In this document: positions 1 through 64,000 of the stretch, piece by piece | Position numbering within the stretch: position 1 is the first letter of the stretch | How the letters are laid out: each line of letters starts with the position of its first letter | From: Acidobacteriota bacterium | GTDB taxonomy: Bacteria; Acidobacteriota; Vicinamibacteria; Vicinamibacterales; 2-12-FULL-66-21 | Length of the DNA stretch: 64,000 bases | Direction of reading: 5' to 3' | NCBI GenBank assembly: GCA_016184105.1 | Contig: JACPDI010000031.1 | Span: 70,673 to 134,672 of the forward strand | Notes under the pieces: generated by a model | What the model was told of the DNA's origin: nothing | Seen by the model: only the letters and a program-made list of their open reading frames with translations | Databases searched by the model: none | Program-made: the position numbers and the translations under genes

Positions 1-1
1 C

Positions 2-1579
2 AAGTGGAACAACAGCACGGGCAACGAGGAGACCGCCGCCTTCGTGCCGCTGCCCCCGACCAAGCCCGCGTACCAGTCGCCGGCCGACGGCGCGACGGGG
101 CTCTCGACCACCGTGACGCTCGTCTGGCACGGCGGCCGCTGGGCCCACAAGTACGACGTGCTCCTGGGCACGACGCCGGCCTCGCTCGCAGCGGTGGCGG
201 CGAACCTGGAGTTGGGGCCGAGCGAAACCTCGACGCAGTACAAGAGCTACACGGTCCCGAACCTGACTCCAGGCACCACCTACTACTGGCAGATCGTCAG
301 CAAGACGATGGCGGATCAGGTTGCCACGGGACCCGTGCGGAGCTTCACCACTGGCGGAGCGCCGCAGCCGCCGCCCACCACCGGTGTCCTCGGTCCCGGT
401 GACATCCTCCTCTACGCCGGGACGGCCAGCGTAAACGGCACGTGGCGCGCGGCGTCGGACAGCACGGCCGCCGGCGCGGTGCGGATGTATCAGCCCAACG
501 CGGGCGCCGCGAAGATCACGACGGCGCTTGCCAGCCCGACCAATTACTTCGAGCTGACGTTCGATGCGACCGCGGGCGTCGGCTACCGCCTGTGGATGCG
601 CATGAAGGCGGAAGGCAACGCCGCCCCCAACGACTCGGTCCACGTGCAGTTTTCGGAAAGCGTCACCTCATCGGGCGCCCCGGTTTACCGGATCGGCACC
701 ACGGGCATGACCGAAGTGAACCTGGAGGACTGCAGCGGCTGCGGCCTCCTCGAATGGGGCTGGCAGGACAACGGCTGGGGCATCAACGTGCTCGGGCCGC
801 TGATCTATTTCGAGACGACGGGCACGCAGACGATCCGTGTGCAGCAACGCGAGGACGGAGCGTCGATCGACCAGATCCTCCTCTCACCGGAGAAGTTCAA
901 GACGGCGGCGCCGGGGGCGCTGAAGAACGACGCGACGATCTACCCGGCGAGCAGCGGCGATGGCGCACCGCCGCCTCCGCCGCCTCCGGCGAGCGCCGAG
1001 GTGGTGCTGTACGCGTCGAAGGCTCCGGTGGTCGCCGGCAACTGGACCGTGGCGGCCGACGCCACCGCGGCCGGAGGCATGATGATGCGCAGCGCCAACA
1101 ACGGAGCCCCGAAGATCGTGGCGGGCTCGCCGGTCATCGCCAGCCCGGCCGACTATTTCGAAATGAGCTTCAACGCCGACGCCGGGCGGCCGTACCGCCT
1201 GTGGCTGCGCATGAAGGCGTCGAACAACGATTACCCGAACGACTCCGTGCACGTGCAGTTCTCCGACAGCACGAACGAGGCGGGCGCTCCGATCTACCGG
1301 ATCGGCACCACCTCGTCGGCCGAGGTCAATCTCGAGGACTGCAGCGGGTGCGGGTTGTTGAACTGGGGCTGGCAGGATAACGGGTATGGAACGTCCGTGC
1401 TCGGCCCGCTCGTGTATTTCGAAACCACCGGCGCCCACACGGTCCGGATCCAGATCCGCGAAGACGGCGTGTCGATCGATCACATCATCCTGTCGCCGGA
1501 GCGCTTCATTACGTCGTCGCCTGGACTGCTGAAGAACGACGCGAACATCTATGCCGAAAGCGGCGGGACCGACGGGTGA
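2..1579 (+). CDS. Secreted glycan-binding-like protein, 5' end cut by the window edge: Fn3-like module plus two tandem ~185-aa beta-sandwich (CBM-like) repeats
   Basis: The frame is open from nt 2, with no stop before the GTG at 44. Pro-rich linkers (PQPPPTT, APPPPPPPAS) separate the modules. The two internal repeats share YRLW-RMKA, NDSVHVQFS, YRIGTT, EVNLEDCSGCGLL-WGWQDNG and REDG-SID-I-LSPE-F. Confidence 0.7.
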   Translation, partial: KWNNSTGNEETAAFVPLPPTKPAYQSPADGATGLSTTVTLVWHGGRWAHKYDVLLGTTPASLAAVAANLELGPSETSTQYKSYTVPNLTPGTTYYWQIVSKTMADQVATGPVRSFTTGGAPQPPPTTGVLGPGDILLYAGTASVNGTWRAASDSTAAGAVRMYQPNAGAAKITTALASPTNYFELTFDATAGVGYRLWMRMKAEGNAAPNDSVHVQFSESVTSSGAPVYRIGTTGMTEVNLEDCSGCGLLEWGWQDNGWGINVLGPLIYFETTGTQTIRVQQREDGASIDQILLSPEKFKTAAPGALKNDATIYPASSGDGAPPPPPPPASAEVVLYASKAPVVAGNWTVAADATAAGGMMMRSANNGAPKIVAGSPVIASPADYFEMSFNADAGRPYRLWLRMKASNNDYPNDSVHVQFSDSTNEAGAPIYRIGTTSSAEVNLEDCSGCGLLNWGWQDNGYGTSVLGPLVYFETTGAHTVRIQIREDGVSIDHIILSPERFITSSPGLLKNDANIYAESGGTDG

Positions 1580-1600
1580 GAGAGCAGGTCGGAGCGGACC

Positions 1601-2614
1601 TCAGGCGGACAGCGCCGTGGCGCCGCTCGCGCCGTGGGATGGCGCGACGTGCGACCGGACCTGCCGGAAGTAGCCGACGAAGTACGCGAGCATCATCACA
1701 TGTTCAGTTGATGCGACCGGGTCGCGGCGCAGCACTGAACGCAGCAAGCCGACGGCGTCCCGCAGCGCCACGCCATACATGAACCGCGGCAGACCCAGCA
1801 GGCGCGGCACACCCCGCAGGTCGACGCCCAGCTCGGTGACCGGCTGGATATCGTGCAGCCGCGCGTGCGAGACGCCCTTCCAGTACCACCAGCGGCGGTA
1901 ATACGAGCGCGTGAGGCGTGAGGCGGGCACATGGTGTCCCAGTGCCATTTCAGGGACGTACAGGCCCCGGGCGCCGGCCGCGCGCGACCGGCAGAAGAAT
2001 TCTGCCTGCTCCTGCCCCATGAGCGAATTACCGCGCCGGCCGAGTTCCGTACGAAAACCGCCGATCCGGTCGATCAGCGAGCGCCGCACAGCCATGTTCA
2101 CCCCGAGCGGCGTCTTCGCGCGGTCTTCGAACACGAACGCCACAGGGCCATGGTCCTTCACCGCGATGGTGCCCCCCAAGTTGCCGGCTGGATCGAGCCA
2201 CCGCGGCGGCGGCGTTTCCCAAATAGGCGCAACGGGCCCTCCGGTGTAGTCCGGGCCGTCATCGGGGAGCAACGGCGTCGTTGCGGCATCGAGCCATCCC
2301 GGCGGTATGCGCACGTCGTCATCCGTGAACGCGATCACGCGCGCGGCGGACGCCTGGATGCCCGTGTTCAGCGCGTACGACTTCCCCTGGCGTGGCTCGA
2401 ACAGGTACCGCAGCGGTGCTGGAAAGGAGGGGGTCAGTTCCAGGACGACGTCGCGCGTGCAGTCGGTGGACGCGTTGTCGACGACAATCGCTTCCCAGCG
2501 GAGCCGGGATCGCGTCCGGCCGAGGACTTCGAGGGTCTCGCCCAGACGCGCCGCACGGTTGTACGTGCAGATCAGAACGCTGACGTCCGGCGGACGGACG
2601 CCACGACTGCTCAT
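1601..2614 (-). CDS. Family 2 glycosyltransferase
   Basis: N-terminal VSVLICTYNRAARLGETL ... VDNASTDCTRDVV and a DDD motif are typical of GT2. ATGA overlap with the upstream gene. Confidence 0.85.
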   Translation of the reverse strand: MSSRGVRPPDVSVLICTYNRAARLGETLEVLGRTRSRLRWEAIVVDNASTDCTRDVVLELTPSFPAPLRYLFEPRQGKSYALNTGIQASAARVIAFTDDDVRIPPGWLDAATTPLLPDDGPDYTGGPVAPIWETPPPRWLDPAGNLGGTIAVKDHGPVAFVFEDRAKTPLGVNMAVRRSLIDRIGGFRTELGRRGNSLMGQEQAEFFCRSRAAGARGLYVPEMALGHHVPASRLTRSYYRRWWYWKGVSHARLHDIQPVTELGVDLRGVPRLLGLPRFMYGVALRDAVGLLRSVLRRDPVASTEHVMMLAYFVGYFRQVRSHVAPSHGASGATALSA

Positions 2615-3813
2615 GATCCCACCGCCACCGTCGGCAGCCGTGACACCGGCGTGGCCAACTCGATCGCCCGCTGGTCCGGCGACAGTTCCAGCGCACTGTA
2701 CAGCAGCCTCAGCGCACGCTCGGTGGCGCCGCCAGGCGCGTGGAATATCTGGGACGCCACGCGACGGCGGGCCTCAGCCCTCGCACCGGGGTGACGCAGC
2801 ACCGCTTCAAGCACGCGGGGGAGCTGGTCGGCGGCCGTCACAATGTCGGCCGCACTCCGAAGGAGCGCAACCTTCTCCGGGTTGATCCGCGCCACGCGCA
2901 CGAGGTCAGGTGCATCGAACACCACCACGGGTTGATCAATCGCGAGCGCCTCAAAGCCGATCGAGCTGTGATCGGTCAGGAGGATGTCGGAAGCGGCCAT
3001 ATAGGCAGTCGAGTCCGCTGAGCGCGCCAGGTGGAATCCCGAAAGAGAGGCAAAGCGGGCCAGCCGCCCGCGCCAGTCCACGTCGCCCGCGCACCGTTCC
3101 CCGCGCACGAAACAGTTGTCGTGGAGCTTTGCGATGACGTTGCACCCGCTCTCGAGCAGCGTCCCGATGATTGCCTCGCCGGCAACGTGCAGCGAGGACG
3201 CCGAGGACCACGTTGGCGCATACATGACTGTCGGACGATCCGGCGGGATTCCGAGGGAACGCCTGATGGCCGCCGCATCGAACGCCCCGGTCGCCAGGCG
3301 ATCCAGCTTCGGATACCCGACCAGCGCTGCCTGGGTGGGTGTCACGATCCCTGCGTCCAGGTACCGGCGCAGCCGGTCCTCGTTGACGAACGCGACGCGG
3401 TCGTAGCGGTCAAAGAGATGCGCGTCAGCAGGCGGCTGATCCAAGCCGTACTTGCCCGCCACCCCATGAAAGAAGTTGATCCAACCCGAGCAGCGCCTCA
3501 GCGGCGCCACGCACCAGGGATCGCCGTTGATGTAGAGATCGAACCGCCGCCAGGCGCAACCTTCGCGAGTGAGCAAGCGGTCGGCAAAGCCTGCCTCGTC
3601 AAACGCCGCAATGGTATCCGTCCGCCCCTCCGCAGAGCAGACCCACACCTCGACGCGCGGATCACGGCGCAGAAGTTCCAGGACCGGCCGCACGACTACA
3701 AAGTGCACCGGCAGACGGGCATCGAAGACGACCTGTCGTCGCCCGAGCCGTCGCCCGATGGCATGGTCGAGCGCGCGGACGGGCCCGGCGACCAAGGAAC
3801 GCAGCCGCTTCAT
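2611..3813 (-). CDS. CDP-glycerol glycerophosphotransferase (TagB/TagF) family protein
   Basis: VMYAPTW and ILLTDHSSIGFEALAIDQPVVVFD motifs. I chose the ATG at 3813 (MKRLRSL), which forms an ATGA overlap with the epimerase stop. The ORF-track extension to 4092 is Arg/Pro-rich junk. Confidence 0.75.
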   Translation of the reverse strand: MKRLRSLVAGPVRALDHAIGRRLGRRQVVFDARLPVHFVVVRPVLELLRRDPRVEVWVCSAEGRTDTIAAFDEAGFADRLLTREGCAWRRFDLYINGDPWCVAPLRRCSGWINFFHGVAGKYGLDQPPADAHLFDRYDRVAFVNEDRLRRYLDAGIVTPTQAALVGYPKLDRLATGAFDAAAIRRSLGIPPDRPTVMYAPTWSSASSLHVAGEAIIGTLLESGCNVIAKLHDNCFVRGERCAGDVDWRGRLARFASLSGFHLARSADSTAYMAASDILLTDHSSIGFEALAIDQPVVVFDAPDLVRVARINPEKVALLRSAADIVTAADQLPRVLEAVLRHPGARAEARRRVASQIFHAPGGATERALRLLYSALELSPDQRAIELATPVSRLPTVAVGS

Positions 3814-5000
3814 GCGACGAGATCCGCCCACCTGGCCCACTCGCGCGTGAGCGCCATGCCGGCGTGGAGGTCGAACCGGGGCTCGTAGCCGAGGAGCCGT
3901 GAGGCTTTGCCGATCTGAACCGCGGTCGGCGCCGCAAAGAGCCTGATGCGCGCCGGCCGCACCGGATGGATCTTCGCGGGTGGCTCGCGGGGACCTCCGG
4001 CGGGTGTCTCCCGGGCGGCGGCCTTGACGCGCGCCGTCAGAGTCTGCCGGACGCGTCGCGGCAGCGCTGCGCGGAGGCCGCTCGCAATCCACGCGCCTTC
4101 ACGGGTGGATGCCAGGCGCTCGCGAACGTGCCGATCGCCGAGGAGACGCAGCGCCTCCCCAACCAGTGACGTCGAGCCGGGCTGGCTCGCGTAGTAGTGC
4201 GCGAGCGCCTCGTCGGGCGTCATCGATACCGTGGCCGAGACGCCGAGCATGTGCTCGTACGATCCGTAGAAATCACGCCACGTGACCGGCTGCGGCCCAG
4301 AGACCAGGAAGGCCTCTCCCACCGCTTCGTCCCTCACAGCCGCCAGCAGCATGGCCGTCACGACATCGTCGACGTACACCGCATTGCAGCGGCCGCTGCC
4401 GCCGTTGACCAAAGGAAGCCGGCCGGTGCGAAGCTGCTGCAGCGGGTTGACGGTGAAGCTGAAACCGAACGGACCGTAGACGATCGTGGGCTGCACGATG
4501 CTGACCGGCACACGGTGCTGCCGCCAGTAACGGAACGCGACCTCTTCGGCTTCGACCTTGGAATCGCCGTACGTATCGCCGGTGATCCGGCGTGGTGCGG
4601 TTTCATCGAGGTGCGACGTCGTCAGTTCGCCGTACACGGAGAAGGTGCTGGCGTACACAATCCGCGACACGTTGTGGCGGAGCGACGCCGCGAGAACGTT
4701 CTCGGCGCCGGCGACCGTCGCGTGCCTGCGCGCGCGATCGTTTCCGTCCTTTCCATATGCGCAGTGAAAGACGAGGTCGCAACCGGTCACGGCGCGGTCG
4801 ATGTCCTCGGGACTGCTGATATCGCCCTGGACCAGCTCGACCGGAAATCTGGAAATTCGCGCCGCGCTGCCAAAGCGGCGAACGAGCACCCTCACGTTCG
4901 ACTGGCACTCTTTCGCCAGGCGGGCCACGAGCTGGCCGCCGATGAACCCGCTGCCTCCGGTGACGAGCACCCGCCTGCCGCAGAGCTTTTCCAGCATCAC
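3810..5000 (-). CDS. NAD-dependent epimerase/dehydratase (extended SDR)
   Basis: VLVTGGSGFIGGQLV Rossmann motif and YGDSK catalytic YxxxK. 4-nt overlaps on both sides. Confidence 0.85.
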   Translation of the reverse strand: MMLEKLCGRRVLVTGGSGFIGGQLVARLAKECQSNVRVLVRRFGSAARISRFPVELVQGDISSPEDIDRAVTGCDLVFHCAYGKDGNDRARRHATVAGAENVLAASLRHNVSRIVYASTFSVYGELTTSHLDETAPRRITGDTYGDSKVEAEEVAFRYWRQHRVPVSIVQPTIVYGPFGFSFTVNPLQQLRTGRLPLVNGGSGRCNAVYVDDVVTAMLLAAVRDEAVGEAFLVSGPQPVTWRDFYGSYEHMLGVSATVSMTPDEALAHYYASQPGSTSLVGEALRLLGDRHVRERLASTREGAWIASGLRAALPRRVRQTLTARVKAAARETPAGGPREPPAKIHPVRPARIRLFAAPTAVQIGKASRLLGYEPRFDLHAGMALTREWARWADLVA

Positions 5001-6052
5001 GCCTCCACCGTGACCACGGGCGCCGAGACCGGCAACGGCGCTTCCCAGGGGTACTCAATCGGCTGTCGCATCGCGTAGCAGGTTTCGATGAGCGCCACCG
5101 ACTTTCGCCCTTCCCCACCGGTCACCCTCGGTGGCCGTCCATCACGAATGGCATCACGGAAGTCCTCCAGTTGACGCGTGCACAGGTCCACGAGGGATGC
5201 GGGAGGGGCTCCACCTGGTTCGATCGGCTTGCCCGCGAGGACCGTGCGCCGATCACCGACGGCGAGGCGCACCGTTGAGTCTGTCTTGGTACCTACCTCG
5301 AGGACGCCGTAATGGCCTTCGAGGAGAGCGGTCCCAGGGAGATCGCGCGTGCGGCTCAGCGCAACCACAGCGCCAACTCCGTCGGGCAGGCCGACGCGGA
5401 TCTCACAGTCCGCCTCGACGCCACCAGCGGCGTCGTCGCGGTAGCTGAGGATCTCACAGTCGCCGAACCACCACACGAGAAGATCGAGGACGTGCGCCCC
5501 CGCGTCGGCGAGGACACCGCCCGCGGGGCGCTTGAACATCGCATCCGAAGCCAGCATCCACCGATATGCGGCGCCTTCGCGAATCTCCACTTTCTTCAAC
5601 CGCCCGATGAGACCTGTATCGATCGCACTCTTCGCGAAACGAAGCGAATCATGGAACCGCCGAAGAAGCCCGACCGCCAGCACGCGACCCGCCGCCTCGG
5701 CGGCGGCGATCATGGCGTCACACTCACCGGCATGGAGGGCCATGGGCTTCTCGACCAGGACATGCACGCCGCCGTCGAGCAATTCCGTCGAGATGTGCGC
5801 GTGGAGGTGATGCGGCACGGCGATGATCGCGGCATCGACACGGCCGATCGCTTCTCGATAGTCGGTACCGGTCGCCGGAACGGCGAACGCGCGAGCCAGG
5901 CCCGCTGCCCGGGGCACATCCGTGTCAATCAGCAGCGTCGTTCGCATGCCGGATATCGCTGCGAGGCTTGGCAGATGGACGAGCTGGGCGACGGCGCCGC
6001 ACCCGATGACAGCCACACGCAAATCGCTCAAGGCAGGACCCCATTGACGCAT
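4997..6052 (-). CDS. Gfo/Idh/MocA family oxidoreductase
   Basis: VAVIGCGAVAQLVHLPSL N-terminal Rossmann fold, EKPMAL motif. First gene of the minus-strand operon 6052->1601. Confidence 0.8.
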   Translation of the reverse strand: MRQWGPALSDLRVAVIGCGAVAQLVHLPSLAAISGMRTTLLIDTDVPRAAGLARAFAVPATGTDYREAIGRVDAAIIAVPHHLHAHISTELLDGGVHVLVEKPMALHAGECDAMIAAAEAAGRVLAVGLLRRFHDSLRFAKSAIDTGLIGRLKKVEIREGAAYRWMLASDAMFKRPAGGVLADAGAHVLDLLVWWFGDCEILSYRDDAAGGVEADCEIRVGLPDGVGAVVALSRTRDLPGTALLEGHYGVLEVGTKTDSTVRLAVGDRRTVLAGKPIEPGGAPPASLVDLCTRQLEDFRDAIRDGRPPRVTGGEGRKSVALIETCYAMRQPIEYPWEAPLPVSAPVVTVEA

Positions 6053-6190
6053 GAGTGCAATCAGCGGGCCATGCTCATGTGTTGCGGCAGGCGTACGTGG
6101 AAAAGGGCCGGATCCAACACCAGCAGGCTCCCCAGCTTCCGGTGCCGTCTCCGACCCTTGCCTATCCGCCGCGAGACCGCGGCGGAAGCT

Positions 6191-7606
6191 TCAGCGCACT
6201 TCGAACGTCGCCACGACCGGCCGGTGGTCCGAAACCGACCCGGTGTCGTAAACCTGCGCGCCCTTCAGAACGAGCGCGGTCGCGCCCTTCGAATAGAAGA
6301 TGTAATCGATCCGGCTGTTGCGCGTATTGCCGGCCTCGTTGCCGGAATATGCCACCGCCGTCCCCGCGCTCTGTGCCACTGCCCAAGCGTCGTAATACGT
6401 GCCGGTCATGCGACCAATCTCGCCGCCACCGGGCCATGTATTGAAGTCCCCTGCGATGAGCCGCTGCTCCGAGAACCCGGACGCCCAGTTCTTCAACTGC
6501 TCCATCTGGGCCGCGCGCTGGCTGCTCGAATCGTCGTCGAGGTGCGTCGAGAACATGTTGACGCTCCGTCCGTTGACGGTGATGGTCACCTGTGCGACCG
6601 ATCTCGTGTAGCTGAGGACGTGCGTGCCGCAGCTCTCGATGGGGATGCGCGACAGCAGCAGGTTCCCCTGTCCCGTCGAGCCACCGTTAATCTGCGCGAA
6701 GCACGTGTACCAGGCCGCGCCCGTCTTGCTCTTCAGCAGGGAGGCGAGTACCGCAGGCTGGTCGGCATTGCCCGTGTAGCCGTTCAGGCGCTCCACTTCG
6801 TTCAGGGACACGACATGTGGACTGATATTCGCGATCCACGTGGCAACGCGGTCCAGGTTGGACACGTTGCTCGTGTCGAGCCCGTGATGAATGTTCCAAT
6901 CCATGAACTTCAGCGTGCTCGAAGGCGATGGCGTCGGATCGGGCGGAGGCGTCGAAGAGGTGCCCAGCACGACCGCCAGCGTCGGCCCGGTGCCGCTGCC
7001 GGCCTCCATCGAATAGAACTCCTTGTACGAGTCGCGCGTGGAGGCCCCTTCGTCGACGAGCAGCACTCTCAGATAGCGCGAGCTGCCGTATGTGCCGCTC
7101 ACGATCTTCTGCACGACGGCGGTGACGTCGTAGGCCACCTTGGAGCCGGCCACGTTGGTGACGGTGGCCTGGCCGATGCGTTCGGCCATGTCGCCGCCCG
7201 GGGTCGACCAGTACGCCGAGGTGCGGCGGATCTTCCACGTCGCCTCGACGTCGGTGTACGGCTGCGACACCCTGTAGGCCGTCAGGGTGCGGCTCTGGCT
7301 GTTGCCGCCGCGGACGGTGAGCGTCAGCCTCGCCGAGCCGATCGTGCTGCCGGCGGCAATTGTGCTGTGCGTGTCGAACTTGAGCAGCACGCGGCGCTTG
7401 TACTCGTCGTTCGTGCTGGCGCGCGTCGCCAGCGTCGTGCTCCGGCCGTAATTGGTGCTGGCGTACGAGCCGCCGCGCAGCACCGTGTCGGCCGCGTCGG
7501 TCAGCACGAGCGATTGTGCCTGCGCGGCGCTCGAGAGCGCGCAGGTGGCGGCCAATGCCGCAAGGATCCTGGTGAGGCGCCGTGCGCCAGTGTGCGTGAC
7601 GTTCAT
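6191..7606 (-). CDS. Secreted endonuclease/exonuclease/phosphatase (EEP) family protein with an N-terminal DNRLRE-like beta-sandwich domain
   Basis: Signal peptide (LAALAATCALSSAAQA). The C-terminal half has WNIHHG, SLNEVE and SDHRPVVATFEV, which are EEP hallmarks. A Pro/Ser/Thr linker joins the two halves. Confidence 0.75.
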   Translation of the reverse strand: MNVTHTGARRLTRILAALAATCALSSAAQAQSLVLTDAADTVLRGGSYASTNYGRSTTLATRASTNDEYKRRVLLKFDTHSTIAAGSTIGSARLTLTVRGGNSQSRTLTAYRVSQPYTDVEATWKIRRTSAYWSTPGGDMAERIGQATVTNVAGSKVAYDVTAVVQKIVSGTYGSSRYLRVLLVDEGASTRDSYKEFYSMEAGSGTGPTLAVVLGTSSTPPPDPTPSPSSTLKFMDWNIHHGLDTSNVSNLDRVATWIANISPHVVSLNEVERLNGYTGNADQPAVLASLLKSKTGAAWYTCFAQINGGSTGQGNLLLSRIPIESCGTHVLSYTRSVAQVTITVNGRSVNMFSTHLDDDSSSQRAAQMEQLKNWASGFSEQRLIAGDFNTWPGGGEIGRMTGTYYDAWAVAQSAGTAVAYSGNEAGNTRNSRIDYIFYSKGATALVLKGAQVYDTGSVSDHRPVVATFEVR

Positions 7607-7653
7607 GATGGCTTCCCTGTCTGTCGTCCCGTAATGAATGGCCGTGCCCGCCG

Positions 7654-7995
7654 CTACTGCACCGAGGAGGTGACCAGCAGGGGCCGGTGATCCGACGGCC
7701 TCACGCCGCCGCTGTCAGCCGTCTCGTAGACGCGCGCGCTCTCCAGGACCAGCGCGGTCGCGTTCTTCGAGTGAAACACGCAGTCAATCCGGTTGTTCCG
7801 CGTCGCGCCTTTCGTGTTGCCGTTGTCGCCGACGGCCGTGCCCATCGCCGTCAGCCGCCGCATACCTGCCTTGTCGAAGCACACACGTCCGTGCATCACA
7901 CCTCCGGTCAAGCCACACGTCGCCTTGCCCCGTAACGGCGACGCCAGCGTTTGGTTTGATTTGAAATGCACCCAGCCGAGGCCAAGTGGAACCAA
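7654..7995 (-). pseudogene. Remnant of a duplicated EEP-family gene (C-terminal ~65 codons only)
   Basis: NTKGATRNNRIDCVFHSKNATALVLESARVYE...SDHRPLLVT aligns with GNEAGNTRNSRIDYIFYSKGATALVLKGAQVYD...SDHRPVVAT of the intact neighbour at 6191-7606. No catalytic N-terminal part is present. Confidence 0.6.
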
Positions 7996-8327
7996 CCGTA
8001 GAACGGCCGGGTCGCCCGCCCTATGGGCAAGGACGTGGCCAAGTTGGGCAATCCGCGAATTACTTGAGGTTTTCGATACGTCGTCTCAGCGCCGAGTGAC
8101 GTATGGCTGAGGTGTTGTTAGTTGAGACAACTCTGCCGTTTGTAAGACTTACATCTCTGTTCCAAGACTCCAGTAAAACCGGGCGAAGTACATTTTTCAG
8201 CAGAGTTGCAAACCCCTACAATGACGCGGTCGCGCGATCTCAGCAGGCTATCGTCCAACCCGGAATCTGAATTGGGATCGGACACATTCCGCGGGGCCCC
8301 AGCTTTGCAGTCCAGCTCGCTGACTTC

Positions 8328-9458
8328 ATGACTCGCGGGCCTTCGTCTGCTCGGTTGCGCGTCGCGATCGTTGCGCCCTCGCTCGGAATACTCGGTGGCC
8401 AGGCGGTCCAGGCCGATCGGCTCCTGCGGGCGTGGCGGGACGACCCCGAGGTCTGCGCGTACCTCGTGCCGGTCAACCCGGTGCCGCCCGGACCGCTGCG
8501 GGCACTGGTCCCGCTCAAGTATCTCCGCACGATCGCAACCCAGCTCACCTACTGGCCGCGGCTCCTGCGCGAGGTGCGGCGCGCGGACGTCGTGCACGTC
8601 TTCTCCGCGAGCTACTTCTCGTTCCTGCTGGCGCCGCTGCCCGCGATTCTCGTGGCGCGGGCGCTCGGAAAGCCGGTGCTCCTGAATTATCGCAGCGGCG
8701 AGGCGCCGGATCACCTCCGGCGGTCCGCGACCGCGCGGTGGGGGCTCCGGCGCGTCCAGCGCAACATCGTGCCGTCGGGGTTCCTCCGCGACGTGTTTGC
8801 CGGATTCGGCATCGACTCCGACGTCATTCAGAACGTCGTCGATCTGGAGCGGTTCCGGTTTCGCGACCGGCGACCGCTCCGCCCGCGCCTCGTGTCCACG
8901 CGCAATTTCGAGCGCCTCTACAACGTGGCGTGCACGCTCCGCGCGTTCAAGCGCGTGCAGCAGCAGGTGGCTGACGCCACTTTAACGCTGGTCGGCGATG
9001 GAGCTGAGCGGCCCGCCCTCGAGGCCCTCTCGCGCGAGCTGGGATTGCGTGGCGTGACTTTCGCCGGCCGCGTGGCGCCGGACGACATCTGGCAGTACTA
9101 CAACGAGGCAGACATCTACCTGCAGACGCCCGACATCGACAACATGCCCGCGTCGGTGCTGGAGGCGTACGCCAGCGGCCTGGCTGTCGTGTCCACGCGC
9201 GCGGGCGGAGTGCCCTACATCCTCCGCCACGAGCAGGAGGGGCTGCTGGCACCCTGCGGCGATGACGCGGCGGTTGCCGCCGCGGTCCTCAGGTTCCTCG
9301 ACTCTCCCGGGTTGGCTGCCCGCACGATTGCCGCGGGGCGCGCGTACGCCGGGAACTGCGACTGGGAATCGGTACGGTCGCGATGGCTGGAAGCGTACCG
9401 GCAACTGGCTGCGCCGGGGCGCGTCGCCGCGCCGGTCGCGATCCCCTCCGCGCGCTGA
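8328..9458 (+). CDS. Family 4 glycosyltransferase (GT-B)
   Basis: RVAIVAPSLGILGG start and the C-terminal EX7E-type motif VLEAYASGLAVVSTRAGG. Confidence 0.85.
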   Translation: MTRGPSSARLRVAIVAPSLGILGGQAVQADRLLRAWRDDPEVCAYLVPVNPVPPGPLRALVPLKYLRTIATQLTYWPRLLREVRRADVVHVFSASYFSFLLAPLPAILVARALGKPVLLNYRSGEAPDHLRRSATARWGLRRVQRNIVPSGFLRDVFAGFGIDSDVIQNVVDLERFRFRDRRPLRPRLVSTRNFERLYNVACTLRAFKRVQQQVADATLTLVGDGAERPALEALSRELGLRGVTFAGRVAPDDIWQYYNEADIYLQTPDIDNMPASVLEAYASGLAVVSTRAGGVPYILRHEQEGLLAPCGDDAAVAAAVLRFLDSPGLAARTIAAGRAYAGNCDWESVRSRWLEAYRQLAAPGRVAAPVAIPSAR

Positions 9459-9461
9459 CCA

Positions 9462-11651
9462 ATGGGCATGCTCGCACGCGCGCTCCGGATGGACCGGCGC
9501 GAACTGGCGTTCCGCGCACGGGTTGCCTCGCGCCAGGCGGCGCAACGAGTCTCTGTCGCCATCCGCACGCCGAAGTGGGACAGCGCCGGCATTGACGGGC
9601 TGCTCGCGGGCGCCGATCGCCGCCGGCTGGGCTCGCATTTTCGTTCGCGTTGCAGGCTCTTTCCGGTTCATCCCACTGACGCCGCCAGGCTGCGTGCGGC
9701 GATGCTCGAGCGGGATCCCGCCGCCTCGGACCACGCGCGCCAGCTCGCCGATCCGATCCTGGCGGGCCGCCTCGACATCCTCGGCTATCGCAATGTCGCC
9801 GTGGGCTCGCCGATCAACTGGCACCGCGATCCCGTCCACGACCGCACCGCGCCGATTCACTTCTGGGCGACCGTCCGGTATCTCGATCCCGCCATCGGCG
9901 ACCACAAGGTCACGTGGGAACTCAATCGGCACCAGCACTGGCTCGTCCTCGGGCGCGCGGCATGGCTGACCGGGGACGTTCGTTATCGTGACGCGATCGT
10001 CACGCAGCTCCGCGACTGGCTCGCGCAGAACCCGCCGCTCATGGGCATCAATTGGGCGAGCATGCTGGAGCTGGCGTTCAGATCGCTCTCATGGCTGTGG
10101 GCGTTGCAGTTCTGCGCGGCGTTCGACGACACGCCGGACGACTGGTTTGCCGAACTCCTCGTCGGACTGGACGCCCAGCTCCGCCACGTCCATGGGAATC
10201 TGTCGTACTACTTCAGCCCGAACACGCACCTGCTCGGCGAGGCGCTGGCGCTGTATGTCGCCGGACGCTCGCTGCCCGAACTGACGCAGGCGACAGACTG
10301 GGTCCGGACCGGGCGCCGCGTGCTGATCGATGAGATCGACCGCCAGGTGCATGCCGATGGCGGGCACGCCGAGCTGTCTGCGCATTACCACCGATACGCG
10401 CTGGACTTTTACCTGCTGGCGCTCTCGATCGCGCGCCTCACCGGCGACACCGGCGCTGAAGGGCGGTTCGAGGAGGTCTCGCGGCGGCTGGCGCGCTACG
10501 CGCGCGCGCTCGCCGACGACAGCGGCCGGCTCCCGCTCATCGGCGATGACGACGGCGGGCAGTTGTTTCCGATCTGCGGCCGCGATCCGGCCGATGCGAG
10601 ACCCTCGCTTGCCTGGGCTGCGGCGCTGCTGGGCGATCCGGCCCTTGCGCCGGACGGCGCGGCTCCGGAGGAGGTTTCGTGGCTCCTCGGGCGCGTTCCC
10701 GACCCGCCAACCGACACGCCGGCGAGCGCGCCAGGGCCCCTCATCCTCGTCTTTCCCGACAGCGGCTACGTGGTCGCACGGACGCTCCGGCGTGACCACG
10801 TGGTGTTCGACGTCGGCCGTCACGGGTTTCTCAACGGCGGCCACGCCCATGCCGATGCGCTCTCCCTCGTCGTCAGCGTGGGAGGACGCGCCGTGCTGAT
10901 CGACCCCGGCACGTCGACCTACACGATGGATGCTGCCCTGCGCGACCGGATGAGGGGCAGCGGCTCCCACAACACGCTGCTCGTCGACGGCCGCCAGCAG
11001 TCAGAACCCTCCGGGCCGTTTCACTGGCGGCGCACTGCCGGAGCGCAGCTCGCGCGCGCAGACACACACCCGCATGGCACCTGGATGTCCGCAGCACACG
11101 ATGGCTACTCCCCGCTCGTGCACCGGCGCGGCGTCTTCCTCTCCGACGACGGGTTGCTGCTCATCGTCGACGCGGTCGACGGAGACGGCGACGTGCTCCA
11201 TACCGCCGAGGTCCGGTGGCACCTGGAACCCTCCTGGGAATACCAGCGGGCGATGCGGGGAGCGAGGTTGATTCACAGTTCACACGCCGAGCTTCGCGTC
11301 AGCAGCACCGCGACACTCCACGCGGTCAAAGGGGGGGAAGGCGGTGGCTGGTGCGCGCCGGTGTACGGCCAGCTGCGGCCGACGTGGATGCTCCTCGGGA
11401 CCCATCGGGCGCCGGCCCCCTTCGAGATCGTGACGGCGCTCTGCGAGGGCTCTGTCCCGCCGAGCCTCGCTGTTCGCGCGGCGGACTCAGAAGACGGCCG
11501 CCGTCTCACGATTACCATCGGGCGCGAGGGTCGCGCCGACGTCTTCGAGATTCACGGTCACGAGCTCCGCCACCACAGCCGCACGGTGGCCCCGTCCGTG
11601 CATCTCCATGCGCCTGCCGCGGCTTCGCCGGCAGGGCGTCCGCGAGGGTAA
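9462..11651 (+). CDS. Heparinase II/III-like (alginate-lyase superfamily) protein
   Basis: DHKVTWELNRHQHWL, NWASMLELAFRSLSWLWAL and GHAHADALS motifs are typical of heparinase II/III-like proteins found in EPS loci. Confidence 0.75.
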   Translation: MGMLARALRMDRRELAFRARVASRQAAQRVSVAIRTPKWDSAGIDGLLAGADRRRLGSHFRSRCRLFPVHPTDAARLRAAMLERDPAASDHARQLADPILAGRLDILGYRNVAVGSPINWHRDPVHDRTAPIHFWATVRYLDPAIGDHKVTWELNRHQHWLVLGRAAWLTGDVRYRDAIVTQLRDWLAQNPPLMGINWASMLELAFRSLSWLWALQFCAAFDDTPDDWFAELLVGLDAQLRHVHGNLSYYFSPNTHLLGEALALYVAGRSLPELTQATDWVRTGRRVLIDEIDRQVHADGGHAELSAHYHRYALDFYLLALSIARLTGDTGAEGRFEEVSRRLARYARALADDSGRLPLIGDDDGGQLFPICGRDPADARPSLAWAAALLGDPALAPDGAAPEEVSWLLGRVPDPPTDTPASAPGPLILVFPDSGYVVARTLRRDHVVFDVGRHGFLNGGHAHADALSLVVSVGGRAVLIDPGTSTYTMDAALRDRMRGSGSHNTLLVDGRQQSEPSGPFHWRRTAGAQLARADTHPHGTWMSAAHDGYSPLVHRRGVFLSDDGLLLIVDAVDGDGDVLHTAEVRWHLEPSWEYQRAMRGARLIHSSHAELRVSSTATLHAVKGGEGGGWCAPVYGQLRPTWMLLGTHRAPAPFEIVTALCEGSVPPSLAVRAADSEDGRRLTITIGREGRADVFEIHGHELRHHSRTVAPSVHLHAPAAASPAGRPRG

Positions 11652-11666
11652 GAGGGTCACAACACG

Positions 11667-13589
<1,923 letters not shown>

Positions 13590-13720
13590 CCGCCGAACGC
13601 GCGGATGGGAAGTCCCTTTCACACACCACCCCCGCGTTTTCACACTCCGCGGGCGCCCGCGAGCGGAAGGGAAAAGAACTCCCGCTTTCCGGCGGTGTGC
13701 GTGGCACTTCGCTTGCTGAG

Positions 13721-14869
13721 ATGCACAGCGCTGTGATCATCACACCCCAGCCGCGCCTCGCGGTGTTCCTCACGAGCTTCCACCCGGGCGGAACCGAACG
13801 GCAGATGGTGGAGCTCGTCTGTCGCCTCGATCGCACCCGCTTCACGGTGTACGTGGCGTGCCTGCATCGCGAGGGCGCATGGCTGCCGAAGGCGGAAGAG
13901 GCCGCAGCAGAGGTCTCAGAGTTCCCCCTCTGCGGGTTTGCCCACGTCTCCGCGGTCCGCGCGGTTCGAGCGTTCGCCGCCTGGTGTCGCGACCGCGCGA
14001 TCCAGATCGTGCACACGTGTGATTTCTACGCGAACGTCGTGGGCCTGGCCGGCGCCGCGATCGCGCGCGTCCCGGTCCGCCTGGGCAGCCGGCGCGAACT
14101 CAAGCCGGATAAGTCCCGGGGGCAACTTGCCCTGCAGCGCGCCGCCTACCATGCGGCCCACCGCGTCATCGCCAACTCTCCCGCCGCGGCACAACAGCTT
14201 GCGCGCGAGGGTGTGAGCGCCGATCGCATCCGCATCATTCCGAACGGGCTCGACGTGGCGCGCTTTCCCCCGATCGCCCACAGCGGCCGTCTCCGCACGC
14301 TGGTGACGGTGGCACACCTGCGCGAGGAGAAGGCGCACGACGTGCTCCTCGAGGCGTTTGCGCGCGTCACCGCTTCAGAGGCCCTGGTGCTCAGGATCGT
14401 CGGAGACGGCCCCCGGCGCGCCGCCCTGGAGCGACAGGCGAGGGCGCTGGGGGTGGCTGACCGCGTTCAGTTCATGGGTCATCGCGAGGACGTCGCGGAG
14501 ATTCTTGCCTCGAGCGACCTGTTTCTTCTGCCTTCGCGCTCCGAGGCGTTTCCCAACAGCGCGATTGAAGCCATGGCCGCCGGCCTCCCCGTGATCGCCT
14601 CCGCGGTCGGAGGATTGCTGGATCTCATCGAGGACGGGCGAACGGGGCTGCTCGTCCCGGCACGGAATGCGGACGCGCTTGTCGCGGCCGTCGAGCGGCT
14701 CCTCGCGCAGCCAACGCTCGCCGCCGCGCTGGGCGCGTCCGCACGGCGGCACGTGCGGGAGCGCTACAGCTTCGACCGCATGGTCGCCGGCTTCGAGGCC
14801 CTTTACCTCGCGGAGTTGCACGCGCGCGCGCCGCTCGCCGCCGATCGTTCGGCCGTTACGGTGTCCTGA
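13721..14869 (+). CDS. Family 4 glycosyltransferase
   Basis: I chose the ATG at 13721 (MHSAVIITPQPRLAVFLTSF). C-terminal SRSEAFPNSAIEAMAAGLPVIAS. The ORF-track start at 13349 overlaps asnB copy 1 and is low-complexity. Confidence 0.8.
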   Translation: MHSAVIITPQPRLAVFLTSFHPGGTERQMVELVCRLDRTRFTVYVACLHREGAWLPKAEEAAAEVSEFPLCGFAHVSAVRAVRAFAAWCRDRAIQIVHTCDFYANVVGLAGAAIARVPVRLGSRRELKPDKSRGQLALQRAAYHAAHRVIANSPAAAQQLAREGVSADRIRIIPNGLDVARFPPIAHSGRLRTLVTVAHLREEKAHDVLLEAFARVTASEALVLRIVGDGPRRAALERQARALGVADRVQFMGHREDVAEILASSDLFLLPSRSEAFPNSAIEAMAAGLPVIASAVGGLLDLIEDGRTGLLVPARNADALVAAVERLLAQPTLAAALGASARRHVRERYSFDRMVAGFEALYLAELHARAPLAADRSAVTVS

Positions 14870-14872
14870 ACC

Positions 14873-16789
14873 ATGTGCGGAATCACGGGAACGGTGAATT
14901 TCGACGGGGCGCCGGTGGACCGGGCGCTCCTCGGCGCGATGACCGACGCGGTCACGCATCGCGGGCCCGATGCCGCCGGCTATCACTTCGCGCCCGGCGT
15001 CGGGCTGGGTCATCGCCGCCTCAGCATCATCGACCTCGTCACCGGGGACCAGCCGTTGGCCAATGAGGACGGCACCGTGTGGACCGTCTTCAACGGCGAG
15101 ATTTACAACTTCGCGGACGTGCGCGCGGAGCTGCAGGCGGCGGGCCATCGATTCCGCACCCGGAGCGACACCGAGGTCATCGTTCACGGCTACGAGGAAT
15201 GGGGCGAGGCCTGCGTCGAGCGTTTCCGCGGGATGTTCGCGCTCGCCGTGTGGGACGCGACGGCGCGGCGGCTCCTGCTCGCCCGCGATCGGCTTGGCGT
15301 CAAACCGCTGTACTATTCGGCGCTGCCGGGCGGCGGCCTGACCTTCGGGTCCGAGATCAAATCGCTGCTGGCCGATCCATCCGTGCCGCGCGACTGGCGC
15401 CCCGACGCGCTGGACGCCTACCTCACGCTGCTCTACGTCCCGGCGCCCGCCACGATTTACCGGTCCATCCAGAAGCTGCCCCCCGGCCACCTCCTCGTCG
15501 CCGAGCGCGGCAGCGTGAGAACACGGCAGTATTGGGACCTCGAGTTCACCGGCACGGGCGACGCCGCGCGGGCGGACGAGTACCTCGAGCAGCTCGACGC
15601 GCTGCTGCGCGAGTCTGTGAAGCTGCGGCTGATGAGCGACGTGCCGCTCGGCGCCTTCCTCTCGGGGGGCAGCGATTCCGCCACGGTCGTCTCGTACATG
15701 GTCGAGACGAGCGACGCACGGGTGGTCACGACGTCGGTGGGATTCGACGTGCACGCGTACGACGAGCTTCACCACGCCGAGGCCGTCGCGCGTCACCTCG
15801 GGTGCGAGTACCACCCGCAGGCTGCGGACCCGAAAGTGGAAGACCTGCTCCCGGCACTGGCGTGGCACTTCGACGAGCCGTTTGCGGACTCGAGCGCCGT
15901 GCCGACCTACTACGTGTCGAAGGCGGCGCGGGAGCTCGTGACCGTCGCGCTCTCGGGCGACGGCGGCGACGAGCTGTGGGCAGGCTACGCCCGTCATCGC
16001 GTCGAGCGGTGGGAGGCCCGCGCACGCCGGGCGCTCGGTGGGGCCGCGCGCCCGGCAGGCTGGGCGGCCCGGGCGCTGCCGCTCGGCATGAAGGGCGCGC
16101 GCGCCCTCCGTCGCCTCGCGCTCTCGCCCGCGGCGGCGTGCGCGGACAAACACGGGTACGGCATGTTCGAACGCGATGCGAAGGCGCGGCTGTACAGCGC
16201 GGATTTCACGCGCGCGGTCCGGCACAGCGACCCGTTCGCGCCGTTCATCGCCGCGTACAACGCCTGCGCGTCGAACGACCCCCTCGATCGCGCGCTCTAC
16301 GTGGACGTGAAGACCTACCTGCTCGACGACATTCTCACGAAGGTCGATCGCATGAGCATGGCGGTGTCGCTCGAAACGCGCGAGCCGCTGCTCGACCACA
16401 AGCTGTTGGAGTTTGCCGCCACGGTGCCCGTCTCGCTCAAGATCCGCGATGGCCACACCAAGTACCTCTTGCGCCGGCTGCTCGAGCGCAAGGTGCCCCG
16501 GCAGATCGTCGAGCGCGGCAAGCGCGGCTTCGAAGCCCCCATCGGCGAGTGGCTCCGCGGCCCGCTCGCCCCGATGGCCGACGACCTGCTGATGGGCGGC
16601 CGGCTCGCCGCTCGCGGCCTGTTCGAGCAGCGCGAAGTCAGCCGCCTCTGGGCCGAGCACCGGACCGGCGTCGCCGATCATCGGCATCGGCTCTGGCAGC
16701 TCGTGATGCTCGAGCTCTGGTTCCGCCAGTGCGCCGACACCGCCGCGGCCCGCCCGGCGACGCCGGGCCCCGTGAGGGAGGTGGCCTGA
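14873..16789 (+). CDS. Asparagine synthase family amidotransferase, copy 2
   Basis: MCGITG start and SGGSDSA PP-loop. The stop overlaps the start of copy 3 (TGATG). Confidence 0.9.
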   Translation: MCGITGTVNFDGAPVDRALLGAMTDAVTHRGPDAAGYHFAPGVGLGHRRLSIIDLVTGDQPLANEDGTVWTVFNGEIYNFADVRAELQAAGHRFRTRSDTEVIVHGYEEWGEACVERFRGMFALAVWDATARRLLLARDRLGVKPLYYSALPGGGLTFGSEIKSLLADPSVPRDWRPDALDAYLTLLYVPAPATIYRSIQKLPPGHLLVAERGSVRTRQYWDLEFTGTGDAARADEYLEQLDALLRESVKLRLMSDVPLGAFLSGGSDSATVVSYMVETSDARVVTTSVGFDVHAYDELHHAEAVARHLGCEYHPQAADPKVEDLLPALAWHFDEPFADSSAVPTYYVSKAARELVTVALSGDGGDELWAGYARHRVERWEARARRALGGAARPAGWAARALPLGMKGARALRRLALSPAAACADKHGYGMFERDAKARLYSADFTRAVRHSDPFAPFIAAYNACASNDPLDRALYVDVKTYLLDDILTKVDRMSMAVSLETREPLLDHKLLEFAATVPVSLKIRDGHTKYLLRRLLERKVPRQIVERGKRGFEAPIGEWLRGPLAPMADDLLMGGRLAARGLFEQREVSRLWAEHRTGVADHRHRLWQLVMLELWFRQCADTAAARPATPGPVREVA

Positions 16790-18745
16790 TGTGCGGCATC
16801 GCCGGAATCATCGCCGCCGATCGCCTGCACGCGGACGAGCGCGCCCGGCTGACCTTCATGCGTGATGTGTTGACGCATCGCGGGCCAGACGATGCGGGCA
16901 CCTATGTGGACGAGCGGGCAGGACTGGCCCACCGGCGCCTGTCGATCGTCGATCTCGCCTCCGGCCACCAGCCGCTGTCGAACGAGGAGGCCACCATCTG
17001 GATCGTGTTCAACGGCGAGATCTACAACCATCGCGAGATTCGCTCCCGCCTCGAAGCGGCCGGGCACCGTTACCGGACCACATCCGACACGGAAACGATC
17101 GTCCACGCGTACGAGCAATGGGGCGACGACTGCGTACACCACTTCCGTGGCATGTTCGCCTTCGCGATCTGGGACGCTCCCCGGCGCCGGCTGCTCCTCG
17201 CGCGCGATCGCCTGGGCGTGAAGCCGCTCTATTGGTGCCGGGTCGGCGACCGGCTGCTGTTCGCCTCGGAGATCAAGGCCATCCTCGAAAGCGGGCTGGT
17301 TCGGGCGGAGGCGAACGAGCCGGTTCTCGCCGAGGTGATCACCACGAGGTACACGTCGGACGAGCAGACGCTGTTCAGAGGCATCTTTCGGCTGCTCCCC
17401 GGGCACCTGCTGGTGTACGGCGATGGGCGGGTCCAGGCCCGGCAGTACTGGGATGTCCCGACCGGTGCGCCCGCACGCTCGCGGTCATTCGACGATCTCG
17501 CCGCCACGTTCCGCGAGCTGCTCGAGGAATCCGTGCGGTTGCGGCTGATGAGCGACGTGCCGCTCGGCATGCTTCTCTCGGGGGGCATCGACAGCAGCGC
17601 GATTGCCGCGCTCATGGCGCGCATGATCGCCCGGCCGCTGCAGACCTTCTCCGTGGCCTTCAAGGACCGCGCCTCGCTCCGTCGCGCACGCCATCAAGGC
17701 GGACCGCCACGAGATCGTCATCGACGAGCGGGACTTCTTTGGGGCGTTGCCGCAGCTCGTGTGGCACGAGGACGAGCCGATCGCGCACCCCTCGAGCGTC
17801 CCGCTCTACTTCGTCTCGCGCCTCGCGCGCGATCACGTGAAGGTGGTGCTCGCGGGCGAGGGCTCGGACGAACTGCTGGCGGGTTACGGCAAGTATCCGC
17901 GCTCGCTGGTCAACTGGCGCGCCGGCAGCATCTACGCGACAGTGGTCCCTGACGCCGCGCGGCTGTGGCTGCGCGAGCGCGTCGTGCCGCGCCTGCCGGG
18001 CCGGATGGGTCGGTACGCGCAGCGGTCCTTCCTCGGATTGCCCCACACGCCGGAGGCGATCTTCTTCGACACCTTCGCCGGCATCCGCCTGCCCCAGGCG
18101 CGCGGGCTGTTGAGCCGCCGCGCGATCGCCGCGGCGCGCGACCCGTACGCGGCATCGTGCGCGTGGCTCGACCGCGCCCAGCCGGGCACGCCGCTGCTCA
18201 ACCGCGTGCTCTACGCGGATCTCAAGACGTACCTGGTCGAGCTGCTCATGAAGCAGGACCAGATGAGCATGGCGGCGTCGATCGAGAGCCGCGTCCCGTT
18301 TCTCGATCACAGGCTCGTCGAGTTCGCCGCGATGCTGCCGCCGTCGGCGAAGCTGCGAGGCCTCACGACCAAGCGGATCCTGCGCGCCGCGGTCCGGGAC
18401 GTGCTGCCGCCCGAGATCCTGGCGCGCCCCAAGATGGGCTTTCCCGTGCCGTTCGGCCGCTGGATGCGGACCGAATGGAGTTCGGTGGCCCGCGACGTCC
18501 TGCTCGACCGCCGCACGCGCGAGCGCGGCATCATCGCGCCCGCGGCGGTCGAGCGGCTGATTGGCGCCCACCGCTCCGGCACCACCGATGGCGGCGATGC
18601 ACTCTGGGCGCTGCTCAACCTCGAGTTGTGGTACCGCACCTGCGTCGACGGCGACGGGGCGCAGGTCTTGAGCACGCCCGCAGGACTGCCGCCGTCGAAC
18701 ACGGCCGCTCCGGTCGACGTGACGGCGCGGGAGGCTATCGCGTGA
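16789..18745 (+). pseudogene. Asparagine synthase family amidotransferase, copy 3, disrupted by a frameshift/short deletion near 17674-17678
   Basis: The N-terminal 295 codons (MCGIAG...SGGIDSS...FSVAFKDRA) lie in frame 1. Homology then continues in frame 2 (SVAHAIKADRHEIVIDERDFFGALPQLVWHEDEPIAHPSS...). About 8 codons that are conserved in copies 1 and 2 are missing at the junction. Confidence 0.7.
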
Positions 18746-19989
18746 AGATTCTCTGGCTGAACGCCGGTCTCCCGTTGCCGCTCGACAAGGGGGGAAAGCT
18801 CCGCACGTGGCACCTGATGCGCCACCTTGCGCGCAGGCACGAGGTGACCTACCTGTCCTTTGCCGCTCCGAACCAGCCGCGGAGCGATCTCGAGGGCATG
18901 CGCGAAGTTGCCGCGCGCGTGCTCACGGTGCCGCGCGAGGACGCGCCGAAGGGCAGCCTCGCGTTCTACGTGGACGCGGCGCGCTACGTCATGAACCCGG
19001 CGCCGTACGCAGTCGCGAAGTACCGCTCTCAGGCCTACGCGGCCGCGTTGACATTCCTGTTGCGCGAACGAGCGTTCGACGTCGCGGTCTGCGATTTTCT
19101 GCCTCCGATCGTCAACATGCCGGCGGAGCTTCCCTGCCCGTCGGTGCTGTTCACGCACAACGTCGAGGCGGAGATCTGGCGGCGCCACGCGGAAACCGCC
19201 GGGCACCCCGTCAGGCGCGCGCTCATGCACGGCCAGTGGACGCGCATGCTCGCGTTCGAGCGCGCGGCGCTGGACCGCTTTGACCTGGTTCTCACGGTGT
19301 CCGATGCGGACCGCGCCACGTTCGAGCGGCTCTATCCCGCCACAGGTCGCGCGTACCACGTGGTGCCGACCGGCGTCGACACGGAGTACTTCGCGCCCGC
19401 CCGTGGCGCGGACCGCGCCCACGCCGCACGCGATCGGCATCTCGTCTTCACCGGCTCCATGGACTGGCTGCCCAACGAGGACGGGATGCTCTACTTCTGC
19501 CGCGAGATCCTCCCGCAGATACGGCAGCTCGAGCCCGGCGTCACGGTCAGCATCGTCGGCCGCGCGCCGACTCCCGCCGTGCGCCGCCTCGCCGAGGCGC
19601 GCGGCGTGGAGGTGACTGGCCGCGTCGACGACGTGCGGCCGCACGTTGCCGGCGCGTCCCTCTCCATCGTTCCCCTTCGAATCGGCGGCGGAACGCGCCT
19701 GAAGATCTTCGAGGCGATGTCGATGGCGAAGGCGGTCGTGTCCACGACCGTCGGTGCGGAGGGGCTGCCGGTGACGCCCGGACGCGACATCGTGATCGCG
19801 GACGAACCCGCGCGGTTCGCGGAAGCGGTGGTGGGCCTGCTCCGGCGGCCGGACGAGCGGCGGCAGATCGAGGCGGCCGCACGGCAGCTCGTGGTCGAGC
19901 GCTACGACTGGTCGGCGGTCGCCCGGGAATTCGAGGCGGCATTGGCACGAGTCGCCACCGCGGCCCGGGCAAAGGAACAGGTCGCGTAG
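18742..19989 (+). CDS. Family 4 glycosyltransferase
   Basis: The GTG at 18742 (VKILWLNAGLPLPLDKGG) overlaps the preceding stop. C-terminal GGGTRLKIFEAMSMAKAVVSTTVGAEG. Confidence 0.8.
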   Translation: MKILWLNAGLPLPLDKGGKLRTWHLMRHLARRHEVTYLSFAAPNQPRSDLEGMREVAARVLTVPREDAPKGSLAFYVDAARYVMNPAPYAVAKYRSQAYAAALTFLLRERAFDVAVCDFLPPIVNMPAELPCPSVLFTHNVEAEIWRRHAETAGHPVRRALMHGQWTRMLAFERAALDRFDLVLTVSDADRATFERLYPATGRAYHVVPTGVDTEYFAPARGADRAHAARDRHLVFTGSMDWLPNEDGMLYFCREILPQIRQLEPGVTVSIVGRAPTPAVRRLAEARGVEVTGRVDDVRPHVAGASLSIVPLRIGGGTRLKIFEAMSMAKAVVSTTVGAEGLPVTPGRDIVIADEPARFAEAVVGLLRRPDERRQIEAAARQLVVERYDWSAVAREFEAALARVATAARAKEQVA

Positions 19990-20005
19990 TACGGGAGAGG
20001 TCCAG

Positions 20006-21358
20006 ATGCAGGTCTCTGTGTTCGGTCTTGGATATGTCGGCTGCGTCTCCGCTGCGTCGTTTGCGAGCGACGGGCACCAGGTGACAGGCGTGGACGTCAA
20101 CGCGGGCAAGGTGGAGGCGATCAACCGTGGGCGCAGCCCGATCGTCGAGGGGGGCCTCGAGGAGCTGATCACAGAGACCGTCTCGCAGGGCACGCTGCGC
20201 GCCACGACGAACGCGGCCGAAGCGGTGGCAGGGACCGGTGTGTCGCTGCTCTGCGTCGGAACGCCCAGCCGGCGGAACGGCAGCCTCGATCTGTCGTACC
20301 TCACCCGGGTCTGCGAGGAAATCGGCGCCGCGCTGCGCGACAAGGCGGATTACCACGTCGTCGTCGTTCGAAGCACCGTGCTCCCCGGCACCGCGTTCAA
20401 CGTGGTCATTCCCCGGCTCGAGCGGCACTCCGGCAAGAAGTACGGCCAGGGGTTTGGCGTCGCGATGAACCCGGAGTTCCTGCGTGAAGGCACGGCGCTG
20501 CATGACTTCCGGAACCCGCCGCTGACGCTCGTGGGCGTCGATCACTCCGCGGACGCCGCTGCAGCGGTGGGCCTGTACGACAAGGTGGAGGCGCCGCTCG
20601 TGACCACCAGCGTGCGCACCGCCGAGATGATGAAGTACGCAAGCAACACGTGGCACGCGCTGAAGGTCTGTTTCGCGAACGAGATTGGCAACCTGTGCAA
20701 GCGCCTCGACATCGACAGCCACGAGGTGATGGACATCTTCTGCCAGGACACCAAGCTGAATCTCAGCTCGCACTACATGAAGCCGGGGTTCGCGTTCGGG
20801 GGGTCGTGCCTGCCCAAGGACGTGCGCGCGCTGCAGTACCGCGCGAAGGAAGTGGACCTGGAGCTGCCGGTCATTCAAGCCATCCTCGGGAGCAACCAGC
20901 TGCAGATCCAGCACGCGCTGGACCTGATCGTGGAGTCGGGGCACAAGCGCGTCGGCCTGCTCGGCTTCAGCTTCAAGGCGGGGACCGACGATCTCCGCGA
21001 GAGCCCGCTCGTGATCCTCGGCGAACAGTTGCTCGGCAAGGGCTACAAGCTGTGCATCTACGACCGGAACGTGTCGCTTGCCCGGCTGGTCGGCGCCAAC
21101 AAGGAGTACATCGAGCGGCAGATTCCCCACCTCTCATCGCTGCTGTGCGACACGGTGGACGAGGTGCTCGAGAACTGCGACGTGATTGTCGTGGGCAATC
21201 ATGCGGCGGAGTTTGCAGGCGCGCTGGCGCGCACGCGCCCCGGCCAGATCGTGATTGACCTCGTGCGCGTGAAGACGGATCTCACAACGATCCCGGCGCG
21301 GTATGAGGGGATCTGCTGGGGGCGTCCGTCGCCGGCCGACGTGCCGGCTGTGGCGTAA
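20006..21358 (+). CDS. Nucleotide-sugar 6-dehydrogenase (UDP-glucose/GDP-mannose dehydrogenase family, AlgD-like N-terminus)
   Basis: MQVSVFGLGYVGCVSAASFA...GVDVN...SPIVEGGLEEL and the GGSCLPKDV catalytic Cys motif. Confidence 0.9.
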   Translation: MQVSVFGLGYVGCVSAASFASDGHQVTGVDVNAGKVEAINRGRSPIVEGGLEELITETVSQGTLRATTNAAEAVAGTGVSLLCVGTPSRRNGSLDLSYLTRVCEEIGAALRDKADYHVVVVRSTVLPGTAFNVVIPRLERHSGKKYGQGFGVAMNPEFLREGTALHDFRNPPLTLVGVDHSADAAAAVGLYDKVEAPLVTTSVRTAEMMKYASNTWHALKVCFANEIGNLCKRLDIDSHEVMDIFCQDTKLNLSSHYMKPGFAFGGSCLPKDVRALQYRAKEVDLELPVIQAILGSNQLQIQHALDLIVESGHKRVGLLGFSFKAGTDDLRESPLVILGEQLLGKGYKLCIYDRNVSLARLVGANKEYIERQIPHLSSLLCDTVDEVLENCDVIVVGNHAAEFAGALARTRPGQIVIDLVRVKTDLTTIPARYEGICWGRPSPADVPAVA

Positions 21359-21386
21359 ACCAGGCCACAGGCGACGGCCTCGGCGG

Positions 21387-22079
21387 TTAGGTGGGCAGGT
21401 CGTTCAGTTCCTCGCCGAGCGAGTCCACGAGCGCGCGCCAGGGCAGCGGCGCGTTCTCTCCTTCCGAGAGCAGCGCCAGTCCGCCGAGCAACGCGCCCGG
21501 CGAGGTGAGACGGTCGGTCCAAATCGTTTCCGCCTCTATATAAAGGTTGAGCGCGGGCATCCGCACTGGCACGGTCGGCGGCAGCGGCGTGTCGGGCGCC
21601 GCCATCGCGAAACGCAGCCCGCCGTAGCTCACATCCAGCAAGCGTGCCGGCCACGAACCGATCTGCACGTGAAAGGCTTCGGGTGCGTGGTGCCGGGGCC
21701 AGCGGCGCTCGCGACGCACTTGCGCGAGCAACCGTTCGACCGAGCGCATGAACTGCTTCGGCTCGAGCGGCTTCTCCATGTACACCGCCCCGTAGCGGGA
21801 CGCCTCGAATTCCAGCGACCGCTCCGGGTAGCCCGTCATCATGATGACGGCCATGTCAGGGTGCAGTAACCGACTCAAGCGAACAAGATGTAGCCCGTTG
21901 TACGACCGAAGTCTGATGTCGGCAACGAGAAGGTCGTAGTGGCCGACGTCCAGGAGACGCCGGGCCGCGTCAAATGTCGCCGCGCCAGTCGTCTGGTGGC
22001 CGGCGTCGCGGAGCAACTCGATCAGGCCGGCCAATGCGGCCTCATCATCATCGACGACGAGAATCTGGAACGGCAGCAT
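21387..22079 (-). CDS. Response regulator with C-terminal PilZ-like domain
   Basis: REC domain (ILVVDDDEAA ... LLVADIRL ... MEKP). The C-terminus has RRERRWPR followed by LLDVSYGGLRF, which fits the PilZ RxxxR / DxSxxG pattern. I prefer the ATG at 22079 over the upstream TTG at 22124. Confidence 0.7.
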   Translation of the reverse strand: MLPFQILVVDDDEAALAGLIELLRDAGHQTTGAATFDAARRLLDVGHYDLLVADIRLRSYNGLHLVRLSRLLHPDMAVIMMTGYPERSLEFEASRYGAVYMEKPLEPKQFMRSVERLLAQVRRERRWPRHHAPEAFHVQIGSWPARLLDVSYGGLRFAMAAPDTPLPPTVPVRMPALNLYIEAETIWTDRLTSPGALLGGLALLSEGENAPLPWRALVDSLGEELNDLPT

Positions 22080-22223
22080 GAAAGCAGTTGGTCGCTGGGG
22101 TGCGGTTCGTCCGGTAAGAGGCAAGGACGGTGCCGCCCACGCATGGACGACAATACAACAAGTTAGCGGGAGCGTGGGCGGGAACGACCGACAAGAACTG
22201 TCACCGGTTTGCGAAAGTGAAAT

Positions 22224-22868
22224 CTAGGGCCGCGCGGGCAAACCAAGGAATACGCGGGTTTCCTCCCAGATGTCCGGCATGCTGGACAGCAACTGATGGT
22301 CGTCATCCAGCAGCCGGAGCGTGACGTTAGTCCTCGTGCTTGCGAACTTCCGGGCAACCGCCGGGTTCACCACTGCGTCGCGCGTACCCTGGAAAACGAG
22401 CATGGGCTGTGTCAGCTCAAGTCCGAATGCGTCATATCGTGCCGCATCTTCATAGAGCGCGTAGCCGACCTGCGCCAATCGGCCGAAGCCGTAATGAAAG
22501 ACGTCCAGCAATCCGGTCTCGCGCCACCTCGCGATCGCGTCGTCGCCAAGATCCCGCATCCGCGTTTCAGCAAAATCGAGCGCGGGCGCGAGCAGCACGA
22601 GTTTCTCCACGGCCGCGCGCTGCGCGGCGACGTGCACGGCAACAAAGGCCCCGAGGCTCGACCCAATCAACGCCACCGGTTCCGAGCCGCCATCGATGGC
22701 GCGCACCGCATGCTCGATCATGCGCGTGATGGTGAGCGTTTCAAAGGAGGGCTGGTTGAAATCGAGCGCCTCGAGGACGATGTCGTAGGGGGCAAGCCGA
22801 TCCGCGAAGGTTCGCGCTTTCGACGACCGCGCGGACGAGGCGAACCCGTGGAGATAGATGCCGCGCAT
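22224..22868 (-). CDS. YqiA/UPF0227-like alpha/beta-hydrolase (esterase)
   Basis: MRGIYLHGFASS start and the GSSLG nucleophile elbow. I chose the ATG at 22868, which overlaps the SET gene stop by 1 nt. The upstream ORF extension is Arg-rich junk. Confidence 0.65.
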   Translation of the reverse strand: MRGIYLHGFASSARSSKARTFADRLAPYDIVLEALDFNQPSFETLTITRMIEHAVRAIDGGSEPVALIGSSLGAFVAVHVAAQRAAVEKLVLLAPALDFAETRMRDLGDDAIARWRETGLLDVFHYGFGRLAQVGYALYEDAARYDAFGLELTQPMLVFQGTRDAVVNPAVARKFASTRTNVTLRLLDDDHQLLSSMPDIWEETRVFLGLPARP

Positions 22869-23296
22869 TACAGGCGCGTGCGGCACCCGGGCCGGCACCG
22901 GCACGGAATGATCTTGGCGCCGTCGGTGGCGTAGTCGTAGGTGATCTCTTCGCCCTTGCGGATCGTGCGCGACGCACGGATCCAGATCACGTCGCCGACG
23001 ATCTGGACGTAGCAGTTGGGCTTGCAGGAGTGGTTGATGTAGCGCGCGACGTTGCCGCCGACCGCCGCGTCGCGCACCCATCGCGAATTCAGGCGGAAGC
23101 ACCAGATGTGCCCGCGGTCGAGGTAATTCGCCTCGCGCTTCGCGCTCTCGCGGATGGAGATCTTCTCGCCCGCGTAGTCGACAATGCGCTTGTTTTTCGG
23201 AATGCCGTGGGTGGCGAACACCCCCCAGCCATGAATGCCCGAACGCCGACGCTCAATCACGAGATCGAATATATCCCACCGCGCACGAGAACTCAC
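22868..23296 (-). CDS. SET-domain protein (putative protein-lysine N-methyltransferase)
   Basis: GWGVFA, RYINHSCKPN, EEITYDY and the post-SET Cys cluster CRCRPGC. Confidence 0.85.
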   Translation of the reverse strand: MSSRARWDIFDLVIERRRSGIHGWGVFATHGIPKNKRIVDYAGEKISIRESAKREANYLDRGHIWCFRLNSRWVRDAAVGGNVARYINHSCKPNCYVQIVGDVIWIRASRTIRKGEEITYDYATDGAKIIPCRCRPGCRTRL

Positions 23297-23310
23297 CGCA
23301 GGGGACGCAG

Positions 23311-23880
23311 TCAGTTTCCGGACCAGTACCGAACGCGCCCTACGTCCACGTGCACGAAGTTCGACGAGGGGTAGATGCCGACGCCGCCCTTCTCGAGAGA
23401 CACCGCCGCCTTGTGAAGTTGGCCGAGCGGCACGCCGGGCACGCGGATATCAATCGCCTTGCCCACCATGTGCAGCGACTTGGACGCGACGCCGGTATGC
23501 GCGCCGCCCCGCGCGCGCAGCATGGTGTTGGTCCTGGGCGAGCGGTACCCGGAGATCACATGATACGGCTCGCGCGTCTGGAGCTGTCCGTTCAGCGAGA
23601 ACAGGAGATCGAGCAGGCGCACGTCGATCGCCTTGACCTCATTGACGCGGAAGTCCCGGAGCAGATGGTTAATCCGACGCAGCGATTCCGGCTTGTATAC
23701 GCCTTCGCAGCAGTACTCCGCCGCCAGGCTCTCGCCTGTATGCGTGTGGAAGAACGAAAGCTGTCTGTTGCCGGACGCCGGCGTTGCGGCACTGAGGCTG
23801 CGCGGCAGCAGCAGAGACGCGGCCGCCATGGCCCCGAGCGCGCAGAATTTCCGGCGGCTCAGATCACGGTCGCTCAACAT
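23311..23880 (-). CDS. DUF882 / peptidase M15A (YcbK/MepK-like) Tat-exported protein
   Basis: Twin-Arg signal (SRRKFCALGAMAAASLLLP), SGYRSP, SLHMVGKAIDI and FVHVD motifs. Confidence 0.8.
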   Translation of the reverse strand: MLSDRDLSRRKFCALGAMAAASLLLPRSLSAATPASGNRQLSFFHTHTGESLAAEYCCEGVYKPESLRRINHLLRDFRVNEVKAIDVRLLDLLFSLNGQLQTREPYHVISGYRSPRTNTMLRARGGAHTGVASKSLHMVGKAIDIRVPGVPLGQLHKAAVSLEKGGVGIYPSSNFVHVDVGRVRYWSGN

Positions 23881-23996
23881 TCATCGTCCAGTTGTCTGGG
23901 TGTGGGTTCCGGCGAAAGGGCCGGACATTCAGTGTCGCAGACGAGGGACTTCGGTTCAAGCTGCGCTATAATTCGGCGCAGCTCAGCACACATCGC

Positions 23997-24500
23997 ATGG
24001 CAGCCACCGCGTCGTTCGACATCACTTCGACGGTAGACCTCCAGGAGGTTGACAACGCCGTCAATCAGGCGAAGAAGGAAGTCGCGCAGCGATACGACTT
24101 CAAGGGCGCCAAGGCGGACATCGCGTTCAGCCGCGCCGAGAACGCGCTCACGCTGGTCGCCGACGACGAGTTCAAGCTGAACGCGTTGTGGGAGATCGTG
24201 CAGACGCGCCTGGTGCGCCGCGGCGTCCCGGTGAAGAACCTGAAACCGGGAGACCTCGAGCGCGCCGCCAACGACACGGTCCGCCGGGTGGTCGCGCTCC
24301 AGCAGGGTATTCCCGGCGACGCGGCCAAGGAAATTGCCAGGTTCATCAAAGAGCAGAAGCTCAAGCGCGTCCAGGCCGCGATTCAGGGAGACCAGGTTCG
24401 CATCAGCTCTGCCTCGAAGGACGAGCTGCAGTCGGTCATGCGCCTTCTCCGCGAGCAGGATTTCGGCATCGCCCTCCAGTTCGGCAATTATCGAGGCTGA
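23997..24500 (+). CDS. yajQ: YajQ family nucleotide-binding protein (UPF0234)
   Basis: ASFDITSTVDLQEVDNAVNQAKKEVAQRYDFKG and the C-terminal ALQFGNYRG are characteristic. The ATG is at 23997. Confidence 0.85.
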   Translation: MAATASFDITSTVDLQEVDNAVNQAKKEVAQRYDFKGAKADIAFSRAENALTLVADDEFKLNALWEIVQTRLVRRGVPVKNLKPGDLERAANDTVRRVVALQQGIPGDAAKEIARFIKEQKLKRVQAAIQGDQVRISSASKDELQSVMRLLREQDFGIALQFGNYRG

Positions 24501-24536
24501 GCTCGTTCCGGTCACGTTCTTGAATTGGCATCCCGC

Positions 24537-25130
24537 ATGACGATGCGCTACTCCGTGGCGTTGGCGGCCGTGGTTTCCTCATGCGCGGCTCCCGCGGCGG
24601 TGCACCGGCAACCGGTCACGCCGGCGCAGGCCGCCGCCGGCGTCAACCGCGACGCGCAAATCCAGAAGGACTTCCTGGACGGCGTGGCGAAGTACCTCGA
24701 GCTCCGGAAGGCCGAAGAGCAGAAACTGCCCTCCCTCTCGGACGAAGCGAAGCCCGAGGACATCGCGGCGCACCAGAAGGCGCTGCTCGGGGCGCTTCAG
24801 CAGGCCCGGCGCGGCGCCAGACAGGGGGACATCTTCACGGCGCCGAGCCGCGCGCTCATCCGGCGCCTGCTCGCGAGCCCGAACCCGAAGCCGGGGACCT
24901 CGATCCGTCGTGCCATCGAGGACGAGGACCCGGGTCCGATCACGATCGCGGTCAATGGTGCCTATCCGACGACGGTGCCGCTGCCGACCATGCCGCCGCA
25001 GGTGCTCGCCGCGCTGCCACGGCTTCCCGACGAACAGATCGAGTTCCGGTTCGTGGGCACGCGATTGATCCTCCTCGACGCGCGAGCCAACATGATCGTC
25101 GATTACATGGAGCGAGCGCTGCCGCGCTAG
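24537..25130 (+). CDS. Hypothetical lipoprotein
   Basis: MTMRYSVALAAVVSSC lipobox-like signal. I recognise no family. Confidence 0.5.
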   Translation: MTMRYSVALAAVVSSCAAPAAVHRQPVTPAQAAAGVNRDAQIQKDFLDGVAKYLELRKAEEQKLPSLSDEAKPEDIAAHQKALLGALQQARRGARQGDIFTAPSRALIRRLLASPNPKPGTSIRRAIEDEDPGPITIAVNGAYPTTVPLPTMPPQVLAALPRLPDEQIEFRFVGTRLILLDARANMIVDYMERALPR

Positions 25131-25157
25131 CACGTCCGCTCTTCGAGGTTGAACGCC

Positions 25158-26075
25158 ATGCGTCGCTTGATGCTCACCGTGTTGCTCGCCGGGCTCTCGC
25201 TGGCGGCGGTCGACGTGCGCCTGCCGAACAAGGAAGACTCGCTCCGGATGGCGGTCCTGGGCGACACGGGCACGGGCGGGCGCTCCCAGTACCAGGTCGG
25301 CGAGCGCCTGGCCGAGGCGCGGCAGAAGTACCCGTTCGAGATTGCCCTGATGGTCGGAGACAACCTGTACGGCGCCGAGCGGCCGCAGGATTTCGCGAAG
25401 AAGTTCGAGCGGCCCTACAAGCCGCTGCTCGATGCCGGCGTGAAGTTCTACGCGGTGCTCGGCAACCACGACGACCGCGAGCAGCGCAACTACAAGCTGT
25501 TCAACATGAATGGCGAGCTGTACTACACCTTCAAGGCGCCTCGTCAGAACGTGCGCTTCTTCGGGATCGAGTCGAGCTACATGGATCGCAGGCAGCTCGA
25601 CTGGCTGGAGCGGCAGCTGCAGACCCATGACGAGGACTGGAAGATCGTCTTCATGCACCACCCGATCTATTCGTCGGGCGGCCGCCACGGGTCGAGCATC
25701 GCGCTCAGGCAGGTGCTCGAGCCTCTCTTCATCAAGTACAACGTGAGCGTGGTGCTCGCCGGCCACGAGCACTTCTACGAGCGGCTCAAGCCGCAGAACG
25801 GCATCTCGTACTTCACGGCGGGCGGATCGGCAAAGCTGCGGAAGGGGAACCTGCGCGACGGCTCGCAGCTCACCGCAAGAGGCTTCGACACCGATAATTC
25901 ATTCATGCTCGCGGAGATCAACGGCGACCAGATGCGGTTCCAGGTCATTTCGCGCACCGGGCAGACGGTGGACGAAGGTGTCGTCGTGCGGCGAAAGGCG
26001 TCGCCGCTCACGTCTGCGCTGAAGCGGCCGCCTCCTTTCCCGCAGCTTGCGCCGCTTCCCTGGCGGCGGCCGTAA
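25158..26075 (+). CDS. Calcineurin-like metallophosphoesterase (purple-acid-phosphatase-like), secreted
   Basis: Signal peptide, then GDTGTG, GDNLY, GNHD, MHHP and GHEHFYER metal-ligand motifs. Confidence 0.85.
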   Translation: MRRLMLTVLLAGLSLAAVDVRLPNKEDSLRMAVLGDTGTGGRSQYQVGERLAEARQKYPFEIALMVGDNLYGAERPQDFAKKFERPYKPLLDAGVKFYAVLGNHDDREQRNYKLFNMNGELYYTFKAPRQNVRFFGIESSYMDRRQLDWLERQLQTHDEDWKIVFMHHPIYSSGGRHGSSIALRQVLEPLFIKYNVSVVLAGHEHFYERLKPQNGISYFTAGGSAKLRKGNLRDGSQLTARGFDTDNSFMLAEINGDQMRFQVISRTGQTVDEGVVVRRKASPLTSALKRPPPFPQLAPLPWRRP

Positions 26076-26904
26076 GCGCCCAATCCTCGTCGAAGGTTGC
26101 GAGGATGCGCCGCACCGTGGGCCGGTGCGCGATCAGCATGCCGACCTCCCGGCGCTCGTCGAGCTCCACCTTCCGAAGGCTCTGGCTGCCGACGAACGCA
26201 TGCTCGCCGTCTTTCACGATCGCCCGGATGTGGAGGCGGTAATGCGCCAGCGTGTCCCATTTCAGCCGCGCGCCCGCCTTCGCGCAGCGTCCCAGGACGC
26301 GCACGTCCACGCCGGCCTTCGCGCGCTCCTCGATCAGGCGGATCATCGACCGGTCCGAGAGACGCGCATCGTAGATCACGAGCTGCTCGCGCGCGCCCCT
26401 GATGAACGACGCCAGGCGCTCGCGGGCGTTTTCCGGGCTGACGACCAGCGCGTGGTGCCGCGGCGTGTACTGCTGCTTCAGGAGGTCCGCCTCGAACAAC
26501 CGGATGGCCTCCTTCACCACCGCGTCGTCCTCGACGATGAGCCCGAGGCTGCGGCTCTTGTCGATATCGAGTTTCGTGTAGTTGAACCCGAGCAGCAGGA
26601 GCCGGCCGCGGTCCACGATGATCATCTTGCCGTGGTACCGCACGAGGTCATCGTCCGAGCGCGCGACGGTCACTCCCTCGTCGAGCAGCTTCAGCTCCAG
26701 TTTTCTGAGCGCCTTGTCGCCGCTGCTGTTGGTGTGGGCAATCAGCGCGCGCACCGCGACGCCCCGCTGAACGGCCTCCGCAAGCGCCTTGATCACCGCG
26801 GCGCGATCGAGCCGGAAGACGGTGATGTCGATGCTCTTCTTCGCGTCCGCGATCGCGGCGAGGATGGGCACGAGGCCTTCCTGGGGCTGGACGATGAGAT
26901 CCAC
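26008..26904 (-). CDS. Phospholipase D-like (HKD) domain protein
   Basis: First HKD motif is YHGKMIIVD. The second is a degenerate copy, LHIRAIVKDGEHAFVGSQSL. Last gene of the 29599->26008 operon. Its 3' end overlaps the convergent phosphoesterase by 68 nt. Confidence 0.7.
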   Translation of the reverse strand: MDLIVQPQEGLVPILAAIADAKKSIDITVFRLDRAAVIKALAEAVQRGVAVRALIAHTNSSGDKALRKLELKLLDEGVTVARSDDDLVRYHGKMIIVDRGRLLLLGFNYTKLDIDKSRSLGLIVEDDAVVKEAIRLFEADLLKQQYTPRHHALVVSPENARERLASFIRGAREQLVIYDARLSDRSMIRLIEERAKAGVDVRVLGRCAKAGARLKWDTLAHYRLHIRAIVKDGEHAFVGSQSLRKVELDERREVGMLIAHRPTVRRILATFDEDWALTAAAREAAQAAGKEAAASAQT

Positions 26905-26907
26905 CGG

Positions 26908-27663
26908 CTATTTCCCTTTCTTCTTCTCTTCCCACTCGACCGACGTCCCGCCCGATTCGTCGAGGCGAAGAATGGCATTGGACAGCCGGTCGGTGCGGCG
27001 ATCATACGGCAGGTCGACCAGGTAACTGAGTTCGTCCTGGGAGGATGTGCGAAGCTCGTACCGGATTTCCTGGCGCCGAAGAAGATTTTCAATGGCCGAA
27101 CGCAGCGCTGAGCTGTCCTTCGTGCGGACGTGCAGTTCGAAGGTTTTCGTCGTTTTGGGCTCGAGCGACTCGATCACCCACATCACCACCAGCATGAATG
27201 CCGTGGAAAACGTGACCAGCGCGTAGAGGCCGACGCCGGCGCCCAGCCCGATCGCCAGCGAACACAACATCACGCCGGCGTCCTTCGGGTCATCGATCTT
27301 CGCCCGGTAGCGTACCAGGCTTGCGGCGCCCACGACCGCGAACGCGCGCGCAATGCTCGCACCCACGACGAGCATCACGACGGCGCCGACGATGGCGAGG
27401 ATGATCTGCGTCTGGATGACGGCAGGCGTTCGCGGAGGCGTGCCGCGGCGCCGCGGCCGAAACGCCAGCGTCGTGCCGAGGAGCGTCGCCAGCGGGAGCG
27501 CCACGAGCGCCGAATCGAGTTCGTGCAGCGGATGCATGGCGTGCTCGGGAAGCTCCTGCGGGGCCGGCATCTGCAACGGCCCCTCCGGCGGCACCTGCGC
27601 GAGCGCCGGACCCGAGGCGGCGAGCACGACGAGCATCAAGGCGGGAAGCACGCGCGACATCAT
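26908..27663 (-). CDS. DUF4956-like membrane protein
   Basis: Signal/TM segments, then SLVRYRAKIDDPKDAGVML...GLGAGVGLY, and a soluble charged C-terminal domain. The start ATG at 27663 overlaps the upstream stop. The ORF-track extension to 28740 is rejected. Confidence 0.6.
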   Translation of the reverse strand: MMSRVLPALMLVVLAASGPALAQVPPEGPLQMPAPQELPEHAMHPLHELDSALVALPLATLLGTTLAFRPRRRGTPPRTPAVIQTQIILAIVGAVVMLVVGASIARAFAVVGAASLVRYRAKIDDPKDAGVMLCSLAIGLGAGVGLYALVTFSTAFMLVVMWVIESLEPKTTKTFELHVRTKDSSALRSAIENLLRRQEIRYELRTSSQDELSYLVDLPYDRRTDRLSNAILRLDESGGTSVEWEEKKKGK

Positions 27664-28646
27664 TCCCTCCGCGCGGCGGGCGCGGCGCGTAGCGCGAGCC
27701 CCTGCGCAATCTTGGCCTTCAGTTTCCTGATGAAGCGGGCGCGATCCGCGGCGGCGTATCCGCCCGCACGGAACGCGTCGTCGAGCTGGCGATCGGTGAG
27801 CTGCGACGCGAGATCGCACGCCCAGGCGACGTCTTCCTGCGAAAGGTCGGCGAGCAGCTCCTGGTGACGCCCGCGGTACTCGAACTGCACGCGGCCGTCC
27901 TTCACGCCCGTGATGAATCCATGCGACTCGAAGTCGCGCACGTTGTTGCGCGTTCCGTGCGGGAAGCGTCGGCTCTTGCCGAACGCGGCGCCGAGGTCGC
28001 GCACGACATACCGGAGCGCGGGGCCGTCGCCGGGATCGGCGACCTGGTACACCTTGTTGTTCGTGGTCTTGAGATCCCAGTTGTTGATGAGGAGGTTGAG
28101 CACCACCAGGCCCTTGAACGGCCGCGTGCCGACGAAGGGGTTCTGCTGCCAGCTCCAGTCCGCGAGCTTTCGCGCGTTCGGCAGTTCCGGGCGGAAGCGC
28201 CCGGCGGGCTTCGGGCCCGGCCGCGGGCCGCCGTCGAGGCGCCAGTGCCGGACCAGATACATGGGGGGCTGGTGATAGCCAACCGCCCAGAGCAGCCGCG
28301 ACGCGGCGATCTCGCTCTGGACCTCGAGCCCCTGCTTCACGCTCCACTCGCGCCCGCCGGCGTCCACCACGTCGTAGCCGCCGCTGTAGCCGAGCACGTC
28401 GAGTCTCTTGAAGCGGAAGGTCGCGTCCTCGGGAGGGAGCAGCCCGGGACCGCCGGGCCCGTGGAAGAGATCGCGGGAGGACAGACCTGCCGGCGGAATC
28501 CACAGCTCCGCGAGTTGCCGCGCCGCGATCGGCCCCGTCGCGGTGGACCGCATCGCCGGCGCGCAGCCTGAAAACGATCCGACGAGAAGGAGCAGCAGCA
28601 CCATCACGCTTCGCCGCTGCCGGCCGCTCAGCACCCGCGCGGGCAC
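27660..28646 (-). CDS. Lipoprotein with protein-kinase-like motifs (paralog B)
   Basis: Lipobox LVGSFSGC. It has WSVKQG (beta3-Lys-like), EIAASRL (alphaC-Glu-like), NNWDLKTTNN (DxKxxN catalytic-loop-like) and RDLGAAFG (DFG-like). Collinear homology to the next gene. Confidence 0.55.
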   Translation of the reverse strand: MPARVLSGRQRRSVMVLLLLLVGSFSGCAPAMRSTATGPIAARQLAELWIPPAGLSSRDLFHGPGGPGLLPPEDATFRFKRLDVLGYSGGYDVVDAGGREWSVKQGLEVQSEIAASRLLWAVGYHQPPMYLVRHWRLDGGPRPGPKPAGRFRPELPNARKLADWSWQQNPFVGTRPFKGLVVLNLLINNWDLKTTNNKVYQVADPGDGPALRYVVRDLGAAFGKSRRFPHGTRNNVRDFESHGFITGVKDGRVQFEYRGRHQELLADLSQEDVAWACDLASQLTDRQLDDAFRAGGYAAADRARFIRKLKAKIAQGLALRAAPAARRE

Positions 28647-29599
28647 GCCGCGAGCCCGTCCGCGATCTTTTCCTGCAGGCGTGCGATAAAGCGGCCGGCG
28701 ATCGCATCGGGATATCCCGCGGCGCGAAACGCGTCGGCAAATTGCCGGTCCGTGATCCGGGCCAGCCGTTCGGAGATCCAGCGGATGTCGCGCCGGCGCA
28801 GCTGATTCAGCAGCTCGTCGTGGCGCCCCTGGTCGCCGAAGCGCGGCCGGTCACCATCGAACGCGATGATGAAGGGATGCGCCTCGAAGTGATCGGGATT
28901 GTTGCGGGAGCCGTCCGGCCACCGCGGCCGGCCGAAGGTGGCGCCGAGATCGCGCGCCACGTACCAGCGGCGCGCGCCGTCGCGCGGCTCGCCGAACTCG
29001 TAAATCTTGTTCTGCGAGGGCTTGATGTCCCAGTTGTTCAGGATGACGGCGAGTGCAAGCAGCCCGCGGTACGGCTGCGTGCCGACGAAGGGATTCCGGT
29101 GCAGCGACCATTCCCCGATGACCTTGCCGATCTCGGGACGGAACCGTGCGGAGTTCTGCGCCCCGGACGAGGGCCCCCCTTCCACGCTCCAGTGCGCGAG
29201 GAAGTAGGTCGGCGGCTGGCGATAGCCGGCAGCCCAGTAGATGCGCGAGGCGACGACCTCGGTCTGGGCCTCGGGGCCTTGCTTCGCGCTCCATTCGCGA
29301 CCCTGCGCGTCTTCGACGGTCAAGCCCGGGCTGAACCCGCCGGCTTTTTCCTCCTTGAACGTGAACGTGGCGCCATTCCGGGGCGCGAGCGCCCGACCGC
29401 CCGGCCCCCAGAACAGGTCGCGTGCCGCGATGTTCGACGGCTCGACCCACAGCTCGGCCATCTGCGCCGGCGCCGGCGGGCGCGGCGCAGTCCGGCGAAT
29501 CCTGGGCTCGCCGCACGCCGCGGCCGTGCAGGCGCAGAGCACGACGAGGAGGGCCGTCGGCGGCCGACGGCAGAGATGGAACGACATCGCGCCCACCAT
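28628..29599 (-). CDS. Lipoprotein with protein-kinase-like motifs (paralog A)
   Basis: Signal/lipobox LLVVLCACTAAAC, then WSAKQG, EVVASRI, NNWDIKPSQN and RDLGATFG. Shares the C-terminal ITDRQFADAFRAAGY...FI.RL..KI motif with paralog B. Confidence 0.55.
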   Translation of the reverse strand: MVGAMSFHLCRRPPTALLVVLCACTAAACGEPRIRRTAPRPPAPAQMAELWVEPSNIAARDLFWGPGGRALAPRNGATFTFKEEKAGGFSPGLTVEDAQGREWSAKQGPEAQTEVVASRIYWAAGYRQPPTYFLAHWSVEGGPSSGAQNSARFRPEIGKVIGEWSLHRNPFVGTQPYRGLLALAVILNNWDIKPSQNKIYEFGEPRDGARRWYVARDLGATFGRPRWPDGSRNNPDHFEAHPFIIAFDGDRPRFGDQGRHDELLNQLRRRDIRWISERLARITDRQFADAFRAAGYPDAIAGRFIARLQEKIADGLAACPRGC

Positions 29600-29669
29600 A
29601 CGGACGAGGCGATCTGCAAGGTTCGTACTCGCGCCCCCAACACCTCAACCGCAGAAGGCGCAAACGCGC

Positions 29670-32600
29670 TCAGTGAAAGTCGCGCGCCTCGACATCAGGG
29701 CCGCCGCCGCCGAGACCGTACAACCGCTCAGCTTTAATGGACGTCACTCCTTCCTGGATTTGCAGTGTGCCTTCCACCAGCAGGTAAGCCTCGCCGACCA
29801 CCGAACGCCGCTGCTTGGCGAACAGATCCGGCCGGACGATGATGTTGGCGATGCCCGTTTCGTCTTCAAGCGTGAGAAAGACGAACCCTTTCGCGGTGCC
29901 CGGCCGCTGGCGCGCGATGACGGCGCCCGCGACGCGCACGCGGCGGCCGTGCCGCCCCTGCGGCAGATCGCAGGCGCGCAGCACGCCGCGCAGCGCCAGC
30001 TCCTGGCGCCTGAGCGACATCGGATGCGGCCCGATCGTGAGACCGGTGCCCGCATAGTCCGCCTCGATGCGCTCGGCAAGCGTCATCCGGGCCAGCGGAC
30101 TCGCGTCGGCGGGGTCGGGAACCTGGGACCCGGGATCCGAAAACAGCTCACCCGCCGGCCGCATCGCGCGCTCGATCTGCCACATCGCGGCGCGCCGCTC
30201 GTAACCGAACGCGTTGAGCGCGCCGATGTCAGCCAGCGCGCGCAGCTCGTCGCGATGCACGCCGCTGCGCGCCACGAAGTCGTCCAGGGAGGTGAAGCGC
30301 GAAGGCGGCCGGCTGCACGTGGCACGTCGCACGTCGCACGTGGCACGTGGCACGTGGACCGCCCACTCGTGCGCGCAGACGCTACAGAAGCACGTCGTCC
30401 CCACGCGCTCGATCATCGCTTCGTCGTCCGAACCGCACTTGGGGCAAATGTCACGTGCGACGTGCGACGTGCCACGGTGCGACGTGCGATCGTGCGACGT
30501 GCGATCGTGCGACGTGCGATCGTGCGACGTGCGATCGTGCGGCGGACCGGCCTGCTCGATGGCCTTTCCCGCCTCCGCGCGCAGCCCATTGACGTATCGC
30601 AGCCCGAGGCGCACGCGCCCGTCCTCCTCGATGCTGCAGCCCCACCCCGACACCTGCACGTCGATCGGCGCGAAGCGCACGCCGCGGCGCTGCGCATCCT
30701 TGACGAGCGTGGCCGGCGAGTAGAACCCCATCGGCTGGTTGTTCAGCATCGCGGTGTAGAACGCCGCCGGGTAATGCGCCTTCAGGTAGGCGCTGGCATA
30801 GACGAGCAGCGCGAAGCTCGCGGCGTGCGACTCAGGGAAGCCGTAGAGCGCGAACGACGTGATCGCGCGGATGATCTCCTCCGCCGCGTCGTCACCGATC
30901 CCCTGCTTCGCGATGCCATCGCGCAGCTTCTGTTCGATCACGCGCATCCGCTTCTCCGAGCGCTTGAAGCCGAACGCGCGGCGCAGCTCCTCCGCTTCCC
31001 CTCCCGTGAATCCCGCCGCGACCATCGCCATGCGCAGGAGCTGCTCCTGGAAGAGCGGCACGCCGAGCGTGCGCTCGAGGATCGGCGCGAGCGACGGGTG
31101 CGGGTACACCACCGGCTCCACGCCGCGGCGCCGCTTCAGGTACGGGTGCACCATCTGGCCGACGATCGGACCGGGCCGGATGATCGCCACCTCGACGACG
31201 ATGTCGTAGAAACGCTCGGGCTTCATCCGCGGCAGCGTGGCCATCTGGGCGCGTGACTCCACCTGGAAGATGCCGATCGTGTCCGCCTCCTGCAGCATGC
31301 GGTAGACCGCGGGGTCGTCGGGGGGGAGGTGGACCAAATCCAGAGGGGCCGCAGGCGCTCCTCTGGCCTCTGAATTCACAATCGTCAGCGCATCTTGAAG
31401 CACCGCCATCATCCCCAGTCCAAGCAGGTCAACCTTCACGATCCCCATGTCCGCGCAGTCGTCCTTGTCCCACTGCGCGACGACGCGGCCGGGCATGCTG
31501 GCGTTTTCGAGGGGAACGACTTCATCGAGCCGCCCCTGGCAGACGATCATGCCGCCGGAGTGCTGCCCGAGGTGCCGCGGCAGATCGTGGATGCGCTCCC
31601 ACAGGTGGCCGAACGTGCGCAGCGCCGCGTTGGCGGGATCGAGCCCCGCGTCGCGCAGGTGCCGCTCGAGCGTGTCCTTCGGGTCGATCCACTCGAAGGG
31701 GTTCATCACCTTCGCCAGGCGGTCCACCTCGCCGGGCTCCAGCCCGAGGACCTTGCCGATATCGCGCGCCGCGCTGCGCCCGCGATAGGTGATGACGTTG
31801 GCGGTCATTGCCGCACTCTGCCCTTCGGGGGCCGCACTCTGCCCTTCGGGGGGCGCGCCACGCTTCCCGTAGCGCTCGTAGACGTACTGAATCACTTGCT
31901 CGCGGCGGTCGCCGCTCGGCAGATCGAGATCGATGTCGGGCCACTCGCCGCGCTCCTCGGAAAGAAACCGTTCGAAGAGCAAATCCATCCCGACCGGGTC
32001 CACCGCGGTGATGCCCAGGCTGTAGCAGACCGCGCTGTTGGCCGCCGAGCCGCGCCCCTGCACGAGGATCCCGTGCTGCCGGCAGTAGTTCACGATGTCC
32101 CAGACGATGAGGAAGTACCCGGCGAGATCGAGCTTCTCGACGAGCGACAGCTCGCGCTCGATCTGCGCGCGCGCGCGCGCGTGGTACGGCCGATAGCGCT
32201 CGCGCGCCCCCGCGTCCGTGATCTTCCGCAGGAACGAGCCCATCGTCTCGCCGGCGGGCACGGGGTACTCGGGAAAGCGGTAGCCGAGATCGGCCATCGT
32301 GTACTGCAGGCGGTCCGCCAGATCGCGCGTCGCCGCCACCGCGTGCGGCAGATCGTGGAAGAGCACCGCCATCTGCTCCGGCGACTTGAGGTACCGCTCC
32401 GCGTTCACGCTGAGGCGCCGGCCTGCGCGCGCGATCGTCGTCTTGTGACGGAGGCACGTGAGGACGTCGTACAGCGGGCGATCGGCCGGCTCGGCAAAGC
32501 GCACGCCGTTGGTCGCGATGACGGGGACGTGAAACGCCGAGGCCAGCGACAGCAGCGCGTGGTTGTCCGATTCCTCGTCGCGGCGCAGATGGCGCTGCAG

Positions 32601-33122
32601 CTCGACGTACACGCTGCCGCGCCCGAACATGCCGACGGCGCGGTCGACGAGCCCGCCCACGCCGTGCCGCGGCCCCTGCAGCGCCTCGCGCCCGATGAGC
32701 GCGACGAGCCCCGCCGTGCGGCCGTCGAGCTCCTCGAGGTCGAGCGACCCCTCGCCTTTCGGCGCGCGGAGCTTCATCTGCGTGATCAGGCGGCAGAGAT
32801 TCTTGTAGCCAATGGCGGACTCGACGAGGACCGGGAGACGCCAGAGGGAGAAAAAGGGGTCGGGAGCCTTTTTCGAGGCGTCAACGGCGAAAAAGGCTCC
32901 CGACCCCTTTTTCTCCCTGATCGTGATCTCCGCGCCGACAATCGCGCGCAGCCCCGCTTTCTTCGCCGCCAGGTGAAATCGCGGCGCGCCGTAGAAGCCG
33001 TCTCGATCGACGAGGGCGAGCGCCGGATAGCCGAGCGCCGCCGCGCGGTCGACGAGCGCTTCGGGCAGCGAGGCGCCGTCGAGGAATGAAAAGGCCGAAG
33101 CGGAATGGAGTTCGATATACAC
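29670..33122 (-). CDS. dnaE2: Error-prone DNA polymerase III alpha subunit DnaE2 (ImuC), with several in-frame insertions
   Basis: GTG start, then MYIELHSASAFSFLDGAS PHP domain. Pol III alpha core motifs run throughout and a C-terminal OB region is present. Sits downstream of imuA-imuB. Confidence 0.9.
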   Translation of the reverse strand: MYIELHSASAFSFLDGASLPEALVDRAAALGYPALALVDRDGFYGAPRFHLAAKKAGLRAIVGAEITIREKKGSGAFFAVDASKKAPDPFFSLWRLPVLVESAIGYKNLCRLITQMKLRAPKGEGSLDLEELDGRTAGLVALIGREALQGPRHGVGGLVDRAVGMFGRGSVYVELQRHLRRDEESDNHALLSLASAFHVPVIATNGVRFAEPADRPLYDVLTCLRHKTTIARAGRRLSVNAERYLKSPEQMAVLFHDLPHAVAATRDLADRLQYTMADLGYRFPEYPVPAGETMGSFLRKITDAGARERYRPYHARARAQIERELSLVEKLDLAGYFLIVWDIVNYCRQHGILVQGRGSAANSAVCYSLGITAVDPVGMDLLFERFLSEERGEWPDIDLDLPSGDRREQVIQYVYERYGKRGAPPEGQSAAPEGQSAAMTANVITYRGRSAARDIGKVLGLEPGEVDRLAKVMNPFEWIDPKDTLERHLRDAGLDPANAALRTFGHLWERIHDLPRHLGQHSGGMIVCQGRLDEVVPLENASMPGRVVAQWDKDDCADMGIVKVDLLGLGMMAVLQDALTIVNSEARGAPAAPLDLVHLPPDDPAVYRMLQEADTIGIFQVESRAQMATLPRMKPERFYDIVVEVAIIRPGPIVGQMVHPYLKRRRGVEPVVYPHPSLAPILERTLGVPLFQEQLLRMAMVAAGFTGGEAEELRRAFGFKRSEKRMRVIEQKLRDGIAKQGIGDDAAEEIIRAITSFALYGFPESHAASFALLVYASAYLKAHYPAAFYTAMLNNQPMGFYSPATLVKDAQRRGVRFAPIDVQVSGWGCSIEEDGRVRLGLRYVNGLRAEAGKAIEQAGPPHDRTSHDRTSHDRTSHDRTSHRGTSHVARDICPKCGSDDEAMIERVGTTCFCSVCAHEWAVHVPRATCDVRRATCSRPPSRFTSLDDFVARSGVHRDELRALADIGALNAFGYERRAAMWQIERAMRPAGELFSDPGSQVPDPADASPLARMTLAERIEADYAGTGLTIGPHPMSLRRQELALRGVLRACDLPQGRHGRRVRVAGAVIARQRPGTAKGFVFLTLEDETGIANIIVRPDLFAKQRRSVVGEAYLLVEGTLQIQEGVTSIKAERLYGLGGGGPDVEARDFH
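30315..30356 (+). repeat. Heptamer tandem array (GCACGTS x6) inside dnaE2
   Basis: gcacgtg gcacgtc gcacgtc gcacgtg gcacgtg gcacgtg, 42 nt. On the coding strand it translates as VHVPRATCDVRRATC. Confidence 0.9.
30452..30540 (+). repeat. Inverted-orientation heptamer / 15-mer tandem array (SACGTGC units; gacgtgcgatcgtgc x4) inside dnaE2
   Basis: cacgtgc gacgtgc gacgtgc cacggtgc, then four copies of gacgtgc-gatcgtgc. Encodes (HDRTS)x4. The units are the reverse complement of those at 30315-30356. Confidence 0.9.
31810..31851 (+). repeat. Perfect 21-bp tandem duplication inside dnaE2
   Basis: gccgcactctgcccttcgggg x2, encoding PEGQSAA-PEGQSAA. Confidence 0.9.
32846..32917 (+). repeat. 72-nt perfect palindromic element inserted in frame in dnaE2
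   Basis: 28-nt arms gggagaaaaaggggtcgggagccttttt / aaaaaggctcccgacccctttttctccc around a 16-nt loop. 24 codons (EKKGSGAFFAVDASKKAPDPFFSL). Confidence 0.9.
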
Positions 33123-33191
33123 GAAGGTTCACACGAAGGTTCACACGAAGGTTCACGCGAAGGCTCACGCGAAGGCTCGCACGAAGGTTCG
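33120..33191 (+). repeat. 12-bp tandem array x6 abutting the dnaE2 start codon (imuB-dnaE2 spacer)
   Basis: cacgaaggttca x3, cgcgaaggctca, cgcgaaggctcg, cacgaaggttcg. On the coding strand the units read TGAACCTTCGTG, and the last GTG is the dnaE2 start. Confidence 0.9.
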
Positions 33192-33248
33192 ACCGCGCGC
33201 TCTGAATCCTCGCCGGAACCACCGTTCGAACCCTCGTGAGAACCTTCG

Positions 33249-34721
33249 TCAGTCCAGAATCCCCTCTACAAACCACCTGTCCTCGTGACGATCGCGGCAG
33301 ATCCGGTAGGCCGCGCCGTCGGCGAGCGTTACGTCGTATTCATCGCGGTCCCAGCAGGCGCCGGGGTCGCGGCCGCTCCACCAGCCGCCGGACGATCGCC
33401 ACGGCCCGGCGCACTGCTCCACCGCGCCGCCGCGGATGCCAATCCGATCCGTGGTCACGCGCGCCACCCGCTCGCCCTCGAGCGCCACGCGCGCGACAAC
33501 GGGGATGCGAAAGCGTCGCAGAACAGGTCTCGCCTTCGCGCTTCGCGCTTCGGCGCAGCTGGCGCCCCTGTTCGCGCTTCGCGCTTCGGCGGGCGCGAAC
33601 GGCGCGAGCGTGAACGCGTCCGGCGCGTGCGAGTCGAGGAGCACCGGCGAGCCCACGCGTCCCTCTCCCATCAGCGCCGTCAGCCTCGACACCACCGTCG
33701 CGATCGTTTCGGGCTGCGTCCCGGCGCGCTCGAGCAGCGAGAACTGGACGATGCGTCCCGGGGCCGGCTCGAGCCGGACGGCGATACGATCGATGCCCGC
33801 CGGCGGCGGATGGGACTCGAGATCGAGCAGGATGAGCGTGCGCAGCACGCGCGCCTCGCGCATCGGCGCGGGCAGCTCGATGCGCCGCACGTGCGTCTCG
33901 CGCGTCTTCGTCCCGTCCGCATCCACGCGGGCGGTCACGAGCGTGAGCGTCGTCTCGAGAACGGCTGCGCCGCGATCGGCGCGCTCGAGCGCGGCGCTCA
34001 ACGGATCGAGCAGCCGCGTGAGCACGAACGACACCGGCTGCAGCGCGTCGAGCGGCCACTCGAGATCGAAGGACGCCTCGAAGCGCGCCTCGTCGAGGAC
34101 CGGCACGAGCGGCTGCGTGTCGAGGCCGCGCGCGAACCGCTGCAGCACGACGCCGGCCTGGCCGAGCCGCGCCGCCAGATCGGCCGCGGGCAGCGCCGCG
34201 AGATCGCCGAGCGTGACCAGCCCCCATCGGCGCAGCGTGGCAAGCTCGGTGCACGCGCCGCCCGGCTCGCCGCAACGGCCGGGCGCGCCGGCCAGGCGGC
34301 ACAACGCGCAGGCGCGAACAAGGGGCCGGGAGCCTTTTTTCTGCAGCCGCGGCGGTAAAAAGGCTCCCGGCCCCTTGTTCGCCGCCAGCGTGTCGAACAC
34401 CTCCAGCGACAGCGCGCCCACGGCGGCCGCGGTCCTCCCCGGCAGGACGACGCTGTACGGCTGCGCGATGGCGAGCAGGAGGGCCGCCGTGCGGGAGGGC
34501 GCGACCGCCACCGACACGGTCACGTGCGGCGTGCGACGTGCGGCGTGCGACAGTTCTTCCGCGATCGCCGCGGCATCGCCAACGATGCGCGTGAGGCCGG
34601 CGGTGTCGATGAGCACCAGCCGCCCGCCGAGCTGCGGCTCGACGCGCGGCGAACACGCCTGTGCCGCGGCAAGCAGCGCAGCGGCATCCTTACTGTCCGG
34701 GCTGAACAGTGCGGCGAACAC
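33249..34721 (-). CDS. imuB: ImuB, Y-family-polymerase-like mutasome subunit
   Basis: Position between imuA and dnaE2, and VFAALFSP...LVLIDTAGLTRIVG N-terminus. I propose the GTG at 34721, preceded by GGAGG-containing repeats. The ORF-track start at 34829 lies inside imuA. Confidence 0.75.
   Translation of the reverse strand: MFAALFSPDSKDAAALLAAAQACSPRVEPQLGGRLVLIDTAGLTRIVGDAAAIAEELSHAARRTPHVTVSVAVAPSRTAALLLAIAQPYSVVLPGRTAAAVGALSLEVFDTLAANKGPGAFLPPRLQKKGSRPLVRACALCRLAGAPGRCGEPGGACTELATLRRWGLVTLGDLAALPAADLAARLGQAGVVLQRFARGLDTQPLVPVLDEARFEASFDLEWPLDALQPVSFVLTRLLDPLSAALERADRGAAVLETTLTLVTARVDADGTKTRETHVRRIELPAPMREARVLRTLILLDLESHPPPAGIDRIAVRLEPAPGRIVQFSLLERAGTQPETIATVVSRLTALMGEGRVGSPVLLDSHAPDAFTLAPFAPAEARSANRGASCAEARSAKARPVLRRFRIPVVARVALEGERVARVTTDRIGIRGGAVEQCAGPWRSSGGWWSGRDPGACWDRDEYDVTLADGAAYRICRDRHEDRWFVEGILD
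33535..33606 (+). repeat. Imperfect 36-nt tandem duplication inside imuB
   Basis: ttcgcgcttcgcgcttcggcg occurs at 33535-33555 and at 33571-33591. Encodes the AEARSA...AEARSA repeat. Confidence 0.75.
34314..34382 (+). repeat. 69-nt perfect palindromic element inserted in frame in imuB (same family as 32846-32917)
   Basis: 26-nt arms gcgaacaaggggccgggagccttttt / aaaaaggctcccggccccttgttcgc around a 17-nt loop. 23 codons (ANKGPGAFLPPRLQKKGSRPLVR). Confidence 0.9.
34521..34548 (+). repeat. Heptamer array (cacgtgc ggcgtgc gacgtgc ggcgtgc) inside imuB
   Basis: Same SRCGTGC unit family and orientation as 30452-30540. Confidence 0.8.
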
Positions 34722-35493
34722 TCCCCGAACCTCCGTGCGCACCTCCGTGCGAACCTCCGTGCGAAGCCCGCCCCAGCACGCGCGCCTGCGGCGCAATCCC
34801 GTCGAACAGCCGCGCGCGCGCCGACGCACCGCGCCACCGGGGCGCGGCGGCGCCGCCGAGCACGATCGTCACGCCCCCCGCGCTGCGGCCGGCGCGCTCG
34901 GGCGCGACGAGCAGCGCGGCGGTGGATCCCCCTTCGATCAGCCGCGCCAGGCGAAGCCAGGTCGTGAACGGCAGCCGCCGCAGGACGGGCGGCGGCACGT
35001 CGGCGAGATCGCAGACCGCGAGGCCGAAGGCGCGCGACTCCAGCACGACGGTGAACGCCTTGAGCGCGCGCTCCACTGCACGCCAAAGCGATGAGGTGTT
35101 TCCCGGCGCCGCGTGCCCGCTCGCGCGGATCGCCTCGACGCTGGCCGCCACGCCGCGCACCCACAACAGGTTCCCGAGCTGCACCCCCGTGGCCGCCGCC
35201 GACTCCACATCGAACCGATCCAGCGCGTCCACCAGCGCCGCCGCCCCGCCGGCCGCGGTCGCCGACGCAAGCGCGGCACACATGAGCGTGGTCCGCCCGG
35301 TGGAGCGCGCTCCCGCAATCTCCGACAGCTCACCCCGCGGCAATCCACCGCCAAGCCGCGCGTCGATCTCGGCATGGCCGAGCGGCAGCAGCGGCCGCCC
35401 GGCGTCGAGCGCCGGGCGCAGGTGCGTCAGCGTGGCGTCGAGCTTTTTCGCGCGAAGCAGCGATTCGAGGTGGGCGCGGGCCGCGGCAGCCAT
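34690..35493 (-). CDS. imuA: ImuA, RecA/SulA-like mutasome subunit
   Basis: LPLGHAEIDARLGGGLPRGELSEIAGARSTGRTTL Walker-like segment. First gene of the cassette. ATG at 35493. Confidence 0.75.
   Translation of the reverse strand: MAAAARAHLESLLRAKKLDATLTHLRPALDAGRPLLPLGHAEIDARLGGGLPRGELSEIAGARSTGRTTLMCAALASATAAGGAAALVDALDRFDVESAAATGVQLGNLLWVRGVAASVEAIRASGHAAPGNTSSLWRAVERALKAFTVVLESRAFGLAVCDLADVPPPVLRRLPFTTWLRLARLIEGGSTAALLVAPERAGRSAGGVTIVLGGAAAPRWRGASARARLFDGIAPQARVLGRASHGGSHGGAHGGSGSVRRTVQPGQ
34727..34762 (+). repeat. 12-bp tandem array x3 at the imuA 3' end / imuB start
   Basis: gaacctccgtgc gcacctccgtgc gaacctccgtgc. The coding strand reads GCACGGAGGTTC, so each unit contains GGAGG. Encodes (SHGG)x3 at the ImuA C-terminus. 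The unit resembles the reverse complement of the 33120-33191 unit. Confidence 0.85.
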
Positions 35494-35538
35494 GGTGTCC
35501 GGTCGAGGTGTTTCGCTTTTATTTCGCCTGCCGGACGC

Positions 35539-35568
35539 AGTATAAACCACCCAGCGACGCTGGGGCAA
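35539..35568 (-). promoter_or_regulatory. Candidate sigma70-type promoter of imuA with a palindrome in the spacer
   Basis: The minus strand reads TTGCCC-N18-TATACT. The spacer contains the inverted repeat CCAGCG-t-CGCTGG (35551-35563). The -10 lies about 46 nt upstream of the imuA ATG. Confidence 0.3.
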
Positions 35569-35578
35569 CATCGCCGCG

Positions 35579-35630
35579 GAACACGCAGAACACGCGGAAA
35601 AATACGGGATCCTGCGTGTTCAGCGCGTTC
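35579..35630. promoter_or_regulatory. Inverted repeat with GAAC/GTTC tetrads in the imuA / MFS divergent region (candidate operator)
   Basis: GAACACGCAGAAC ... 26 nt ... GTTCAGCGCGTTC. The inner arms GAACACGCAG / CTGCGTGTTC are perfectly complementary over 10 nt. Confidence 0.35.
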
Positions 35631-35655
35631 CGCGGCGCAGCCCTCTCCTGCTAAG

Positions 35656-36930
35656 ATGATTTCCTTGTCCTCTGACGCCCTGAAAACCGAAGGTGAGGCC
35701 GCCCCTTCGGTTCCGAACCACGGGTTCATCCGCCGGACCGCCGCCGCCTTCACTTACCGCGATTTCCGCATCCTCTGGACAGGCGCCTTCATGTCCACGG
35801 TCGGCACGTGGATGCAGAAGGTCGCGCAAAGCTGGCTGGTCCTCTCGCTCACCGGGTCGTCATTCTTCCTGGGGCTCGACGATTTCCTCGCGCAGCTTCC
35901 CATCCTGCTCCTGACGCTGATTGGCGGCGTGATTGCCGATCGCTACGACCGGCGCCGGCTCCTCATCGGCTCGCAGTACGTGCAGATGACGGCCGCGTTC
36001 ATCCTCACGGCGCTCGTCTACTGGCAGGTCGTGGAGCTGTGGCACATCCTCGCGCTGTCGTTCATCACCGGCGTCGCGCAGGCGTTCGGCGGCCCGGCGT
36101 ACCAGTCGCTGATCCCGTCGCTCGTGGATCGCAAGGACCTGCCCAACGCGATCGCGCTCAACTCGATCCAGTTCAACCTGGCGCGCGTGTTCGGGCCGAT
36201 CCTCGCCGGCGCCACGCTCGCCGCGTTCGGCACGGCGATGTGCTTCGCGGTCAACGGCGTTTCGTTCCTCATCGTGATCGTCGCGCTGATGGCGCTCGGC
36301 GTGAAACACATCCCGCCGCTGACACGCCAGCCGATGATGGACGAGCTGCGCGGCGGCATCGCGTACGCCCGCAGCGAGCCGGCGATCATCTCGCTCACCC
36401 TCCTCGGCTTCGTCACGACGTTCCTGGGGCTGCCGCTGCTGACGCTGCTGCCGGTCTTCGCGCGCGACGTCTTTCACGGCGGTGTCGGCCGCTACACGCA
36501 GATGATGGCCTTCTCCGGCATCGGCGCCGTCTCCGGCGCGCTCATCGTCGCGTGGCTGGGACGGTTCAGGCACATGGGGCTGGCGACGCTGCTCCTGCAG
36601 ATCGTGTTCGGGCTGTTGCTCGTCGGCTTCGCGCTGTCGCGCCTGCTGTGGCTGAGCAACGTCCTGCTCTTCGTGGCGGGCGCCGCGCTGATCGCGGTGT
36701 TTTCGTTCACGGCCTCCCTCGTGCAGCTGATCGTGCCGGATCACCTCCGTGGCCGTGTCGTCAGCATTTACATGGTGGCGTTCCGCGGCGGCATGCCGCT
36801 TGGCGGGCTGGCCGCGGGCACGATGGCCAGCATCACCTCGGCGCCGACCGCGCTGGTGACGGGAGGAACGCTGCTCGTCGCGATCGCGGTCTATTACCTG
36901 TTCCGCGGCCACGGCCTCCGGGAGTTGTAA
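35656..36930 (+). CDS. MFS transporter (EntS/MFS_3-like)
   Basis: FRILWTGAFMSTVGTWMQKVAQSWLV and GGVIADRYDRRRLL, with about 12 predicted TM segments. ATG at 35656. Confidence 0.8.
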   Translation: MISLSSDALKTEGEAAPSVPNHGFIRRTAAAFTYRDFRILWTGAFMSTVGTWMQKVAQSWLVLSLTGSSFFLGLDDFLAQLPILLLTLIGGVIADRYDRRRLLIGSQYVQMTAAFILTALVYWQVVELWHILALSFITGVAQAFGGPAYQSLIPSLVDRKDLPNAIALNSIQFNLARVFGPILAGATLAAFGTAMCFAVNGVSFLIVIVALMALGVKHIPPLTRQPMMDELRGGIAYARSEPAIISLTLLGFVTTFLGLPLLTLLPVFARDVFHGGVGRYTQMMAFSGIGAVSGALIVAWLGRFRHMGLATLLLQIVFGLLLVGFALSRLLWLSNVLLFVAGAALIAVFSFTASLVQLIVPDHLRGRVVSIYMVAFRGGMPLGGLAAGTMASITSAPTALVTGGTLLVAIAVYYLFRGHGLREL

Positions 36931-36939
36931 GAGATCGGA

Positions 36940-37656
36940 TCAGACAGCCAGGATCCAGTACAGACCGAGGCCGATCGATGCCACCGCCATCAGCAGCGCG
37001 GCGCCGCGGCCGAGCCGCGCGACGACGCGCGTGGAGAGCGTGCGCGCGAGGGCCACGCCAAACAGCGACATCGAGATGAGGATGCCGACGGCGAACAGCA
37101 CGATGAGCAGCACGATCTGCGGGATCGCGGCCGCCGCCGTCGAGCCGCCGAACGGCGCGAACGTGGCCAGCGCGCGCAGGCTGCTGATGGCGAAGACCGC
37201 GCCAAGCAGGGCGGGCAGCTGCGAGTGCGCGACGCCGTGCGCCTGCGGGCGGCCGAGATGCAGGTGCCATGCGCCCGGATCGTGGCTCTGCGGGTGCGCG
37301 TGCGCGTAGAAGCGGCCGGAAACCGCCGCCATCAGCGCCGTGACGCCGAGGGCGACCAGCAGCACTCCCCCCAGCTGCTCTCCGCCGCGCTCGACGGTCT
37401 GCGGAATCGTCCACCCGGCCACCACGACGAGGCTCGCGCCAAATGCGAGCACCAGCGCGTGGCCGGCTGCGAATCGGACGGCGACCGCAAGCGCGCGCGC
37501 GCGACGGACGGCAACCGTTTCTTCGCCGCGGACCGTCAGCGCGGCGATGGCCATGAGATGGTCGGCGCCGAGCCCGTGCAGGAAGCCGAGCACGAGCGCC
37601 GAAGCAATCAGAAACACCGGGTTATTGTAGCCGCAGGTCCCATCGAACGGGGACAT
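36940..37656 (-). CDS. NicO/RcnA/UreH-like putative nickel/cobalt transporter
   Basis: LGFLHGLGADHLMAI (HxxxADH-type) in TM1, a His-rich loop YAHAHPQSHDPGAWHLHLGRPQAHGVAHS, and about 6 TMs. Confidence 0.5.
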   Translation of the reverse strand: MSPFDGTCGYNNPVFLIASALVLGFLHGLGADHLMAIAALTVRGEETVAVRRARALAVAVRFAAGHALVLAFGASLVVVAGWTIPQTVERGGEQLGGVLLVALGVTALMAAVSGRFYAHAHPQSHDPGAWHLHLGRPQAHGVAHSQLPALLGAVFAISSLRALATFAPFGGSTAAAAIPQIVLLIVLFAVGILISMSLFGVALARTLSTRVVARLGRGAALLMAVASIGLGLYWILAV

Positions 37657-38083
37657 TTACCGGGCGGTAGCACATCAAATCGTCACATGCCTGGTAGCGC
37701 ACGGTGCCCAGCACGCGCACGGCCGCGCCCGGTCGGCCAGGCGGCACCGTGACCGGGACGGCAAGCGAGAACGCCTTGTCGTAGACGCGCACGCGTTCCC
37801 CTGCGAACATTCGAACCACCGCCGGGGGAAACCGGACGCTGCCGGCATGCCCGTCCGGGATCGGCTCGATCGTCAGAGACACGGGAATGTACCGTTCTTG
37901 CGGGGGCGCGTAGATGTGGATGCCTTCGCGCGGGGTCACGGTGACTTTGAGCGGCACCGGCGTGCCCGGCTTCACGGGAGCCGAACGCCGCACGGCCTCG
38001 ACACGCGCCAGCGGCGCCTGAGGAGACCGGAGCGCGCCGGCAGTGGCCGCCTGCAGCAGCACGAGAAGGAGCGCCGGGATCAT
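37622..38083 (-). CDS. Periplasmic DsbD/DsbC N-terminal-domain-like protein
   Basis: Signal peptide MIPALLLVLLQAATAGA. GIHIYAP...VRYQACDDLMCYRP is typical of the DsbD alpha-domain fold family. ATG at 38083. Confidence 0.6.
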   Translation of the reverse strand: MIPALLLVLLQAATAGALRSPQAPLARVEAVRRSAPVKPGTPVPLKVTVTPREGIHIYAPPQERYIPVSLTIEPIPDGHAGSVRFPPAVVRMFAGERVRVYDKAFSLAVPVTVPPGRPGAAVRVLGTVRYQACDDLMCYRPVNVPVRWDLRLQ

Positions 38084-38209
38084 CGTCGTATTGTGGACAA
38101 ACGACCGGCGCTTGACAACAGGCGCGCTGCAGAATGCGCGGAACACGCAAAAAACCACGTCCCCCCACATACGGGAGGGACGTGGCTCCAGATCGCCGAG
38201 CAGTTCCCC

Positions 38210-38827
38210 TTAGTTCCGCCTCGTGATCTGATCCCAGATGGCCGCGCTGCCGCCGCCAATCGCCGCGCCGATGAGCGCCCCCTTCTTGCCGCCGACCGCC
38301 GCGCCGACACCGGCGCCCACGCCTGCCGACGACCCGATGATGATCGCGCTTTTCTTCACGCTGCGGCCGCTCGACCGCTCGGTGACGACGCCCCGCTGCG
38401 AGACGGTGCGGGGCCGCGCCTCGCGGTAGACCACCGCAGGCTGCTGCACCACCGCAGGCTGCACCACGCGCGTGTCGTAACCGTAGTCACGAACCGCGAG
38501 CGCGCCGTTGCCGTACGCCACCGGCGCCGCTGCGTATGGCACCTCTGCGGACACGCACTGCACCTGCGCCACGGGCTGGCCGCTGACCACGGCCTGCCGG
38601 ACGAGCGTGCGCTGGTTCGGCTCGCAGTTGACGAGGACCTGCCCGTTTGCGGCGCCCGCCACCTGCTGGGCGACCGGCTGGGCGAACCCGCCCTCGTACC
38701 CGAGCGCGCGGACGCTGCTGTCGGCCTTCGTGCCGCATGCAGCCGTCACCACGAGCGCGCCCACGCCCGCCAGGCCGAGCGCCGCGCGCCGCAGACTGCT
38801 GATGCTCATTGCTCCGTTGGTCCTCAT
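38210..38827 (-). CDS. Lipoprotein with C-terminal glycine-zipper
   Basis: GGAGGGA Shine-Dalgarno 7 nt before the ATG at 38827, lipobox VVTAAC, and a C-terminal IIGSSAGVGAGVGAAVGGKKGALIGAAIGGG. Confidence 0.65.
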   Translation of the reverse strand: MRTNGAMSISSLRRAALGLAGVGALVVTAACGTKADSSVRALGYEGGFAQPVAQQVAGAANGQVLVNCEPNQRTLVRQAVVSGQPVAQVQCVSAEVPYAAAPVAYGNGALAVRDYGYDTRVVQPAVVQQPAVVYREARPRTVSQRGVVTERSSGRSVKKSAIIIGSSAGVGAGVGAAVGGKKGALIGAAIGGGSAAIWDQITRRN

Positions 38828-39007
38828 CTCAGACTCCCTCCGAATCACGTTCCGCCCGGTAAGGTTCCAAGGCACGTGCCGCCCGGAAATCGCGATTTGC
38901 CGAGGCTTTTGCGGCCGAGCGCGGTGACGTTGTCCTCTGAAGGGCTCAACCGTACAATCGGGGGGAGACAGGGAGAATCGGACGGTTCGAACCTTTCCAC
39001 ACGCCCC

Positions 39008-39688
39008 ATGCCCCACATCCTCATCGCCGAAGACGATCGCGACATCGCCGATCTGATCGACCACAGCCTCCGCAAGGCGGGGCACGAGACCGAGATCGTC
39101 GGGTCGGGGTCGGAGGCGCTCGCGCGGGCGCGCGCGGCGCGTCCCGACGCGCTCGTGCTCGACGTGATGCTCCCCGGGCTCGACGGCATGCAGGTGTGTC
39201 GCGCGCTGAGGGCGGAGCCGGACACGGCGGCCACTCCGATCATCATGGTGACCGCGCGCGGGGAGGAAGCGGACCGCGTCGGCGGCCTCGAGCTGGGCGC
39301 GGACGATTACCTGACCAAGCCGTTCAGCCCGCGCGAGCTGGTCGCACGCGTCGCGGCGCTCCTCCGCCGGTCGCGCCCGCCGGCTGCGCCCACGGCCACG
39401 GTCCTCCGCTATCGCGATCTCGTCGTCGACGGCGATCGCCACCGCGTGACAGCCAACGGCGCCGAGGTGAAGCTCACGGCGAAGGAATTCCTGCTGCTCC
39501 AGTACATGATGCAGCGCGCGGGACGCGTGGTCTCGCGCGACCAGCTCCTCACCGACGTCTGGGGCTACCAGTACACCGGGGGCACCCGGACCGTGGACGT
39601 GCACGTCCGGCGGTTGCGTGAGAAGATCCCGCTGCTCGAGCAGGTCATCGAAACCGTGAAGCAGTTCGGGTACAAGCTCGCCGAATGA
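39008..39688 (+). CDS. OmpR/PhoB-family response regulator (PhoB-like by context)
   Basis: ILIAEDDRDI...LVLDVMLPGLDG...TKPF REC domain plus a winged-helix output (LTAKEFLLLQYMM...VDVHVRRLREKI). Confidence 0.85.
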   Translation: MPHILIAEDDRDIADLIDHSLRKAGHETEIVGSGSEALARARAARPDALVLDVMLPGLDGMQVCRALRAEPDTAATPIIMVTARGEEADRVGGLELGADDYLTKPFSPRELVARVAALLRRSRPPAAPTATVLRYRDLVVDGDRHRVTANGAEVKLTAKEFLLLQYMMQRAGRVVSRDQLLTDVWGYQYTGGTRTVDVHVRRLREKIPLLEQVIETVKQFGYKLAE

Positions 39689-41439
39689 GTTTCCGCCGGA
39701 AGATCTTCCTCGCCGCCTTCGTGGCCGCGTTCGCCACGGTCGCCGCGGCCACTGCGCTCGTTTCGTGGGCGGTGCGGCGCGATCTGATCTCGCGCCTCGA
39801 GCGCGGCCTCATCTCCGAGGCGCAGCTCGCGGCCGCGCTGGTGTCGCATCACGTGGACGCCGCGTCGCTCGACGACCAGGCGGATGATATCGGCGCCCGC
39901 GTCTCCGCGCGCGTGACGCTTGTCGCGCGCGACGGCCGTGTCGTCGGCGACTCGGAACGCGACGGCCGGGAGCTGGCGGCCATGGAGAACCACGGCGGCC
40001 GGCCGGAAGTACTCGGCGCGCTCCGCGCCGGCAGAGGCATCTCGACCCGCCATAGCACCACCGTCCAGACCGACATGCTGTACGTCGCGGTTCCCGTTCG
40101 GGATGGACCCGGGGCGGTGGCGGTCGTGCGGCTCGCGCTGCCGCTGGCGGAAGTCGAAGAGCAGCTGAGCACCGTCCGCCGGCTGTCGGTGCTCGCGCTC
40201 GCCGTCGGCATCGTGACGGCGGCGGCGCTCGCGTGGTGGATGGCCGCGCTCGTCTCGCGCCGGGTCAGCGCCATCGCGGCGAGAGCGGAACGGTACGCGC
40301 GGGGGGAACGCCTGCGCACGCCGGCCGATTACGGCGCCGACGAGGTCGGCACGGTCGCGCGGGTGCTCGACGACGCCGTGCAGGATCTGAGCAGCCGCGT
40401 CGCGGAACTGGCGCGCGATCGCGCGCTGACGGCCGGCATTCTCTCCGGCATGACCGAGGGAGTCGTCGTCGTGGACGCGCGCGGGCAGCTGCAGCTCGTC
40501 AACGAGGCGGCGCGTCGCATGCTGGCGCTGGAGCCGCGCGGGGCGGGGCGCCACTACCTGGAGGCGGTGCGGCATCCGGCGATCGCCCAGCAGCTCGGCT
40601 CGGCCCTCGCCGGGGACGCGCCCGCGCCGGTGGAGGTCACCCTGACCGCCGCGGGAGACCGCGTGTTCATCGCGCGCGCGAGCGCCGTGGACGTGCCCGG
40701 AGGACGCATTGCGATCGTCGTGCTGCACGACGTGTCGGACCTGAAGCGCGCCGACCGCATGCGCCGGGATTTCGTGGCGAACGTTTCCCACGAGCTGAGA
40801 ACGCCGCTCACGGCCATCCGCGGCTACGCCGAGGCGCTGGCCGACGGCATCGACGACCCCGCGCAGGCGAAGAAGTTCCTCGAGGTGATCGCGAGGCACA
40901 GCACGCAGATGGAGCGGCTGGTGCGCGACCTGCTGCGCCTCGCCCGCATCGAGGCCGGGCAGGAACGCCTGGACGTGAGCGACGTCCCGGTCGCCGGGCT
41001 GTTCGCCGACGTCGAAACGGCGCTCGGCCCCGTGATCGAACCACGCGGCCAGCGCATCGCGCGCGACATCGCCGCCGATGCCGCGACGATCCGCGCCGAC
41101 GCCGCGCACATGCATGACGTCCTGCGCAACCTCCTGGAGAATGCAAGCCGCCACTCGCCAGAGGGGGCGACAATCCACCTCCGCACGCGCGCGGCTGATG
41201 GCCGGATCGTGATCGACGTCGAAGACGAAGGAACGGGAATTCCCGAGCCGGATCTCACCCGGGTGTTCGAGCGGTTCTATCGCGTGGACAAGGCGCGGGC
41301 GCGCGCCCCCGAGCACGGCGGCGGCACGGGCCTGGGCCTCGCGATCGTCAAGCACCTCGTGGGCCTGCACGGCGGCACGGTCACCGCGCGAAACCGACCG
41401 GAGGGGGGCGCGGTGTTCAGCGTGTCCCTGCCGGCCTGA
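39685..41439 (+). CDS. Sensor histidine kinase (PhoR-like by context)
   Basis: Two TMs, HAMP, a PAS-like segment, the HisKA H-box FVANVSHELRTPLTAIRGY, and HATPase N/G boxes. 4-nt overlap with the regulator gene. Confidence 0.85.
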   Translation: MSFRRKIFLAAFVAAFATVAAATALVSWAVRRDLISRLERGLISEAQLAAALVSHHVDAASLDDQADDIGARVSARVTLVARDGRVVGDSERDGRELAAMENHGGRPEVLGALRAGRGISTRHSTTVQTDMLYVAVPVRDGPGAVAVVRLALPLAEVEEQLSTVRRLSVLALAVGIVTAAALAWWMAALVSRRVSAIAARAERYARGERLRTPADYGADEVGTVARVLDDAVQDLSSRVAELARDRALTAGILSGMTEGVVVVDARGQLQLVNEAARRMLALEPRGAGRHYLEAVRHPAIAQQLGSALAGDAPAPVEVTLTAAGDRVFIARASAVDVPGGRIAIVVLHDVSDLKRADRMRRDFVANVSHELRTPLTAIRGYAEALADGIDDPAQAKKFLEVIARHSTQMERLVRDLLRLARIEAGQERLDVSDVPVAGLFADVETALGPVIEPRGQRIARDIAADAATIRADAAHMHDVLRNLLENASRHSPEGATIHLRTRAADGRIVIDVEDEGTGIPEPDLTRVFERFYRVDKARARAPEHGGGTGLGLAIVKHLVGLHGGTVTARNRPEGGAVFSVSLPA

Positions 41440-41448
41440 GGATCGCGA

Positions 41449-42438
41449 TTAAAACAGCGCGCGCATCGCCTTCACGACGCCCCAGCTGATCCCCGCGCAG
41501 ATCGGGAAGGTCAGAATCCACGCCGTCACCAGCTCGCGCGTCACTCCCCAGCGTACCGCCGAGACGCCGCGCGTGGCTCCCACGCCCATGATCGCCGTCG
41601 AAATGGTGTGCGTCGTGCTCAGGGGAATGCCCAGCCGCGAGGCCAGCTCGATGGTGCTCGCCGCCGCCATTTCCGCGGCAAACCCCTGGTGCGTTTCGAG
41701 CTTGGTGATCTTCATGCCGAGCGTCCGCATGATGCGCCAGCCGCCGGTGATCGTGCCGAGCGCCATCGTGCCGGCGCAGAGGAAGATCACCCACTTGGGG
41801 ACGGCGAACGTCCCGAGCTGCCCTCCCAGCACCAGCGCCAGCGTGAACGCTCCCATGAACTTCTGGCCGTCGTTCGAGCCGTGGCTGAACGCCATGAACC
41901 CGGACGACAGGACCTGCATCCAGCGGAAGATGCGCTTGGTCGGCCCCGGCGTCGCGCGCCGGAACAGGCGGTACACCGCCGTCATCATCAGCAGCCCTCC
42001 CCCGAAGCCGAGGAAGGTCGAGAACAACAGCCCGTAGCCCACCTTCGTCCATCCGGAGAGCACGAGGGCGTCCGGTCCGGCCGTGGCCAGTCCGGCCCCT
42101 GCCAGTCCCGCGACGAGCGCGTGGCTCTCGCTGGTGGGGATGCCCCAGTAGGCGGCGACCGTGGACCAGATAATGATGCCCACCATCGCTCCGCCCACCG
42201 TCGTCAGATCGACGATGCTGGGATCGATGATGTCCTTGCCGATGGTCGCCGCGACGGCGGTGCCCGACAGCACGCCGACCAGGTTCAGGACGGCCGCCAT
42301 CAGGATCGCCTGGATCGGCGAGAGCGACCGCGTCGAGACGACCGTGGCAATCGCGTTTGGCGCGTCCGTCCACCCGTTGACGAACTCCGCGCCCAGGATG
42401 AGGACGAGCACGACGAGGAGCCCGATGCTGATCTCCAT
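41449..42438 (-). CDS. Inorganic phosphate transporter, PiT family
   Basis: GAEFVNGWTDAPNAIAT and SHGSNDGQK signature repeats. Confidence 0.9.
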   Translation of the reverse strand: MEISIGLLVVLVLILGAEFVNGWTDAPNAIATVVSTRSLSPIQAILMAAVLNLVGVLSGTAVAATIGKDIIDPSIVDLTTVGGAMVGIIIWSTVAAYWGIPTSESHALVAGLAGAGLATAGPDALVLSGWTKVGYGLLFSTFLGFGGGLLMMTAVYRLFRRATPGPTKRIFRWMQVLSSGFMAFSHGSNDGQKFMGAFTLALVLGGQLGTFAVPKWVIFLCAGTMALGTITGGWRIMRTLGMKITKLETHQGFAAEMAAASTIELASRLGIPLSTTHTISTAIMGVGATRGVSAVRWGVTRELVTAWILTFPICAGISWGVVKAMRALF

Positions 42439-42448
42439 CGCGTCCCCG

Positions 42449-43069
42449 TCAGCCGTGCTTCACGACGACGCTCTCGAGGACGTTGGCGACGTCCTCGCAG
42501 CGGTCGGTTGCGGCCTCGAGGAAGTCGAGGATCTCCTTCCACTTGATGATGGCAATCGCGTCGTGCTCGTCGGCGAACAGCTGCTTCAACGCCAGCTGGT
42601 GGGCGCGGTCCGCCTCGTTCTCCAGGCGGTTGATTTCCACGGCGTGCTCGTGGATGCCCTTGCGGCGATCGAGCGCTGGCATGGCCTTGACGATCTGGTC
42701 GGTCGACTGCGCGATGATCCGCGCCAGCTCCCGCGCGCCCGGCCGCACCCTGGCGATCTGATAGAGCCGGATGACGCCCGCCGACGCGTCGATGGCGTCC
42801 ATGACATCGTCCAGGCTGCGGGCGAGAGAGTGGATGTCTTCCCGGTCCAGCGGCGTGATGAACGTGCGGTTCAGCCGCTGGATGACCTCGTGCGTGAGGA
42901 AGTCGCACTTGTGCTCGACTTCCTTGATCTCGTCGGCCTTGTCCCACACCGGATGCTCCGGCGCCAGCATCTCTTCGAGCATCGCGGCACCACGGGTGAT
43001 TTCACGCGCCATCGTCTCGAAATCGTCAAAGAACCGCTCCTCGCGCGGGATCAAGCTGAATCTGGCCAC
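42449..43069 (-). CDS. DUF47 / PhoU-related phosphate-transport regulator (YkaA-like)
   Basis: FFDDFETMAREI...HKCDFLTHEVIQRLNRTFITPLDREDIH. Classic pairing upstream of PiT. Confidence 0.8.
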   Translation of the reverse strand: MARFSLIPREERFFDDFETMAREITRGAAMLEEMLAPEHPVWDKADEIKEVEHKCDFLTHEVIQRLNRTFITPLDREDIHSLARSLDDVMDAIDASAGVIRLYQIARVRPGARELARIIAQSTDQIVKAMPALDRRKGIHEHAVEINRLENEADRAHQLALKQLFADEHDAIAIIKWKEILDFLEAATDRCEDVANVLESVVVKHG

Positions 43070-43107
43070 TCAACCTCCTCAGGCAACCGTAGATCCTATC
43101 CCAAGTC

Positions 43108-43124
43108 GTTACACGGACGTTACA
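43108..43124 (-). promoter_or_regulatory. Pho-box-like pair of direct hexamers (TGTAAC-N5-TGTAAC on the minus strand) upstream of DUF47-PiT
   Basis: The plus strand reads GTTACAcggacGTTACA. The period is 11 bp, and the box ends 39 nt from the DUF47 start at 43069. Confidence 0.5.
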
Positions 43125-43156
43125 CGCCGGCGCGCGCCCGGCGGCGGCCGGATGGA

Positions 43157-43184
43157 TTTAACGCGCCCGTAACCGTCACGTAAC
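43157..43184 (+). promoter_or_regulatory. Pho-box-like triple of phased hexamers upstream of porin-pstSCA
   Basis: TTTAACgcgccCGTAACcgtcaCGTAAC with an exact 11-bp period. It ends 36 nt before the porin ATG at 43220. Confidence 0.5.
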
Positions 43185-43219
43185 GTCTCGGTCATCCTGT
43201 CGTCGTACGTTTCAAGCTC

Positions 43220-44323
43220 ATGACGACCGCAAGAAAGACAGGACGGACTCGTGCCGCCACCCTTTTTGTCGCCGCGCTGCTCGCTCCAGCGCCCGCCCTC
43301 GCGCAGGTGACCCCTGCCCAGGGCTACACCCCGCCGGACGACACCCCGTCGATCCGGGTCGGGACGACGATTTTCCTGGACTACACGCTGCAGCAGTCGC
43401 CGGACGTGAAGGACGCTGCAGGCCGCAACGTCAACTTCAACGCGTTCCAGGTCGGCCGGACCTACATCAACGTGACGGGCCAGGTCCATCATCGGCTGTC
43501 GTTCCGGATCACGCCGGACATCCGGCAGGAGACCGGCACGGGCAGCTCGCTGAACGGCAGCCTGACGTTCCGTCTCAAGTACGCGTACGCGCAGGTCAAC
43601 CTGGACGACTGGCTGACGGGCGGGAGCTGGGTGCGCATCGGGATGCAGCAGACGCCGATGATCGATTACCAGGAAGGGGTGTACCGGTACCGCTTCCAGG
43701 GCACCGTGTTCGCCGACCGCGAGGGTTTCCTCAGTTCGTCGGACTCCGGCGTCTCGTTCCGCACGCAGTTCAAGAACAACTACGGCGACGTGCACGCGGG
43801 GATCTACAACGGCGAGACGTTCTCGAAGCTCGAGGCGAACGATCAGAAGGCGTTCATGGTTCGCGCCACGTTTCGCCCGATGCCCAGGGCGCGAACCCTG
43901 CGCGGCCTGCGCGTGAGCGGGTTCTACGACGCCGACGCGGCGGTGAAGGACGGGCGTCGCCGCCGCGCCCTTGGGGACCTCACCTTCGAGCACAGGTTCG
44001 TCAACACCGGGTTCATCTATCTCGCCACCTCCGACCAGGCGCTGCCGGCGTCGGCTCGGATCGACGGTCGCGGCTTCTCCATCTGGGCGACGCCGCGCAC
44101 CACCAAGGGCTGGGAGGGGCTGCTCCGATTTGACCGCCTCGAGCCGAACACCGGCGACGACGACCGGAAGAACCGCGCGATGGCGGGCGTCGCGTACTGG
44201 CTGCCGATCTCCGGCGCCCAGGCCGCGTTCCTGCTCGACTTCGAGAAGGTGGACTACAGGAACTACGCGCCGGCGCGCCCGAAGGAACAGCGCGTGGCGC
44301 TCCACATGCTGCTTAACTTCTGA
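43220..44323 (+). CDS. Outer-membrane beta-barrel porin (phosphate-selective OprO/P-like by context)
   Basis: Signal peptide ending ALAQ, alternating beta-strand pattern, C-terminal ...HMLLNF. Sits directly upstream of pstS. Confidence 0.6.
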   Translation: MTTARKTGRTRAATLFVAALLAPAPALAQVTPAQGYTPPDDTPSIRVGTTIFLDYTLQQSPDVKDAAGRNVNFNAFQVGRTYINVTGQVHHRLSFRITPDIRQETGTGSSLNGSLTFRLKYAYAQVNLDDWLTGGSWVRIGMQQTPMIDYQEGVYRYRFQGTVFADREGFLSSSDSGVSFRTQFKNNYGDVHAGIYNGETFSKLEANDQKAFMVRATFRPMPRARTLRGLRVSGFYDADAAVKDGRRRRALGDLTFEHRFVNTGFIYLATSDQALPASARIDGRGFSIWATPRTTKGWEGLLRFDRLEPNTGDDDRKNRAMAGVAYWLPISGAQAAFLLDFEKVDYRNYAPARPKEQRVALHMLLNF

Positions 44324-44344
44324 GGGAAGGATCGATACCGAATC

Positions 44345-45355
44345 ATGAAGAAAGTGCTGACACTCCTGACCGCGGCCGCGACCGTGGGCCTTGCCGCGCA
44401 GGCGGTCCAGATCAACGGCGCGGGCGCGACGTTCCCATATCCGATCTACTCGAAGTGGTTCGCCGAGTACAACAAGGTCCGTCCGAACGTCCAAATCAAC
44501 TACCAGTCGATCGGATCGGGCGGCGGCATCCGCCAGATCACGCAGGAGACGGTCTTTTTCGGGGCGACCGACGGGCCGATGACCAGCGATCAGCTGCGCG
44601 CGGCGCCCGGCAAGATCTTCCACTTCCCCACCGTGCTCGGCGCGGTCGTACCCGTCTACAACATCCAGGGGGTGGACGACGAGCTGAAGTTCACCGGCCC
44701 GGTGCTCGCCGACATCTTCCTCGGGAAGATCACCAGGTGGAACGATCCCGCCATCGCGAAGCTGAACGCGGGGGTCAAGCTGCCCGCCAGCGACATCACC
44801 GTCGTGCACCGGTCCGACGGCTCCGGCACGACCTACATCTGGGTCGATTACCTGGCCAAGGTCTCCGCCGAATGGAAGCAGAAGGTCGGCGTCAACACGT
44901 CGGTCAGGTGGCCGGCCGGCGTCGGGGGCAAGGGGAACGAGGGAGTCGCGGGGCTCGTGCGGCAGTCGCCGAACTCCATCGGCTACGTCGAGCTGATCTA
45001 CGCGCTCCAGAACAAGATCGATTACGGCTCCGTGCAGAACGCCGCGGGCAAATTCGTGCGCGCGTCGATCGAGACCACCACGGCGGCCGCGGCCGCCGCG
45101 GTGTCGAAGATGCCCGCCGACTTCCGCGTGTCGATCACGAACGCGCCCGGCGAGGCCGCCTACCCCGTCGCGTCCTTCACCTGGCTGCTGCTCTACGAGA
45201 ACCCGAAGAACAAGGCGCAGGCGAAGGTGATGGTGGACTTCATGAAGTGGGCGCTCACGGAGGGCCAGAAGTTCGCCGCGCAGCTCGGCTACGCGCCGCT
45301 GCCGGAGAGCGTGGTGAAACTGGAGCTGGCACAGCTCGCCAAGGTGAGACTGTAG
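44345..45355 (+). CDS. pstS: Phosphate ABC transporter substrate-binding protein PstS
   Basis: INGAGATFPYPIYSKW...YQSIGSGGG...HRSDGSGTT motifs. Confidence 0.95.
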   Translation: MKKVLTLLTAAATVGLAAQAVQINGAGATFPYPIYSKWFAEYNKVRPNVQINYQSIGSGGGIRQITQETVFFGATDGPMTSDQLRAAPGKIFHFPTVLGAVVPVYNIQGVDDELKFTGPVLADIFLGKITRWNDPAIAKLNAGVKLPASDITVVHRSDGSGTTYIWVDYLAKVSAEWKQKVGVNTSVRWPAGVGGKGNEGVAGLVRQSPNSIGYVELIYALQNKIDYGSVQNAAGKFVRASIETTTAAAAAAVSKMPADFRVSITNAPGEAAYPVASFTWLLLYENPKNKAQAKVMVDFMKWALTEGQKFAAQLGYAPLPESVVKLELAQLAKVRL

Positions 45356-45396
45356 CGGGGCTCGGGGCTGAGGCGTGGGAGCCTGGGAGATCTGCG

Positions 45397-46344
45397 ATGA
45401 GACAGCGCGACGATTGGACGCTCCTCTTCCTCACCGGCGGCTTCGGGCTGCTGCTCGTCGCCATCGTGCTCGGCATCGGCGTCCAGCTCTATCGCGAGTC
45501 GTACCTGTCGATCGAGAAATTCGGCTGGAGCTTCTGGGCCAGCGAGACGTGGGACCCCGTGCTGGGCGAGTTCGGCGCGTTCCCGTTCATCTGGGGCACG
45601 CTGTACTCCTCCGCGCTCGCGATGCTGATCTCGACGCCGATCGCGCTTGGCGTGGCCGTCTTCATCTCCGAGCTCTCCCCCGCCTGGCTGCAGCGGCCGC
45701 TGGTGTTCCTCACCGAGCTGCTCGCCGCGATCCCGTCCATCGTCTACGGGCTGTGGGGCATCTTCGTGCTCGTGCCGATCGTGCGGCAGGCGGAGACCGC
45801 GGTGCCGGAGTGGATGAAGGGCTTTCCGCTGTTCCAGGGACCGCCGCTCGGGGTCGGGATGCTCGCGGCGGCGCTCGTGCTCGCCATCATGGTCATCCCG
45901 TTCACGTCGTCGGTCGCGCGCGAGGTGCTGCGCGCCGTCCCGCGCGCGCAGCGCGAGGCCGCCTACGCCCTTGGCGCGACGCGGTGGGAAGCGATCCGCG
46001 CGGCGCTGTTCTTCGGGCGGACCGGGGTCATCGGCGCGGTGATGCTCGGCTTCGGCCGCGCGCTGGGGGAGACGATGGCCGTCACGATGGTCATCGGCAA
46101 CAACCCGCAGGTGAGCTGGTCGCTGTTCGCGCCGCAATACACGATGGCCGCCGTGCTGGCCAACGAGTTCACCGAGGCGACCGAGGAGATCTACCTCCAC
46201 GCGCTCGTGGAGATCGGGCTCGTCCTCTTCGCCATCACCCTCGTCGTGAACCTCCTGTCCCGCGGGCTGATCTGGGTCGTCAGCGGCAGCGCGCGCCGCC
46301 ACGCGCAGCCCGCGCCGGCGGCGGTCGTGCCGGGAGGAGCGTAA
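45397..46344 (+). CDS. pstC: Phosphate ABC transporter permease PstC
   Basis: ATG at 45397 (MRQRDDWTLLFL). EAAYALGATRWE EAA loop. Confidence 0.9.
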   Translation: MRQRDDWTLLFLTGGFGLLLVAIVLGIGVQLYRESYLSIEKFGWSFWASETWDPVLGEFGAFPFIWGTLYSSALAMLISTPIALGVAVFISELSPAWLQRPLVFLTELLAAIPSIVYGLWGIFVLVPIVRQAETAVPEWMKGFPLFQGPPLGVGMLAAALVLAIMVIPFTSSVAREVLRAVPRAQREAAYALGATRWEAIRAALFFGRTGVIGAVMLGFGRALGETMAVTMVIGNNPQVSWSLFAPQYTMAAVLANEFTEATEEIYLHALVEIGLVLFAITLVVNLLSRGLIWVVSGSARRHAQPAPAAVVPGGA

Positions 46345-46345
46345 C

Positions 46346-47188
46346 GTGCGGCGCCGCAAGGTGACATCCGCCATCGCCGTCGGCCTGTGCGCCCTGTCGG
46401 TGGCCACCGCGCTGCTGCCGCTGGCGGCGGTCCTCTACTTCGTCGTCAGCCAGGGCGTCTCGTCGCTCAACCTCGCGTTCTTCACGCAGATGCCGAAGCC
46501 GGTCGGTGAGACCGGCGGCGGCATGGCGAACGCGATCGCGGGCACCGTGATCCTGACGGGCCTCGGTGCGGCATTCGCGATCCCGATCGGGGTCCTGAGC
46601 GGCATCTACATCTCCGAGTACGGCGGCTCGCGTTTCGCGTCCCTCGTCCGGTTTGCGGCCGACACGCTCAACGGCGTGCCGTCGATCGTGATCGGCGTGT
46701 TCGCGTACGCGGTGTTCGTGCTGCCCTTCAAGCAGTTCAGCGCTCTCGCGGGAGGCGCCGCGCTGGGCATCATGATGATCCCCATCATCACGCGCACCAC
46801 CGAGGAGCTGTTGAAGCTCGTGCCCTCCGCGCTGCGCGAGGGGGCGCTCGCGCTGGGTGCGACGCGCGCGCGGGCGGTCTTCACGGTGGTGCTGCCGGCC
46901 GCGCTGCCCGGGATCCTCACCGGCATTCTGCTGGCGCTCGCGCGCATCGCCGGGGAAACCGCCCCGCTGCTCTTCACCGCGTTCAACAACCGGTTCTGGT
47001 CCACGGACCTCGGCCAGCCAATCTCCTCGCTCACCGTGCAGGTCTTCACCTACGCGATTTCGCCGTACGAGGACTGGCACCGCCAGGCCTGGGCGGGGGC
47101 CCTTGTCCTGGTGTCGATGGTGTTGGTCTGCGCGCTGCTGGCGCGGATAACGACCGCGCGGCTCGAGCGGATGCAGCGCGGCCTCTGA
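46346..47188 (+). CDS. pstA: Phosphate ABC transporter permease PstA
   Basis: GTG at 46346, 1 nt after the pstC stop. REGALALGATRAR EAA loop. Confidence 0.9.
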   Translation: MRRRKVTSAIAVGLCALSVATALLPLAAVLYFVVSQGVSSLNLAFFTQMPKPVGETGGGMANAIAGTVILTGLGAAFAIPIGVLSGIYISEYGGSRFASLVRFAADTLNGVPSIVIGVFAYAVFVLPFKQFSALAGGAALGIMMIPIITRTTEELLKLVPSALREGALALGATRARAVFTVVLPAALPGILTGILLALARIAGETAPLLFTAFNNRFWSTDLGQPISSLTVQVFTYAISPYEDWHRQAWAGALVLVSMVLVCALLARITTARLERMQRGL

Positions 47189-47192
47189 GTCA

Positions 47193-47231
47193 TTTCACGC
47201 CGATTTAACGGTCGCGTGACGCGGCTGTGAC
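47193..47231 (+). promoter_or_regulatory. Four phased Pho-box-like hexamers between pstA and the ArsR gene
   Basis: TTTCACgccgaTTTAACggtcgCGTGACgcggcTGTGAC with an exact 11-bp period. Confidence 0.45.
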
Positions 47232-47254
47232 CGCCGCCCGGTAGGCTCCCGATC

Positions 47255-47716
47255 GTGCATGCACGACACGCGTGTTACTATTTCGTGGTGTCCCCACACA
47301 GCAAGCCGCCGGTCACCGCGCGCCACCTGATTGACGCGGCCAAGGCGCTTGGGCACCCGGCGCGCCTGCGGATCCTCGCGATGCTGCAGGGGCGCACGCT
47401 CTGCGTGTGCCAGATGACGTCCGTCCTCCAGCTCGCCCCCTCCACGGTCTCGGGTCACCTCAACGAGCTGCGGCGCAGCGGGCTCGTGCTCGAGGACAAG
47501 CAGGGAAAGCTGGTGTTCTACCGGCGCAACGCCTCGAGCCCCTTTGCCGCCGTTGTCGCGAACGCGCTCGCCCTCGTCGCCGGCGATGAGGCGATCGTCG
47601 CCGATCGGGCCGTCATCGACCGCGTCCGCACCATCCCGATCGAGGTGCTGACACGGGCCGGGCTGGACCTCGAAACGGCCGGCATCCGCCGCCCGCGGGC
47701 GCGCGCCGCGATCTGA
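47255..47716 (+). CDS. ArsR/SmtB-family transcriptional regulator with CVC motif
   Basis: LGHPARLRILAMLQGRTLCVCQMTSVLQLAPSTVSGHLNELRRSGLV is the HTH, with LCVC at the position of the ELCVCDL As(III) site. The true start may be a GTG at 47285/47288. Confidence 0.8.
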   Translation: MHARHACYYFVVSPHSKPPVTARHLIDAAKALGHPARLRILAMLQGRTLCVCQMTSVLQLAPSTVSGHLNELRRSGLVLEDKQGKLVFYRRNASSPFAAVVANALALVAGDEAIVADRAVIDRVRTIPIEVLTRAGLDLETAGIRRPRARAAI

Positions 47717-47773
47717 TCCCGATAACCATTCGTAATATCCCGAACTGATGTCCTCACGATCGGGTGCCTCAAA

Positions 47774-47845
47774 TTTGAAATAGTAAAAGTGGAATTGAAA
47801 AAGGCACGAAGGAAGAAGTTCAAGGGTGGGAAGTTAAATTGGGGC
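47774..47845 (+). repeat. Cassette repeat copy A (AT-rich, inverted relative to copies B and C)
   Basis: Contains gaaatagtaaaagtg, aaaaggcacgaaggaa and gggaagttaaattgg. The reverse complements of these recur at 47854-47939 and 48399-48470. Confidence 0.7.
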
Positions 47846-47853
47846 TCGCGCGC

Positions 47854-47939
47854 CCAACCTGCTTTTACCGCTTTTAGGCTTAAAGTTCGTGCCCTTCTCG
47901 CTTCACGTTTTACTATTTTCCTTTCTTCCGTCTTCTCCT
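47854..47939 (-). repeat. Cassette repeat copy B (forms an imperfect ~150-nt palindrome with copy A; overlaps the 3' end of the four-helix-bundle gene)
   Basis: ttcgtgcccttctcgcttcacgttttactattttcctttcttccgtc. It is a direct repeat of copy C (shared ttcgtgcc.tt and cttcttccgtc). Confidence 0.6.
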
Positions 47940-48332
47940 ATTCGCCGTCTTGAGTGAGGCGACGAAGATCGCCACCAGCTCCGACGATTCCCTGCGCAGC
48001 CACTCCAGCGAATCATCTTGCAGGCCGATGTCGGCCAGGACTTCAAGCCAGTGCTGGCACTCGTCGGCTTCTTCGCGAACCGTCCCGAGCTTCGCAGTGA
48101 ATTCATCGCAAGAACGCCCGCACCGCGCTGCGCGATAGTTGGAGGCCACGCCGTCGGCCGCACGCCGGAGCTGGTCGCCGATGTCCTGGTACTCCGCCGA
48201 CTGCGGCAACCGCCGCCACAGGGCGATCACCTGCAGCGAAAACTGCTTCGTGCGCTGGCGCAGATCCTCTGAACGCATGCCGCCGCTGCTGTGCACGGCG
48301 AATGCCAGCCGAAATATCCCGGATGTCGGCAT
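47913..48332 (-). CDS. Four-helix-bundle protein (23S rRNA intervening-sequence protein family)
   Basis: TKQFSLQVIALWRRLP...IGDQLRRAADGVASNYRAA...EFTAKLGTVREEADECQHWLEVL fits the family pattern. Confidence 0.8.
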   Translation of the reverse strand: MPTSGIFRLAFAVHSSGGMRSEDLRQRTKQFSLQVIALWRRLPQSAEYQDIGDQLRRAADGVASNYRAARCGRSCDEFTAKLGTVREEADECQHWLEVLADIGLQDDSLEWLRRESSELVAIFVASLKTANRRRRKKGK

Positions 48333-48398
48333 GCGTCGCGACGCAACCGGCCGAATTCTACGGTGTAGACCGCCCGTCGAAGACGCACATTCCGCGTA

Positions 48399-48470
48399 CC
48401 AACTTAACTTTCAACTTCCCCCCTTTTTCCTTCGTGCCTTTTGACTTCTTCCGTCAACTGTTTTCCTTTG
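48399..48470 (-). repeat. Cassette repeat copy C (upstream of the four-helix-bundle gene)
   Basis: ccaacttaactttcaacttccccccttttccttcgtgccttttgacttcttccgtc. A 16/16 core, ttccttcgtgcctttt, is the reverse complement of the copy A core. Confidence 0.7.
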
Positions 48471-48560
48471 ATCGGGCTCTTTCCCTCCCGATCTCGGTAA
48501 TCCGCCCGATACCCCCGCGCGCTCCAGGGACCTACATTGGTAGTGTCAATGGAGGCGGTC

Positions 48561-48869
48561 ATGTTGAAGCACACAGGCGGCGAGACGGTGAAGGGCGGGT
48601 TCTACTGGAACCAGGCGCAGTGGCACCTGGAGAACGTCGAAGGCAGGCACGGGGTGCTGCCGGGGACCGAAGACACGCGGTATACGCGCGTGCCCACGCT
48701 GCTGATGTTCGTGCTCGCGCCGCTGATGGGCGCGCTCTTCGTCGTGTTCCTGCCGTTCATCGGCTTCGCGCTGCTGGTCGGCATGGTGGCGGCCAAGGCC
48801 CTCGGGCTGTTCCGGAAGACCCCGGTGGCGGCGCCGAAGCCGCCGGAGGAGCAGAGGAAGGCCGCGTAG
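48561..48869 (+). CDS. Small hypothetical membrane protein
   Basis: GGAGG 5 nt upstream of the ATG at 48561. One or two TM segments (TLLMFVLAPLMGALFVVFLPFIGFALLVGMVAA). I recognise no family. Confidence 0.45.
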   Translation: MLKHTGGETVKGGFYWNQAQWHLENVEGRHGVLPGTEDTRYTRVPTLLMFVLAPLMGALFVVFLPFIGFALLVGMVAAKALGLFRKTPVAAPKPPEEQRKAA

Positions 48870-48870
48870 G

Positions 48871-49515
48871 TCAGGTCTCCTGGATGATGCCGCGGCGGAT
48901 CGCGAAGCGCGTCAGGTCCGTGCGGTTGTGGAGATTGAGCTTCTGCATCACGTGCTCGCGGTGCGTCATCGCGGTCTTGACGCTGATGTCCAGGAGCGAG
49001 GCGATCTCCTTGTTGCTCCGCCCCTCCGCGACGAGCTTCAGCACCTGCCGCTCGCGGTCGGTCAGTGACTCGTAGGGATCGTCGGCGGGCTCGGTGCCGC
49101 CATCGGGTTCTTTCAGGGCCTCGCGCGCGATCGCGGGATCGAGCACCAGGCCTCCCCGGTGCGCGGCGCGGATGGCCGAGATGAGCTCCGCGCCCGCGGC
49201 TTTCTTCAGCACGTAGCCGGCGACGCCCAGCCGCAGGAAGCGGCGCACGTAGTCGGCGTGCTCGTACTGGGTCAGGATCAGAATGCGCGCGCGCGGCGCC
49301 TCGCGCTGGATGAGCGGCACCGCCTCCAGGCCGCCCAGTCCGGGCATCGCGATGTCCAGCAGGACGACGTCCGGGGACGTCTCGCGCGCGCGGTCGGTCG
49401 CTTCGCGGCCGTCCCCCGCCTCCGCCACCACTTCGATATCGTCGGCGGTCGAGAGCAGCGCGCGCACGCCGTCCCGCACCAGCGCGTGATCGTCGGCAAT
49501 CAGGACTTTGATCAC
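48871..49515 (-). CDS. NarL/LuxR-family response regulator
   Basis: KVLIADDHALVRDG REC domain plus the LTDRERQVLKLVAEGRSNKEIA HTH. Confidence 0.9.
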   Translation of the reverse strand: MIKVLIADDHALVRDGVRALLSTADDIEVVAEAGDGREATDRARETSPDVVLLDIAMPGLGGLEAVPLIQREAPRARILILTQYEHADYVRRFLRLGVAGYVLKKAAGAELISAIRAAHRGGLVLDPAIAREALKEPDGGTEPADDPYESLTDRERQVLKLVAEGRSNKEIASLLDISVKTAMTHREHVMQKLNLHNRTDLTRFAIRRGIIQET

Positions 49516-49521
49516 CTCTCG

Positions 49522-50958
49522 TCACCTTCCAACCGCGGAAGCCGCAGAACTCGCGGAATCACGGCGTATGTCTGCGTGTTGTGCGCTTTCTGCGGTGGTC
49601 ATCGGTACTTGTACCAGAATTCTGGTCCCCTGCCCCGCCTGCGATTCGATCGTGCACGACCCGCCGACCAGGAACAGCCGCTCGCGCATGCCGAGCAGGC
49701 CGAGCCCCTGTCCCGACTCGCGGGGCTGGTCCATCTCGCCGGGATCGAACCCGACGCCGTCATCTTCGATCTCGATCGTCAGGTGCGAGACGGACAGGTC
49801 GCACGCGACCAGCACCGTTTCGGCCTTCGCGTGCCGCTCGATGTTCGACAACGCTTCCTGGACCGCCCGGTAGACGGCGGTGACCACTTCCGGCGGGAGG
49901 TCGATGGGCGTGTCGGGGAACTCGAACTGGACGGCAATCCCGCGCGAGGCGAGGCGGCGCTCCGCGAACCATCGGATCGCCGGCAGCAGGCCGAGATCGT
50001 CGAGCATCGAGGGGCGGAGGTCGTAGATCACGCGGTGCAGGCCATCGATCATCCGGCCCACCAGGGCCCGGGCATCCGCGAGCCGCGCCGACGCGTTCGG
50101 CGGCGCGCCGGGCAGGGCGCGTTCGACAAGGTCGATCTGCATGCCGAGCGCGGTCAGCTGCTGCGAGGTCTCGTCGTGCAGTTCCCGCGCGAGGCGTTTG
50201 CGCTCCTCTTCCTGCGCGGTGATCGACTTTCTGAGCAGCCGGCCGAGCAGCTCGTCGTGCACGAGCGCCAGCCGCATCTTCTCCAGCGCGTGGGCGAGCT
50301 GCCCGATCTCGTCCACGCCCGCCGGGGCGATCGGCCGGCGCAGCTCGCCGCGGGCCAGGCGCTGCGCGTCCGCCGTGAGCCGCTGGATGGGACGGCGGAT
50401 GCTCTGCGCGAAGCCCCACGCCAGGAGAATCGTCATCGCGCACGAGAGGATCGACGCCCAGATGAGCAGGCGCCTGAGCCAGAAGACCGGCTCGAGCGCC
50501 GCGCTGCGGGCCTGGTCGACGCGGATCGACCAGTCGGTGTGACCGACGCGCGCCGTGGAGCTGACCCGCGTGCGCGCATCAACGCCGGACGGGGCGCGCT
50601 GGCTTGCGGCCAGCTCCTGCCCCTGCGCGTCGACGAGGTGGACGCAATACGGCTCCCCGGCGTACTCGCCGAGCAGCGCGCCAAGCGCGGGCACCGTCCG
50701 GCCCAGTTGCGCCGGCAGCGGCAGGGCCCCCGCCCCGGGCTCGAGGTACAGGCGTGACAACTCCGTGTCGATCGCCCGTTCCACGCGCGCCGCGATTCGC
50801 TGCGCGACTTCCGCGCGCTCGCTCTGGAGTGCGGCCGTGATGCGGCCGGTCGCGATCGCGGACGCGCCGCCGACGGCCACGACCCACGCGATGAGCGCGA
50901 CGGCGGACAAGGTCTCCAGCCGCCGCTCGATCGCCCGCCGCCACCATCCGTACGGCAT
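49522..50958 (-). CDS. Sensor histidine kinase, HisKA_3 (NarX/DesK-like) with periplasmic loop and HAMP
   Basis: Two TMs flank a ~150-aa extracytoplasmic segment. HAMP, the H-box RELHDETSQQL, and HATPase G boxes are present. Confidence 0.85.
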   Translation of the reverse strand: MPYGWWRRAIERRLETLSAVALIAWVVAVGGASAIATGRITAALQSERAEVAQRIAARVERAIDTELSRLYLEPGAGALPLPAQLGRTVPALGALLGEYAGEPYCVHLVDAQGQELAASQRAPSGVDARTRVSSTARVGHTDWSIRVDQARSAALEPVFWLRRLLIWASILSCAMTILLAWGFAQSIRRPIQRLTADAQRLARGELRRPIAPAGVDEIGQLAHALEKMRLALVHDELLGRLLRKSITAQEEERKRLARELHDETSQQLTALGMQIDLVERALPGAPPNASARLADARALVGRMIDGLHRVIYDLRPSMLDDLGLLPAIRWFAERRLASRGIAVQFEFPDTPIDLPPEVVTAVYRAVQEALSNIERHAKAETVLVACDLSVSHLTIEIEDDGVGFDPGEMDQPRESGQGLGLLGMRERLFLVGGSCTIESQAGQGTRILVQVPMTTAESAQHADIRRDSASSAASAVGR

Positions 50959-50961
50959 GGC

Positions 50962-51648
50962 CTACGCCACGTGCTTCTCCTCGGCGCCTTCGATCCGTTC
51001 GAGCTCCCGCGGGTGCTCGTGGCGCATGCGCTCGAGGCTGATGCGGCCGGTGAAAATCGTCGTGTCGAACGGAAACACGTCCGGGTTCAGGTGCGCGTTG
51101 TAGATGTGCCAGATGAGGATGGTGAGGAACGCCAGCAGCCCCTCGTTGCTGTGCGCCACCATCGCGACCGGCACGAGCGTCCCGGGCAGGTGCTGCGTGA
51201 CCTCGACCGGGTAGAGCAACACGAGCCCGGTGCTCACGACGAGCACCGACCCGAGGACCAGGCCCCAGTACTCGAACTTCTGCCGGTAGTCGAACCGGTC
51301 GAACCGCGCCTGCTCGTCCGACAGTCCCAGGTAGAACCGCAGGGTGACGATCGCGTCGCGGAAGTCCCGGCGGCTCGGGACGAGCGAGAGCGAGCCGCCC
51401 CCGCGCAGCAGCGCGAAGATCTCCACCGCGAAGTGCACCACCATCAGGACGGCAAACGACAGGCCGCACGCGCGATGGATCCAGCGCGCGCGGTCCACGC
51501 CCCCGAAAAACCCGAGCAGCGACGCCGCCCAGCCCGCCTCGTAGAACTTCTGCGGCAGCCCGGTCGCGCACAGCAGCGTGAACAGGACCATCACGCAGAC
51601 GTGCTGCAGCCGCTGCCAGCGGCTGAAGCGCTGCAGGGATCGCGTCAT
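50962..51648 (-). CDS. Membrane di-heme cytochrome b (FdnI / Ni-Fe-hydrogenase b-type cytochrome family)
   Basis: ATG at 51648 (ATGA overlap). RWQRLQHVCVMVLFTLL, with conserved His residues in TM helices (WIHRACG, VAMVAHSNEG, IWHIYNAHL). Confidence 0.7.
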   Translation of the reverse strand: MTRSLQRFSRWQRLQHVCVMVLFTLLCATGLPQKFYEAGWAASLLGFFGGVDRARWIHRACGLSFAVLMVVHFAVEIFALLRGGGSLSLVPSRRDFRDAIVTLRFYLGLSDEQARFDRFDYRQKFEYWGLVLGSVLVVSTGLVLLYPVEVTQHLPGTLVPVAMVAHSNEGLLAFLTILIWHIYNAHLNPDVFPFDTTIFTGRISLERMRHEHPRELERIEGAEEKHVA

Positions 51649-52694
51649 CGATTCACCGCCATTCGCCACAGGTGCAGCAGCATCTGCAGGATCAACCCGC
51701 CGATGATGAACGGAATGAAGACCGAATACCCGACCTTCACGGCGTAGACCGCCGGCGTGCGCTCCCAGCTCGGCTCGTAGTGCGAGAGCCATGCCTGCGA
51801 GAAGTTGGCGCTCGCCTTCGCGTGGCACTGCCGGCACGTCGTCGCGAGGTTCGCCTGGATGACTTTCGAGGTGCTGTCGCCGACGCGGGCAATGTCGTGC
51901 ACGCCGTGGCAGTCCGAGCAGAGCGCGACGAAGGCCCGCCCGTCCGCCGCGTCCGTCCCCTTCCGGAGCGACGCGGTCTTGCCGTGGAAGTCGGCGACGT
52001 ACGTCTTGAGGACGTTCGTCGACAGGCCGTACTTGCGCATCCGCTCCTCATCGGCGTGGCAGTTGCCGCAGATGTCCGGGCTCGCGGTCTTCCATCCCTT
52101 CTGGCGCGGGCCGCCGATGTCGTGCGTGCGGTGGCAGTCGGTGCACGTGGGCACGTCCGCCACGTTCTTCGCGGCGTCGCGGCCGTGCACGCTGGCCGCG
52201 TACGTCTTGGCGACCCCTTCGTGGCACTTCGCGCACGTGCCGGCGATCCTCGTCCGCGGCACGTCCGGCCGCGTCATGTCGTGGCCGCCATGGCAGTCCA
52301 CGCAGACCGGCGCCATCAGGTCGCCGCGCCTGACCGCCGCGGCGTGGGCGCTGTCCAGCGTGCGCCGGTAGTCCGAGAAGTGACAGCGCTGGCAGCTCTC
52401 GGACATCGACGTCGCGAGCTGGCGCGCCGAGGCAAACCTCCGCCCGGCGTGCGGGATGTCGCGCTGCTGCGGGTGGCAGTCCGCGCATGTCACCTTGCCG
52501 CCGTGCACCGATTGTGCAACGGTGTCGCCGTCGATGCGCAGCGACTTGCTGGACCCGTCGCCAAACGTGATCGCGAGATCCGGCTCGGCGTGACAGGCAA
52601 GACATTCGCCGGCGGCCGGCGCCGGCGCGGGGGCAGGAGCCTGGGCGGCTGGCGGCAGCGCCAGTAAGAACGCGAACACCAGCGGTGGAGACAT
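51645..52694 (-). CDS. Multiheme c-type cytochrome (nine CxxCH motifs) with signal peptide and C-terminal TM anchor
   Basis: The nine motifs are CLACH, CADCH, CQRCH, CVDCH, CAKCH, CTDCH, CGNCH, CSDCH and CRQCH. The C-terminal helix is FIPFIIGGLILQMLLHLW. ATG at 52694. Confidence 0.85.
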   Translation of the reverse strand: MSPPLVFAFLLALPPAAQAPAPAPAPAAGECLACHAEPDLAITFGDGSSKSLRIDGDTVAQSVHGGKVTCADCHPQQRDIPHAGRRFASARQLATSMSESCQRCHFSDYRRTLDSAHAAAVRRGDLMAPVCVDCHGGHDMTRPDVPRTRIAGTCAKCHEGVAKTYAASVHGRDAAKNVADVPTCTDCHRTHDIGGPRQKGWKTASPDICGNCHADEERMRKYGLSTNVLKTYVADFHGKTASLRKGTDAADGRAFVALCSDCHGVHDIARVGDSTSKVIQANLATTCRQCHAKASANFSQAWLSHYEPSWERTPAVYAVKVGYSVFIPFIIGGLILQMLLHLWRMAVNR

Positions 52695-52924
52695 GGAAAC
52701 CTCGTGGGATCCGTTGACGTCTTTAGCAACGGCACTGCCAGCGGGTCTTCGCGGCGCGTCGAGATATTCAGCACGTTTACGGCGCATTCGTCGCCTCGCT
52801 CCACCGCGCGTGCCGGATGGTCGATATCCGCAGCTGCCCCGCTGACGGCATTCCGGCAATTCCGCGCAATATCCGCGTGTCTTCTCGCGCCGGGAGTGGC
52901 ACGCGTTACGCATGGTCGCGAGTC

Positions 52925-53419
52925 ATGCTGCCCGTCGTCGCACTCGCGACGGCGCTGATTGCCCTCCCCGCGTCTGCGACCGTTGCGAATATTCAGAACA
53001 TACGAACATCGACCCCGTTCCTGGCGGAACTGATCGCCGACACGCGCGCGCATTCTCAAACCTTCGCGGAGATGTTTGACCGCGTCGAGCGGTCGGACGT
53101 GATCGTCTACTTCGAGCCCAGCCAGCGCGCGGATTCCGGTCTGCGCGGCTGCGTGCACTTCATGGGCACCGCGGGCCGGTACCGTTACATCCGCGCCCAG
53201 ATCAAGACGCTGATGAACCGGTTCGACGTCGTGGCCAGTCTGGCCCACGAACTGCAACACGCGATCGAGATTGCGGACCATCCCGAGGTACGCAGCGAGG
53301 AATCGCTGGCCGAGCTCTATCGCCGCATCGGCAGCGAGCGCGAGTGGCGCATGTTCGAAACCGATCGCGCGCAGACCACCGGCCGCGCGGTGCGCGCCGA
53401 GGTCCTGGCGGCCCCGTGA
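52925..53419 (+). CDS. Small secreted protein with HExxH motif (putative minimal metallopeptidase)
   Basis: Signal peptide MLPVVALATALIALPASA, and LAHELQHAIEIADHPE. Confidence 0.45.
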   Translation: MLPVVALATALIALPASATVANIQNIRTSTPFLAELIADTRAHSQTFAEMFDRVERSDVIVYFEPSQRADSGLRGCVHFMGTAGRYRYIRAQIKTLMNRFDVVASLAHELQHAIEIADHPEVRSEESLAELYRRIGSEREWRMFETDRAQTTGRAVRAEVLAAP

Positions 53420-53477
53420 CGCGGCGTCCCACATCCGCACACCACTAAACCCGCGAGCCCGCGCGCTCGTCTAATGG

Positions 53478-53984
53478 CTACTTCCGGAGCAGTCGCAGCA
53501 TCTTCGGCGTGGCGAACCACCGGAGATGCCCGGGGCGGGCAGGGGGAAGCGTCTCGACGTCGATCCGGCAGATCGCACCCTTCTTGAACTCGAGCGCGGC
53601 ACGCGCGCCGATCAATTTGGCCGCCAGCTCGCCGATGGTCGGCTCGTGCCCGACGATCGCGATTCGTCTCTGCCGGGAGTACTTCCCGAGTTCCTCGATG
53701 GCCTGCGCCGTGGTGCCCCCAGGCGCGAGCGCGTCGGCCAACGCGATCGGCGCCGTCGAGCCGGCGCCGTCCGCGAAAATCTCCGCCGTCTGCCGCGTGC
53801 GCACGAGCGGGCTGGTCACGACCTGATCGAACACCACCCCGAGCGCCTCGAGCGCCCTCGCTTCCCGGCGCAGGCGGACGATGCCCTTGTGCGTGAGGGG
53901 GCGTTTACCGTCGTCCGGGAACTGGTCGCCGCGCGCGGCGGCAAGCCCGTGTCGAATCAGGTACAGCTCTATTGTCTCAGCCAT
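53478..53984 (-). CDS. sixA: Phosphohistidine phosphatase SixA
   Basis: LYLIRHG...TSPLVRTRQTAE...GHEP, the histidine-phosphatase-superfamily short form. Confidence 0.8.
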   Translation of the reverse strand: MAETIELYLIRHGLAAARGDQFPDDGKRPLTHKGIVRLRREARALEALGVVFDQVVTSPLVRTRQTAEIFADGAGSTAPIALADALAPGGTTAQAIEELGKYSRQRRIAIVGHEPTIGELAAKLIGARAALEFKKGAICRIDVETLPPARPGHLRWFATPKMLRLLRK

Positions 53985-54040
53985 CTCTGTCAGCGCGGGG
54001 CCTTCAGCCCGGCGCGTCCTGCGCGTCGGTCGCGACCGCG

Positions 54041-55006
54041 TCAGGCGCCGGCCTTCAAGGCCTGGCGCCCGCGCCCGCTGCGTGTCTTCAATCCTGCCCG
54101 CAACTGCCTTCGTGCCCGTGCCGCGCGCGTGAGTTCCGGCACGACCTCCTGCCGCACCGCCGCACCCGCGGCGAGCAGCCCGTCGCGCTGACGCAGGAAC
54201 TCGGCGTGCAGCTCGCGAGCGGACTGCTCGAGCTGCGCGGCGATCGCCAGGAGACCATGCCGCGCCGCATCATCTGTCGCATGACCGGCCACCTCGTGCA
54301 CCTCGCGCACGAGCACGTGGCGATCCTGCAGGCGACCGAGCGTGATCTGCGAGCGCCGGACGATCGCGGCGAGCCTCGCCGCCTCGCGCACGCCGCCTTC
54401 GGCCGCGATCTCGAGCGCGTACCGCAGCTTCTTGGCCGCGAGCCGGACGCCGTGCAGCCGCTCCGGCACGTAGATCGCCCCCGCCTCGGCCGCCGCGTCG
54501 TGCAAGCGCGCCGCGCGCCGCGTGAGCAACGCCGCCAGGCGGCGTCGCCACGCCGCGGGATCCACGTCGCCCACGATGGCGACCAGCTCATCGAGCCGGC
54601 GGTCGAGCTTTTTCAGACTCAACGTGTGCAGCTTGCGGAGCATCTGCTCGCGTCGTGCCTCGCGCCCGCTCCGCACGTGCTGACGAGCCTCGAACAACGC
54701 GAGGCGCGGCACCCCTTCGCCGAGCGTGTCGAGCAGCTGCAGCGCGACGTCCATCTCGCGAACGCGGCCGAGCAGTCGCGTCAACCGGCGGACTCGCTTT
54801 CGCGTCTTTCCCAGCTTTGCGCCTGGTGCGCGCAGCACGGGCAGAAGCTCGCGCAGCCGCCGGGAGGCCACCCTTGCGCGGTGCAGCGCGGCGATATCTC
54901 CTTCCAGCGCAAGGGGAAGCGCGGCGCCGAGCGCCTTCGTTCGCCGTTTCACGACTGTGACAGGGAGTGGCTCGGTGCGCATGCTAGGATGGCCGCTGAT
55001 TGGCAC
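54041..55006 (-). CDS. CHAD-domain protein
   Basis: Repeated helical motifs with LHRARVASRRLRELL and VRLAAKKLRYALEI, typical of CHAD. Confidence 0.75.
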   Translation of the reverse strand: MPISGHPSMRTEPLPVTVVKRRTKALGAALPLALEGDIAALHRARVASRRLRELLPVLRAPGAKLGKTRKRVRRLTRLLGRVREMDVALQLLDTLGEGVPRLALFEARQHVRSGREARREQMLRKLHTLSLKKLDRRLDELVAIVGDVDPAAWRRRLAALLTRRAARLHDAAAEAGAIYVPERLHGVRLAAKKLRYALEIAAEGGVREAARLAAIVRRSQITLGRLQDRHVLVREVHEVAGHATDDAARHGLLAIAAQLEQSARELHAEFLRQRDGLLAAGAAVRQEVVPELTRAARARRQLRAGLKTRSGRGRQALKAGA

Positions 55007-55062
55007 GAGGGCTGACGCTCGTCCATCAGTCTACTCACCGGCGTTGAAGCTCTGCAAATCGC

Positions 55063-56868
55063 ATGCGCATCGCGGCCATCGACCTCGGCAGCAACTCCAT
55101 CCACATGATCGTGGTGCAGGTGCACGGCGATCTGTCCTTCGAGGTCATCGACCGGGAAAAGGAAATGGTCCGGCTCGGAGCGGGTGGACTGGATGGCGGT
55201 CACCTGACGGAGCAGGCTGTGGCTGACGCGCTCGACGTGCTGTCACGGTACCGGCGCCTCGCCGATTCCCACGGCGTCGACGAGATCCTCGCCGCCGCAA
55301 CGAGCGCGACCCGCGAGGCGGAAAATGGCGGCGACTTCCTCCGTCGTGTGGAGCGCGAGGTGGGCATTCGCGTGCACGTGATTTCGGGCACGGAGGAAGC
55401 GCGTCTCATCCACCTCGCGGCCGGCTATGCGACCGACATCGGCCGGCGGCGCGGCGTGGTGATCGACATCGGCGGTGGCAGCGTGGAAATCACGCTCGGC
55501 ACCTCGGCGCGACCGATGCTCTCGCGGAGTTTCAAGATGGGCGTCATCCGTCTCGCGGAGCGATTCGTCGCGAGCGATCCGATCTCCGACGCGGACGAGC
55601 GCAGGCTCTCGCGCCACATCCTCAGGCAGTCGGGAAAGTACCTCGACGAGATCGCGAACCGCGGCTTCGACCGCGTCATCGGGACCTCCGGCACGATCCT
55701 CAGCCTCGGCGCGCTGGCCGCCGGGCAGGAGGCGCCCAAAGACCTGCGGAACTTTCGCGTCAGCGCGAAGAGCATTCGCCGCGTGCGCGAGCGGCTGGCC
55801 CGGCTCGACCTGCAGCGGCGCCTGAAGCTCCCGGGGCTCGACCCGAAGCGCGCCGACATCGCCGTGCCCGGCAGCATCCTGCTCGACACGCTGCTCGACC
55901 GGCTCGGCGCGCGCGAGATTACGCTGTGCGACTTCGCGCTGCGCGAGGGGCTGGTCATCGATTTCATCCGTCGCAACACGTCGACGATCCGCCAGCTCGA
56001 ACGCTATCCCGACGTCCGCCAGCGCAGCGTCGTCGAGCTCGGCCAGCGGTGCCGGTTCGACGCGGACCATTCGCGGCACGTCGCGGATCTGGCCGCGCGG
56101 CTGTTCGACCGCACGCGGAGGTGGCACGGGCTGGGAGAGCGCGAGCGGCAGTGGCTCGAGTACGGCGCGCTCCTGCACGACGTGGGCGTGCACATCAGCT
56201 ACGAGCGCCACCATCGCCATTCCTACTATCTGATCAAGAACGGCGGGCTGCGCGGCTTCGAGCCCGAGGAGATCGAGGTCATCGCGCTGATCGCGCGCTA
56301 TCACCGCCGCGGCACGCCGAAGCGCGCCCACGAGGGGTTCGGCACGCTGCCCCGCGCGCTGCGCAGGACCGTCCGGGTTCTCGCCACGCTCGTCCGGCTC
56401 GCCGAGGGGCTCGACCGCACGCGGAACGGCGTCATACACGATGTGGAGATCTCGCCGGACGACACGAGCGTCTCCGTGCGGCTGTCTGCCAGGGGGGACG
56501 CGGAGCTCGAGCTCTGGGCCGCCCAGCGCCAGGGCAGCCTGGTCGAACAATGGGTCGGGCTCCCGATCCGATTCGAAGTCGTCAGCGCCGCGGGGGAGCC
56601 CGCGGCCGGCGGGGAAACCGATGGCCAACAGTCTGACAACACCGCACCAGTATCCGGGCAAGCTGTTCGTGGTCGAAGGGATCGACGGCTCGGGAAAGAC
56701 AACGCAGCTGGGGCTGCTGGCCAAGTGGCTCAGCGCCGCGGGGCACCGCGTCTTCGTCACCGAGTGGAACTCGTCGGCGCTGGTGAAGGCCGCCACCAAG
56801 GCGGGGAAGAAGAAGAACCAGCTCACGCCGATGACCTTCAGCCTGCTGCACGCCACCGACTTCGCTGA
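55063..56868 (+). CDS. ppx: Exopolyphosphatase / guanosine pentaphosphate phosphohydrolase (Ppx/GppA family)
   Basis: AAIDLGSNSIHMIV, DIGGGSVE and an HD-like C-terminal domain. Recognisable homology ends near 56585. The last ~94 codons are low-complexity and overlap the next gene in another frame. Confidence 0.85.
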   Translation: MRIAAIDLGSNSIHMIVVQVHGDLSFEVIDREKEMVRLGAGGLDGGHLTEQAVADALDVLSRYRRLADSHGVDEILAAATSATREAENGGDFLRRVEREVGIRVHVISGTEEARLIHLAAGYATDIGRRRGVVIDIGGGSVEITLGTSARPMLSRSFKMGVIRLAERFVASDPISDADERRLSRHILRQSGKYLDEIANRGFDRVIGTSGTILSLGALAAGQEAPKDLRNFRVSAKSIRRVRERLARLDLQRRLKLPGLDPKRADIAVPGSILLDTLLDRLGAREITLCDFALREGLVIDFIRRNTSTIRQLERYPDVRQRSVVELGQRCRFDADHSRHVADLAARLFDRTRRWHGLGERERQWLEYGALLHDVGVHISYERHHRHSYYLIKNGGLRGFEPEEIEVIALIARYHRRGTPKRAHEGFGTLPRALRRTVRVLATLVRLAEGLDRTRNGVIHDVEISPDDTSVSVRLSARGDAELELWAAQRQGSLVEQWVGLPIRFEVVSAAGEPAAGGETDGQQSDNTAPVSGQAVRGRRDRRLGKDNAAGAAGQVAQRRGAPRLRHRVELVGAGEGRHQGGEEEEPAHADDLQPAARHRLR

Positions 56869-57355
56869 CCGGCTGCTCTACAGCATCATCCCGCCGCTCA
56901 AGGCGGGGATGGTGGTCCTCGCGGACCGGTACGCCTACACGGCGTTCGCGCGCGACGTGGCGCGCAACGTCGACCGCTCGTGGGTGCGCGAGTTGTATTC
57001 CTTCGCGGTGCGCCCCGACCTGGCCGTGTACTTCCGTGTGCCGATCGACGTCTCCCTCGACCGCCTGCTCGCCCGGCGCGTGAAGCTGAAATTCTACGAG
57101 GCAGGCATGGACATGGGCTGGAGCACGAACCCGACCGAGAGCTTTCGGCTGTTCCAGGGGAAGGTGCTCGAGGAGTACGACCGCCTGGTCGAAGAATTCG
57201 GCCTCGACGTGATCGACGCGACCGGCAGCATCACGGAACAACAGCGCGTCTTCCGCCGCGTCGTCGCCGCGTACCTCGGCGTGCCGGCCACCGACGAACC
57301 GATCGAGGAGGCCGTGGAAGCGGCCGCGGCCGAGGGCCAGGGAGGACGCAGTTGA
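56621..57355 (+). CDS. Thymidylate-kinase-like protein 1 (canonical P-loop)
   Basis: KLFVVEGIDGSGKTTQ P-loop and LADRYAYTAFA (DRY motif). Confidence 0.7.
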   Translation: MANSLTTPHQYPGKLFVVEGIDGSGKTTQLGLLAKWLSAAGHRVFVTEWNSSALVKAATKAGKKKNQLTPMTFSLLHATDFADRLLYSIIPPLKAGMVVLADRYAYTAFARDVARNVDRSWVRELYSFAVRPDLAVYFRVPIDVSLDRLLARRVKLKFYEAGMDMGWSTNPTESFRLFQGKVLEEYDRLVEEFGLDVIDATGSITEQQRVFRRVVAAYLGVPATDEPIEEAVEAAAAEGQGGRS

Positions 57356-58062
57356 CGCCGACGCCCGCAGGTTTGTACTACGGCAACCCGATTCCCTACC
57401 TCCCCATTCCGGTGGAGGGGTTTCCGGGGAAGATCATCGCCGTCGAAGGGACCGACGGCGTCGGCCGCTCGACGCAGATCCGGCTGCTCCGCGAGTGGCT
57501 CGAGGTGCAGGGCTACGGCGTCGTCGAGACCGGGTGGACGCGGTCGCCCTTGATGTCCCCGACCATCGACCTGGCGAAATCCAGCAACACGCTGAACAAG
57601 CTGACGTTCACGCTGCTCTACGCCACGGACTTCGCCGACCGCCTCGAGAAGGAGGTGATTCCCGCGCTCAAGGCAGGATTCATCGTCCTCACGGATCGCT
57701 ACCTGTACACGGCGCTGGCTCGCGCGGGCGTTCGCGGCATCGACCGCACGTGGATGCGGAACCTGTACAGTTTCGCGATCGCGCCGCACCTGGTGTTCTA
57801 CCTGCGCATCGACGAGAAGACGCTGATCCGGCGCGTGCTCCAGTCGCGAGGCATGAACTTCTGGGAATCCGGCATGGACCTGAAGCTGGCCGACGACATT
57901 TACGACAGCTTCCGGGCGTACCAGCGCGCGCTGCTGCGCGAGTACAACGCCATGGCGGAGGAGTTCAGCTTCCGCGTCATCGACGCGCGGCGCAAGATCG
58001 ACTGGATCCAGGAGGAGCTGCGGAAGCAGGTTGGAGAGTTCCTCGCCGGTGCGGGGACGTAG
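57352..58062 (+). CDS. Thymidylate-kinase-like protein 2 (degenerate P-loop)
   Basis: A TTG at 57352 is preceded by GGAGGA and overlaps the preceding TGA. KIIAVEGTDGVGRSTQ has Lys replaced by Arg. LTDRYLYTALA. Collinear paralog of the previous gene. Confidence 0.6.
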   Translation: MTPTPAGLYYGNPIPYLPIPVEGFPGKIIAVEGTDGVGRSTQIRLLREWLEVQGYGVVETGWTRSPLMSPTIDLAKSSNTLNKLTFTLLYATDFADRLEKEVIPALKAGFIVLTDRYLYTALARAGVRGIDRTWMRNLYSFAIAPHLVFYLRIDEKTLIRRVLQSRGMNFWESGMDLKLADDIYDSFRAYQRALLREYNAMAEEFSFRVIDARRKIDWIQEELRKQVGEFLAGAGT

Positions 58063-58073
58063 GAGGAGTTGCC

Positions 58074-58613
58074 TCAGGGCACTCCCGCAAACCCATAAAT
58101 CTGTTTCTTCAGCCCGGTATACCAGGACCGCATGCCGATCGCCCGCGCTTCGGCGTACGCCCGGGCGTTGTCCCAGCGGTGGCGGGCGATGCGGTAGAAG
58201 CCCACGAGCGCGCCCGTGCGATCGGCGCCACGCCGGCAGTGCAGGAACACCGGGCCGTCCTGGGCGCCGTCGACAACCGCGAAGAACGACCGGATGGTTT
58301 CGCCCGGGATCGTGCGCGAGCGCGTGAAGAAATTCCCGTCGCGGACCGGCAGGTGGATGTAGCGCATCCCGAGCGACTCGACGATCCGCTGCTCGGCGCC
58401 CGTCCTGGCCTCGTCGTCGTCGCGCAGGTTGACGACCGTGCGCACGCCGAGGTCGCGCAGGTAGCGGAACCCCTCCGCGTCCGGCTGTGCGCCGCGGTAG
58501 AGCCGACCGTCCACCCGGTGAAACCGCGGGATTGGCGCCGCCGTGTCCGCCGCCACTGCGGCGGGCACCGCCAGCGAACCAACCACGAGCGCCGCGCCAA
58601 TGCGGGGGGACAT
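58074..58613 (-). CDS. Secreted protein-tyrosine/dual-specificity phosphatase-like protein
   Basis: Signal peptide and the CX5R active site HCRRGADRTGA. Confidence 0.8.
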   Translation of the reverse strand: MSPRIGAALVVGSLAVPAAVAADTAAPIPRFHRVDGRLYRGAQPDAEGFRYLRDLGVRTVVNLRDDDEARTGAEQRIVESLGMRYIHLPVRDGNFFTRSRTIPGETIRSFFAVVDGAQDGPVFLHCRRGADRTGALVGFYRIARHRWDNARAYAEARAIGMRSWYTGLKKQIYGFAGVP

Positions 58614-58653
58614 CCTTGAAAGTATAGACGCGCTCCACGGCGCGTCGGCCGGT

Positions 58654-58681
58654 GTTTACACCGAGTTAACGCGGCCGAAAC
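58654..58681 (+). promoter_or_regulatory. Pho-box-like triple of phased hexamers upstream of pstB-phoU
   Basis: GTTTACaccgaGTTAACgcggcCGAAAC with an 11-bp period. It ends 37 nt before the pstB GTG at 58718. Confidence 0.45.
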
Positions 58682-58717
58682 GGCGAGGCAACCGCGGCCG
58701 GCTACCCTGTCGGGGCG

Positions 58718-59557
58718 GTGACCGTCCCAACAGCCTTCGCGCCCCCCGCGCCCGGTTCGTCGCTGCCGGCCGGGGCCCGGTCCGCCCCGGCGCCCGAACG
58801 CGGCCCGAAGATCACGGTCTCCCGCCTGAACTTCTATTACGGCCAGGTCCGCGCGCTGCAGGACATTGCCATCGAGGTGCCGGAGCGGATGGTCACCGCG
58901 TTCATCGGCCCGTCGGGATGCGGCAAGAGCACGTTCCTGCGGACGCTCAACCGCATGAACGACCTGATTCCCGGCGTGCGCGTCACCGGAGAGGTCCGCA
59001 TCGACGGCCAGGACATCTACGCGTCGTCCATCGACGTGGTGGGCCTGCGGCGGCGCGTCGGCATGGTGTTCCAGAAGTCGAACCCGTTTCCGAAATCCGT
59101 GTTCGAGAACGTGGCGTACGGGCTGCGGATCAACCGGCTCGCGGGCAGCCGCGCGGAGTTGCACGGCCGTGTCGAGGAAAGCCTGCGCGCCGCGGCCTTG
59201 TGGGACGAAGTCAAGGACCGGCTGCACGCCCCGGCCGCCGCGCTCTCCGGCGGCCAGCAGCAGCGGTTGTGCATCGCGCGCGCCCTTGCGGTGCGGCCGG
59301 AGGTGCTGCTGATGGACGAGCCGGCGTCCGCGCTCGACCCGATCGCCACCCAGCGCATCGAGGAGTTGATCTACGAGTTGAAGGAGCGCTATACGATCGT
59401 GATCGTCACCCACAACATGCAGCAGGCGGCGCGCGTGTCGGACCTCACCGCGTTCTTCTGGCTGGGCAAGCTGGTGGAAGTTGACGAGACCCGGCGCGTG
59501 TTCACCGCGCCGCGTGAGAAGCTGACCGAAGATTACGTGACGGGGCGATTCGGCTGA
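58718..59557 (+). CDS. pstB: Phosphate ABC transporter ATP-binding protein PstB
   Basis: GPSGCGKST Walker [10 protein letters not shown] signature and LLMDEP Walker B. Confidence 0.95.
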
Positions 59558-60228
59558 TGCCGGACACACATCGATTTCAGGAGGAGTTCGACGCGTTCAA
59601 GGCGCGGCTGCTCGAAATGGCGGGCCTCGCCGAGGAGCGCGTACGCGCCGTGGTCCGCGCGCTCGTCGAGCGTGATCCGGACGTCATCGAGCAGGTTGCC
59701 GCCGGCGACGATCCGATCAACCGCCTCCAGGTCGAGATCGACAACCGCGGCTTCCTCCTCCTGGCCCTCTACCAGCCGGTGGCCACCGACTTGCGGGCGA
59801 TCATGGCCGCGCTCAAGATCAATACGGATCTCGAGCGCGTCGGCGATCTCGCGGTGAACATCGCGGAGGCGGCCCGCCGCTGCCTCACCCATCCCCCTGT
59901 GAAGCCGCTCATCGACATCCCGCGGATGGCCGGCATTGCCGAGGGCATGCTGCGCGACTCGCTGGACGCGTTCGTCCGGCGGGATCCCGCGCTCGCGCGC
60001 GACGTCCTGGGCCGCGATGACACCCTCGACACCCTCAAGACGCAGGTCTTCCGCGAGCTGCTCACCTACATGCTCCAGGACCCCTCGACCATCGAGCCCG
60101 CCCTCGACCTGGTCCTGATCTCCCGGCACCTCGAACGCATCGGCGACCACGCCACCAATGTCGCGGAGGAGGTCATCTTCATGGTCTCGGCACGCGACGT
60201 CCGCCACCAGGCCGCTGAAAAGGCATAA
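59557..60228 (+). CDS. phoU: Phosphate signalling complex protein PhoU
   Basis: Two PhoU repeats (DLERVGDLAVNIAE and HLERIGDHATNVAE). TGATG junction with pstB. Confidence 0.95.
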   Translation: MPDTHRFQEEFDAFKARLLEMAGLAEERVRAVVRALVERDPDVIEQVAAGDDPINRLQVEIDNRGFLLLALYQPVATDLRAIMAALKINTDLERVGDLAVNIAEAARRCLTHPPVKPLIDIPRMAGIAEGMLRDSLDAFVRRDPALARDVLGRDDTLDTLKTQVFRELLTYMLQDPSTIEPALDLVLISRHLERIGDHATNVAEEVIFMVSARDVRHQAAEKA

Positions 60229-60256
60229 ACAGCCCGACCGCGGGATAGAATGGTCC

Positions 60257-60427
60257 GATGGCTCCGGGTGAAGTGTGCGTGTACTGCCGACGCCGCCCGG
60301 TGGCGCCCGAATGGAAGCCGTTCTGCAGCCAGCGCTGCCGGATGGCGGATCTCGGCCGCTGGCTCTCACAGGACTACCGCGTGGCGGGCGACACGTCGCC
60401 CCCCGAATCTGACGACGACGATGCCTG
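60257..60427 (+). CDS. yacG: DNA gyrase inhibitor YacG (zinc finger), 56 aa, absent from the supplied ORF track
   Basis: My own translation is MAPGEVCVYCRRRPVAPEWKPFCSQRCRMADLGRWLSQDYRVAGD.... It has the CxxC...PFCSxRCxxxDLGxW signature. The TGA at 60425-60427 overlaps the gltA ATG at 60421. Confidence 0.7.
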
Positions 60428-61713
60428 ATACTCTGACAATTACCGACAACCGTACCGGCAAGCAGTACGAAATCCCGATCCAGGACGACACAATCAAGGC
60501 CATGGATCTGCGGCAGATCAAGGTCAAGCCCGACGACTTCGGCATGATGACCTACGACCCCGCCTTCCAGAACACGGCCGCGTGCCGCAGCCGGATCACG
60601 TACATCGACGGCGACAAGGGGGTGCTGCTCTACCGCGGCTACCCGATCGAGCAGCTCGCCGAACACAGCGACTTCCTCGAAACCGCGTACCTGCTCCTCT
60701 TCGGCGAGCTGCCGACGGCGGCGCAGATGCAGGCGTGGATCAAGGAGGTCACCCTCCACACGATGGTCCACGAGAACATCAAGAAGTTGATGGAGGCGTA
60801 CCAGTATGACGCACACCCGATGGGGATCTTCCTGAGCACGGTGGGCGCCTTCTCGACCTTCTACCCGGACGCCAAGCAGATCTTCAACCCCGAGGCGCGC
60901 CGCCGGCAGATCGTGCGGCTCGTCGCCAAGGTGCCGACGATTGCGGCCTACGCGTTTCGCCACAGCATCGGTCGCCCGTACGTGTACCCGGACAACGACC
61001 TGAGCTACACGGGCAACTTCCTGAACATGCTGTTCAAGATGACCGAGCTGAAGTACCAGTCGCACCCCGTGCTGGAGCGCGCGCTCGACGTCCTCTTCAT
61101 CCTCCACGCAGACCACGAGCAGAACTGCAGCACGAGCGCGATGCGCGGCATCGGCAGCTCGCACGCCGATCCGTACTCGTCGATGGCGGGCGCCGCCGCC
61201 GCGCTGTACGGCCCGCTGCACGGGGGCGCGAACGAGGCCGTGCTGCGCATGCTGCACGAGATCGGATCGCTCTCGAACGTGCCGGCATTCATCAAGAAGG
61301 TGAAGGCGGGCGAAGGGCGGCTGATGGGATTCGGCCACCGGGTGTACAAGTCGTACGACCCGCGCGCCAAGATCATCAAGAAGATCGCCGACCTCGTGTT
61401 CGCCGTGACGGGGCGCAACCCGCTGCTCGACATCGCCCTCGAGCTGGAGCGCATCGCGCTCGAGGACGAGTACTTCGTCAACCGGAAGCTGTACCCGAAC
61501 GTCGACTTCTACTCGGGCCTCATCTACCAGGCGATGAAATTCCCGGTCGAGATGTTCCCGGTGCTCTTCGCGATCCCGCGCGCGGCGGGCTGGATGGCGC
61601 AGTGGGAAGAGATGATCCTGGACCAGGACCAGAAGATCGCGCGCCCGCGGCAGATCTACGTCGGGAGCGCGAAGCGGGATTACGTGCCGAGGGACAAGCG
61701 GAAGGAAGTCTGA
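60421..61713 (+). CDS. gltA: Citrate synthase (type II)
   Basis: MPDTLTITDNRTGKQYEIPI..., plus HADHEQNCSTS and GFGHRVYK active-site motifs. Confidence 0.95.
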   Translation: MPDTLTITDNRTGKQYEIPIQDDTIKAMDLRQIKVKPDDFGMMTYDPAFQNTAACRSRITYIDGDKGVLLYRGYPIEQLAEHSDFLETAYLLLFGELPTAAQMQAWIKEVTLHTMVHENIKKLMEAYQYDAHPMGIFLSTVGAFSTFYPDAKQIFNPEARRRQIVRLVAKVPTIAAYAFRHSIGRPYVYPDNDLSYTGNFLNMLFKMTELKYQSHPVLERALDVLFILHADHEQNCSTSAMRGIGSSHADPYSSMAGAAAALYGPLHGGANEAVLRMLHEIGSLSNVPAFIKKVKAGEGRLMGFGHRVYKSYDPRAKIIKKIADLVFAVTGRNPLLDIALELERIALEDEYFVNRKLYPNVDFYSGLIYQAMKFPVEMFPVLFAIPRAAGWMAQWEEMILDQDQKIARPRQIYVGSAKRDYVPRDKRKEV

Positions 61714-61717
61714 GCGA

Positions 61718-61778
61718 AAGGGGGACAGTCACACTTTCCTCGGCAGGGCCAGGAAAGTGTGACTGTCCCCCTTTTTTC
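61718..61778 (+). terminator. Rho-independent terminator between convergent gltA and the LeuA-like gene
   Basis: Perfect 22-bp stem (aagggggacagtcacactttcc / ggaaagtgtgactgtccccctt), a 12-nt loop, and a T6 run at 61772-61777. Confidence 0.85.
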
Positions 61779-62987
61779 TCAACTGCCGATTTCGTCGAGG
61801 ATTTCCGCCTCGCTCAGCACCGTCGCCGACCGCTTCGCGCGGGCGAAGATGCGATCCACCAGCTCGTCGCCCGCGGGCAGGCCGCGTCTTTCCAGCCAGT
61901 AGATCACGTTCGATCGGCCTGACATCGGTCCGACCTCGATCTCCTGCTCGCGCCCGATCAACCGCGCGGGCACCGAGGAGTAGACCGCGTCGGCGAGCTC
62001 CCGGTCGTTCTTGCGGAACGCCTTGACGACCGCCGCGGCGTGGACGCCGGTCGCCGTGCGAAACGCGTCCCGGCCGAGCACCGGGTAGTTCGGCGGCAGC
62101 GGCACACGGCAGGCGTCGGACACCAGACGGGCATACTCGGGCAGCGGCGTGAGATCGCGGTTCAGGTATCCCATCAGCACCAGGTTGACGAGCAGCAGAT
62201 CCATCGGCGTGTTGCCCACGCGCTCGCCGATGCCGATGGCCGTTCCGTGCAGCCGCGTGGCGCCCGCCTCGTACGCCGCGATCGTCGAGATCACGCCCAG
62301 GTCGCGGTCGCGGTGGCCGTGCCAGTCGATGCCGATCTGATCGCCCCCGCTCTCCTTGATCACCTCCGCGATGAACCGCACAACGGCGCGCGCGCCCGCC
62401 GGCGTCGCATGCCCGACGGTATCCGCCACGCACAGGCGGCTCGCGCCGGCGCGGAGGGCCGTGGAATAGAGCTTGCGGATGCTGTCCGGGTCCGCCCGCG
62501 TCGTGTCCTCGGTGACGTACATGACCGGCAGCCCTTCGCGCACCGCGAACGTGATGGCGTCCTCCGTCCACCGCTGCAGCTCGTCGATCGTCCAGCCCTC
62601 CGCGTACTGGCGGATGGGACTCGACCCGATGAACGCGCAGCACTCGATCGGGATGCCGACGCGCTGCGAGATCTCCGCGATCGGCCGTATGTCGGCAATG
62701 ACCGTCCGCGCGGCGCAGTTCGGCCTGATGTTGAGCCCCGCGTCCGCGATCTCGCGCGCGAGCAGCTCCACGTCTCGGACCACGTGCGGCCCGGCGCCCG
62801 GCAGCCCGATGTCGGCCGTGTCGATCCGGAGCGCCTCCATGAGATGGAGGATGCGGATCTTGTCCTCGATCGCGGGCGCGCAGACCGACGGGGACTGGAG
62901 CCCGTCGCGCAGCGTCTCGTCGTCCAGCATCGGCGCGTGCGCCGGCGCCTCGCCGCGCTGGTTCCAGTCGAAGATGAGCGGGTGCAT
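61779..62987 (-). CDS. HMGL-like 2-isopropylmalate/homocitrate synthase family protein (short form, no LeuA regulatory domain)
   Basis: LDDETLRDGLQSP and HGHRDRDLG (HxH metal site). Confidence 0.8.
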   Translation of the reverse strand: MHPLIFDWNQRGEAPAHAPMLDDETLRDGLQSPSVCAPAIEDKIRILHLMEALRIDTADIGLPGAGPHVVRDVELLAREIADAGLNIRPNCAARTVIADIRPIAEISQRVGIPIECCAFIGSSPIRQYAEGWTIDELQRWTEDAITFAVREGLPVMYVTEDTTRADPDSIRKLYSTALRAGASRLCVADTVGHATPAGARAVVRFIAEVIKESGGDQIGIDWHGHRDRDLGVISTIAAYEAGATRLHGTAIGIGERVGNTPMDLLLVNLVLMGYLNRDLTPLPEYARLVSDACRVPLPPNYPVLGRDAFRTATGVHAAAVVKAFRKNDRELADAVYSSVPARLIGREQEIEVGPMSGRSNVIYWLERRGLPAGDELVDRIFARAKRSATVLSEAEILDEIGS

Positions 62988-62988
62988 G

Positions 62989-63312
62989 TCAGTGCCCGGC
63001 GGGACTCCGCGGCCGTGACAGGCGGAGGACCGTCACCGCCCCGGCGCCGCCGACGAGCAGCGCCCACAGTGACGCGGTGACCGCCGCGTCGCGCACGGTC
63101 TGGTCCATGATCTCGTGCATGGTGACGCGCGGTCCGCGTCCCAGCTCGTGGTCCGCCTGCCGGTACAGATACTCCTTCACGCCGCGGGTGACGAGAATAT
63201 CGAACACGCCGTTCCACACGACCGCCGACACGAGGAGCCACACGCCAAGCCAGGGCCACAGGCGAAATGCCGGGCGCCACAAACGCGATGCCTGCGGGCT
63301 CTTACCCGTCAT
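62989..63312 (-). CDS. Small hypothetical membrane protein
   Basis: The ATG at 63312 overlaps the upstream gene by 11 nt. Two hydrophobic segments (WPWLGVWLLVSAVVW, ASLWALLVGGAGAV). Confidence 0.4.
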   Translation of the reverse strand: MTGKSPQASRLWRPAFRLWPWLGVWLLVSAVVWNGVFDILVTRGVKEYLYRQADHELGRGPRVTMHEIMDQTVRDAAVTASLWALLVGGAGAVTVLRLSRPRSPAGH

Positions 63313-64000
63313 AGCGGAGCACCATGGCCGTGATGTCGTCGGCCTGCGGCACGCCGGTGGCGTACTCGCGGACGGACGACAGCAGCCCCTCGAGCACGTC
63401 CGACGGCTCGTCGGCGTCCGGGCGCTGCTGGAGCACATCGATGATGCGCGGCTCGCCGTACTCCTCCCCTCCCGCGTTCACCGCTTCGGACACGCCATCG
63501 CTGAAGATCACCAGGCGGTCGCCCGGCGTCAGCATCAGCGTTTCCTCGTCGAACGACGCGGCCTCGAAGAGCCCGACGATCGGGCCGCCGACTTCGAGCT
63601 TGCGCAGCGCGCGCTTCCCTACCAGCAGCGGCGGGTTATGGCCCGCGTTGCAGTAGGTGAGGCGCCCGTCCCGGGTGAGGGTGGCGTAGAAGATCGTCAC
63701 GAAGCGCGACTCGATGCCGCGCCGCACGAGCGCGGCGTTCACCAGCCTGATGGTCGCCGCCGGCCCCAGCGTGGATGCCGCCTGCGCCGCGAAGATGCCC
63801 TGCATCAGCGCGCTGAGCAGCGCCGCGGGAGGGCCTTTGCCCGCCACGTCGCCGAGCGCGAACCCGAACGCCGAGTCGCCGAGGTTGATGTAGTCGAAGA
63901 AGTCCCCGCCGATCGACCGGCACGGGATCGAGGCGGCCGCCGCCCGGAAGAAGGGACCTGCCTGTGTCGCTCTCGGCCACAGCGCCTGTTGAATCTCCGC
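63302..64000 (-). CDS. PP2C/SpoIIE-family serine phosphatase domain protein (5' part beyond the window)
   Basis: The frame is open to nt 64000. GGDFFDYI, GDVAGKG, NAGHNPP and FSDGVSE motifs. Confidence 0.8.
   Translation of the reverse strand, partial: AEIQQALWPRATQAGPFFRAAAASIPCRSIGGDFFDYINLGDSAFGFALGDVAGKGPPAALLSALMQGIFAAQAASTLGPAATIRLVNAALVRRGIESRFVTIFYATLTRDGRLTYCNAGHNPPLLVGKRALRKLEVGGPIVGLFEAASFDEETLMLTPGDRLVIFSDGVSEAVNAGGEEYGEPRIIDVLQQRPDADEPSDVLEGLLSSVREYATGVPQADDITAMVLRYDG

Follow-up and report, generated by a model that had tools for sequence, protein, structure and literature searches.

A 12-nt repeat array that supplies the dnaE2 start codon at an imuB-dnaE2 junction is probably a copy of a hairpin-forming satellite of Vicinamibacterales

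In the window, a stretch of 64,000 nt from a Vicinamibacterales MAG, the gene of the error-prone DNA polymerase DnaE2 starts within a row of short tandem repeats, and the question is what these repeats do at the start of such a gene. Damage-induced mutagenesis is driven by DnaE2, and the mutability of the cell under stress therefore follows from whatever determines the DnaE2 level. The initial annotation described six 12-nt repeats running into the dnaE2 start codon on the minus strand and read them either as an iteron-like binding site or as start-stop units acting on re-initiation after imuB. The repeats themselves are real. Tandem Repeats Finder (TRF) placed them at 33119-33190, with a period of 12, 6.0 copies, 91% matches, and a score of 109. 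On the coding (minus) strand, from 33191 down to 33120, the units are CGAACCTTCGTG, CGAGCCTTCGCG, TGAGCCTTCGCG, and then TGAACCTTCGTG three times. Coordinates of all features of the locus are collected in Table 1.

A second array, in the opposite orientation, had been described at the other end of imuB, with imuB bracketed by the two. This array is also real and was recovered by TRF as CGAACCTCCGTG in 3.3 copies; the ImuA tail SHGGSHGGAHGG is translated from it, and it provides the GGAGG Shine-Dalgarno sequence of imuB. The bracketing is less relevant than an arm that lies much closer and is absent from the initial annotation: the real partner of the six-unit array is a set of three inverted units on the imuB side of the same spacer. 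This 5' arm reads CGAAGGTTC TCA CGAGGGTTC GAA CGGTGGTTC, with its first base directly after the imuB stop codon, and its 23-nt stretch CGAACCCTCGTGAGAACCTTCGT is identical to C34:11176-11198 of the same genome. Between the arms, taken as 33121-33167 and 33203-33249 (47 nt each), complementarity is 77%. Because the inverted arm adjoins the six-unit array, the spacer is predicted to be a long hairpin, and the array is the 3' arm of a convergent short-tandem-repeat element composed of CGAAGGTTC-type units, a short centre, and GAACCTTCG-type units.

Table 1. Features of the imuA-imuB-dnaE2 region in the window
Feature	Coordinates	Strand	Description
dnaE2, error-prone DNA polymerase	29670..33122	-	1150 aa; GTG start without Shine-Dalgarno sequence; NF004225
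3' arm	33120..33191	-	six 12-nt units of CGAACCTTCGTG type, C-rich orientation; TRF, direct-repeat family D1
Central segment between arms	33192..33215	-	24 nt (CGGCGAGGATTCAGAGCGCGCGGT)
5' arm	33216..33248	-	three degenerate units, opposite (G-rich) orientation
imuB stop codon	33249..33251	-	TGA
imuB	33249..34721	-	490 aa; GTG start at 34721, GGAGG 8 nt upstream
Related 12-mer array, imuA/imuB junction	34726..34765	-	CACGGAGGTTCG x3.3 on the coding strand

The last GTG of the array (33122-33120) had been taken as the dnaE2 start, and the protein comparison agrees with it. The product of the ORF that it opens matched NCBIfam NF004225 with 1210 bits (cut-off 939), residues 2-1150 corresponding to profile positions 6-1047, and the N-termini of DnaE2 proteins of relatives align from residue 1-2. 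The frame is closed by a TGA 9 nt upstream of this GTG, and no alternative in-frame ATG, GTG, or TTG was seen across the ~70 codons read by eye, the conserved PHP motif included, so GTG 33122 is the only usable start of the gene. The absence of a Shine-Dalgarno sequence was confirmed too: none of GGAG, GAGG, AGGA, and AAGG occurs within 20 nt upstream of the start, and no Shine-Dalgarno-like core lies anywhere in the 3' arm. The assembly holds no rRNA genes from which the anti-Shine-Dalgarno of 16S rRNA could be read.

Genes imuB and dnaE2 are in one frame, and the five in-frame stops, that of imuB and four in the array, are all TGA. Owing to this, recoding of TGA with an ImuB-DnaE2 fusion as the product was considered; it was rejected because imuB stops of relatives are TAA or TAG and their spacer lengths are not multiples of three. 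The frame reads ...TFV*TFV*TFVYIELH at the end of the array, so the GTG-TGA pairs of the initial annotation exist, two of them in frame. If functional, such pairs would capture and release ribosomes scanning the spacer after imuB and in this way set the number of ribosomes reaching the true GTG, a role suggested by the two exact pairs and the five-codon mini-ORF in frame right before the dnaE2 start. This role is nevertheless highly improbable. The GTGs are base-paired within the predicted stem and have no Shine-Dalgarno sequences of their own, scanning after termination over long spacers was found to be rare or absent (PMC10666635), and array units of relatives differ from those found here, with no start-stop counterpart evident on inspection of the unit sequences. 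The pairs are there because the unit sequence TGAACCTTCGTG yields them.

The minimum free energy (MFE) fold of the spacer has -80.9 kcal/mol (z = -4.8), and 0/200 shuffles were as stable. Its predicted stem is ~31 bp long and nearly perfect, with single-nucleotide bulges, and the central segment is partly paired with inner 3'-arm units. In this fold, A33249, the last base of the imuB UGA, pairs with U33121 (U of the dnaE2 GUG), and C33248 pairs with G33122. The imuB stop and the dnaE2 start are thus base-paired to each other in the predicted fold, while 126 nt separate them in the linear sequence, which places them outside the range of coupling (overlap or ~10-20 nt) when measured linearly. 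A spacer of ~20 nt nearly abolishes termination-reinitiation (Huber et al. 2023, PMC10666635). In the free RNA, the probability of being unpaired was 0.001 for the start G and 0.10 for the start U. With a ribosome footprint modelled 12-15 nt beyond the imuB stop, the value for the start U rose to 0.82-0.87, but the first G of the start codon remained paired, and mean accessibility from -12 to +5 changed only from 0.27 to 0.33-0.37. No Rfam family was found at threshold; sub-threshold matches were miRNA-type hairpins only, with one weak match in the spacer.

With a predicted stability of about -81 kcal/mol, the hairpin could also act as a transcriptional attenuator that pauses or terminates RNA polymerase without a U-tail and leaves less dnaE2 mRNA, and in the same genome a repeat hairpin at C38:153547-153600 has a T-run after a stop codon. 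However, the scan for terminator-like sites in 33100-33260 was empty, and no U-tract follows the stem. The scan for promoter-like sites found none in the spacer and a single one, upstream of imuA; as the scan gives dnaE2 no separate promoter, complete termination would shut down a conserved gene. Attenuation is therefore considered very unlikely.

Arrays were found at the imuB-dnaE2 junction in 31/81 relatives (38%). As a baseline, ~8% of junction zones in the own genome have an array, a value based on crude ORF calls, and 0.108 arrays per kb were counted in relatives (400 kb from 20 stretches in 18 genomes). The roughly five-fold enrichment at the junction could reflect selection for some function. 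The array units are unrelated among the 81 relatives compared, and array presence revealed no phylogenetic signal (25 state changes vs 25.7 +/- 2.2 with shuffled labels). In the nearest relative (85% identity), imuB and dnaE2 are 19 nt apart, with no array between them, and close relatives L005 and L033 have GAACC arrays in one orientation, without a hairpin. Spacer length varies between -4 and 528 nt; with the junction of this window included, 39/82 spacers are up to 40 nt and 16/82 up to 10 nt long. A Shine-Dalgarno-like core is present in 1/43 long spacers vs 12/39 short ones. The junction is short and Shine-Dalgarno-poor across the order and gains arrays repeatedly. A conserved stem closing on the stop and start codons, defined as spacer-spanning, of at least 5 bp and within 6 nt of both codons, was not supported, with 7/42 long-spacer relatives vs 3.8 expected from shuffles.

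Genome-wide, 536 short-unit arrays were identified, 87 of them strong, and ~30 with a GAACC/GGTTC core. Among the strong arrays, 61/87 are outside ORFs or at the 5' edge of an ORF, and 13/14 neighbouring array pairs with related units are inverted. Dozens of arrays adjoin unrelated genes. The 12-mer of the dnaE2 array is also found on contigs C34, C38, C42, and C52; the C38 copy follows the stop codon of an opposite-strand gene, and that on C42 lies in coding sequence. The idea that GAACC arrays stand before start codons as a general rule was abandoned, as it is true only for dnaE2 and for a coaE-like gene at C34. At C38:153547-153600, the repeat-built hairpin stands after a stop codon and is followed by the T-run.

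The repeat family is not limited to this genome. A dimer of CGANGGTTC with a linker of 1-5 nt (N1-5) was present in 14/201 genomes of the order, with 66 copies in G055, 16 in G161, and six here; the reversed pattern, used as a control, gave one match in total. Linkers within the G055 and G161 arrays of the dnaE2-type unit are 1-5 nt long, and all five loci examined in G055 (5/5) share the convergent architecture. Both the unit of the dnaE2 array and its architecture thus reappear in distant members of the order, where they occur in bursts. Strain-level variation in copy number was sought in metagenome contigs, where an exact-pattern scan gave no match, and a protein-guided scan gave no relative above 75% identity.

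These data bear on the proposal that the 12-nt units are bound on DNA by a regulator controlling dnaE2 or the operon, with LexA or the four-helix-bundle protein of repeat-flanked cassettes as candidate binders. Recognition of the unit would explain better than slippage alone why the 9-nt core CGANGGTTC is conserved with variable linkers in distant genomes. Units 2-3 contain GCGAA at a 12-nt period, resembling GCGAAA at an 11-nt period in the candidate SOS box. This box, GCRAAAnAAAAGCGAAA, precedes both imuA (35511-35527) and lexA (C53) and is unique under the strict pattern; the array, which has CGAAGG at period 12, does not match it, the box having an A-rich spacer and another period. The iteron-like reading is also opposed by the absence of a promoter in the spacer, by the arrayless nearest relative, by unrelated units or missing arrays without phylogenetic signal in the 81 relatives, by the occurrence of the unit at other loci and in bursts in distant genomes, and by the dozens of arrays beside unrelated genes. 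Since linkers vary in length in G055 and G161, unit spacing and helical phasing are not fixed. A putative operator of this kind has a low probability. Two further candidates for a LexA box, GAAC-N8-GAAC within the array and a Cheo-like GAAC-N4-GTTC within inverted unit three, were dropped, as the motif common to the upstream regions of imuA and lexA is a different one.

Of the four PF05635 (23S-IVS four-helix-bundle) matches above the Pfam cut-off in this genome, three have an array within ~120 nt by TRF criteria; the fourth, located on C49 within the window, has none by the same criteria. The copy at C34 with the 23-nt identity to the 5' arm is decayed and includes the 12-mer of the imuB-dnaE2 element. 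RNase III excises IVS stems from 23S rRNA. By analogy, the imuB-dnaE2 stem could be cut, splitting the imuAB and dnaE2 mRNAs and freeing the start or making a very short leader. The long and nearly perfect predicted stem suits such processing, as do the like arrays flanking PF05635 genes and the decayed C34 copy. RNase III sites are not predictable from sequence, however, and relatives whose arrays run in one orientation or whose spacers are short do without the stem; putative processing of this kind is rated as unlikely. The arrays beside PF05635 genes recall the stems of 23S rRNA IVS, from which the imuB-dnaE2 element differs in lacking a cargo gene and in lying outside rRNA. Either it would be a cargo-less derivative or the two would have independent origins.

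The closest known counterparts are the GGGAATC arrays of Xanthomonas and the heptamer arrays of Nostoc and Anabaena, which likewise consist of short head-to-tail units in many copies per genome and are about 90% intergenic, a likeness to the arrays of this genome (Rehm et al. 2015, PMC4692102). In both cases, the arrays are mostly located between co-directional ORFs, abut or overlap the upstream stop codon, and often occur as two in convergent orientation with a possible stem-loop. The dnaE2 element shares the features of these satellites: at least three head-to-tail units of ~6-14 nt, many dispersed copies that are mostly intergenic and near ORF ends, and convergent arms. Unlike the GGGAATC/GGGGAYT families, its unit CACGAAGGTTCG is 12 nt long, is built around a GAACC/GGTTC core, and never has three G in a row; lacking G-runs, it has no G-quadruplex potential. 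Vicinamibacterales also differ in holding many unrelated unit families that turn over between species, and the downstream gene here takes its start codon from the array.

REP/BIME-type hairpins stabilise upstream mRNA and, when a stop codon is no more than about 15 nt away, lower translation of the upstream gene. REP/BIME and REPIN elements of Enterobacteria and Pseudomonas are, like the present element, dispersed, hairpin-forming, non-coding, and intercistronic (Di Nocera et al. 2013, PMC3733652), but they are single palindromes of 20-40 nt, whereas the arms here are tandem 12-mers with no GTAG/CGTC head at the ends. The ribosome termination structure is likewise a stable mRNA structure right after an intra-operon stop codon, and such a structure just 3' of the stop is reported to insulate the downstream cistron from re-initiation (Chemla et al. 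2020, bioRxiv 10.1101/2020.02.10.941153). That structure is a folding signal of a statistical kind, not a repeat element, and the hairpin here holds the downstream start codon as well.

The explanation that we favour, with moderate confidence, is that the array is a copy of a hairpin satellite in a tolerant junction, that dnaE2 translation is probably insulated or attenuated by it, and that the iteron-like and start-stop features are by-products. Counting against this explanation are the start G that stays paired in the footprint model, the closing stem at the stop and start codons that is not conserved in relatives, the hairpin-free one-orientation arrays of L005 and L033, and the array enrichment at the junction, which could reflect selection. 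The element would be one copy of a dispersed, fast-turnover satellite family, selfish or driven by slippage, that occupies gene junctions in Vicinamibacterales and appears to have expanded in this lineage within the imuB-dnaE2 spacer. On the operon mRNA, the predicted hairpin most probably sequesters a start codon that is already weak, having no Shine-Dalgarno sequence; with the start sequestered, dnaE2 translation would be insulated or attenuated relative to that of imuB. What initiation remains would depend chiefly on ribosomes that end translation at the imuB UGA, open the stem at its base, and so leave the GUG opposite free for a short time. The GTG-TGA pairs and the 12-nt period would then be by-products of the unit sequence, with no designed device behind them. 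A bolder version, in which such satellites are evolvable valves on DnaE2 synthesis, tunable by copy number, and the start at the 3' base of the hairpin is reached only by ribosomes transferred across the stem from the imuB stop at the 5' base, like in the short-ORF-plus-stem shunt of plant pararetroviruses, is quite unlikely.

For the satellite explanation, two consequences can be distinguished. If the arrays are only tolerated, the junction is a clean example of selfish hairpin satellites persisting where Shine-Dalgarno sequences are scarce and expression demand is low; if they modulate expression, a mutagenesis system would have a control that itself mutates rapidly. The locus is of interest as its start codon is hidden inside a very stable predicted hairpin and is part of a repeat that is mobile or expanding, and as unrelated arrays were gained repeatedly at one junction across an order of abundant soil bacteria. 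For genome annotation, gene starts of this type, embedded in repeats and without a Shine-Dalgarno sequence, are easily miscalled.

Identity of the error-prone polymerase gene dnaE2 in the mutasome operon imuA-imuB-dnaE2 is secure, as its product scored 1210 bits (cut-off 939) against the NCBIfam model, with residues 2-1150 aligned. The initial annotation described six 12-nt direct repeats running into the dnaE2 start, and the array was recovered by Tandem Repeats Finder with the same coding-strand units. Its last GTG opens dnaE2 and is the only usable start, because it follows an in-frame TGA by 9 nt, the conserved N-terminus (Y-I-E-L-H-S-x-S-x-F-S-F-L-D-G-A-S) starts from residue 2, and relatives align from residue 1-2. 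The GTG-TGA pairs described there are real as well, with imuB and dnaE2 in one frame and five TGA stops between them. Also as described, no Shine-Dalgarno-like core precedes this GTG. The organism does use Shine-Dalgarno sequences, with a genome-wide GGAG/GAGG peak at -10 from ORF starts. The imuB start GTG has GGAGG 8 nt upstream, and this is the last of three GGAGG motifs supplied by the array at the imuA/imuB junction, which consists of a related 12-mer and also encodes the ImuA tail SHGG-SHGG-AHGG.

Features of the mutasome operon in the window and of two sites on other contigs of the same genome
Feature	Position	Strand	Remark
Mutasome operon	29670-35571
dnaE2	29670-33122	minus	NCBIfam NF004225
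In-frame hairpin inside dnaE2	32841-32922		near-perfect
dnaE2 start GTG	33122-33120
Six-unit array (3' arm)	33119-33190		12-nt unit, 6.0 copies, 91% matches
Inverted units (5' arm)	33248-33216		three degenerate units
imuB stop codon	33251-33249
imuB	33249-34721	minus	weak Y-family match; start GTG at 34721
In-frame hairpin inside imuB	34306-34391		near-perfect
imuA	34690-35493	minus	weak RecA/ImuA match
Array at imuA/imuB junction	34726-34765		related 12-mer
Candidate SOS box	35511-35527	minus
Inverted 9-mer units	35573-35640		GAAC-containing
Four-helix-bundle gene fragment	C34:11176-11332
AGGAAA/TTTCCT hairpin	C38:153547-153600

Missed in the initial annotation were the inverted units directly 3' of the imuB stop, which read CGAAGGTTC TCA CGAGGGTTC GAA CGGTGGTTC. 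They are 77% complementary to the six-unit array over 47 nt, and several pairing registers are possible. The predicted fold of a 171-nt RNA across the spacer has -80.9 kcal/mol (z = -4.8; none of 200 shuffles was as stable), and the 10 outermost base pairs are between the first 5' unit and the last 3' one. There the dnaE2 GUG pairs through its U with the A of the imuB UGA, and through its first G with the C that follows this A. The 126-nt spacer is thus predicted to form little else than a single long hairpin, which has the two codons at its base. Scans of the spacer gave no promoter-like or terminator-like site and no Rfam family above threshold (a single weak sub-threshold match was of miRNA type), and the array units do not match the candidate SOS box. 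Transcriptional attenuation by the hairpin and RNase III processing are rival readings, both unlikely, the latter slightly less so. The two other near-perfect hairpins, inside dnaE2 and imuB, gave sub-threshold miRNA-type matches only in the Rfam scan; the DnaE2 insert at the first one covers residues ~70-95, where alignments to relatives split.

The element is not conserved. Among 82 distinct imuB-dnaE2 junctions examined, that of the window included, the spacer was 10 nt or less in 16, 11-40 nt in 23, 41-100 nt in 17, and over 100 nt in 26. Short-unit arrays were found at this junction in 31 of 81 relatives, and in many of them the array reaches the start codon or ends a few nt short of it. 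Their units (CCGTGAA, CAATCCG, GCTGTCA, ACTGCCC, ATCACCAA, and others) are mutually unrelated. The imuA/imuB junction is also array-rich (7/15). As baselines, arrays were present in 2 of 155 control coding windows inside the same loci, in ~8% of the junction zones, broadly delimited, of the window's own genome, and at 0.108 per kb in twenty random 20-kb stretches of 18 genomes of relatives. These enrichment statistics ignore phylogenetic non-independence, a concern mitigated by the lack of phylogenetic signal in array presence: on the DnaE2 tree it requires 25 changes, versus 25.7 +/- 2.2 with shuffled labels, so that arrays turn over faster than species diverge. In the nearest relative, of the same genus and 85% identical, no array is present and the spacer measures 19 nt. 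The search for near-identical strains found none. In a small clade (loci L005/L034, L033, and L116), GAACC arrays of 10-11 nt occur in one orientation only; they start with the stop codon (TGAACC...) and do not form a hairpin. Among short spacers, 12 of 39 have a Shine-Dalgarno-like core in front of dnaE2, versus 1 of 43 long ones.

Neither the iteron-like nor the start-stop re-initiation reading proposed initially has comparative support. A closing stem spanning the spacer, with stop and start at most 6 nt from its base, occurred in 7 of 42 cases versus 3.8 expected and is not conserved; the juxtaposition here is therefore local, not a design kept across relatives. When a ribosome at the imuB stop was modelled as keeping 12-15 nt downstream single-stranded, the unpaired probability of the start-codon U rose from 0.10 to 0.82-0.87. 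The third G is largely unpaired (0.93 in free RNA, 0.68-0.98 in the footprint model), the first G was not freed in this model, and overall accessibility rose from 0.27 to 0.33-0.37 only. Published work indicates that stable structure directly 3' of a stop codon shields the following cistron from re-initiation (bioRxiv 10.1101/2020.02.10.941153), and that termination-reinitiation fails past ~20 nt (PMC10666635). In the best reading, the expansion in this lineage therefore hides a start that is already weak and has no Shine-Dalgarno sequence, and would lower DnaE2 synthesis relative to ImuB, with residual initiation when ribosomes terminating at the imuB stop open the stem base.

The array belongs to an element type already known, the convergent short-tandem-repeat satellites. 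Those described in Xanthomonas come closest: 89-93% of the arrays there are intergenic, near or overlapping the upstream stop, and 70-75 pairs are convergent (PMC4692102). In position, the element is also similar to REP-type intercistronic hairpins.

The element is not specific to its locus, and its 12-mer is present on four other contigs of the 4.24-Mb MAG (68% GC) of this uncultured Vicinamibacterales bacterium. This genome has 536 short-unit arrays, 87 of them strong, with cores GAACC/GGTTC (~30) and ACGTG (~27). By a crude GC3-based ORF caller, on which the own-genome baselines are based, 61 of the 87 are outside ORFs or at an ORF 5' edge, often a few bases from a stop codon. Related-unit arrays less than 400 nt apart are inverted in 13 of 14 pairs. 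Many GGTTC-family units (GGGGTTCGAA, AGGGTTCGAG, GGTTCGAAG) resemble the tRNA T-arm consensus GGTTCGAATCC, which may be a coincidence. On contig C34, a four-helix-bundle gene fragment is located between inverted copies of the 12-mer; a 23-nt stretch identical to the 5' arm adjoins this decayed gene of 23S-IVS type, and on the outer side a coaE-like gene starts at one of two unit GTGs (MRKVALTGGIATGKS). Of four PF05635 genes with hits above the Pfam cut-off, three are at most ~120 nt from an array; the fourth, inside the window, has no adjoining array by TRF criteria. On contig C38, a T-run follows the hairpin, which is directly 3' of a TAA stop and resembles an intrinsic terminator assembled from tandem units. 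Beyond it are four GAACC 12-mer copies, adjoining the stop codon of a gene in convergent orientation.

Elsewhere in the order, the dimer CGANGGTTC-N1-5-CGANGGTTC was found in 14 of 201 genomes from three families or more, while a reversed control pattern had one match in total. Bursts of 66 and 16 copies occur in G055 and G161, genomes from other families than that of the window. Such patchiness suggests that the unit spreads horizontally or is recognised by a transferable factor. All five G055 loci examined (L192, L195, L198, L200, and L202) have convergent architecture, with 12-14-nt units and unrelated central sequences. Polarity is fixed among clear cases: on either strand, the arm rich in G or purines is the 5' one and the C-rich arm the 3' one. 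The G-rich half was 5' in 12 of 20 strong junction hairpins and 3' in none, and own-genome inverted pairs, judged by eye, have the G-rich or purine-rich arm first where the bias is clear; reverse polarity was seen in neither set.

The mutasome operon itself has four strong arrays in 5.9 kb, versus ~0.12 expected from the genome average. Inverted 9-mer units (CGCGGAACGCGCTGAACACGCAG ... CTGCGTGTTCTGCGTGTTCCGCG) are just upstream of its only promoter-like site, TTGCCC-N18-TATACT, so the operon is both preceded and interrupted by hairpin arrays. The interval from the -10 element to the imuA ATG contains a candidate SOS box, GCRAAAnAAAAGCGAAA (here GCGAAATAAAAGCGAAA), for which the strict pattern has just one further match in this genome. 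The lexA promoter spacer (C53, ~11700-11760) has a near-identical CGCAAAAGAAAAGCGAAA on the reverse strand. In relatives whose dnaE2 does not have imuB upstream (L064, L069, L085, L133, L139, and L151), the gene is preceded by similar GCGAAC-AAAAA-GCGAA motifs; motifs of this type are an SOS box candidate across the order.

Follow-up and report, generated by a model that had tools for sequence, protein, structure and literature searches.

A palindrome within imuB as a probable passenger copy of a repeat family dispersed in Acidobacteriota

The 64-kb stretch of DNA analysed here (64,000 nucleotides, the window in what follows) carries a mutasome operon in which two adjacent genes each contain a long palindrome, and the question is why such elements should lie inside imuB and dnaE2. 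A first-pass annotation saw in this pattern either selection on the reading frame or a function targeted to the operon. The reading that we prefer, and hold to be probable, is that the imuB palindrome is a passenger copy of a widespread family, housed in a tolerant loop and probably neutral, and that no role peculiar to the mutasome operon has to be invoked.

The palindrome in imuB and its sister copy in dnaE2

The host gene imuB (33249-34721, minus strand; 490 codons if translation begins at the GTG that the P0001 cluster uses), whose homologues are named ImuB, lies between an imuA-like gene and dnaE2. The former (34690-35571, minus strand), the first in the imuA-imuB-dnaE2 cassette, has a RecA_N fold, as judged from the Pfam match of the syntenic gene of locus L045. 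The latter (29670-33122, minus strand) codes for an error-prone paralogue of the DNA polymerase III alpha subunit with the Pfam domains PHP, DNA_pol3_alpha, finger, HHH_6 and OB. The imuB palindrome spans 69 nt (34314-34382, no strand assigned) and is composed of a 26-nt left arm at 34314-34339 (GCGAACAAGGGGCCGGGAGCCTTTTT), a 17-nt loop or spacer at 34340-34356 (TCTGCAGCCGCGGCGGT) and a right arm at 34357-34382 (AAAAAGGCTCCCGGCCCCTTGTTCGC) that is its exact reverse complement. Read on the minus strand it encodes ANKGPGAFLPPRLQKKGSRPLVR, approximately residues 114-136, and the imuB ORF is intact; the lengths and the preserved frame given in the first-pass annotation are borne out by the window sequence. 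An RNA-folding calculation, proposed in the same annotation, returned a very stable structure for the element with its flanks (-72.1 kcal/mol, z = -8.75). Six independent assemblies (L045-L050) of a strain of about 99% identity carry identical copies of the element, which is therefore not an assembly artefact.

The sister copy in dnaE2 (32845-32918, no strand assigned) has perfect arms of 31 nt around a 12-nt loop, reads GAGAAAAA-GGGGTCGGGAGCC...GGCTCCCGACCCC-TTTTTCT and contributes the peptide REKKGSGAFFAVDASKKAPDPFFS to a PHP-domain loop. Both elements share an arm core of 20 nt, AAGGGGYCGGGAGCCTTTTT, which occurs four times in the window (two elements with two arms each) and never in shuffled sequences; a covariance model of the family detected no third copy within the 64-kb window at E<=1. 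The earlier claims that the two elements belong to one family and are the only copies in the window could thus be confirmed. The further claim that both lengths are multiples of three holds for the 69 nt in imuB but not for dnaE2, where the perfect palindrome measures 74 nt and not 72; it depends on the chosen ends, and the strict statement is that neither host ORF is interrupted. The left arms of the two copies are translated in the same frame (K-G-x-G-A-F) and the right arms in different ones. On the minus strand, the imuB loop contains ...GCAGA directly followed by AAAAAGGCTCCC, which resembles the inner stem of two longer family copies, L038 and L040, where GCAGAAATTG is followed by AAAAAGGCTCCC.

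A dispersed family of hairpin repeats

Searches outside the window revealed an abundant family. In a scan of a genome collection the exact inner stem was found at 34 acidobacterial loci, 10-13, 10 and 5 of these exact-core copies come from three Vicinamibacterales MAGs, and the outer arm (AAGGGGNCGGGAG...CTCCCGNCCCCTT) is present on more than 120 metagenome contigs among the matches listed. Another 5 copies of diverged sequence and 3 single units were detected in the same fetched loci, and a 71-aa concatenate of element peptides, used as a protein query, yielded 6 candidates only. The arm consensus, partly shaped by the search patterns in that loci were fetched by exact inner or outer stem, is GAAAAAGGGG[T/A]CGGGAG(TC/CC)TTTT with the variant AAAAGGCTCCGGGAGCCTTTTT; its layout is an A-run, a G+C-rich core (GGGG[T/A/C]CGGGAG or GGCTCCGGGAGCC) and a T-run. 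Matches in Clostridia, Arenibacter, Planctomycetota, Hydrogenedentes and Anaerotruncus, which had short loops and no outer arms, were treated as unrelated hairpins. A literature search returned no description of the family in Vicinamibacterales or other Acidobacteriota, a search with the sequence string gave irrelevant eukaryotic matches only, and an Rfam scan of positions 28000-37000 matched no known RNA family, its only output being eukaryotic miRNA models below threshold, such as any long hairpin will attract. The family, at home in Vicinamibacterales and other Acidobacteriota, is apparently undescribed.

In a typical member, a spacer with little conservation separates two inverted arms of about 22-30 nt; the total size is 50-85 bp, and the spacer sequence differs in every copy. 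Across 32 copies, 93% of the cells in the arm alignment are paired and 11 pairs have changed on both sides (61 cells); none of 500 shuffles reached such a value and all slid controls were far lower. Single units occur beside the doublets (L035:7772, L033:7574 and L021:5696), and one orthologous site is a monomer in L035 and a dimer in L003, which have 96% genome identity. In an orthologous in-frame copy of the same two genomes, 15 of 68 positions differ, compared to 3 of 58 in the flanks, and three compensated double changes are among the differences. Orthologous copies change about 5-fold faster than their flanks, in a concerted manner and in place.

The majority of the evaluated copies (118 of 139) are extragenic, and most copies lie just 3' of genes, with many intergenic ones 4-15 nt past a stop codon or in the gap between two convergent genes; loop and total length of the intergenic members are unconstrained. 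A second copy within a few kb was seen at 5 of 33 and 6 of 80 loci, and the fetched loci contain one additional copy per about 50 kb, from which approximately 1.3 copies are predicted per 64 kb. The neighbouring copies in dnaE2 and imuB can be explained by this tendency to cluster, combined with insertion-tolerant loops in both proteins.

Coding frames and host loops

Apart from the two copies in the window, 21 of the 139 evaluated copies (about 15%) lie in a continuous coding frame. The hosts identified by Pfam are unrelated to one another: GltB, PheT, an Hpt-REC-HD protein, an ABC ATPase, an ATP-grasp ligase, a Ser/Thr kinase-WD40 protein, HemC, pyruvate kinase, UvrA, a CheA-like protein, a MiaB-like protein and DnaE2. 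By tblastn, L036 provided a second ImuB host; Pfam gave no match for either imuB copy. Not counting the two window genes, Pfam identifies at least 13 hosts, of which 12 do not belong to the mutasome, and a function targeted to the imuB/dnaE2 operon is not supported for a family that is this abundant and dispersed and clusters locally. Most in-gene inserts are located between Pfam domains, mainly in inter-domain linkers and surface loops.

The arms are devoid of stop codons in all six frames, and the three arm frames are used about equally, by 6, 8 and 5 of 19 in-gene copies (the two window copies plus 17 others); no peptide is preferred. Frame preservation, which had been taken as a sign of selection on the reading frame, is real, but is accounted for by survivorship, because the arms are stop-free, all three frames are used and intergenic lengths are unconstrained. 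Hosts with a role in the mutasome or in repair make up 4 of the 23 in-frame copies (the two window copies, imuB of L036 and uvrA of L114). A residual excess in such genes is hinted at, which counts against the passenger reading.

The comparison of ImuB orthologues suggested by the first-pass annotation revealed a hypervariable insertion site among 20 homologues. In the predicted structural model the insert is a coil with pLDDT values of 58-71, while the flanking helices reach 87-95; the element is thus predicted to sit in a hypervariable, low-confidence loop. At the same ImuB and DnaE2 sites, relatives carry tandem 9-mers, tandem 15-mers or an unrelated 47-aa insert, and the PHP-domain loop of DnaE2 that holds the sister copy is also hypervariable among relatives. 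The 85% identical ImuB of L044 has only 18 nt (ACTACGGGACCCCGTTTT), a short monomer-like stretch, where the window has 72 nt. This site was rejected as a clean empty site, as it is probably a decayed single unit at which exact insertion ends and any duplication are undefinable. No clean pair of filled and empty sites emerged from the comparison, since every comparable orthologous site is occupied in both genomes.

Origin, alternative readings and meaning

Among the closest known systems are REP sequences and REPINs, the latter being hairpin-forming REP doublets, which are mobilised by RAYT transposases. REPINs are inverted doublets in which the spacer is less conserved and the stem shows compensatory changes, and singlets are their remnants (Bertels and Rainey, 2011; PMC3116915). 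A catalogue of intragenic REPs includes in-frame copies in repair genes, DnaE2 among them (Di Nocera et al., 2013; PMC3733652). The acidobacterial family likewise is built on a short palindrome of which each genome has many scattered copies. It shares with REPs the inverted doublets that form a long hairpin, with a compensated stem and a spacer less conserved than the arms, singlets beside doublets, local clustering, a preferred site just downstream of genes and a minority of in-frame members, as already published for REPs in genes including DnaE2, UvrA and tRNA synthetases. It differs in its arm sequence, in the GTAG or CGTC tag, which is absent from the ends of the window copies and from the family consensus, in an intragenic share of about 15% that is high for REPs, in its hosts, which are Vicinamibacterales and other Acidobacteriota, and in that no RAYT was found flanked by its arms in about 1 Mb of loci. 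Whereas an extragenic location is expected of REPs, the imuB and dnaE2 copies are intragenic.

With MITEs (Correia/NEMIS, RUP, ERIC, Nezha) the family has in common a small non-coding body, terminal inverted repeats, hairpins, possible co-transcription and occasional in-frame copies. MITEs, however, normally have a conserved interior, target-site duplications and a recognisable parent IS, whereas the interior of the acidobacterial family varies from copy to copy. No target-site duplication is seen at either window copy: the flanks that end in GCGCAGGC and begin with CGCCAGCG around the imuB copy share no direct repeat, nor do those that end in GACGCCAG and begin with CTGATCGT around the dnaE2 copy. 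Three further identities were dropped: there is no CRISPR array, R''/R' cores of an integron attC site are lacking, and the GAAC/GTTC spacings of 5, 8 or 9 nt do not match the 7 nt needed for a LexA box.

The Rickettsia palindromic elements RPE-1 to RPE-8 were reportedly described by Ogata et al. in 2000. Like these, the acidobacterial repeats lie in-frame in intact, probably functional genes, with a peptide at the surface or in a linker, and can be read as low-harm selfish DNA. RPEs exceed them in length (about 100-150 bp in the case of RPE-1), are conserved along their full length and are confined to Rickettsia and relatives, whereas the family described here has 50-85 bp, an unconserved spacer and a free-living, high-G+C soil lineage as host. 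Membership among the RPEs is not claimed: the likeness is one of behaviour, and the nearest named homologues and all true genome matches are from Vicinamibacterales/Acidobacteria.

In the best explanation, the imuB palindrome is an intragenic doublet copy of a dispersed family that behaves like REP/REPIN elements and like RPEs. The family may have been spread by an HUH/Y1 transposase of the RAYT/TIRYT type acting on single-stranded DNA hairpins, a step modelled on REPINs that we regard as the weakest; such a mechanism would leave no target-site duplication. A scan for HUH...Y motifs in about 1 Mb of loci detected two RAYT/TIRYT-like ORFs, neither of them flanked by the palindrome family; the one in L108 lies 40 nt from a family copy and is itself flanked by another inverted repeat (GGGGACAGTCACC). 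Complementarity of the arms could be kept by hairpin-templated correction on single-stranded DNA or by selection on the hairpin substrate, while the spacer would drift or be reshaped by deletions in the middle of the palindrome. The imuB copy would persist by virtue of its stop-free arms, its frame-keeping net length and a Gly/Pro/Lys-rich peptide of 23 residues in a hypervariable, poorly ordered loop.

It is unlikely that the palindrome is instead a cis-acting RNA selected in the operon because it is cleaved by RNase III, blocks ribosomes or terminates transcription within the gene in a translation-dependent way; together with the dnaE2 copy it would keep the error-prone polymerase cassette low unless translation is efficient. 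The stability of the perfect 26-bp duplex given above, the presence of two copies in one operon and the resemblance to bidirectional intrinsic terminators point in this direction: the dnaE2 copy (A5, G+C stem, U5) and many intergenic members have an A-tract, a G+C-rich stem and a T-tract, and those placed shortly after stop codons or between convergent genes are plausibly terminators or stabilisers elsewhere. The imuB copy, however, is inside an ORF and continues with TTGTTCGC, and the UUGUUCGC that follows the hairpin is a poor U-tract; the stems of 22-31 bp are much longer than those of typical terminators and belong to one repeated sequence family rather than to locally evolved hairpins. 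A scan for consensus terminators, with a loop limit of 8 nt, flagged neither copy. Sense and antisense folding are balanced (19 vs 13, p = 0.45), with no sense-strand bias in stability or G-U pairs, the identical hairpin family lies in-frame in gltB, pheT, pyk and hemC, which share no regulation, and the hairpin is not conserved in the operon, because the corresponding sites of relatives are occupied by quite different sequences.

The operon of the window is enriched in tandem repeats, with 7 of the window's 12 arrays in 9% of its length (P = 3e-5), and the copy number of one array differs between 99%-identical strains (PEGQSAA twice or three times). The enrichment is not significant in the operons of relatives, and the flanks in L051 and L052 are repeat-rich, too. 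Together with the two palindromes and the other repeats at the same positions in relatives, as well as the third family copy in imuB of L036 and the REPs in DnaE2 and repair genes of other phyla, these arrays are the observations behind a reading that is quite unlikely in our estimation, namely that hairpin and tandem repeats preferentially land or amplify in the hypervariable imuB and dnaE2 loops of Vicinamibacterales, which would then be more than just tolerant. If true, the cause might be frequent single-stranded DNA or template switching there during SOS, or the hairpins might tune the error-prone polymerase, for instance by translation-dependent termination or RNase III cleavage.

The same arrays and their change between strains would fit a local origin, in which the palindromes are made or amplified when synthesis at quasi-palindromes switches template or snaps back, possibly through the action of the error-prone polymerases in SOS, so that the operon is a self-inflicted repeat hotspot; so would arms that are perfect out to copy-specific outer bases, compensated changes that accumulate fast in place and the monomer-dimer polymorphism at one orthologous site. 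We nevertheless judge this very unlikely, as the 20-nt arm core is common to well over a hundred unrelated loci in different genomes and therefore reflects common descent or copying between loci; the regions flanking the operon in relatives are equally rich in tandem repeats, and template switching, itself part of the best explanation, accounts for the likeness of the arms but not for the origin of their sequence.

ImuB is a scaffold protein with flexible regions in the ImuA'-ImuB-DnaE2 mutasome, and this general knowledge, the shared left-arm frame and the persistence of both inserts unchanged in six assemblies of the lineage are compatible with co-option of the 23-residue Gly/Pro/Lys-rich segment of ImuB, and of its counterpart in DnaE2, as a functional linker or as a motif for interactions such as those of mutasome assembly, but this is hardly probable given the near-equal use of the three frames with correspondingly different peptides, the discordant right arms, the low model confidence, the L044 ImuB devoid of the insert and distant homologues with unrelated sequence at the site.

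With the imuB palindrome as a probable passenger, the meaning of the family lies beyond this operon. Its hosts, Vicinamibacterales and other Acidobacteriota, are abundant soil bacteria, and it adds Gly/Pro/Lys-rich segments of 15-30 residues to many proteins; if unrecognised, such segments can be mistaken for lineage-specific motifs or can break domain models. For the mutasome, the analysis leads back to a modest point that dates from 2013, the recurrence of repair and mutagenesis genes among the hosts. The orthologous comparisons show cleanly how a hairpin repeat can change fast and in concert, with compensation, monomer-dimer switches and a rate about 5-fold that of the flanks.

Two palindromes in the mutasome cassette

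The element in imuB (34314-34382) is built of the arm GCGAACAAGGGGCCGGGAGCCTTTTT, the loop TCTGCAGCCGCGGCGGT and the arm AAAAAGGCTCCCGGCCCCTTGTTCGC, in agreement with the perfect 26-nt arms, 17-nt loop and total of 69 nt described in the first-pass annotation. Its host ORF (33249-34721, minus strand), whose homologues are named ImuB in the sources, lies between an imuA-like (RecA_N-type) gene and dnaE2, and the element is read as the peptide ANKGPGAFLPPRLQKKGSRPLVR. The sister element in the PHP domain of dnaE2 (32845-32918; 31-nt arms) encodes REKKGSGAFFAVDASKKAPDPFFS; its perfect palindrome measures 74 nt, so that the multiple-of-three length proposed for both depends on how the ends are drawn, although both host ORFs stay open. 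The arm core thought to be common to the two is indeed shared (AAGGGGYCGGGAGCCTTTTT, 20 nt; the window has four occurrences, shuffles none), and a family covariance model run over the whole window revealed no further copy, which bears out the count of two. RNA folding of the imuB element with its flanks gave -72.1 kcal/mol (z = -8.75), and an Rfam search of the element region returned chance miRNA matches only. Both elements are unchanged in six independent assemblies (L045-L050) of a ~99% identical strain and are therefore real.

A large family of dispersed hairpins

A motif census of a species-representative genome collection and of metagenomes, in line with the genome-wide one suggested earlier, unveiled a large, dispersed family. 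Scanned with the inner stem GGGAGCCTTTTT-N5-35-AAAAAGGCTCCC, the collection yielded 43 loci, 34 of them from Vicinamibacterales or 'Acidobacteria bacterium' MAGs, two MAGs carrying 10-13 copies each; the remaining nine matches lacked outer arms and were rejected. Type A arms (AAAAGGCTCC followed by GGGAGCCTTTTT) are every one palindromic on their own, and type B arms (AAAAAGGGG[T/A/C]C followed by GGGAGCCTTTTT) occur in both window elements and at the loci L030/L042 and L038/L040. The covariance model added five diverged doublets and three single units from the genome-collection loci. The type B outer arm alone matched at least 120 metagenome contigs; among the matches listed, G+C content is 45-70% and the commoner consensus reads GAAAAAGGGG[T/A]CGGGAGTCTTTT...AAAAGACTCCCG[A/T]CCCCTTTTTC. 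In genome-collection and metagenome loci alike, copies beyond the seed number about one per 50 kb, so two copies in 64 kb are about as expected, and a second copy within a few kb is frequent (5/33 and 6/80 loci). Searches of the literature by sequence string or keyword found no earlier description of the family.

Over 32 aligned copies 93% of stem positions pair, and 11 pairs are changed on both sides (61 cells); the covariation values were reached by none of 500 shuffles and slid controls were far lower, the inner stem being invariant because the search pattern required it. The spacer is unlike in every aligned copy. Two orthologous 8-kb regions from different MAGs, L035 and L003, share 96% identity, yet their in-frame copies in an ABC ATPase gene (L035 4473-4531, L003 4173-4243) differ at 15 of 68 positions (22%), compared with 3 of 58 in the sequence next to them; three double changes among the differences preserve arm complementarity. 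At another site (L035 7772-7804, L003 877-927) a single self-complementary unit in one genome stands against a doublet in the other, and the sequence in either genome fits its own pairing partner. The elements are thus old residents undergoing fast concerted change, which fits hairpin-templated correction or selection on the hairpin. Spacers would drift or be remodelled by central deletions; that of imuB retains GCAGA followed by AAAAAGG, resembling half of the longer inner stem of L038 (GCAGAAATTG followed by AAAAAGG). Folding of sense and antisense RNAs from 33 copies that could be oriented revealed no strand bias (19 versus 13, p = 0.45; G-U pairs 22 versus 28), and there is no sign of selection acting specifically on the sense transcript.

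Intergenic copies are mostly found 4-15 nt past a stop codon or in the gap of a convergent gene pair, and outside the window 21 of the 139 copies evaluated fall inside one continuous coding frame. Hosts identified by Pfam are GltB (within GATase_2), PheT, an Hpt-REC-HD regulator (linker), the ABC ATPase (between signature motif and Walker B), an ATP-grasp ligase, a Ser/Thr kinase-WD40 protein, HemC, pyruvate kinase (inter-domain linker), UvrA (DNA-binding domain), a CheA-like kinase and a MiaB-like enzyme. A further ImuB, from the Vicinamibacterales MAG MFD02809.bin.1.263 (L036 5448-5498), carries an in-frame type A copy, DSGSLFPSHHLKKAPGVL, in its C-terminal linker, a position different from that in the window; this protein has no Pfam match and was identified by tblastn. 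The neighbouring dnaE2 shows frame changes by tblastn that may be long-read indel errors or mark a pseudogene. One UvrA-like ORF (L114) holds two copies (9503-9554 and 7406-7460), one in the DNA-binding domain and, ~2 kb farther downstream and still in this open frame, a second, weaker one, recalling published double REP inserts in uvrA genes.

The preserved frame had been taken as an argument for selection on the reading frame or for a function aimed at this operon. Preservation itself stands: the arms are stop-free in all six frames, each window element can be read through in five of them, and 19 in-gene copies (the two window copies and 17 from other loci) use the three left-arm frames 6, 8 and 5 times. 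Read out, these frames give EKGVGSLF, KKGSGVF and KRLREPF, without preference for any one peptide. Keeping the frame is thus what a survivorship filter would be expected to produce, and no peculiarity of the two window copies.

Insertion sites and other repeats of the cassette

Comparison of 21 aligned ImuB proteins, in line with the check proposed, placed the insert in a segment whose length and sequence vary with nearly every lineage. Of the relatives lacking the element, the closest (L044, 85% identical) has 18 nt, ACTACGGGACCCCGTTTT, in place of 72 nt in the window; this stretch is a small A/T-flanked palindrome and hence probably a decayed single unit, not an empty site. The relative L051 has tandem 9-mers at this position. 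In an AlphaFold2 model built from the 21-protein alignment the insert is a coil between two helices, with pLDDT of 58-71 (below 50 at residues 119-121) against 87-95 on either side. Directly after it (~34180-34310; residues ~137-160, columns 181-222 of the protein alignment), a Cys-rich segment, C-A-L-C ... C-G-x-P-G-G-A-C-T-E-L, is conserved in ImuB of this subclade (P0001-P0014) and missing from more distant homologues; it may be a small metal-binding insertion.

The dnaE2 site behaves like the imuB site. Between EITIR and LWRLPVLV, in a PHP-domain loop (residues ~68-80 of DnaE2 in the relative L052), the window has a 23-aa element, L052 only 10 residues, L044 (1935-2075) an unrelated insert of 47 aa that contains an imperfect inverted repeat, and L051 (7740-7870) a 15-mer tandem array. 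DnaE2 of L051 and L052 also carries large lineage-specific inserts past residue ~620.

Seven of 12 distinct tandem arrays in the window fall in the 5.9-kb imuA-imuB-dnaE2 cassette (30315-30357, 30453-30541, 31810-31856, 33119-33249, 34092-34143, 34522-34551 and 34726-34765; binomial P = 3e-5); the operon flanks of L051 and L052, however, are equally repeat-rich. ACGTGCG-type 7/15-mers encode HDRTS four times in DnaE2, and imuB of L052 has a related heptamer array (GCACGTG x13). A 21-mer encoding PEGQSAA is present in two copies in the window and three in the 99%-identical L045. The imuB-dnaE2 spacer (33119-33249) holds six tandem 12-mers, ACACGAAGGTTC, then a partly inverted set, giving a 47-nt inverted repeat (77% complementary). 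Just ahead of the imuB start, the 3' end of imuA (34726-34765) has the near reverse-complement array CGAACCTCCGTG (x3.3), so that inverted arrays bracket imuB. The same architecture recurs in L044 (1545-1727) with the 13-mers GGTTCTGCCGGTT (x4) and CGGTAGAACCACT (x5). The GGTTC/GAACC core common to the arrays and the SD-like GGAGG/GAAGG in their units hint at control by an operator or at the level of translation. A 24-nt inverted repeat (35572-35637, 92% complementary; CGCCGCGGAACACGCAGAACACGC / GCGTGTTCAGCGCGTTCCGCGGCG), directly upstream of both the imuA-like ORF and the region's only promoter-like match (35568-35539, minus), is a candidate SOS operator, although GAAC and GTTC stand 5 nt apart where 7 nt is reported for the acidobacterial/alphaproteobacterial LexA box.

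Relation to known repeats

REPINs are inverted REP doublets forming hairpins, with less conserved spacers, common compensatory changes and singlets as remnants (PMC3116915), and all these features are present in the family too; intragenic REPs, some of them in DnaE2 and other repair genes, have been catalogued by Di Nocera et al. (PMC3733652). Unlike described REPs, the family misses the GTAG/CGTC tag, and no RAYT flanked by its arms was found in the loci scanned. It is therefore filed as a new family of a kind already known. One RAYT/TIRYT-like gene (metagenome contig L108) lies 40 nt from a family copy; its own flanking repeat GGGGACAGTCACC (L108 276-287 and 1046-1057) fits the published TIRYT motif GGGGWSAS. 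A distinct perfect palindrome in the window (61717-61774; 24-nt arms AAAGGGGGACAGTCACACTTTCCT, 10-nt loop, then T6) lies exactly between two convergent ORFs ending at 61713 and 61779; its core GGGGACAGTCAC equals the inverted repeats around the L108 gene and fits the same motif, and it may be a member of another repeat family of this genome, linked to a transposase.

A function targeted to the operon, one of the readings first proposed, is not supported: among the 160 loci that bear an element in other genomes, L036 alone contains a mutasome cassette. The imuB element is best read as a passenger, a copy of a palindromic repeat resembling REP/REPIN and RPE elements that a disordered loop tolerates. 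This reading leaves a residue: imuB and uvrA each appear once among the 21 independent in-frame hosts, which exceeds the expectation from gene length alone, and tandem arrays are concentrated in the cassette, set against the equally repeat-rich flanks in L051 and L052. For the family as a whole, the orthologous elements of L035 and L003 provide a compact data set for hairpin-templated concerted evolution.

Follow-up and report, generated by a model that had tools for sequence, protein, structure and literature searches.

The window, which is the whole 64-kb stretch of DNA that was analysed, contains a short cassette in which a gene for a four-helix-bundle (4HB) protein is accompanied by three copies of an AT-rich repeat (Table 1). 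The genes around the cassette are pstSCA, arsR and those for a small membrane protein, a response regulator, a histidine kinase and cytochromes; the response regulator and histidine kinase genes lie downstream of the small membrane-protein gene, on the minus strand and convergent with it. The small membrane protein has no match in Pfam or NCBIfam, and its gene is the common neighbour of every filled site (one that carries the cassette) whose contig reaches that far, namely the window and the loci L001 and L161. The sequence-only reading that preceded this analysis had placed the cassette inside the pst operon, a placement that must be abandoned given that the 4HB gene lies downstream of pstS-pstC-pstA-arsR and is encoded on the other strand, and that pstA is not followed by pstB in the window. 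No Rfam family reached its gathering score in the window and no rRNA match was obtained; the sole low-E match of the hairpin described below, to the plant microRNA model MIR408 (23.9 bits against 64), was rejected as spurious. The PADLOC defence models gave no match, and simple consensus scans for promoters and terminators found nothing at the cassette. Look-ups of the exact ArsR and 4HB protein sequences of the window returned no record.

Table 1. Features of the locus and their positions in the window.
Feature	Position	Strand	Remarks
pstS	44345-45355	+	
pstC	between pstS and pstA	+	
pstA	46346-47188	+	
ArsR-family regulator gene (flanking gene)	47255-47716	+	PF01022, E 1.4e-12; convergent with the 4HB gene
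Whole cassette (variable segment)	47722-48492		771 nt; limits set by comparison with near-identical contigs that lack it
Repeat copy A	47772-47843	+	nhmmer E 4e-12; reads AAAAAGGCACGAAGG on the plus strand; distal arm, downstream of the 4HB gene
GC-rich apex	47841-47856		ggggctcgcgcgccca; between A and B, tip of the predicted A/B hairpin
Repeat copy B	47852-47924	-	nhmmer E 3.9e-11; overlaps the last codons of the 4HB gene; least conserved copy
4HB protein gene	47913-48278	-	121 aa; start = M19 of the long ORF; PF05635, TIGR02436
Repeat copy C	48398-48471	-	nhmmer E 5.8e-10; arm upstream of the 4HB gene
Outer part of copy C	48431-48492		from the CGTGCC core outward; counterpart kept in the empty sites of relatives
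Small membrane-protein gene	48561-48869	+	102 aa, conserved; divergent from the 4HB gene

The 4HB protein had been assigned to the 23S rRNA intervening-sequence (IVS) protein family, and this assignment is firmly supported by matches above the cutoffs to PF05635 (E 1.9e-12; 47.7 bits, cutoff 33.8) and TIGR02436 (73.7 bits, cutoff 24) and by the fold. The AlphaFold (AF2) model of the monomer has four helices and a pLDDT of 94.2, and its top Foldseek matches are the S23p-family structures 2rld and 2gsc (TM 0.78-0.88), the first of which was also matched in a profile search at E 1e-19; Avd (4dwl) and the ribonucleoprotein of a diversity-generating retroelement (DGR; 8ub7) rank after these, with a TM of about 0.7. 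The start at M19 agrees with the alignment of 28 homologs. Between orthologous cassettes dN/dS is about 0.1 with synonymous sites saturated (pS 0.68-0.82), which indicates that the protein is functional; the gene is under purifying selection. Relatives filled at the same locus encode proteins 71-77% identical to that of the window, and a search of phage genomes found no 4HB homolog. The C-terminal tail of the protein is basic, which suggests nucleic-acid binding.

The low GC content ascribed to this region is real, with exactly 23/60 G+C at 47761-47820. The GC content is 0.45 at 47722-47912 and 0.565 at 48279-48492, against 0.683 for the window; the 4HB coding sequence itself is at 0.626, so that the collapse in GC is confined to the flanks of the cassette, and its GC3 is 0.77 against 0.89-0.96 in the neighbouring genes. 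When the 64 kb were scanned in 80-nt windows, the only other stretch below 50% GC was 8051-8230. The repeat is absent there, and the stretch looks like an ordinary intergenic spacer.

A repeat profile (nhmmer) with a unit of ~72 nt was built from the repeat copies and scanned over the 64-kb window, where it finds exactly three copies, all in the cassette. The geometry that had been read from the letters, with A inverted relative to B and C, and B and C direct, is reproduced to within a few bases, as is the exact identity of a 16-nt core in A and C; the 16-mer AAAAGGCACGAAGGAA occurs exactly twice in the window, against 0.01 occurrences expected. The search for further copies that the same reading had called for found none elsewhere in the 64 kb. 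The arms A and B are complementary at 79% over 33 nt, and A and C are complementary at 95% over 20 nt (48423-48442 against 47799-47818) or at 70% over 37 nt. Outside the 20-nt core A and C are 57-59% identical; the long-range arms A/C of the window cassette have decayed. The inner half of C is purine-rich on the sense strand with a periodicity of roughly 7 nt (GAAGTTG AAAGTTA AGTTGG). Orthologous copies of A (in L001, L161 and L162) are 75-88% identical, while those of B have an identity of 0.60-0.68 and B is degenerate in L162; a GC-rich apex comparable to that of the window is also found in L001.

Folding of the pairs had been proposed as a check. The predicted C':A' duplex (-54.1 kcal/mol, z -4.5; 0/300 shuffles as low) and B':A' duplex (-46.6 kcal/mol, z -3.4) are stable on both strands, against -12.9 kcal/mol (z -0.4) for a direct-pair control, and in the MFE fold of the 820-nt sense RNA C' is paired with A around the ORF, whereas the A/B hairpin folded alone is marginal (z -1.83). 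The position of this hairpin is 56 nt beyond the stop codon of arsR, and it overlaps the 3' end of the 4HB gene. In their outer half plus core, the upstream and distal arms are 75-88% identical between lineages, far above the neutral expectation. Nevertheless, among orthologs the identity of arms within a locus is not higher than that between loci, and the comparison of the two revealed no excess of compensatory change and no co-variation. Given that orthologous arms are more alike than the arms within a locus, they appear to be constrained in sequence and not in pairing. Furthermore, the mismatches in the arms of 58 loci show no G·U bias on either strand (102 vs 116). That no G·U bias, no co-variation and no promoter or terminator were found speaks against a role at the RNA level alone, and the arms may also, or instead, be protein-binding or DNA-level ends.

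Comparison with relatives shows that the cassette is a unit of presence and absence. A 99%-identical copy of the small-protein gene is found on at least 8 contigs (L088-L095), the DNA of which is 98.5% identical to the window up to 47721 and 99.5% identical from 48493; in place of the 771-nt cassette they carry 1410 nt with glgC, as aligned for L088, L089 and L091. The junctions are sharp at 47721/47722 and 48492/48493, and mismatches are not clustered beside them. In these near-identical contigs pstA and arsR are, in addition, separated by a PhoB-like regulator that is absent from the window, as is glgC. The existence of contigs that are 99.5% identical in the flanks and lack the segment shows that it is gained or lost as a unit and is not fixed native DNA. 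The outer half of C is nevertheless present in empty sites, since L088, L096 and L102 keep CG(T/C)GCC-TTTT-...CAACTATTT beside the small gene, and L096 is alignable with the window from 48445 on. Part of this arm may therefore be native promoter DNA of the small gene. Given that the empty sites keep the outer half of C and that the L088 counterpart of copy C differs strongly from that of the window, the difference between the window and L088 appears to have arisen when recombination exchanged haplotypes that had diverged long before, and not from a fresh insertion.

No 4HB gene was found among 73 loci of small-protein relatives (0/73), the near-identical contigs among them. It is present beside glgC, the small-protein gene or both in four more distant relatives, namely L001, L161, L162 and the contig that carries P0003, in the last of which the 4HB gene next to glgC is known from the gene map only. 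In the DNA of L001, L161 and L162 the order is the same as in the window (repeat, ORF, repeat, GC-rich apex, inverted repeat) and at the same locus. The upstream copy has an unchanged position with respect to the ORF in the window, in L001 and in L161; the L162 contig begins inside this copy. As this locus is filled in relatives at 71-77% protein identity, vertical persistence dominates over transposition.

It is possible that the segment carries an ordinary chromosomal accessory gene that does not behave as an element, the AT-rich flanks of which are promoter and terminator and the repeat of which is a protein-binding site, for example for autoregulation by the 4HB protein or for the adjacent two-component system, and that its presence or absence reflects deletion and recombination in a variable region. 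The conservation of the arms between orthologs (77-88%) despite saturated synonymous sites, without a compensatory pattern, would fit such an operator, as would the outer half of C that is kept beside the small gene where the 4HB gene is absent; the occupation of the same locus in all filled relatives and the other indels of the region (the window lacks the PhoB-like regulator and glgC) agree with it as well. It is at odds with the position of copy A, which lies at the 3' end of glgC or arsR and not at a promoter, and with two further observations, from L161 and from the wider family, that are set out below.

In L161 a second unit of 378 nt is bounded by the same repeat as the cassette and contains no ORF. 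It is inserted precisely between the stop codons with which the convergent regulator and small-protein genes end. These codons are 1 nt apart in the window and L088, and no operator would be expected at such a place. One arm of the unit shares an identical stretch of 36 nt with an arm of the cassette 1.1 kb away, which points to copying of repeat-bounded units; its own two arms are about 85% alike as read from the alignment, and the unit is predicted to fold into a long stem-loop (-171.6 kcal/mol, z -6.45). The repeat therefore occupies two sites within 1.9 kb in L161, against one in the 64-kb window. A mobile or RNA-processing element had been envisaged from the sequence alone; the gain and loss of a block and the ORF-less unit at a second site of L161 speak for it, but the target-site duplication that had been anticipated was seen neither outside the arms of 16 well-preserved cassettes nor at the L161 insertion. 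With regard to the features of MITEs, terminal inverted repeats are thus present and a target-site duplication was not found. A scan of viral contigs with the 17-nt core returned four matches in coding regions with no extended match, which were discarded as chance.

The layout of the cassette recurs throughout the 4HB family. Its surroundings were surveyed in 80 homolog loci from representative genomes of Acidobacteriota, Chloroflexota, Planctomycetota, Verrucomicrobiota, Bacteroidota and other phyla, together with metagenome loci, and the arms were scored by local alignment of the 300 nt upstream with the reverse complement of the 300 nt downstream. In 77-89% of 82 homologous loci from many phyla the gene is bracketed by inverted arms. 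The median arm score is 44 against 19 in 436 positional controls, with 89% of loci above the 95th percentile of the controls (p 4e-39), and the direct-repeat score around the homologs is not raised relative to controls. When the ORF ends were set exactly, the median was 39, whereas a second small-gene family (n=45) and dinucleotide shuffles each gave 19; 77% of loci exceed the 99th percentile of the shuffles. The median cassette is 498 nt long, with arms of 37 nt at 87% identity, one about 57 nt upstream of the start codon and the other 17 nt downstream of the stop codon. The arms are C-poor on the 5' side of each strand and usually consist of arrays of a short motif that differs by locus (GGGATTG, GCAGATT, GATTGAT, TTTGCGA, GGAAGTT); they carry a period-7 signal, the identity at lag 7 being 0.31 against 0.257 in controls, and 38-39% of upstream flanks contain GATTG or GATTT two or more times, compared with about 5% of controls. 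A G-quadruplex reading of arms with G runs was rejected, as many arms (GCAGATT, GATTGAT, TTTGCGA) have none. None of 40 homologous loci that were checked lies in rRNA (0/40), and on the finished plasmids of Gloeocapsa PCC 7428 and Ca. Chlorohelix the same layout is found inside a DUF1156-4HB-HEPN gene row. By a longest-ORF heuristic the neighbouring genes are co-directional in 61 vs 17 cases upstream and 55 vs 26 downstream; this skew is non-random relative to 50% but is close to that of ordinary bacterial genes and was given no weight. In summary, across phyla the 4HB family as a rule shows an arm-ORF-arm layout in which the arms have a 7-nt period. The recurrence of this layout in phyla and contexts that are unrelated, and with arms of very different sequence, is the second observation that, with the ORF-less unit of L161, makes an ordinary accessory gene with regulatory flanks an unlikely account.

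The ORF-less unit raises another possibility, namely that two unrelated things adjoin in the window: a MITE-like hairpin (A-apex-B) that landed beside a 4HB gene, with C as a solo remnant and the gene outside the element. Such a hairpin does exist on its own, bounded by the repeat, in L161, and in the window, in L001 and in L161 the B-apex-A part is a palindrome complete in itself. Nevertheless, an accidental neighbourhood is improbable, since the position of the upstream copy is conserved in all three loci with the upstream flank on the contig (the window, L001 and L161), inverted arms bracket the ORF family-wide at the distances from start and stop given above, and the rRNA IVSs provide a precedent in which the ORF is inside the stem. 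Finally, a DGR remnant, in which an Avd accessory gene was left behind after loss of the reverse transcriptase and of the template and variable repeats, is highly improbable even though the fold resembles Avd (4dwl) and 8ub7 and PF05635 is the commonest DGR-associated family (PMC10053308), because the genes within about 4 kb to the left and right include no reverse transcriptase, the repeats are AT-rich arms of 72 nt instead of a template/variable pair located in a target gene, the members matched best by structure and by sequence, 2rld and 2gsc, do not belong to DGRs, and the cassette is only 0.77 kb long.

It is therefore suggested that the segment at 47722-48492 is probably a resident and fairly old IVS-type cassette, made up of an S23p/Avd-like gene and inverted arms, which sits in an intergenic spacer and is accessory or selfish. 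The arms C, upstream, and A, downstream, are inverted copies of one ~72-nt unit, and B is an extra copy that can form a local hairpin with A. Since the arms can pair whichever strand is transcribed, an RNA that reads through from either side would form the stem or the A/B hairpin: pairing of C' with A' would enclose the ORF or, alternatively, A and B would form a hairpin just past the stop codons of arsR and of the 4HB gene. By analogy with the rRNA copies, for which such cleavage has been demonstrated by experiment, the double-stranded stem may be cut by host RNase III, and such a cut would detach the RNA of the cassette from the flanking RNA; equally, the A/B hairpin may end or stabilise the two convergent transcripts. 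The 4HB protein probably binds the element's own nucleic acid, as suggested by its homology with the pentameric, nucleic-acid-binding Avd/S23p proteins. Spread could take place by occasional copying of arm-bounded units, together with exchange of whole haplotypes by homologous recombination.

The cassette of the window is best regarded as a variant of the IVS/S23p element outside rRNA, and it exemplifies an architecture that is widespread and apparently undescribed; in the part of the literature that was searched, no paper was found that describes inverted arms or heptamer arms flanking members outside rRNA. The family comprises 14,383 clusters at 50% identity, and this raises a broader and decidedly tentative possibility: that stand-alone 4HB genes are mostly IVS-type cassettes between genes or inside operons, which RNase III could excise from any transcript by way of their heptamer-array arms, so that the rRNA IVSs would be the visible tip of a much larger population. 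The protein and the arms would then be the propagation machinery, for example by packaging excised RNA for a reverse transcriptase acting in trans, and ORF-less hairpins such as that of L161 would be non-autonomous passengers. Given that the arm-ORF-arm unit is the normal state of a very large gene family outside rRNA, varies in presence between near-identical strains and has ORF-less derivatives, questions that were posed for IVSs become testable in many organisms, among them the arm-directed cleavage of mRNAs by RNase III, the binding of heptamer arrays by the protein and the nature of the copying agent. For annotation, it means that thousands of genes labelled 'four helix bundle protein' may mark small elements that split operon transcripts.

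The closest known counterpart is the IVS of rRNA genes, known since 1990, the origin and mobility of which are still open, as is the role of the S23p ORF (PMC4990558). The IVS in helix 45 of the Coxiella 23S rRNA is 428 nt long with a 28-bp terminal stem and a GC content below that of the genome, and three or four GACAGAT heptamers precede its S23p ORF, with the RNase III cut at the first heptamer (PMC4990558). According to its authors the Coxiella ORF is in reductive evolution and probably not expressed, and both a transposon remnant and a mobile element are listed as open hypotheses for the IVS (PMC4990558). The likeness to ORF-bearing 23S rRNA IVSs that had been noticed in the window is borne out: with the IVSs of Coxiella burnetii, Leptospira and Brucella the cassette shares an S23p/4HB ORF of about 120 aa enclosed by a stem of terminal inverted repeats, tandem 7-nt repeats before the ORF (the 7-nt periodic arms), low GC, a size of 0.4-0.8 kb and a sporadic distribution that suggests horizontal gain. 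It differs in that it is not in an rRNA gene but between arsR and the small membrane-protein gene, antisense to both, in that it has a third repeat copy (B), and in that its ORF is intact with the low dN/dS given above, in contrast to the reductive evolution of the Coxiella ORF; its A/C stem, on the other hand, is more degraded than the 28-bp stem of Coxiella.

Less close parallels are found among intergenic repeats and in Avd. The Correia elements of Neisseria measure about 100-155 bp, are not known to carry a gene, number in the hundreds and duplicate a TA target; like other hairpin MITEs such as ERIC they are intergenic and co-transcribed with their neighbours, and their hairpins are cut by RNase III. 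The cassette resembles these as a small unit with terminal inverted repeats in a spacer, and the 378-nt unit of L161 has very much this look, but the unit of the window carries a conserved gene, has a very low copy number and shows no duplication. With Avd (4dwl, 8ub7) it shares the four-helix-bundle fold and the same Pfam/CDD superfamily, whereas the gene of the window has no reverse transcriptase or template/variable repeats nearby and an identity to Avd of 12-15%. Lastly, the STRR heptamer sequences of cyanobacteria are, to our knowledge, dispersed arrays with no fixed gene partner and no inverted pairing. The arms of the Gloeocapsa cassette (GATTTTA) and of other 4HB genes are likewise arrays of 7-nt units in intergenic DNA; unlike the STRR sequences, the 4HB arrays come as inverted pairs around one gene family.

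A second four-helix-bundle (4HB) gene lies no more than 3 kb away in 6 of about 85 loci. At five of these (L008, L009, L028, L068 and L079) the two 4HB genes share just 66-77% identity, indicating that distinct cassettes cluster. The sixth, L038, carries a tandem pair of cassettes that are 99% identical, one with about 3 AAATCGC heptamers and the other with about 10, and such a difference between near-identical cassettes indicates that the arrays vary by slippage. L161, a relative with the cassette, also has an element that carries no ORF. A response-regulator gene and a small-protein gene converge at its site, and the insertion falls precisely between their two stop codons. A long stem-loop is predicted for this element (z -6.45), and a 36-nt stretch of one of its arms recurs without mismatch in the 4HB cassette's arm, at a distance of 1.1 kb.

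Locations of the features discussed
Feature	Location	Details
Genes absent from the window	window 47189-47254, 47717-47773; L088:1345-2053, 2523-3932	
Small membrane-protein gene	window 48561-48869	102 aa
CCCGAT/ATCGGG motif cluster	window 48478-48530; L088:3863-3960	upstream of small gene
A/B hairpin	window 47784-47927 (-)	
Low-GC spacer	window 8051-8230	upstream of glycosyltransferase-like gene
Tandem cassettes	L038:1-1150	
ORF-less repeat-bounded element	L161:362-739	378 nt; ends are the repeat unit of the window cassette
4HB gene with inverted arrays	L167:1473-1901	Gloeocapsa sp. PCC 7428 plasmid
4HB gene with inverted arrays	L168:1320-1985	Ca. Chlorohelix plasmid

The small membrane protein encoded beside the cassette (sequence MLKHTGGETVKGGFYWNQ...) belongs to a conserved family, with about 200 relatives among the matches listed, for which there is no model in Pfam or NCBIfam and whose usual gene neighbours encode a LuxR-type two-component system and multihaem cytochromes. 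The spacer before this gene holds CCCGAT/ATCGGG motifs at empty sites too, and these may be either native regulatory sequence or the remnant of an old arm. In appearance the motifs are close to the ATCGGG-type arms on either side of the 4HB genes at two other loci, L002 and L007.

Comparison with contigs about 99.5% identical to the window, among them the empty-site contig L088, identified two genes that the window lacks: on those contigs pstA and arsR are separated by the gene for a PhoB-like response regulator, and arsR and the small membrane-protein gene by glgC. Neither pstB nor phoU lies downstream of pstSCA in the window. Besides the cassette, the low-GC spacer is the sole stretch of the window below 50% GC, and it contains no copy of the repeat unit. 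The sub-threshold Rfam match of the A/B hairpin to the plant microRNA precursor MIR408 (23.9 bits against a gathering score of 64) is spurious, reflecting a long hairpin matching the model.

On the plasmids of two distant phyla, a DUF1156 gene, a 4HB gene and a Swt1-family HEPN gene follow one another in a co-directional row, and GATTTTA-type inverted arrays surround the 4HB gene in the middle. This row reflects either a functional partnership or the transfer of an operon that brought a cassette with it.
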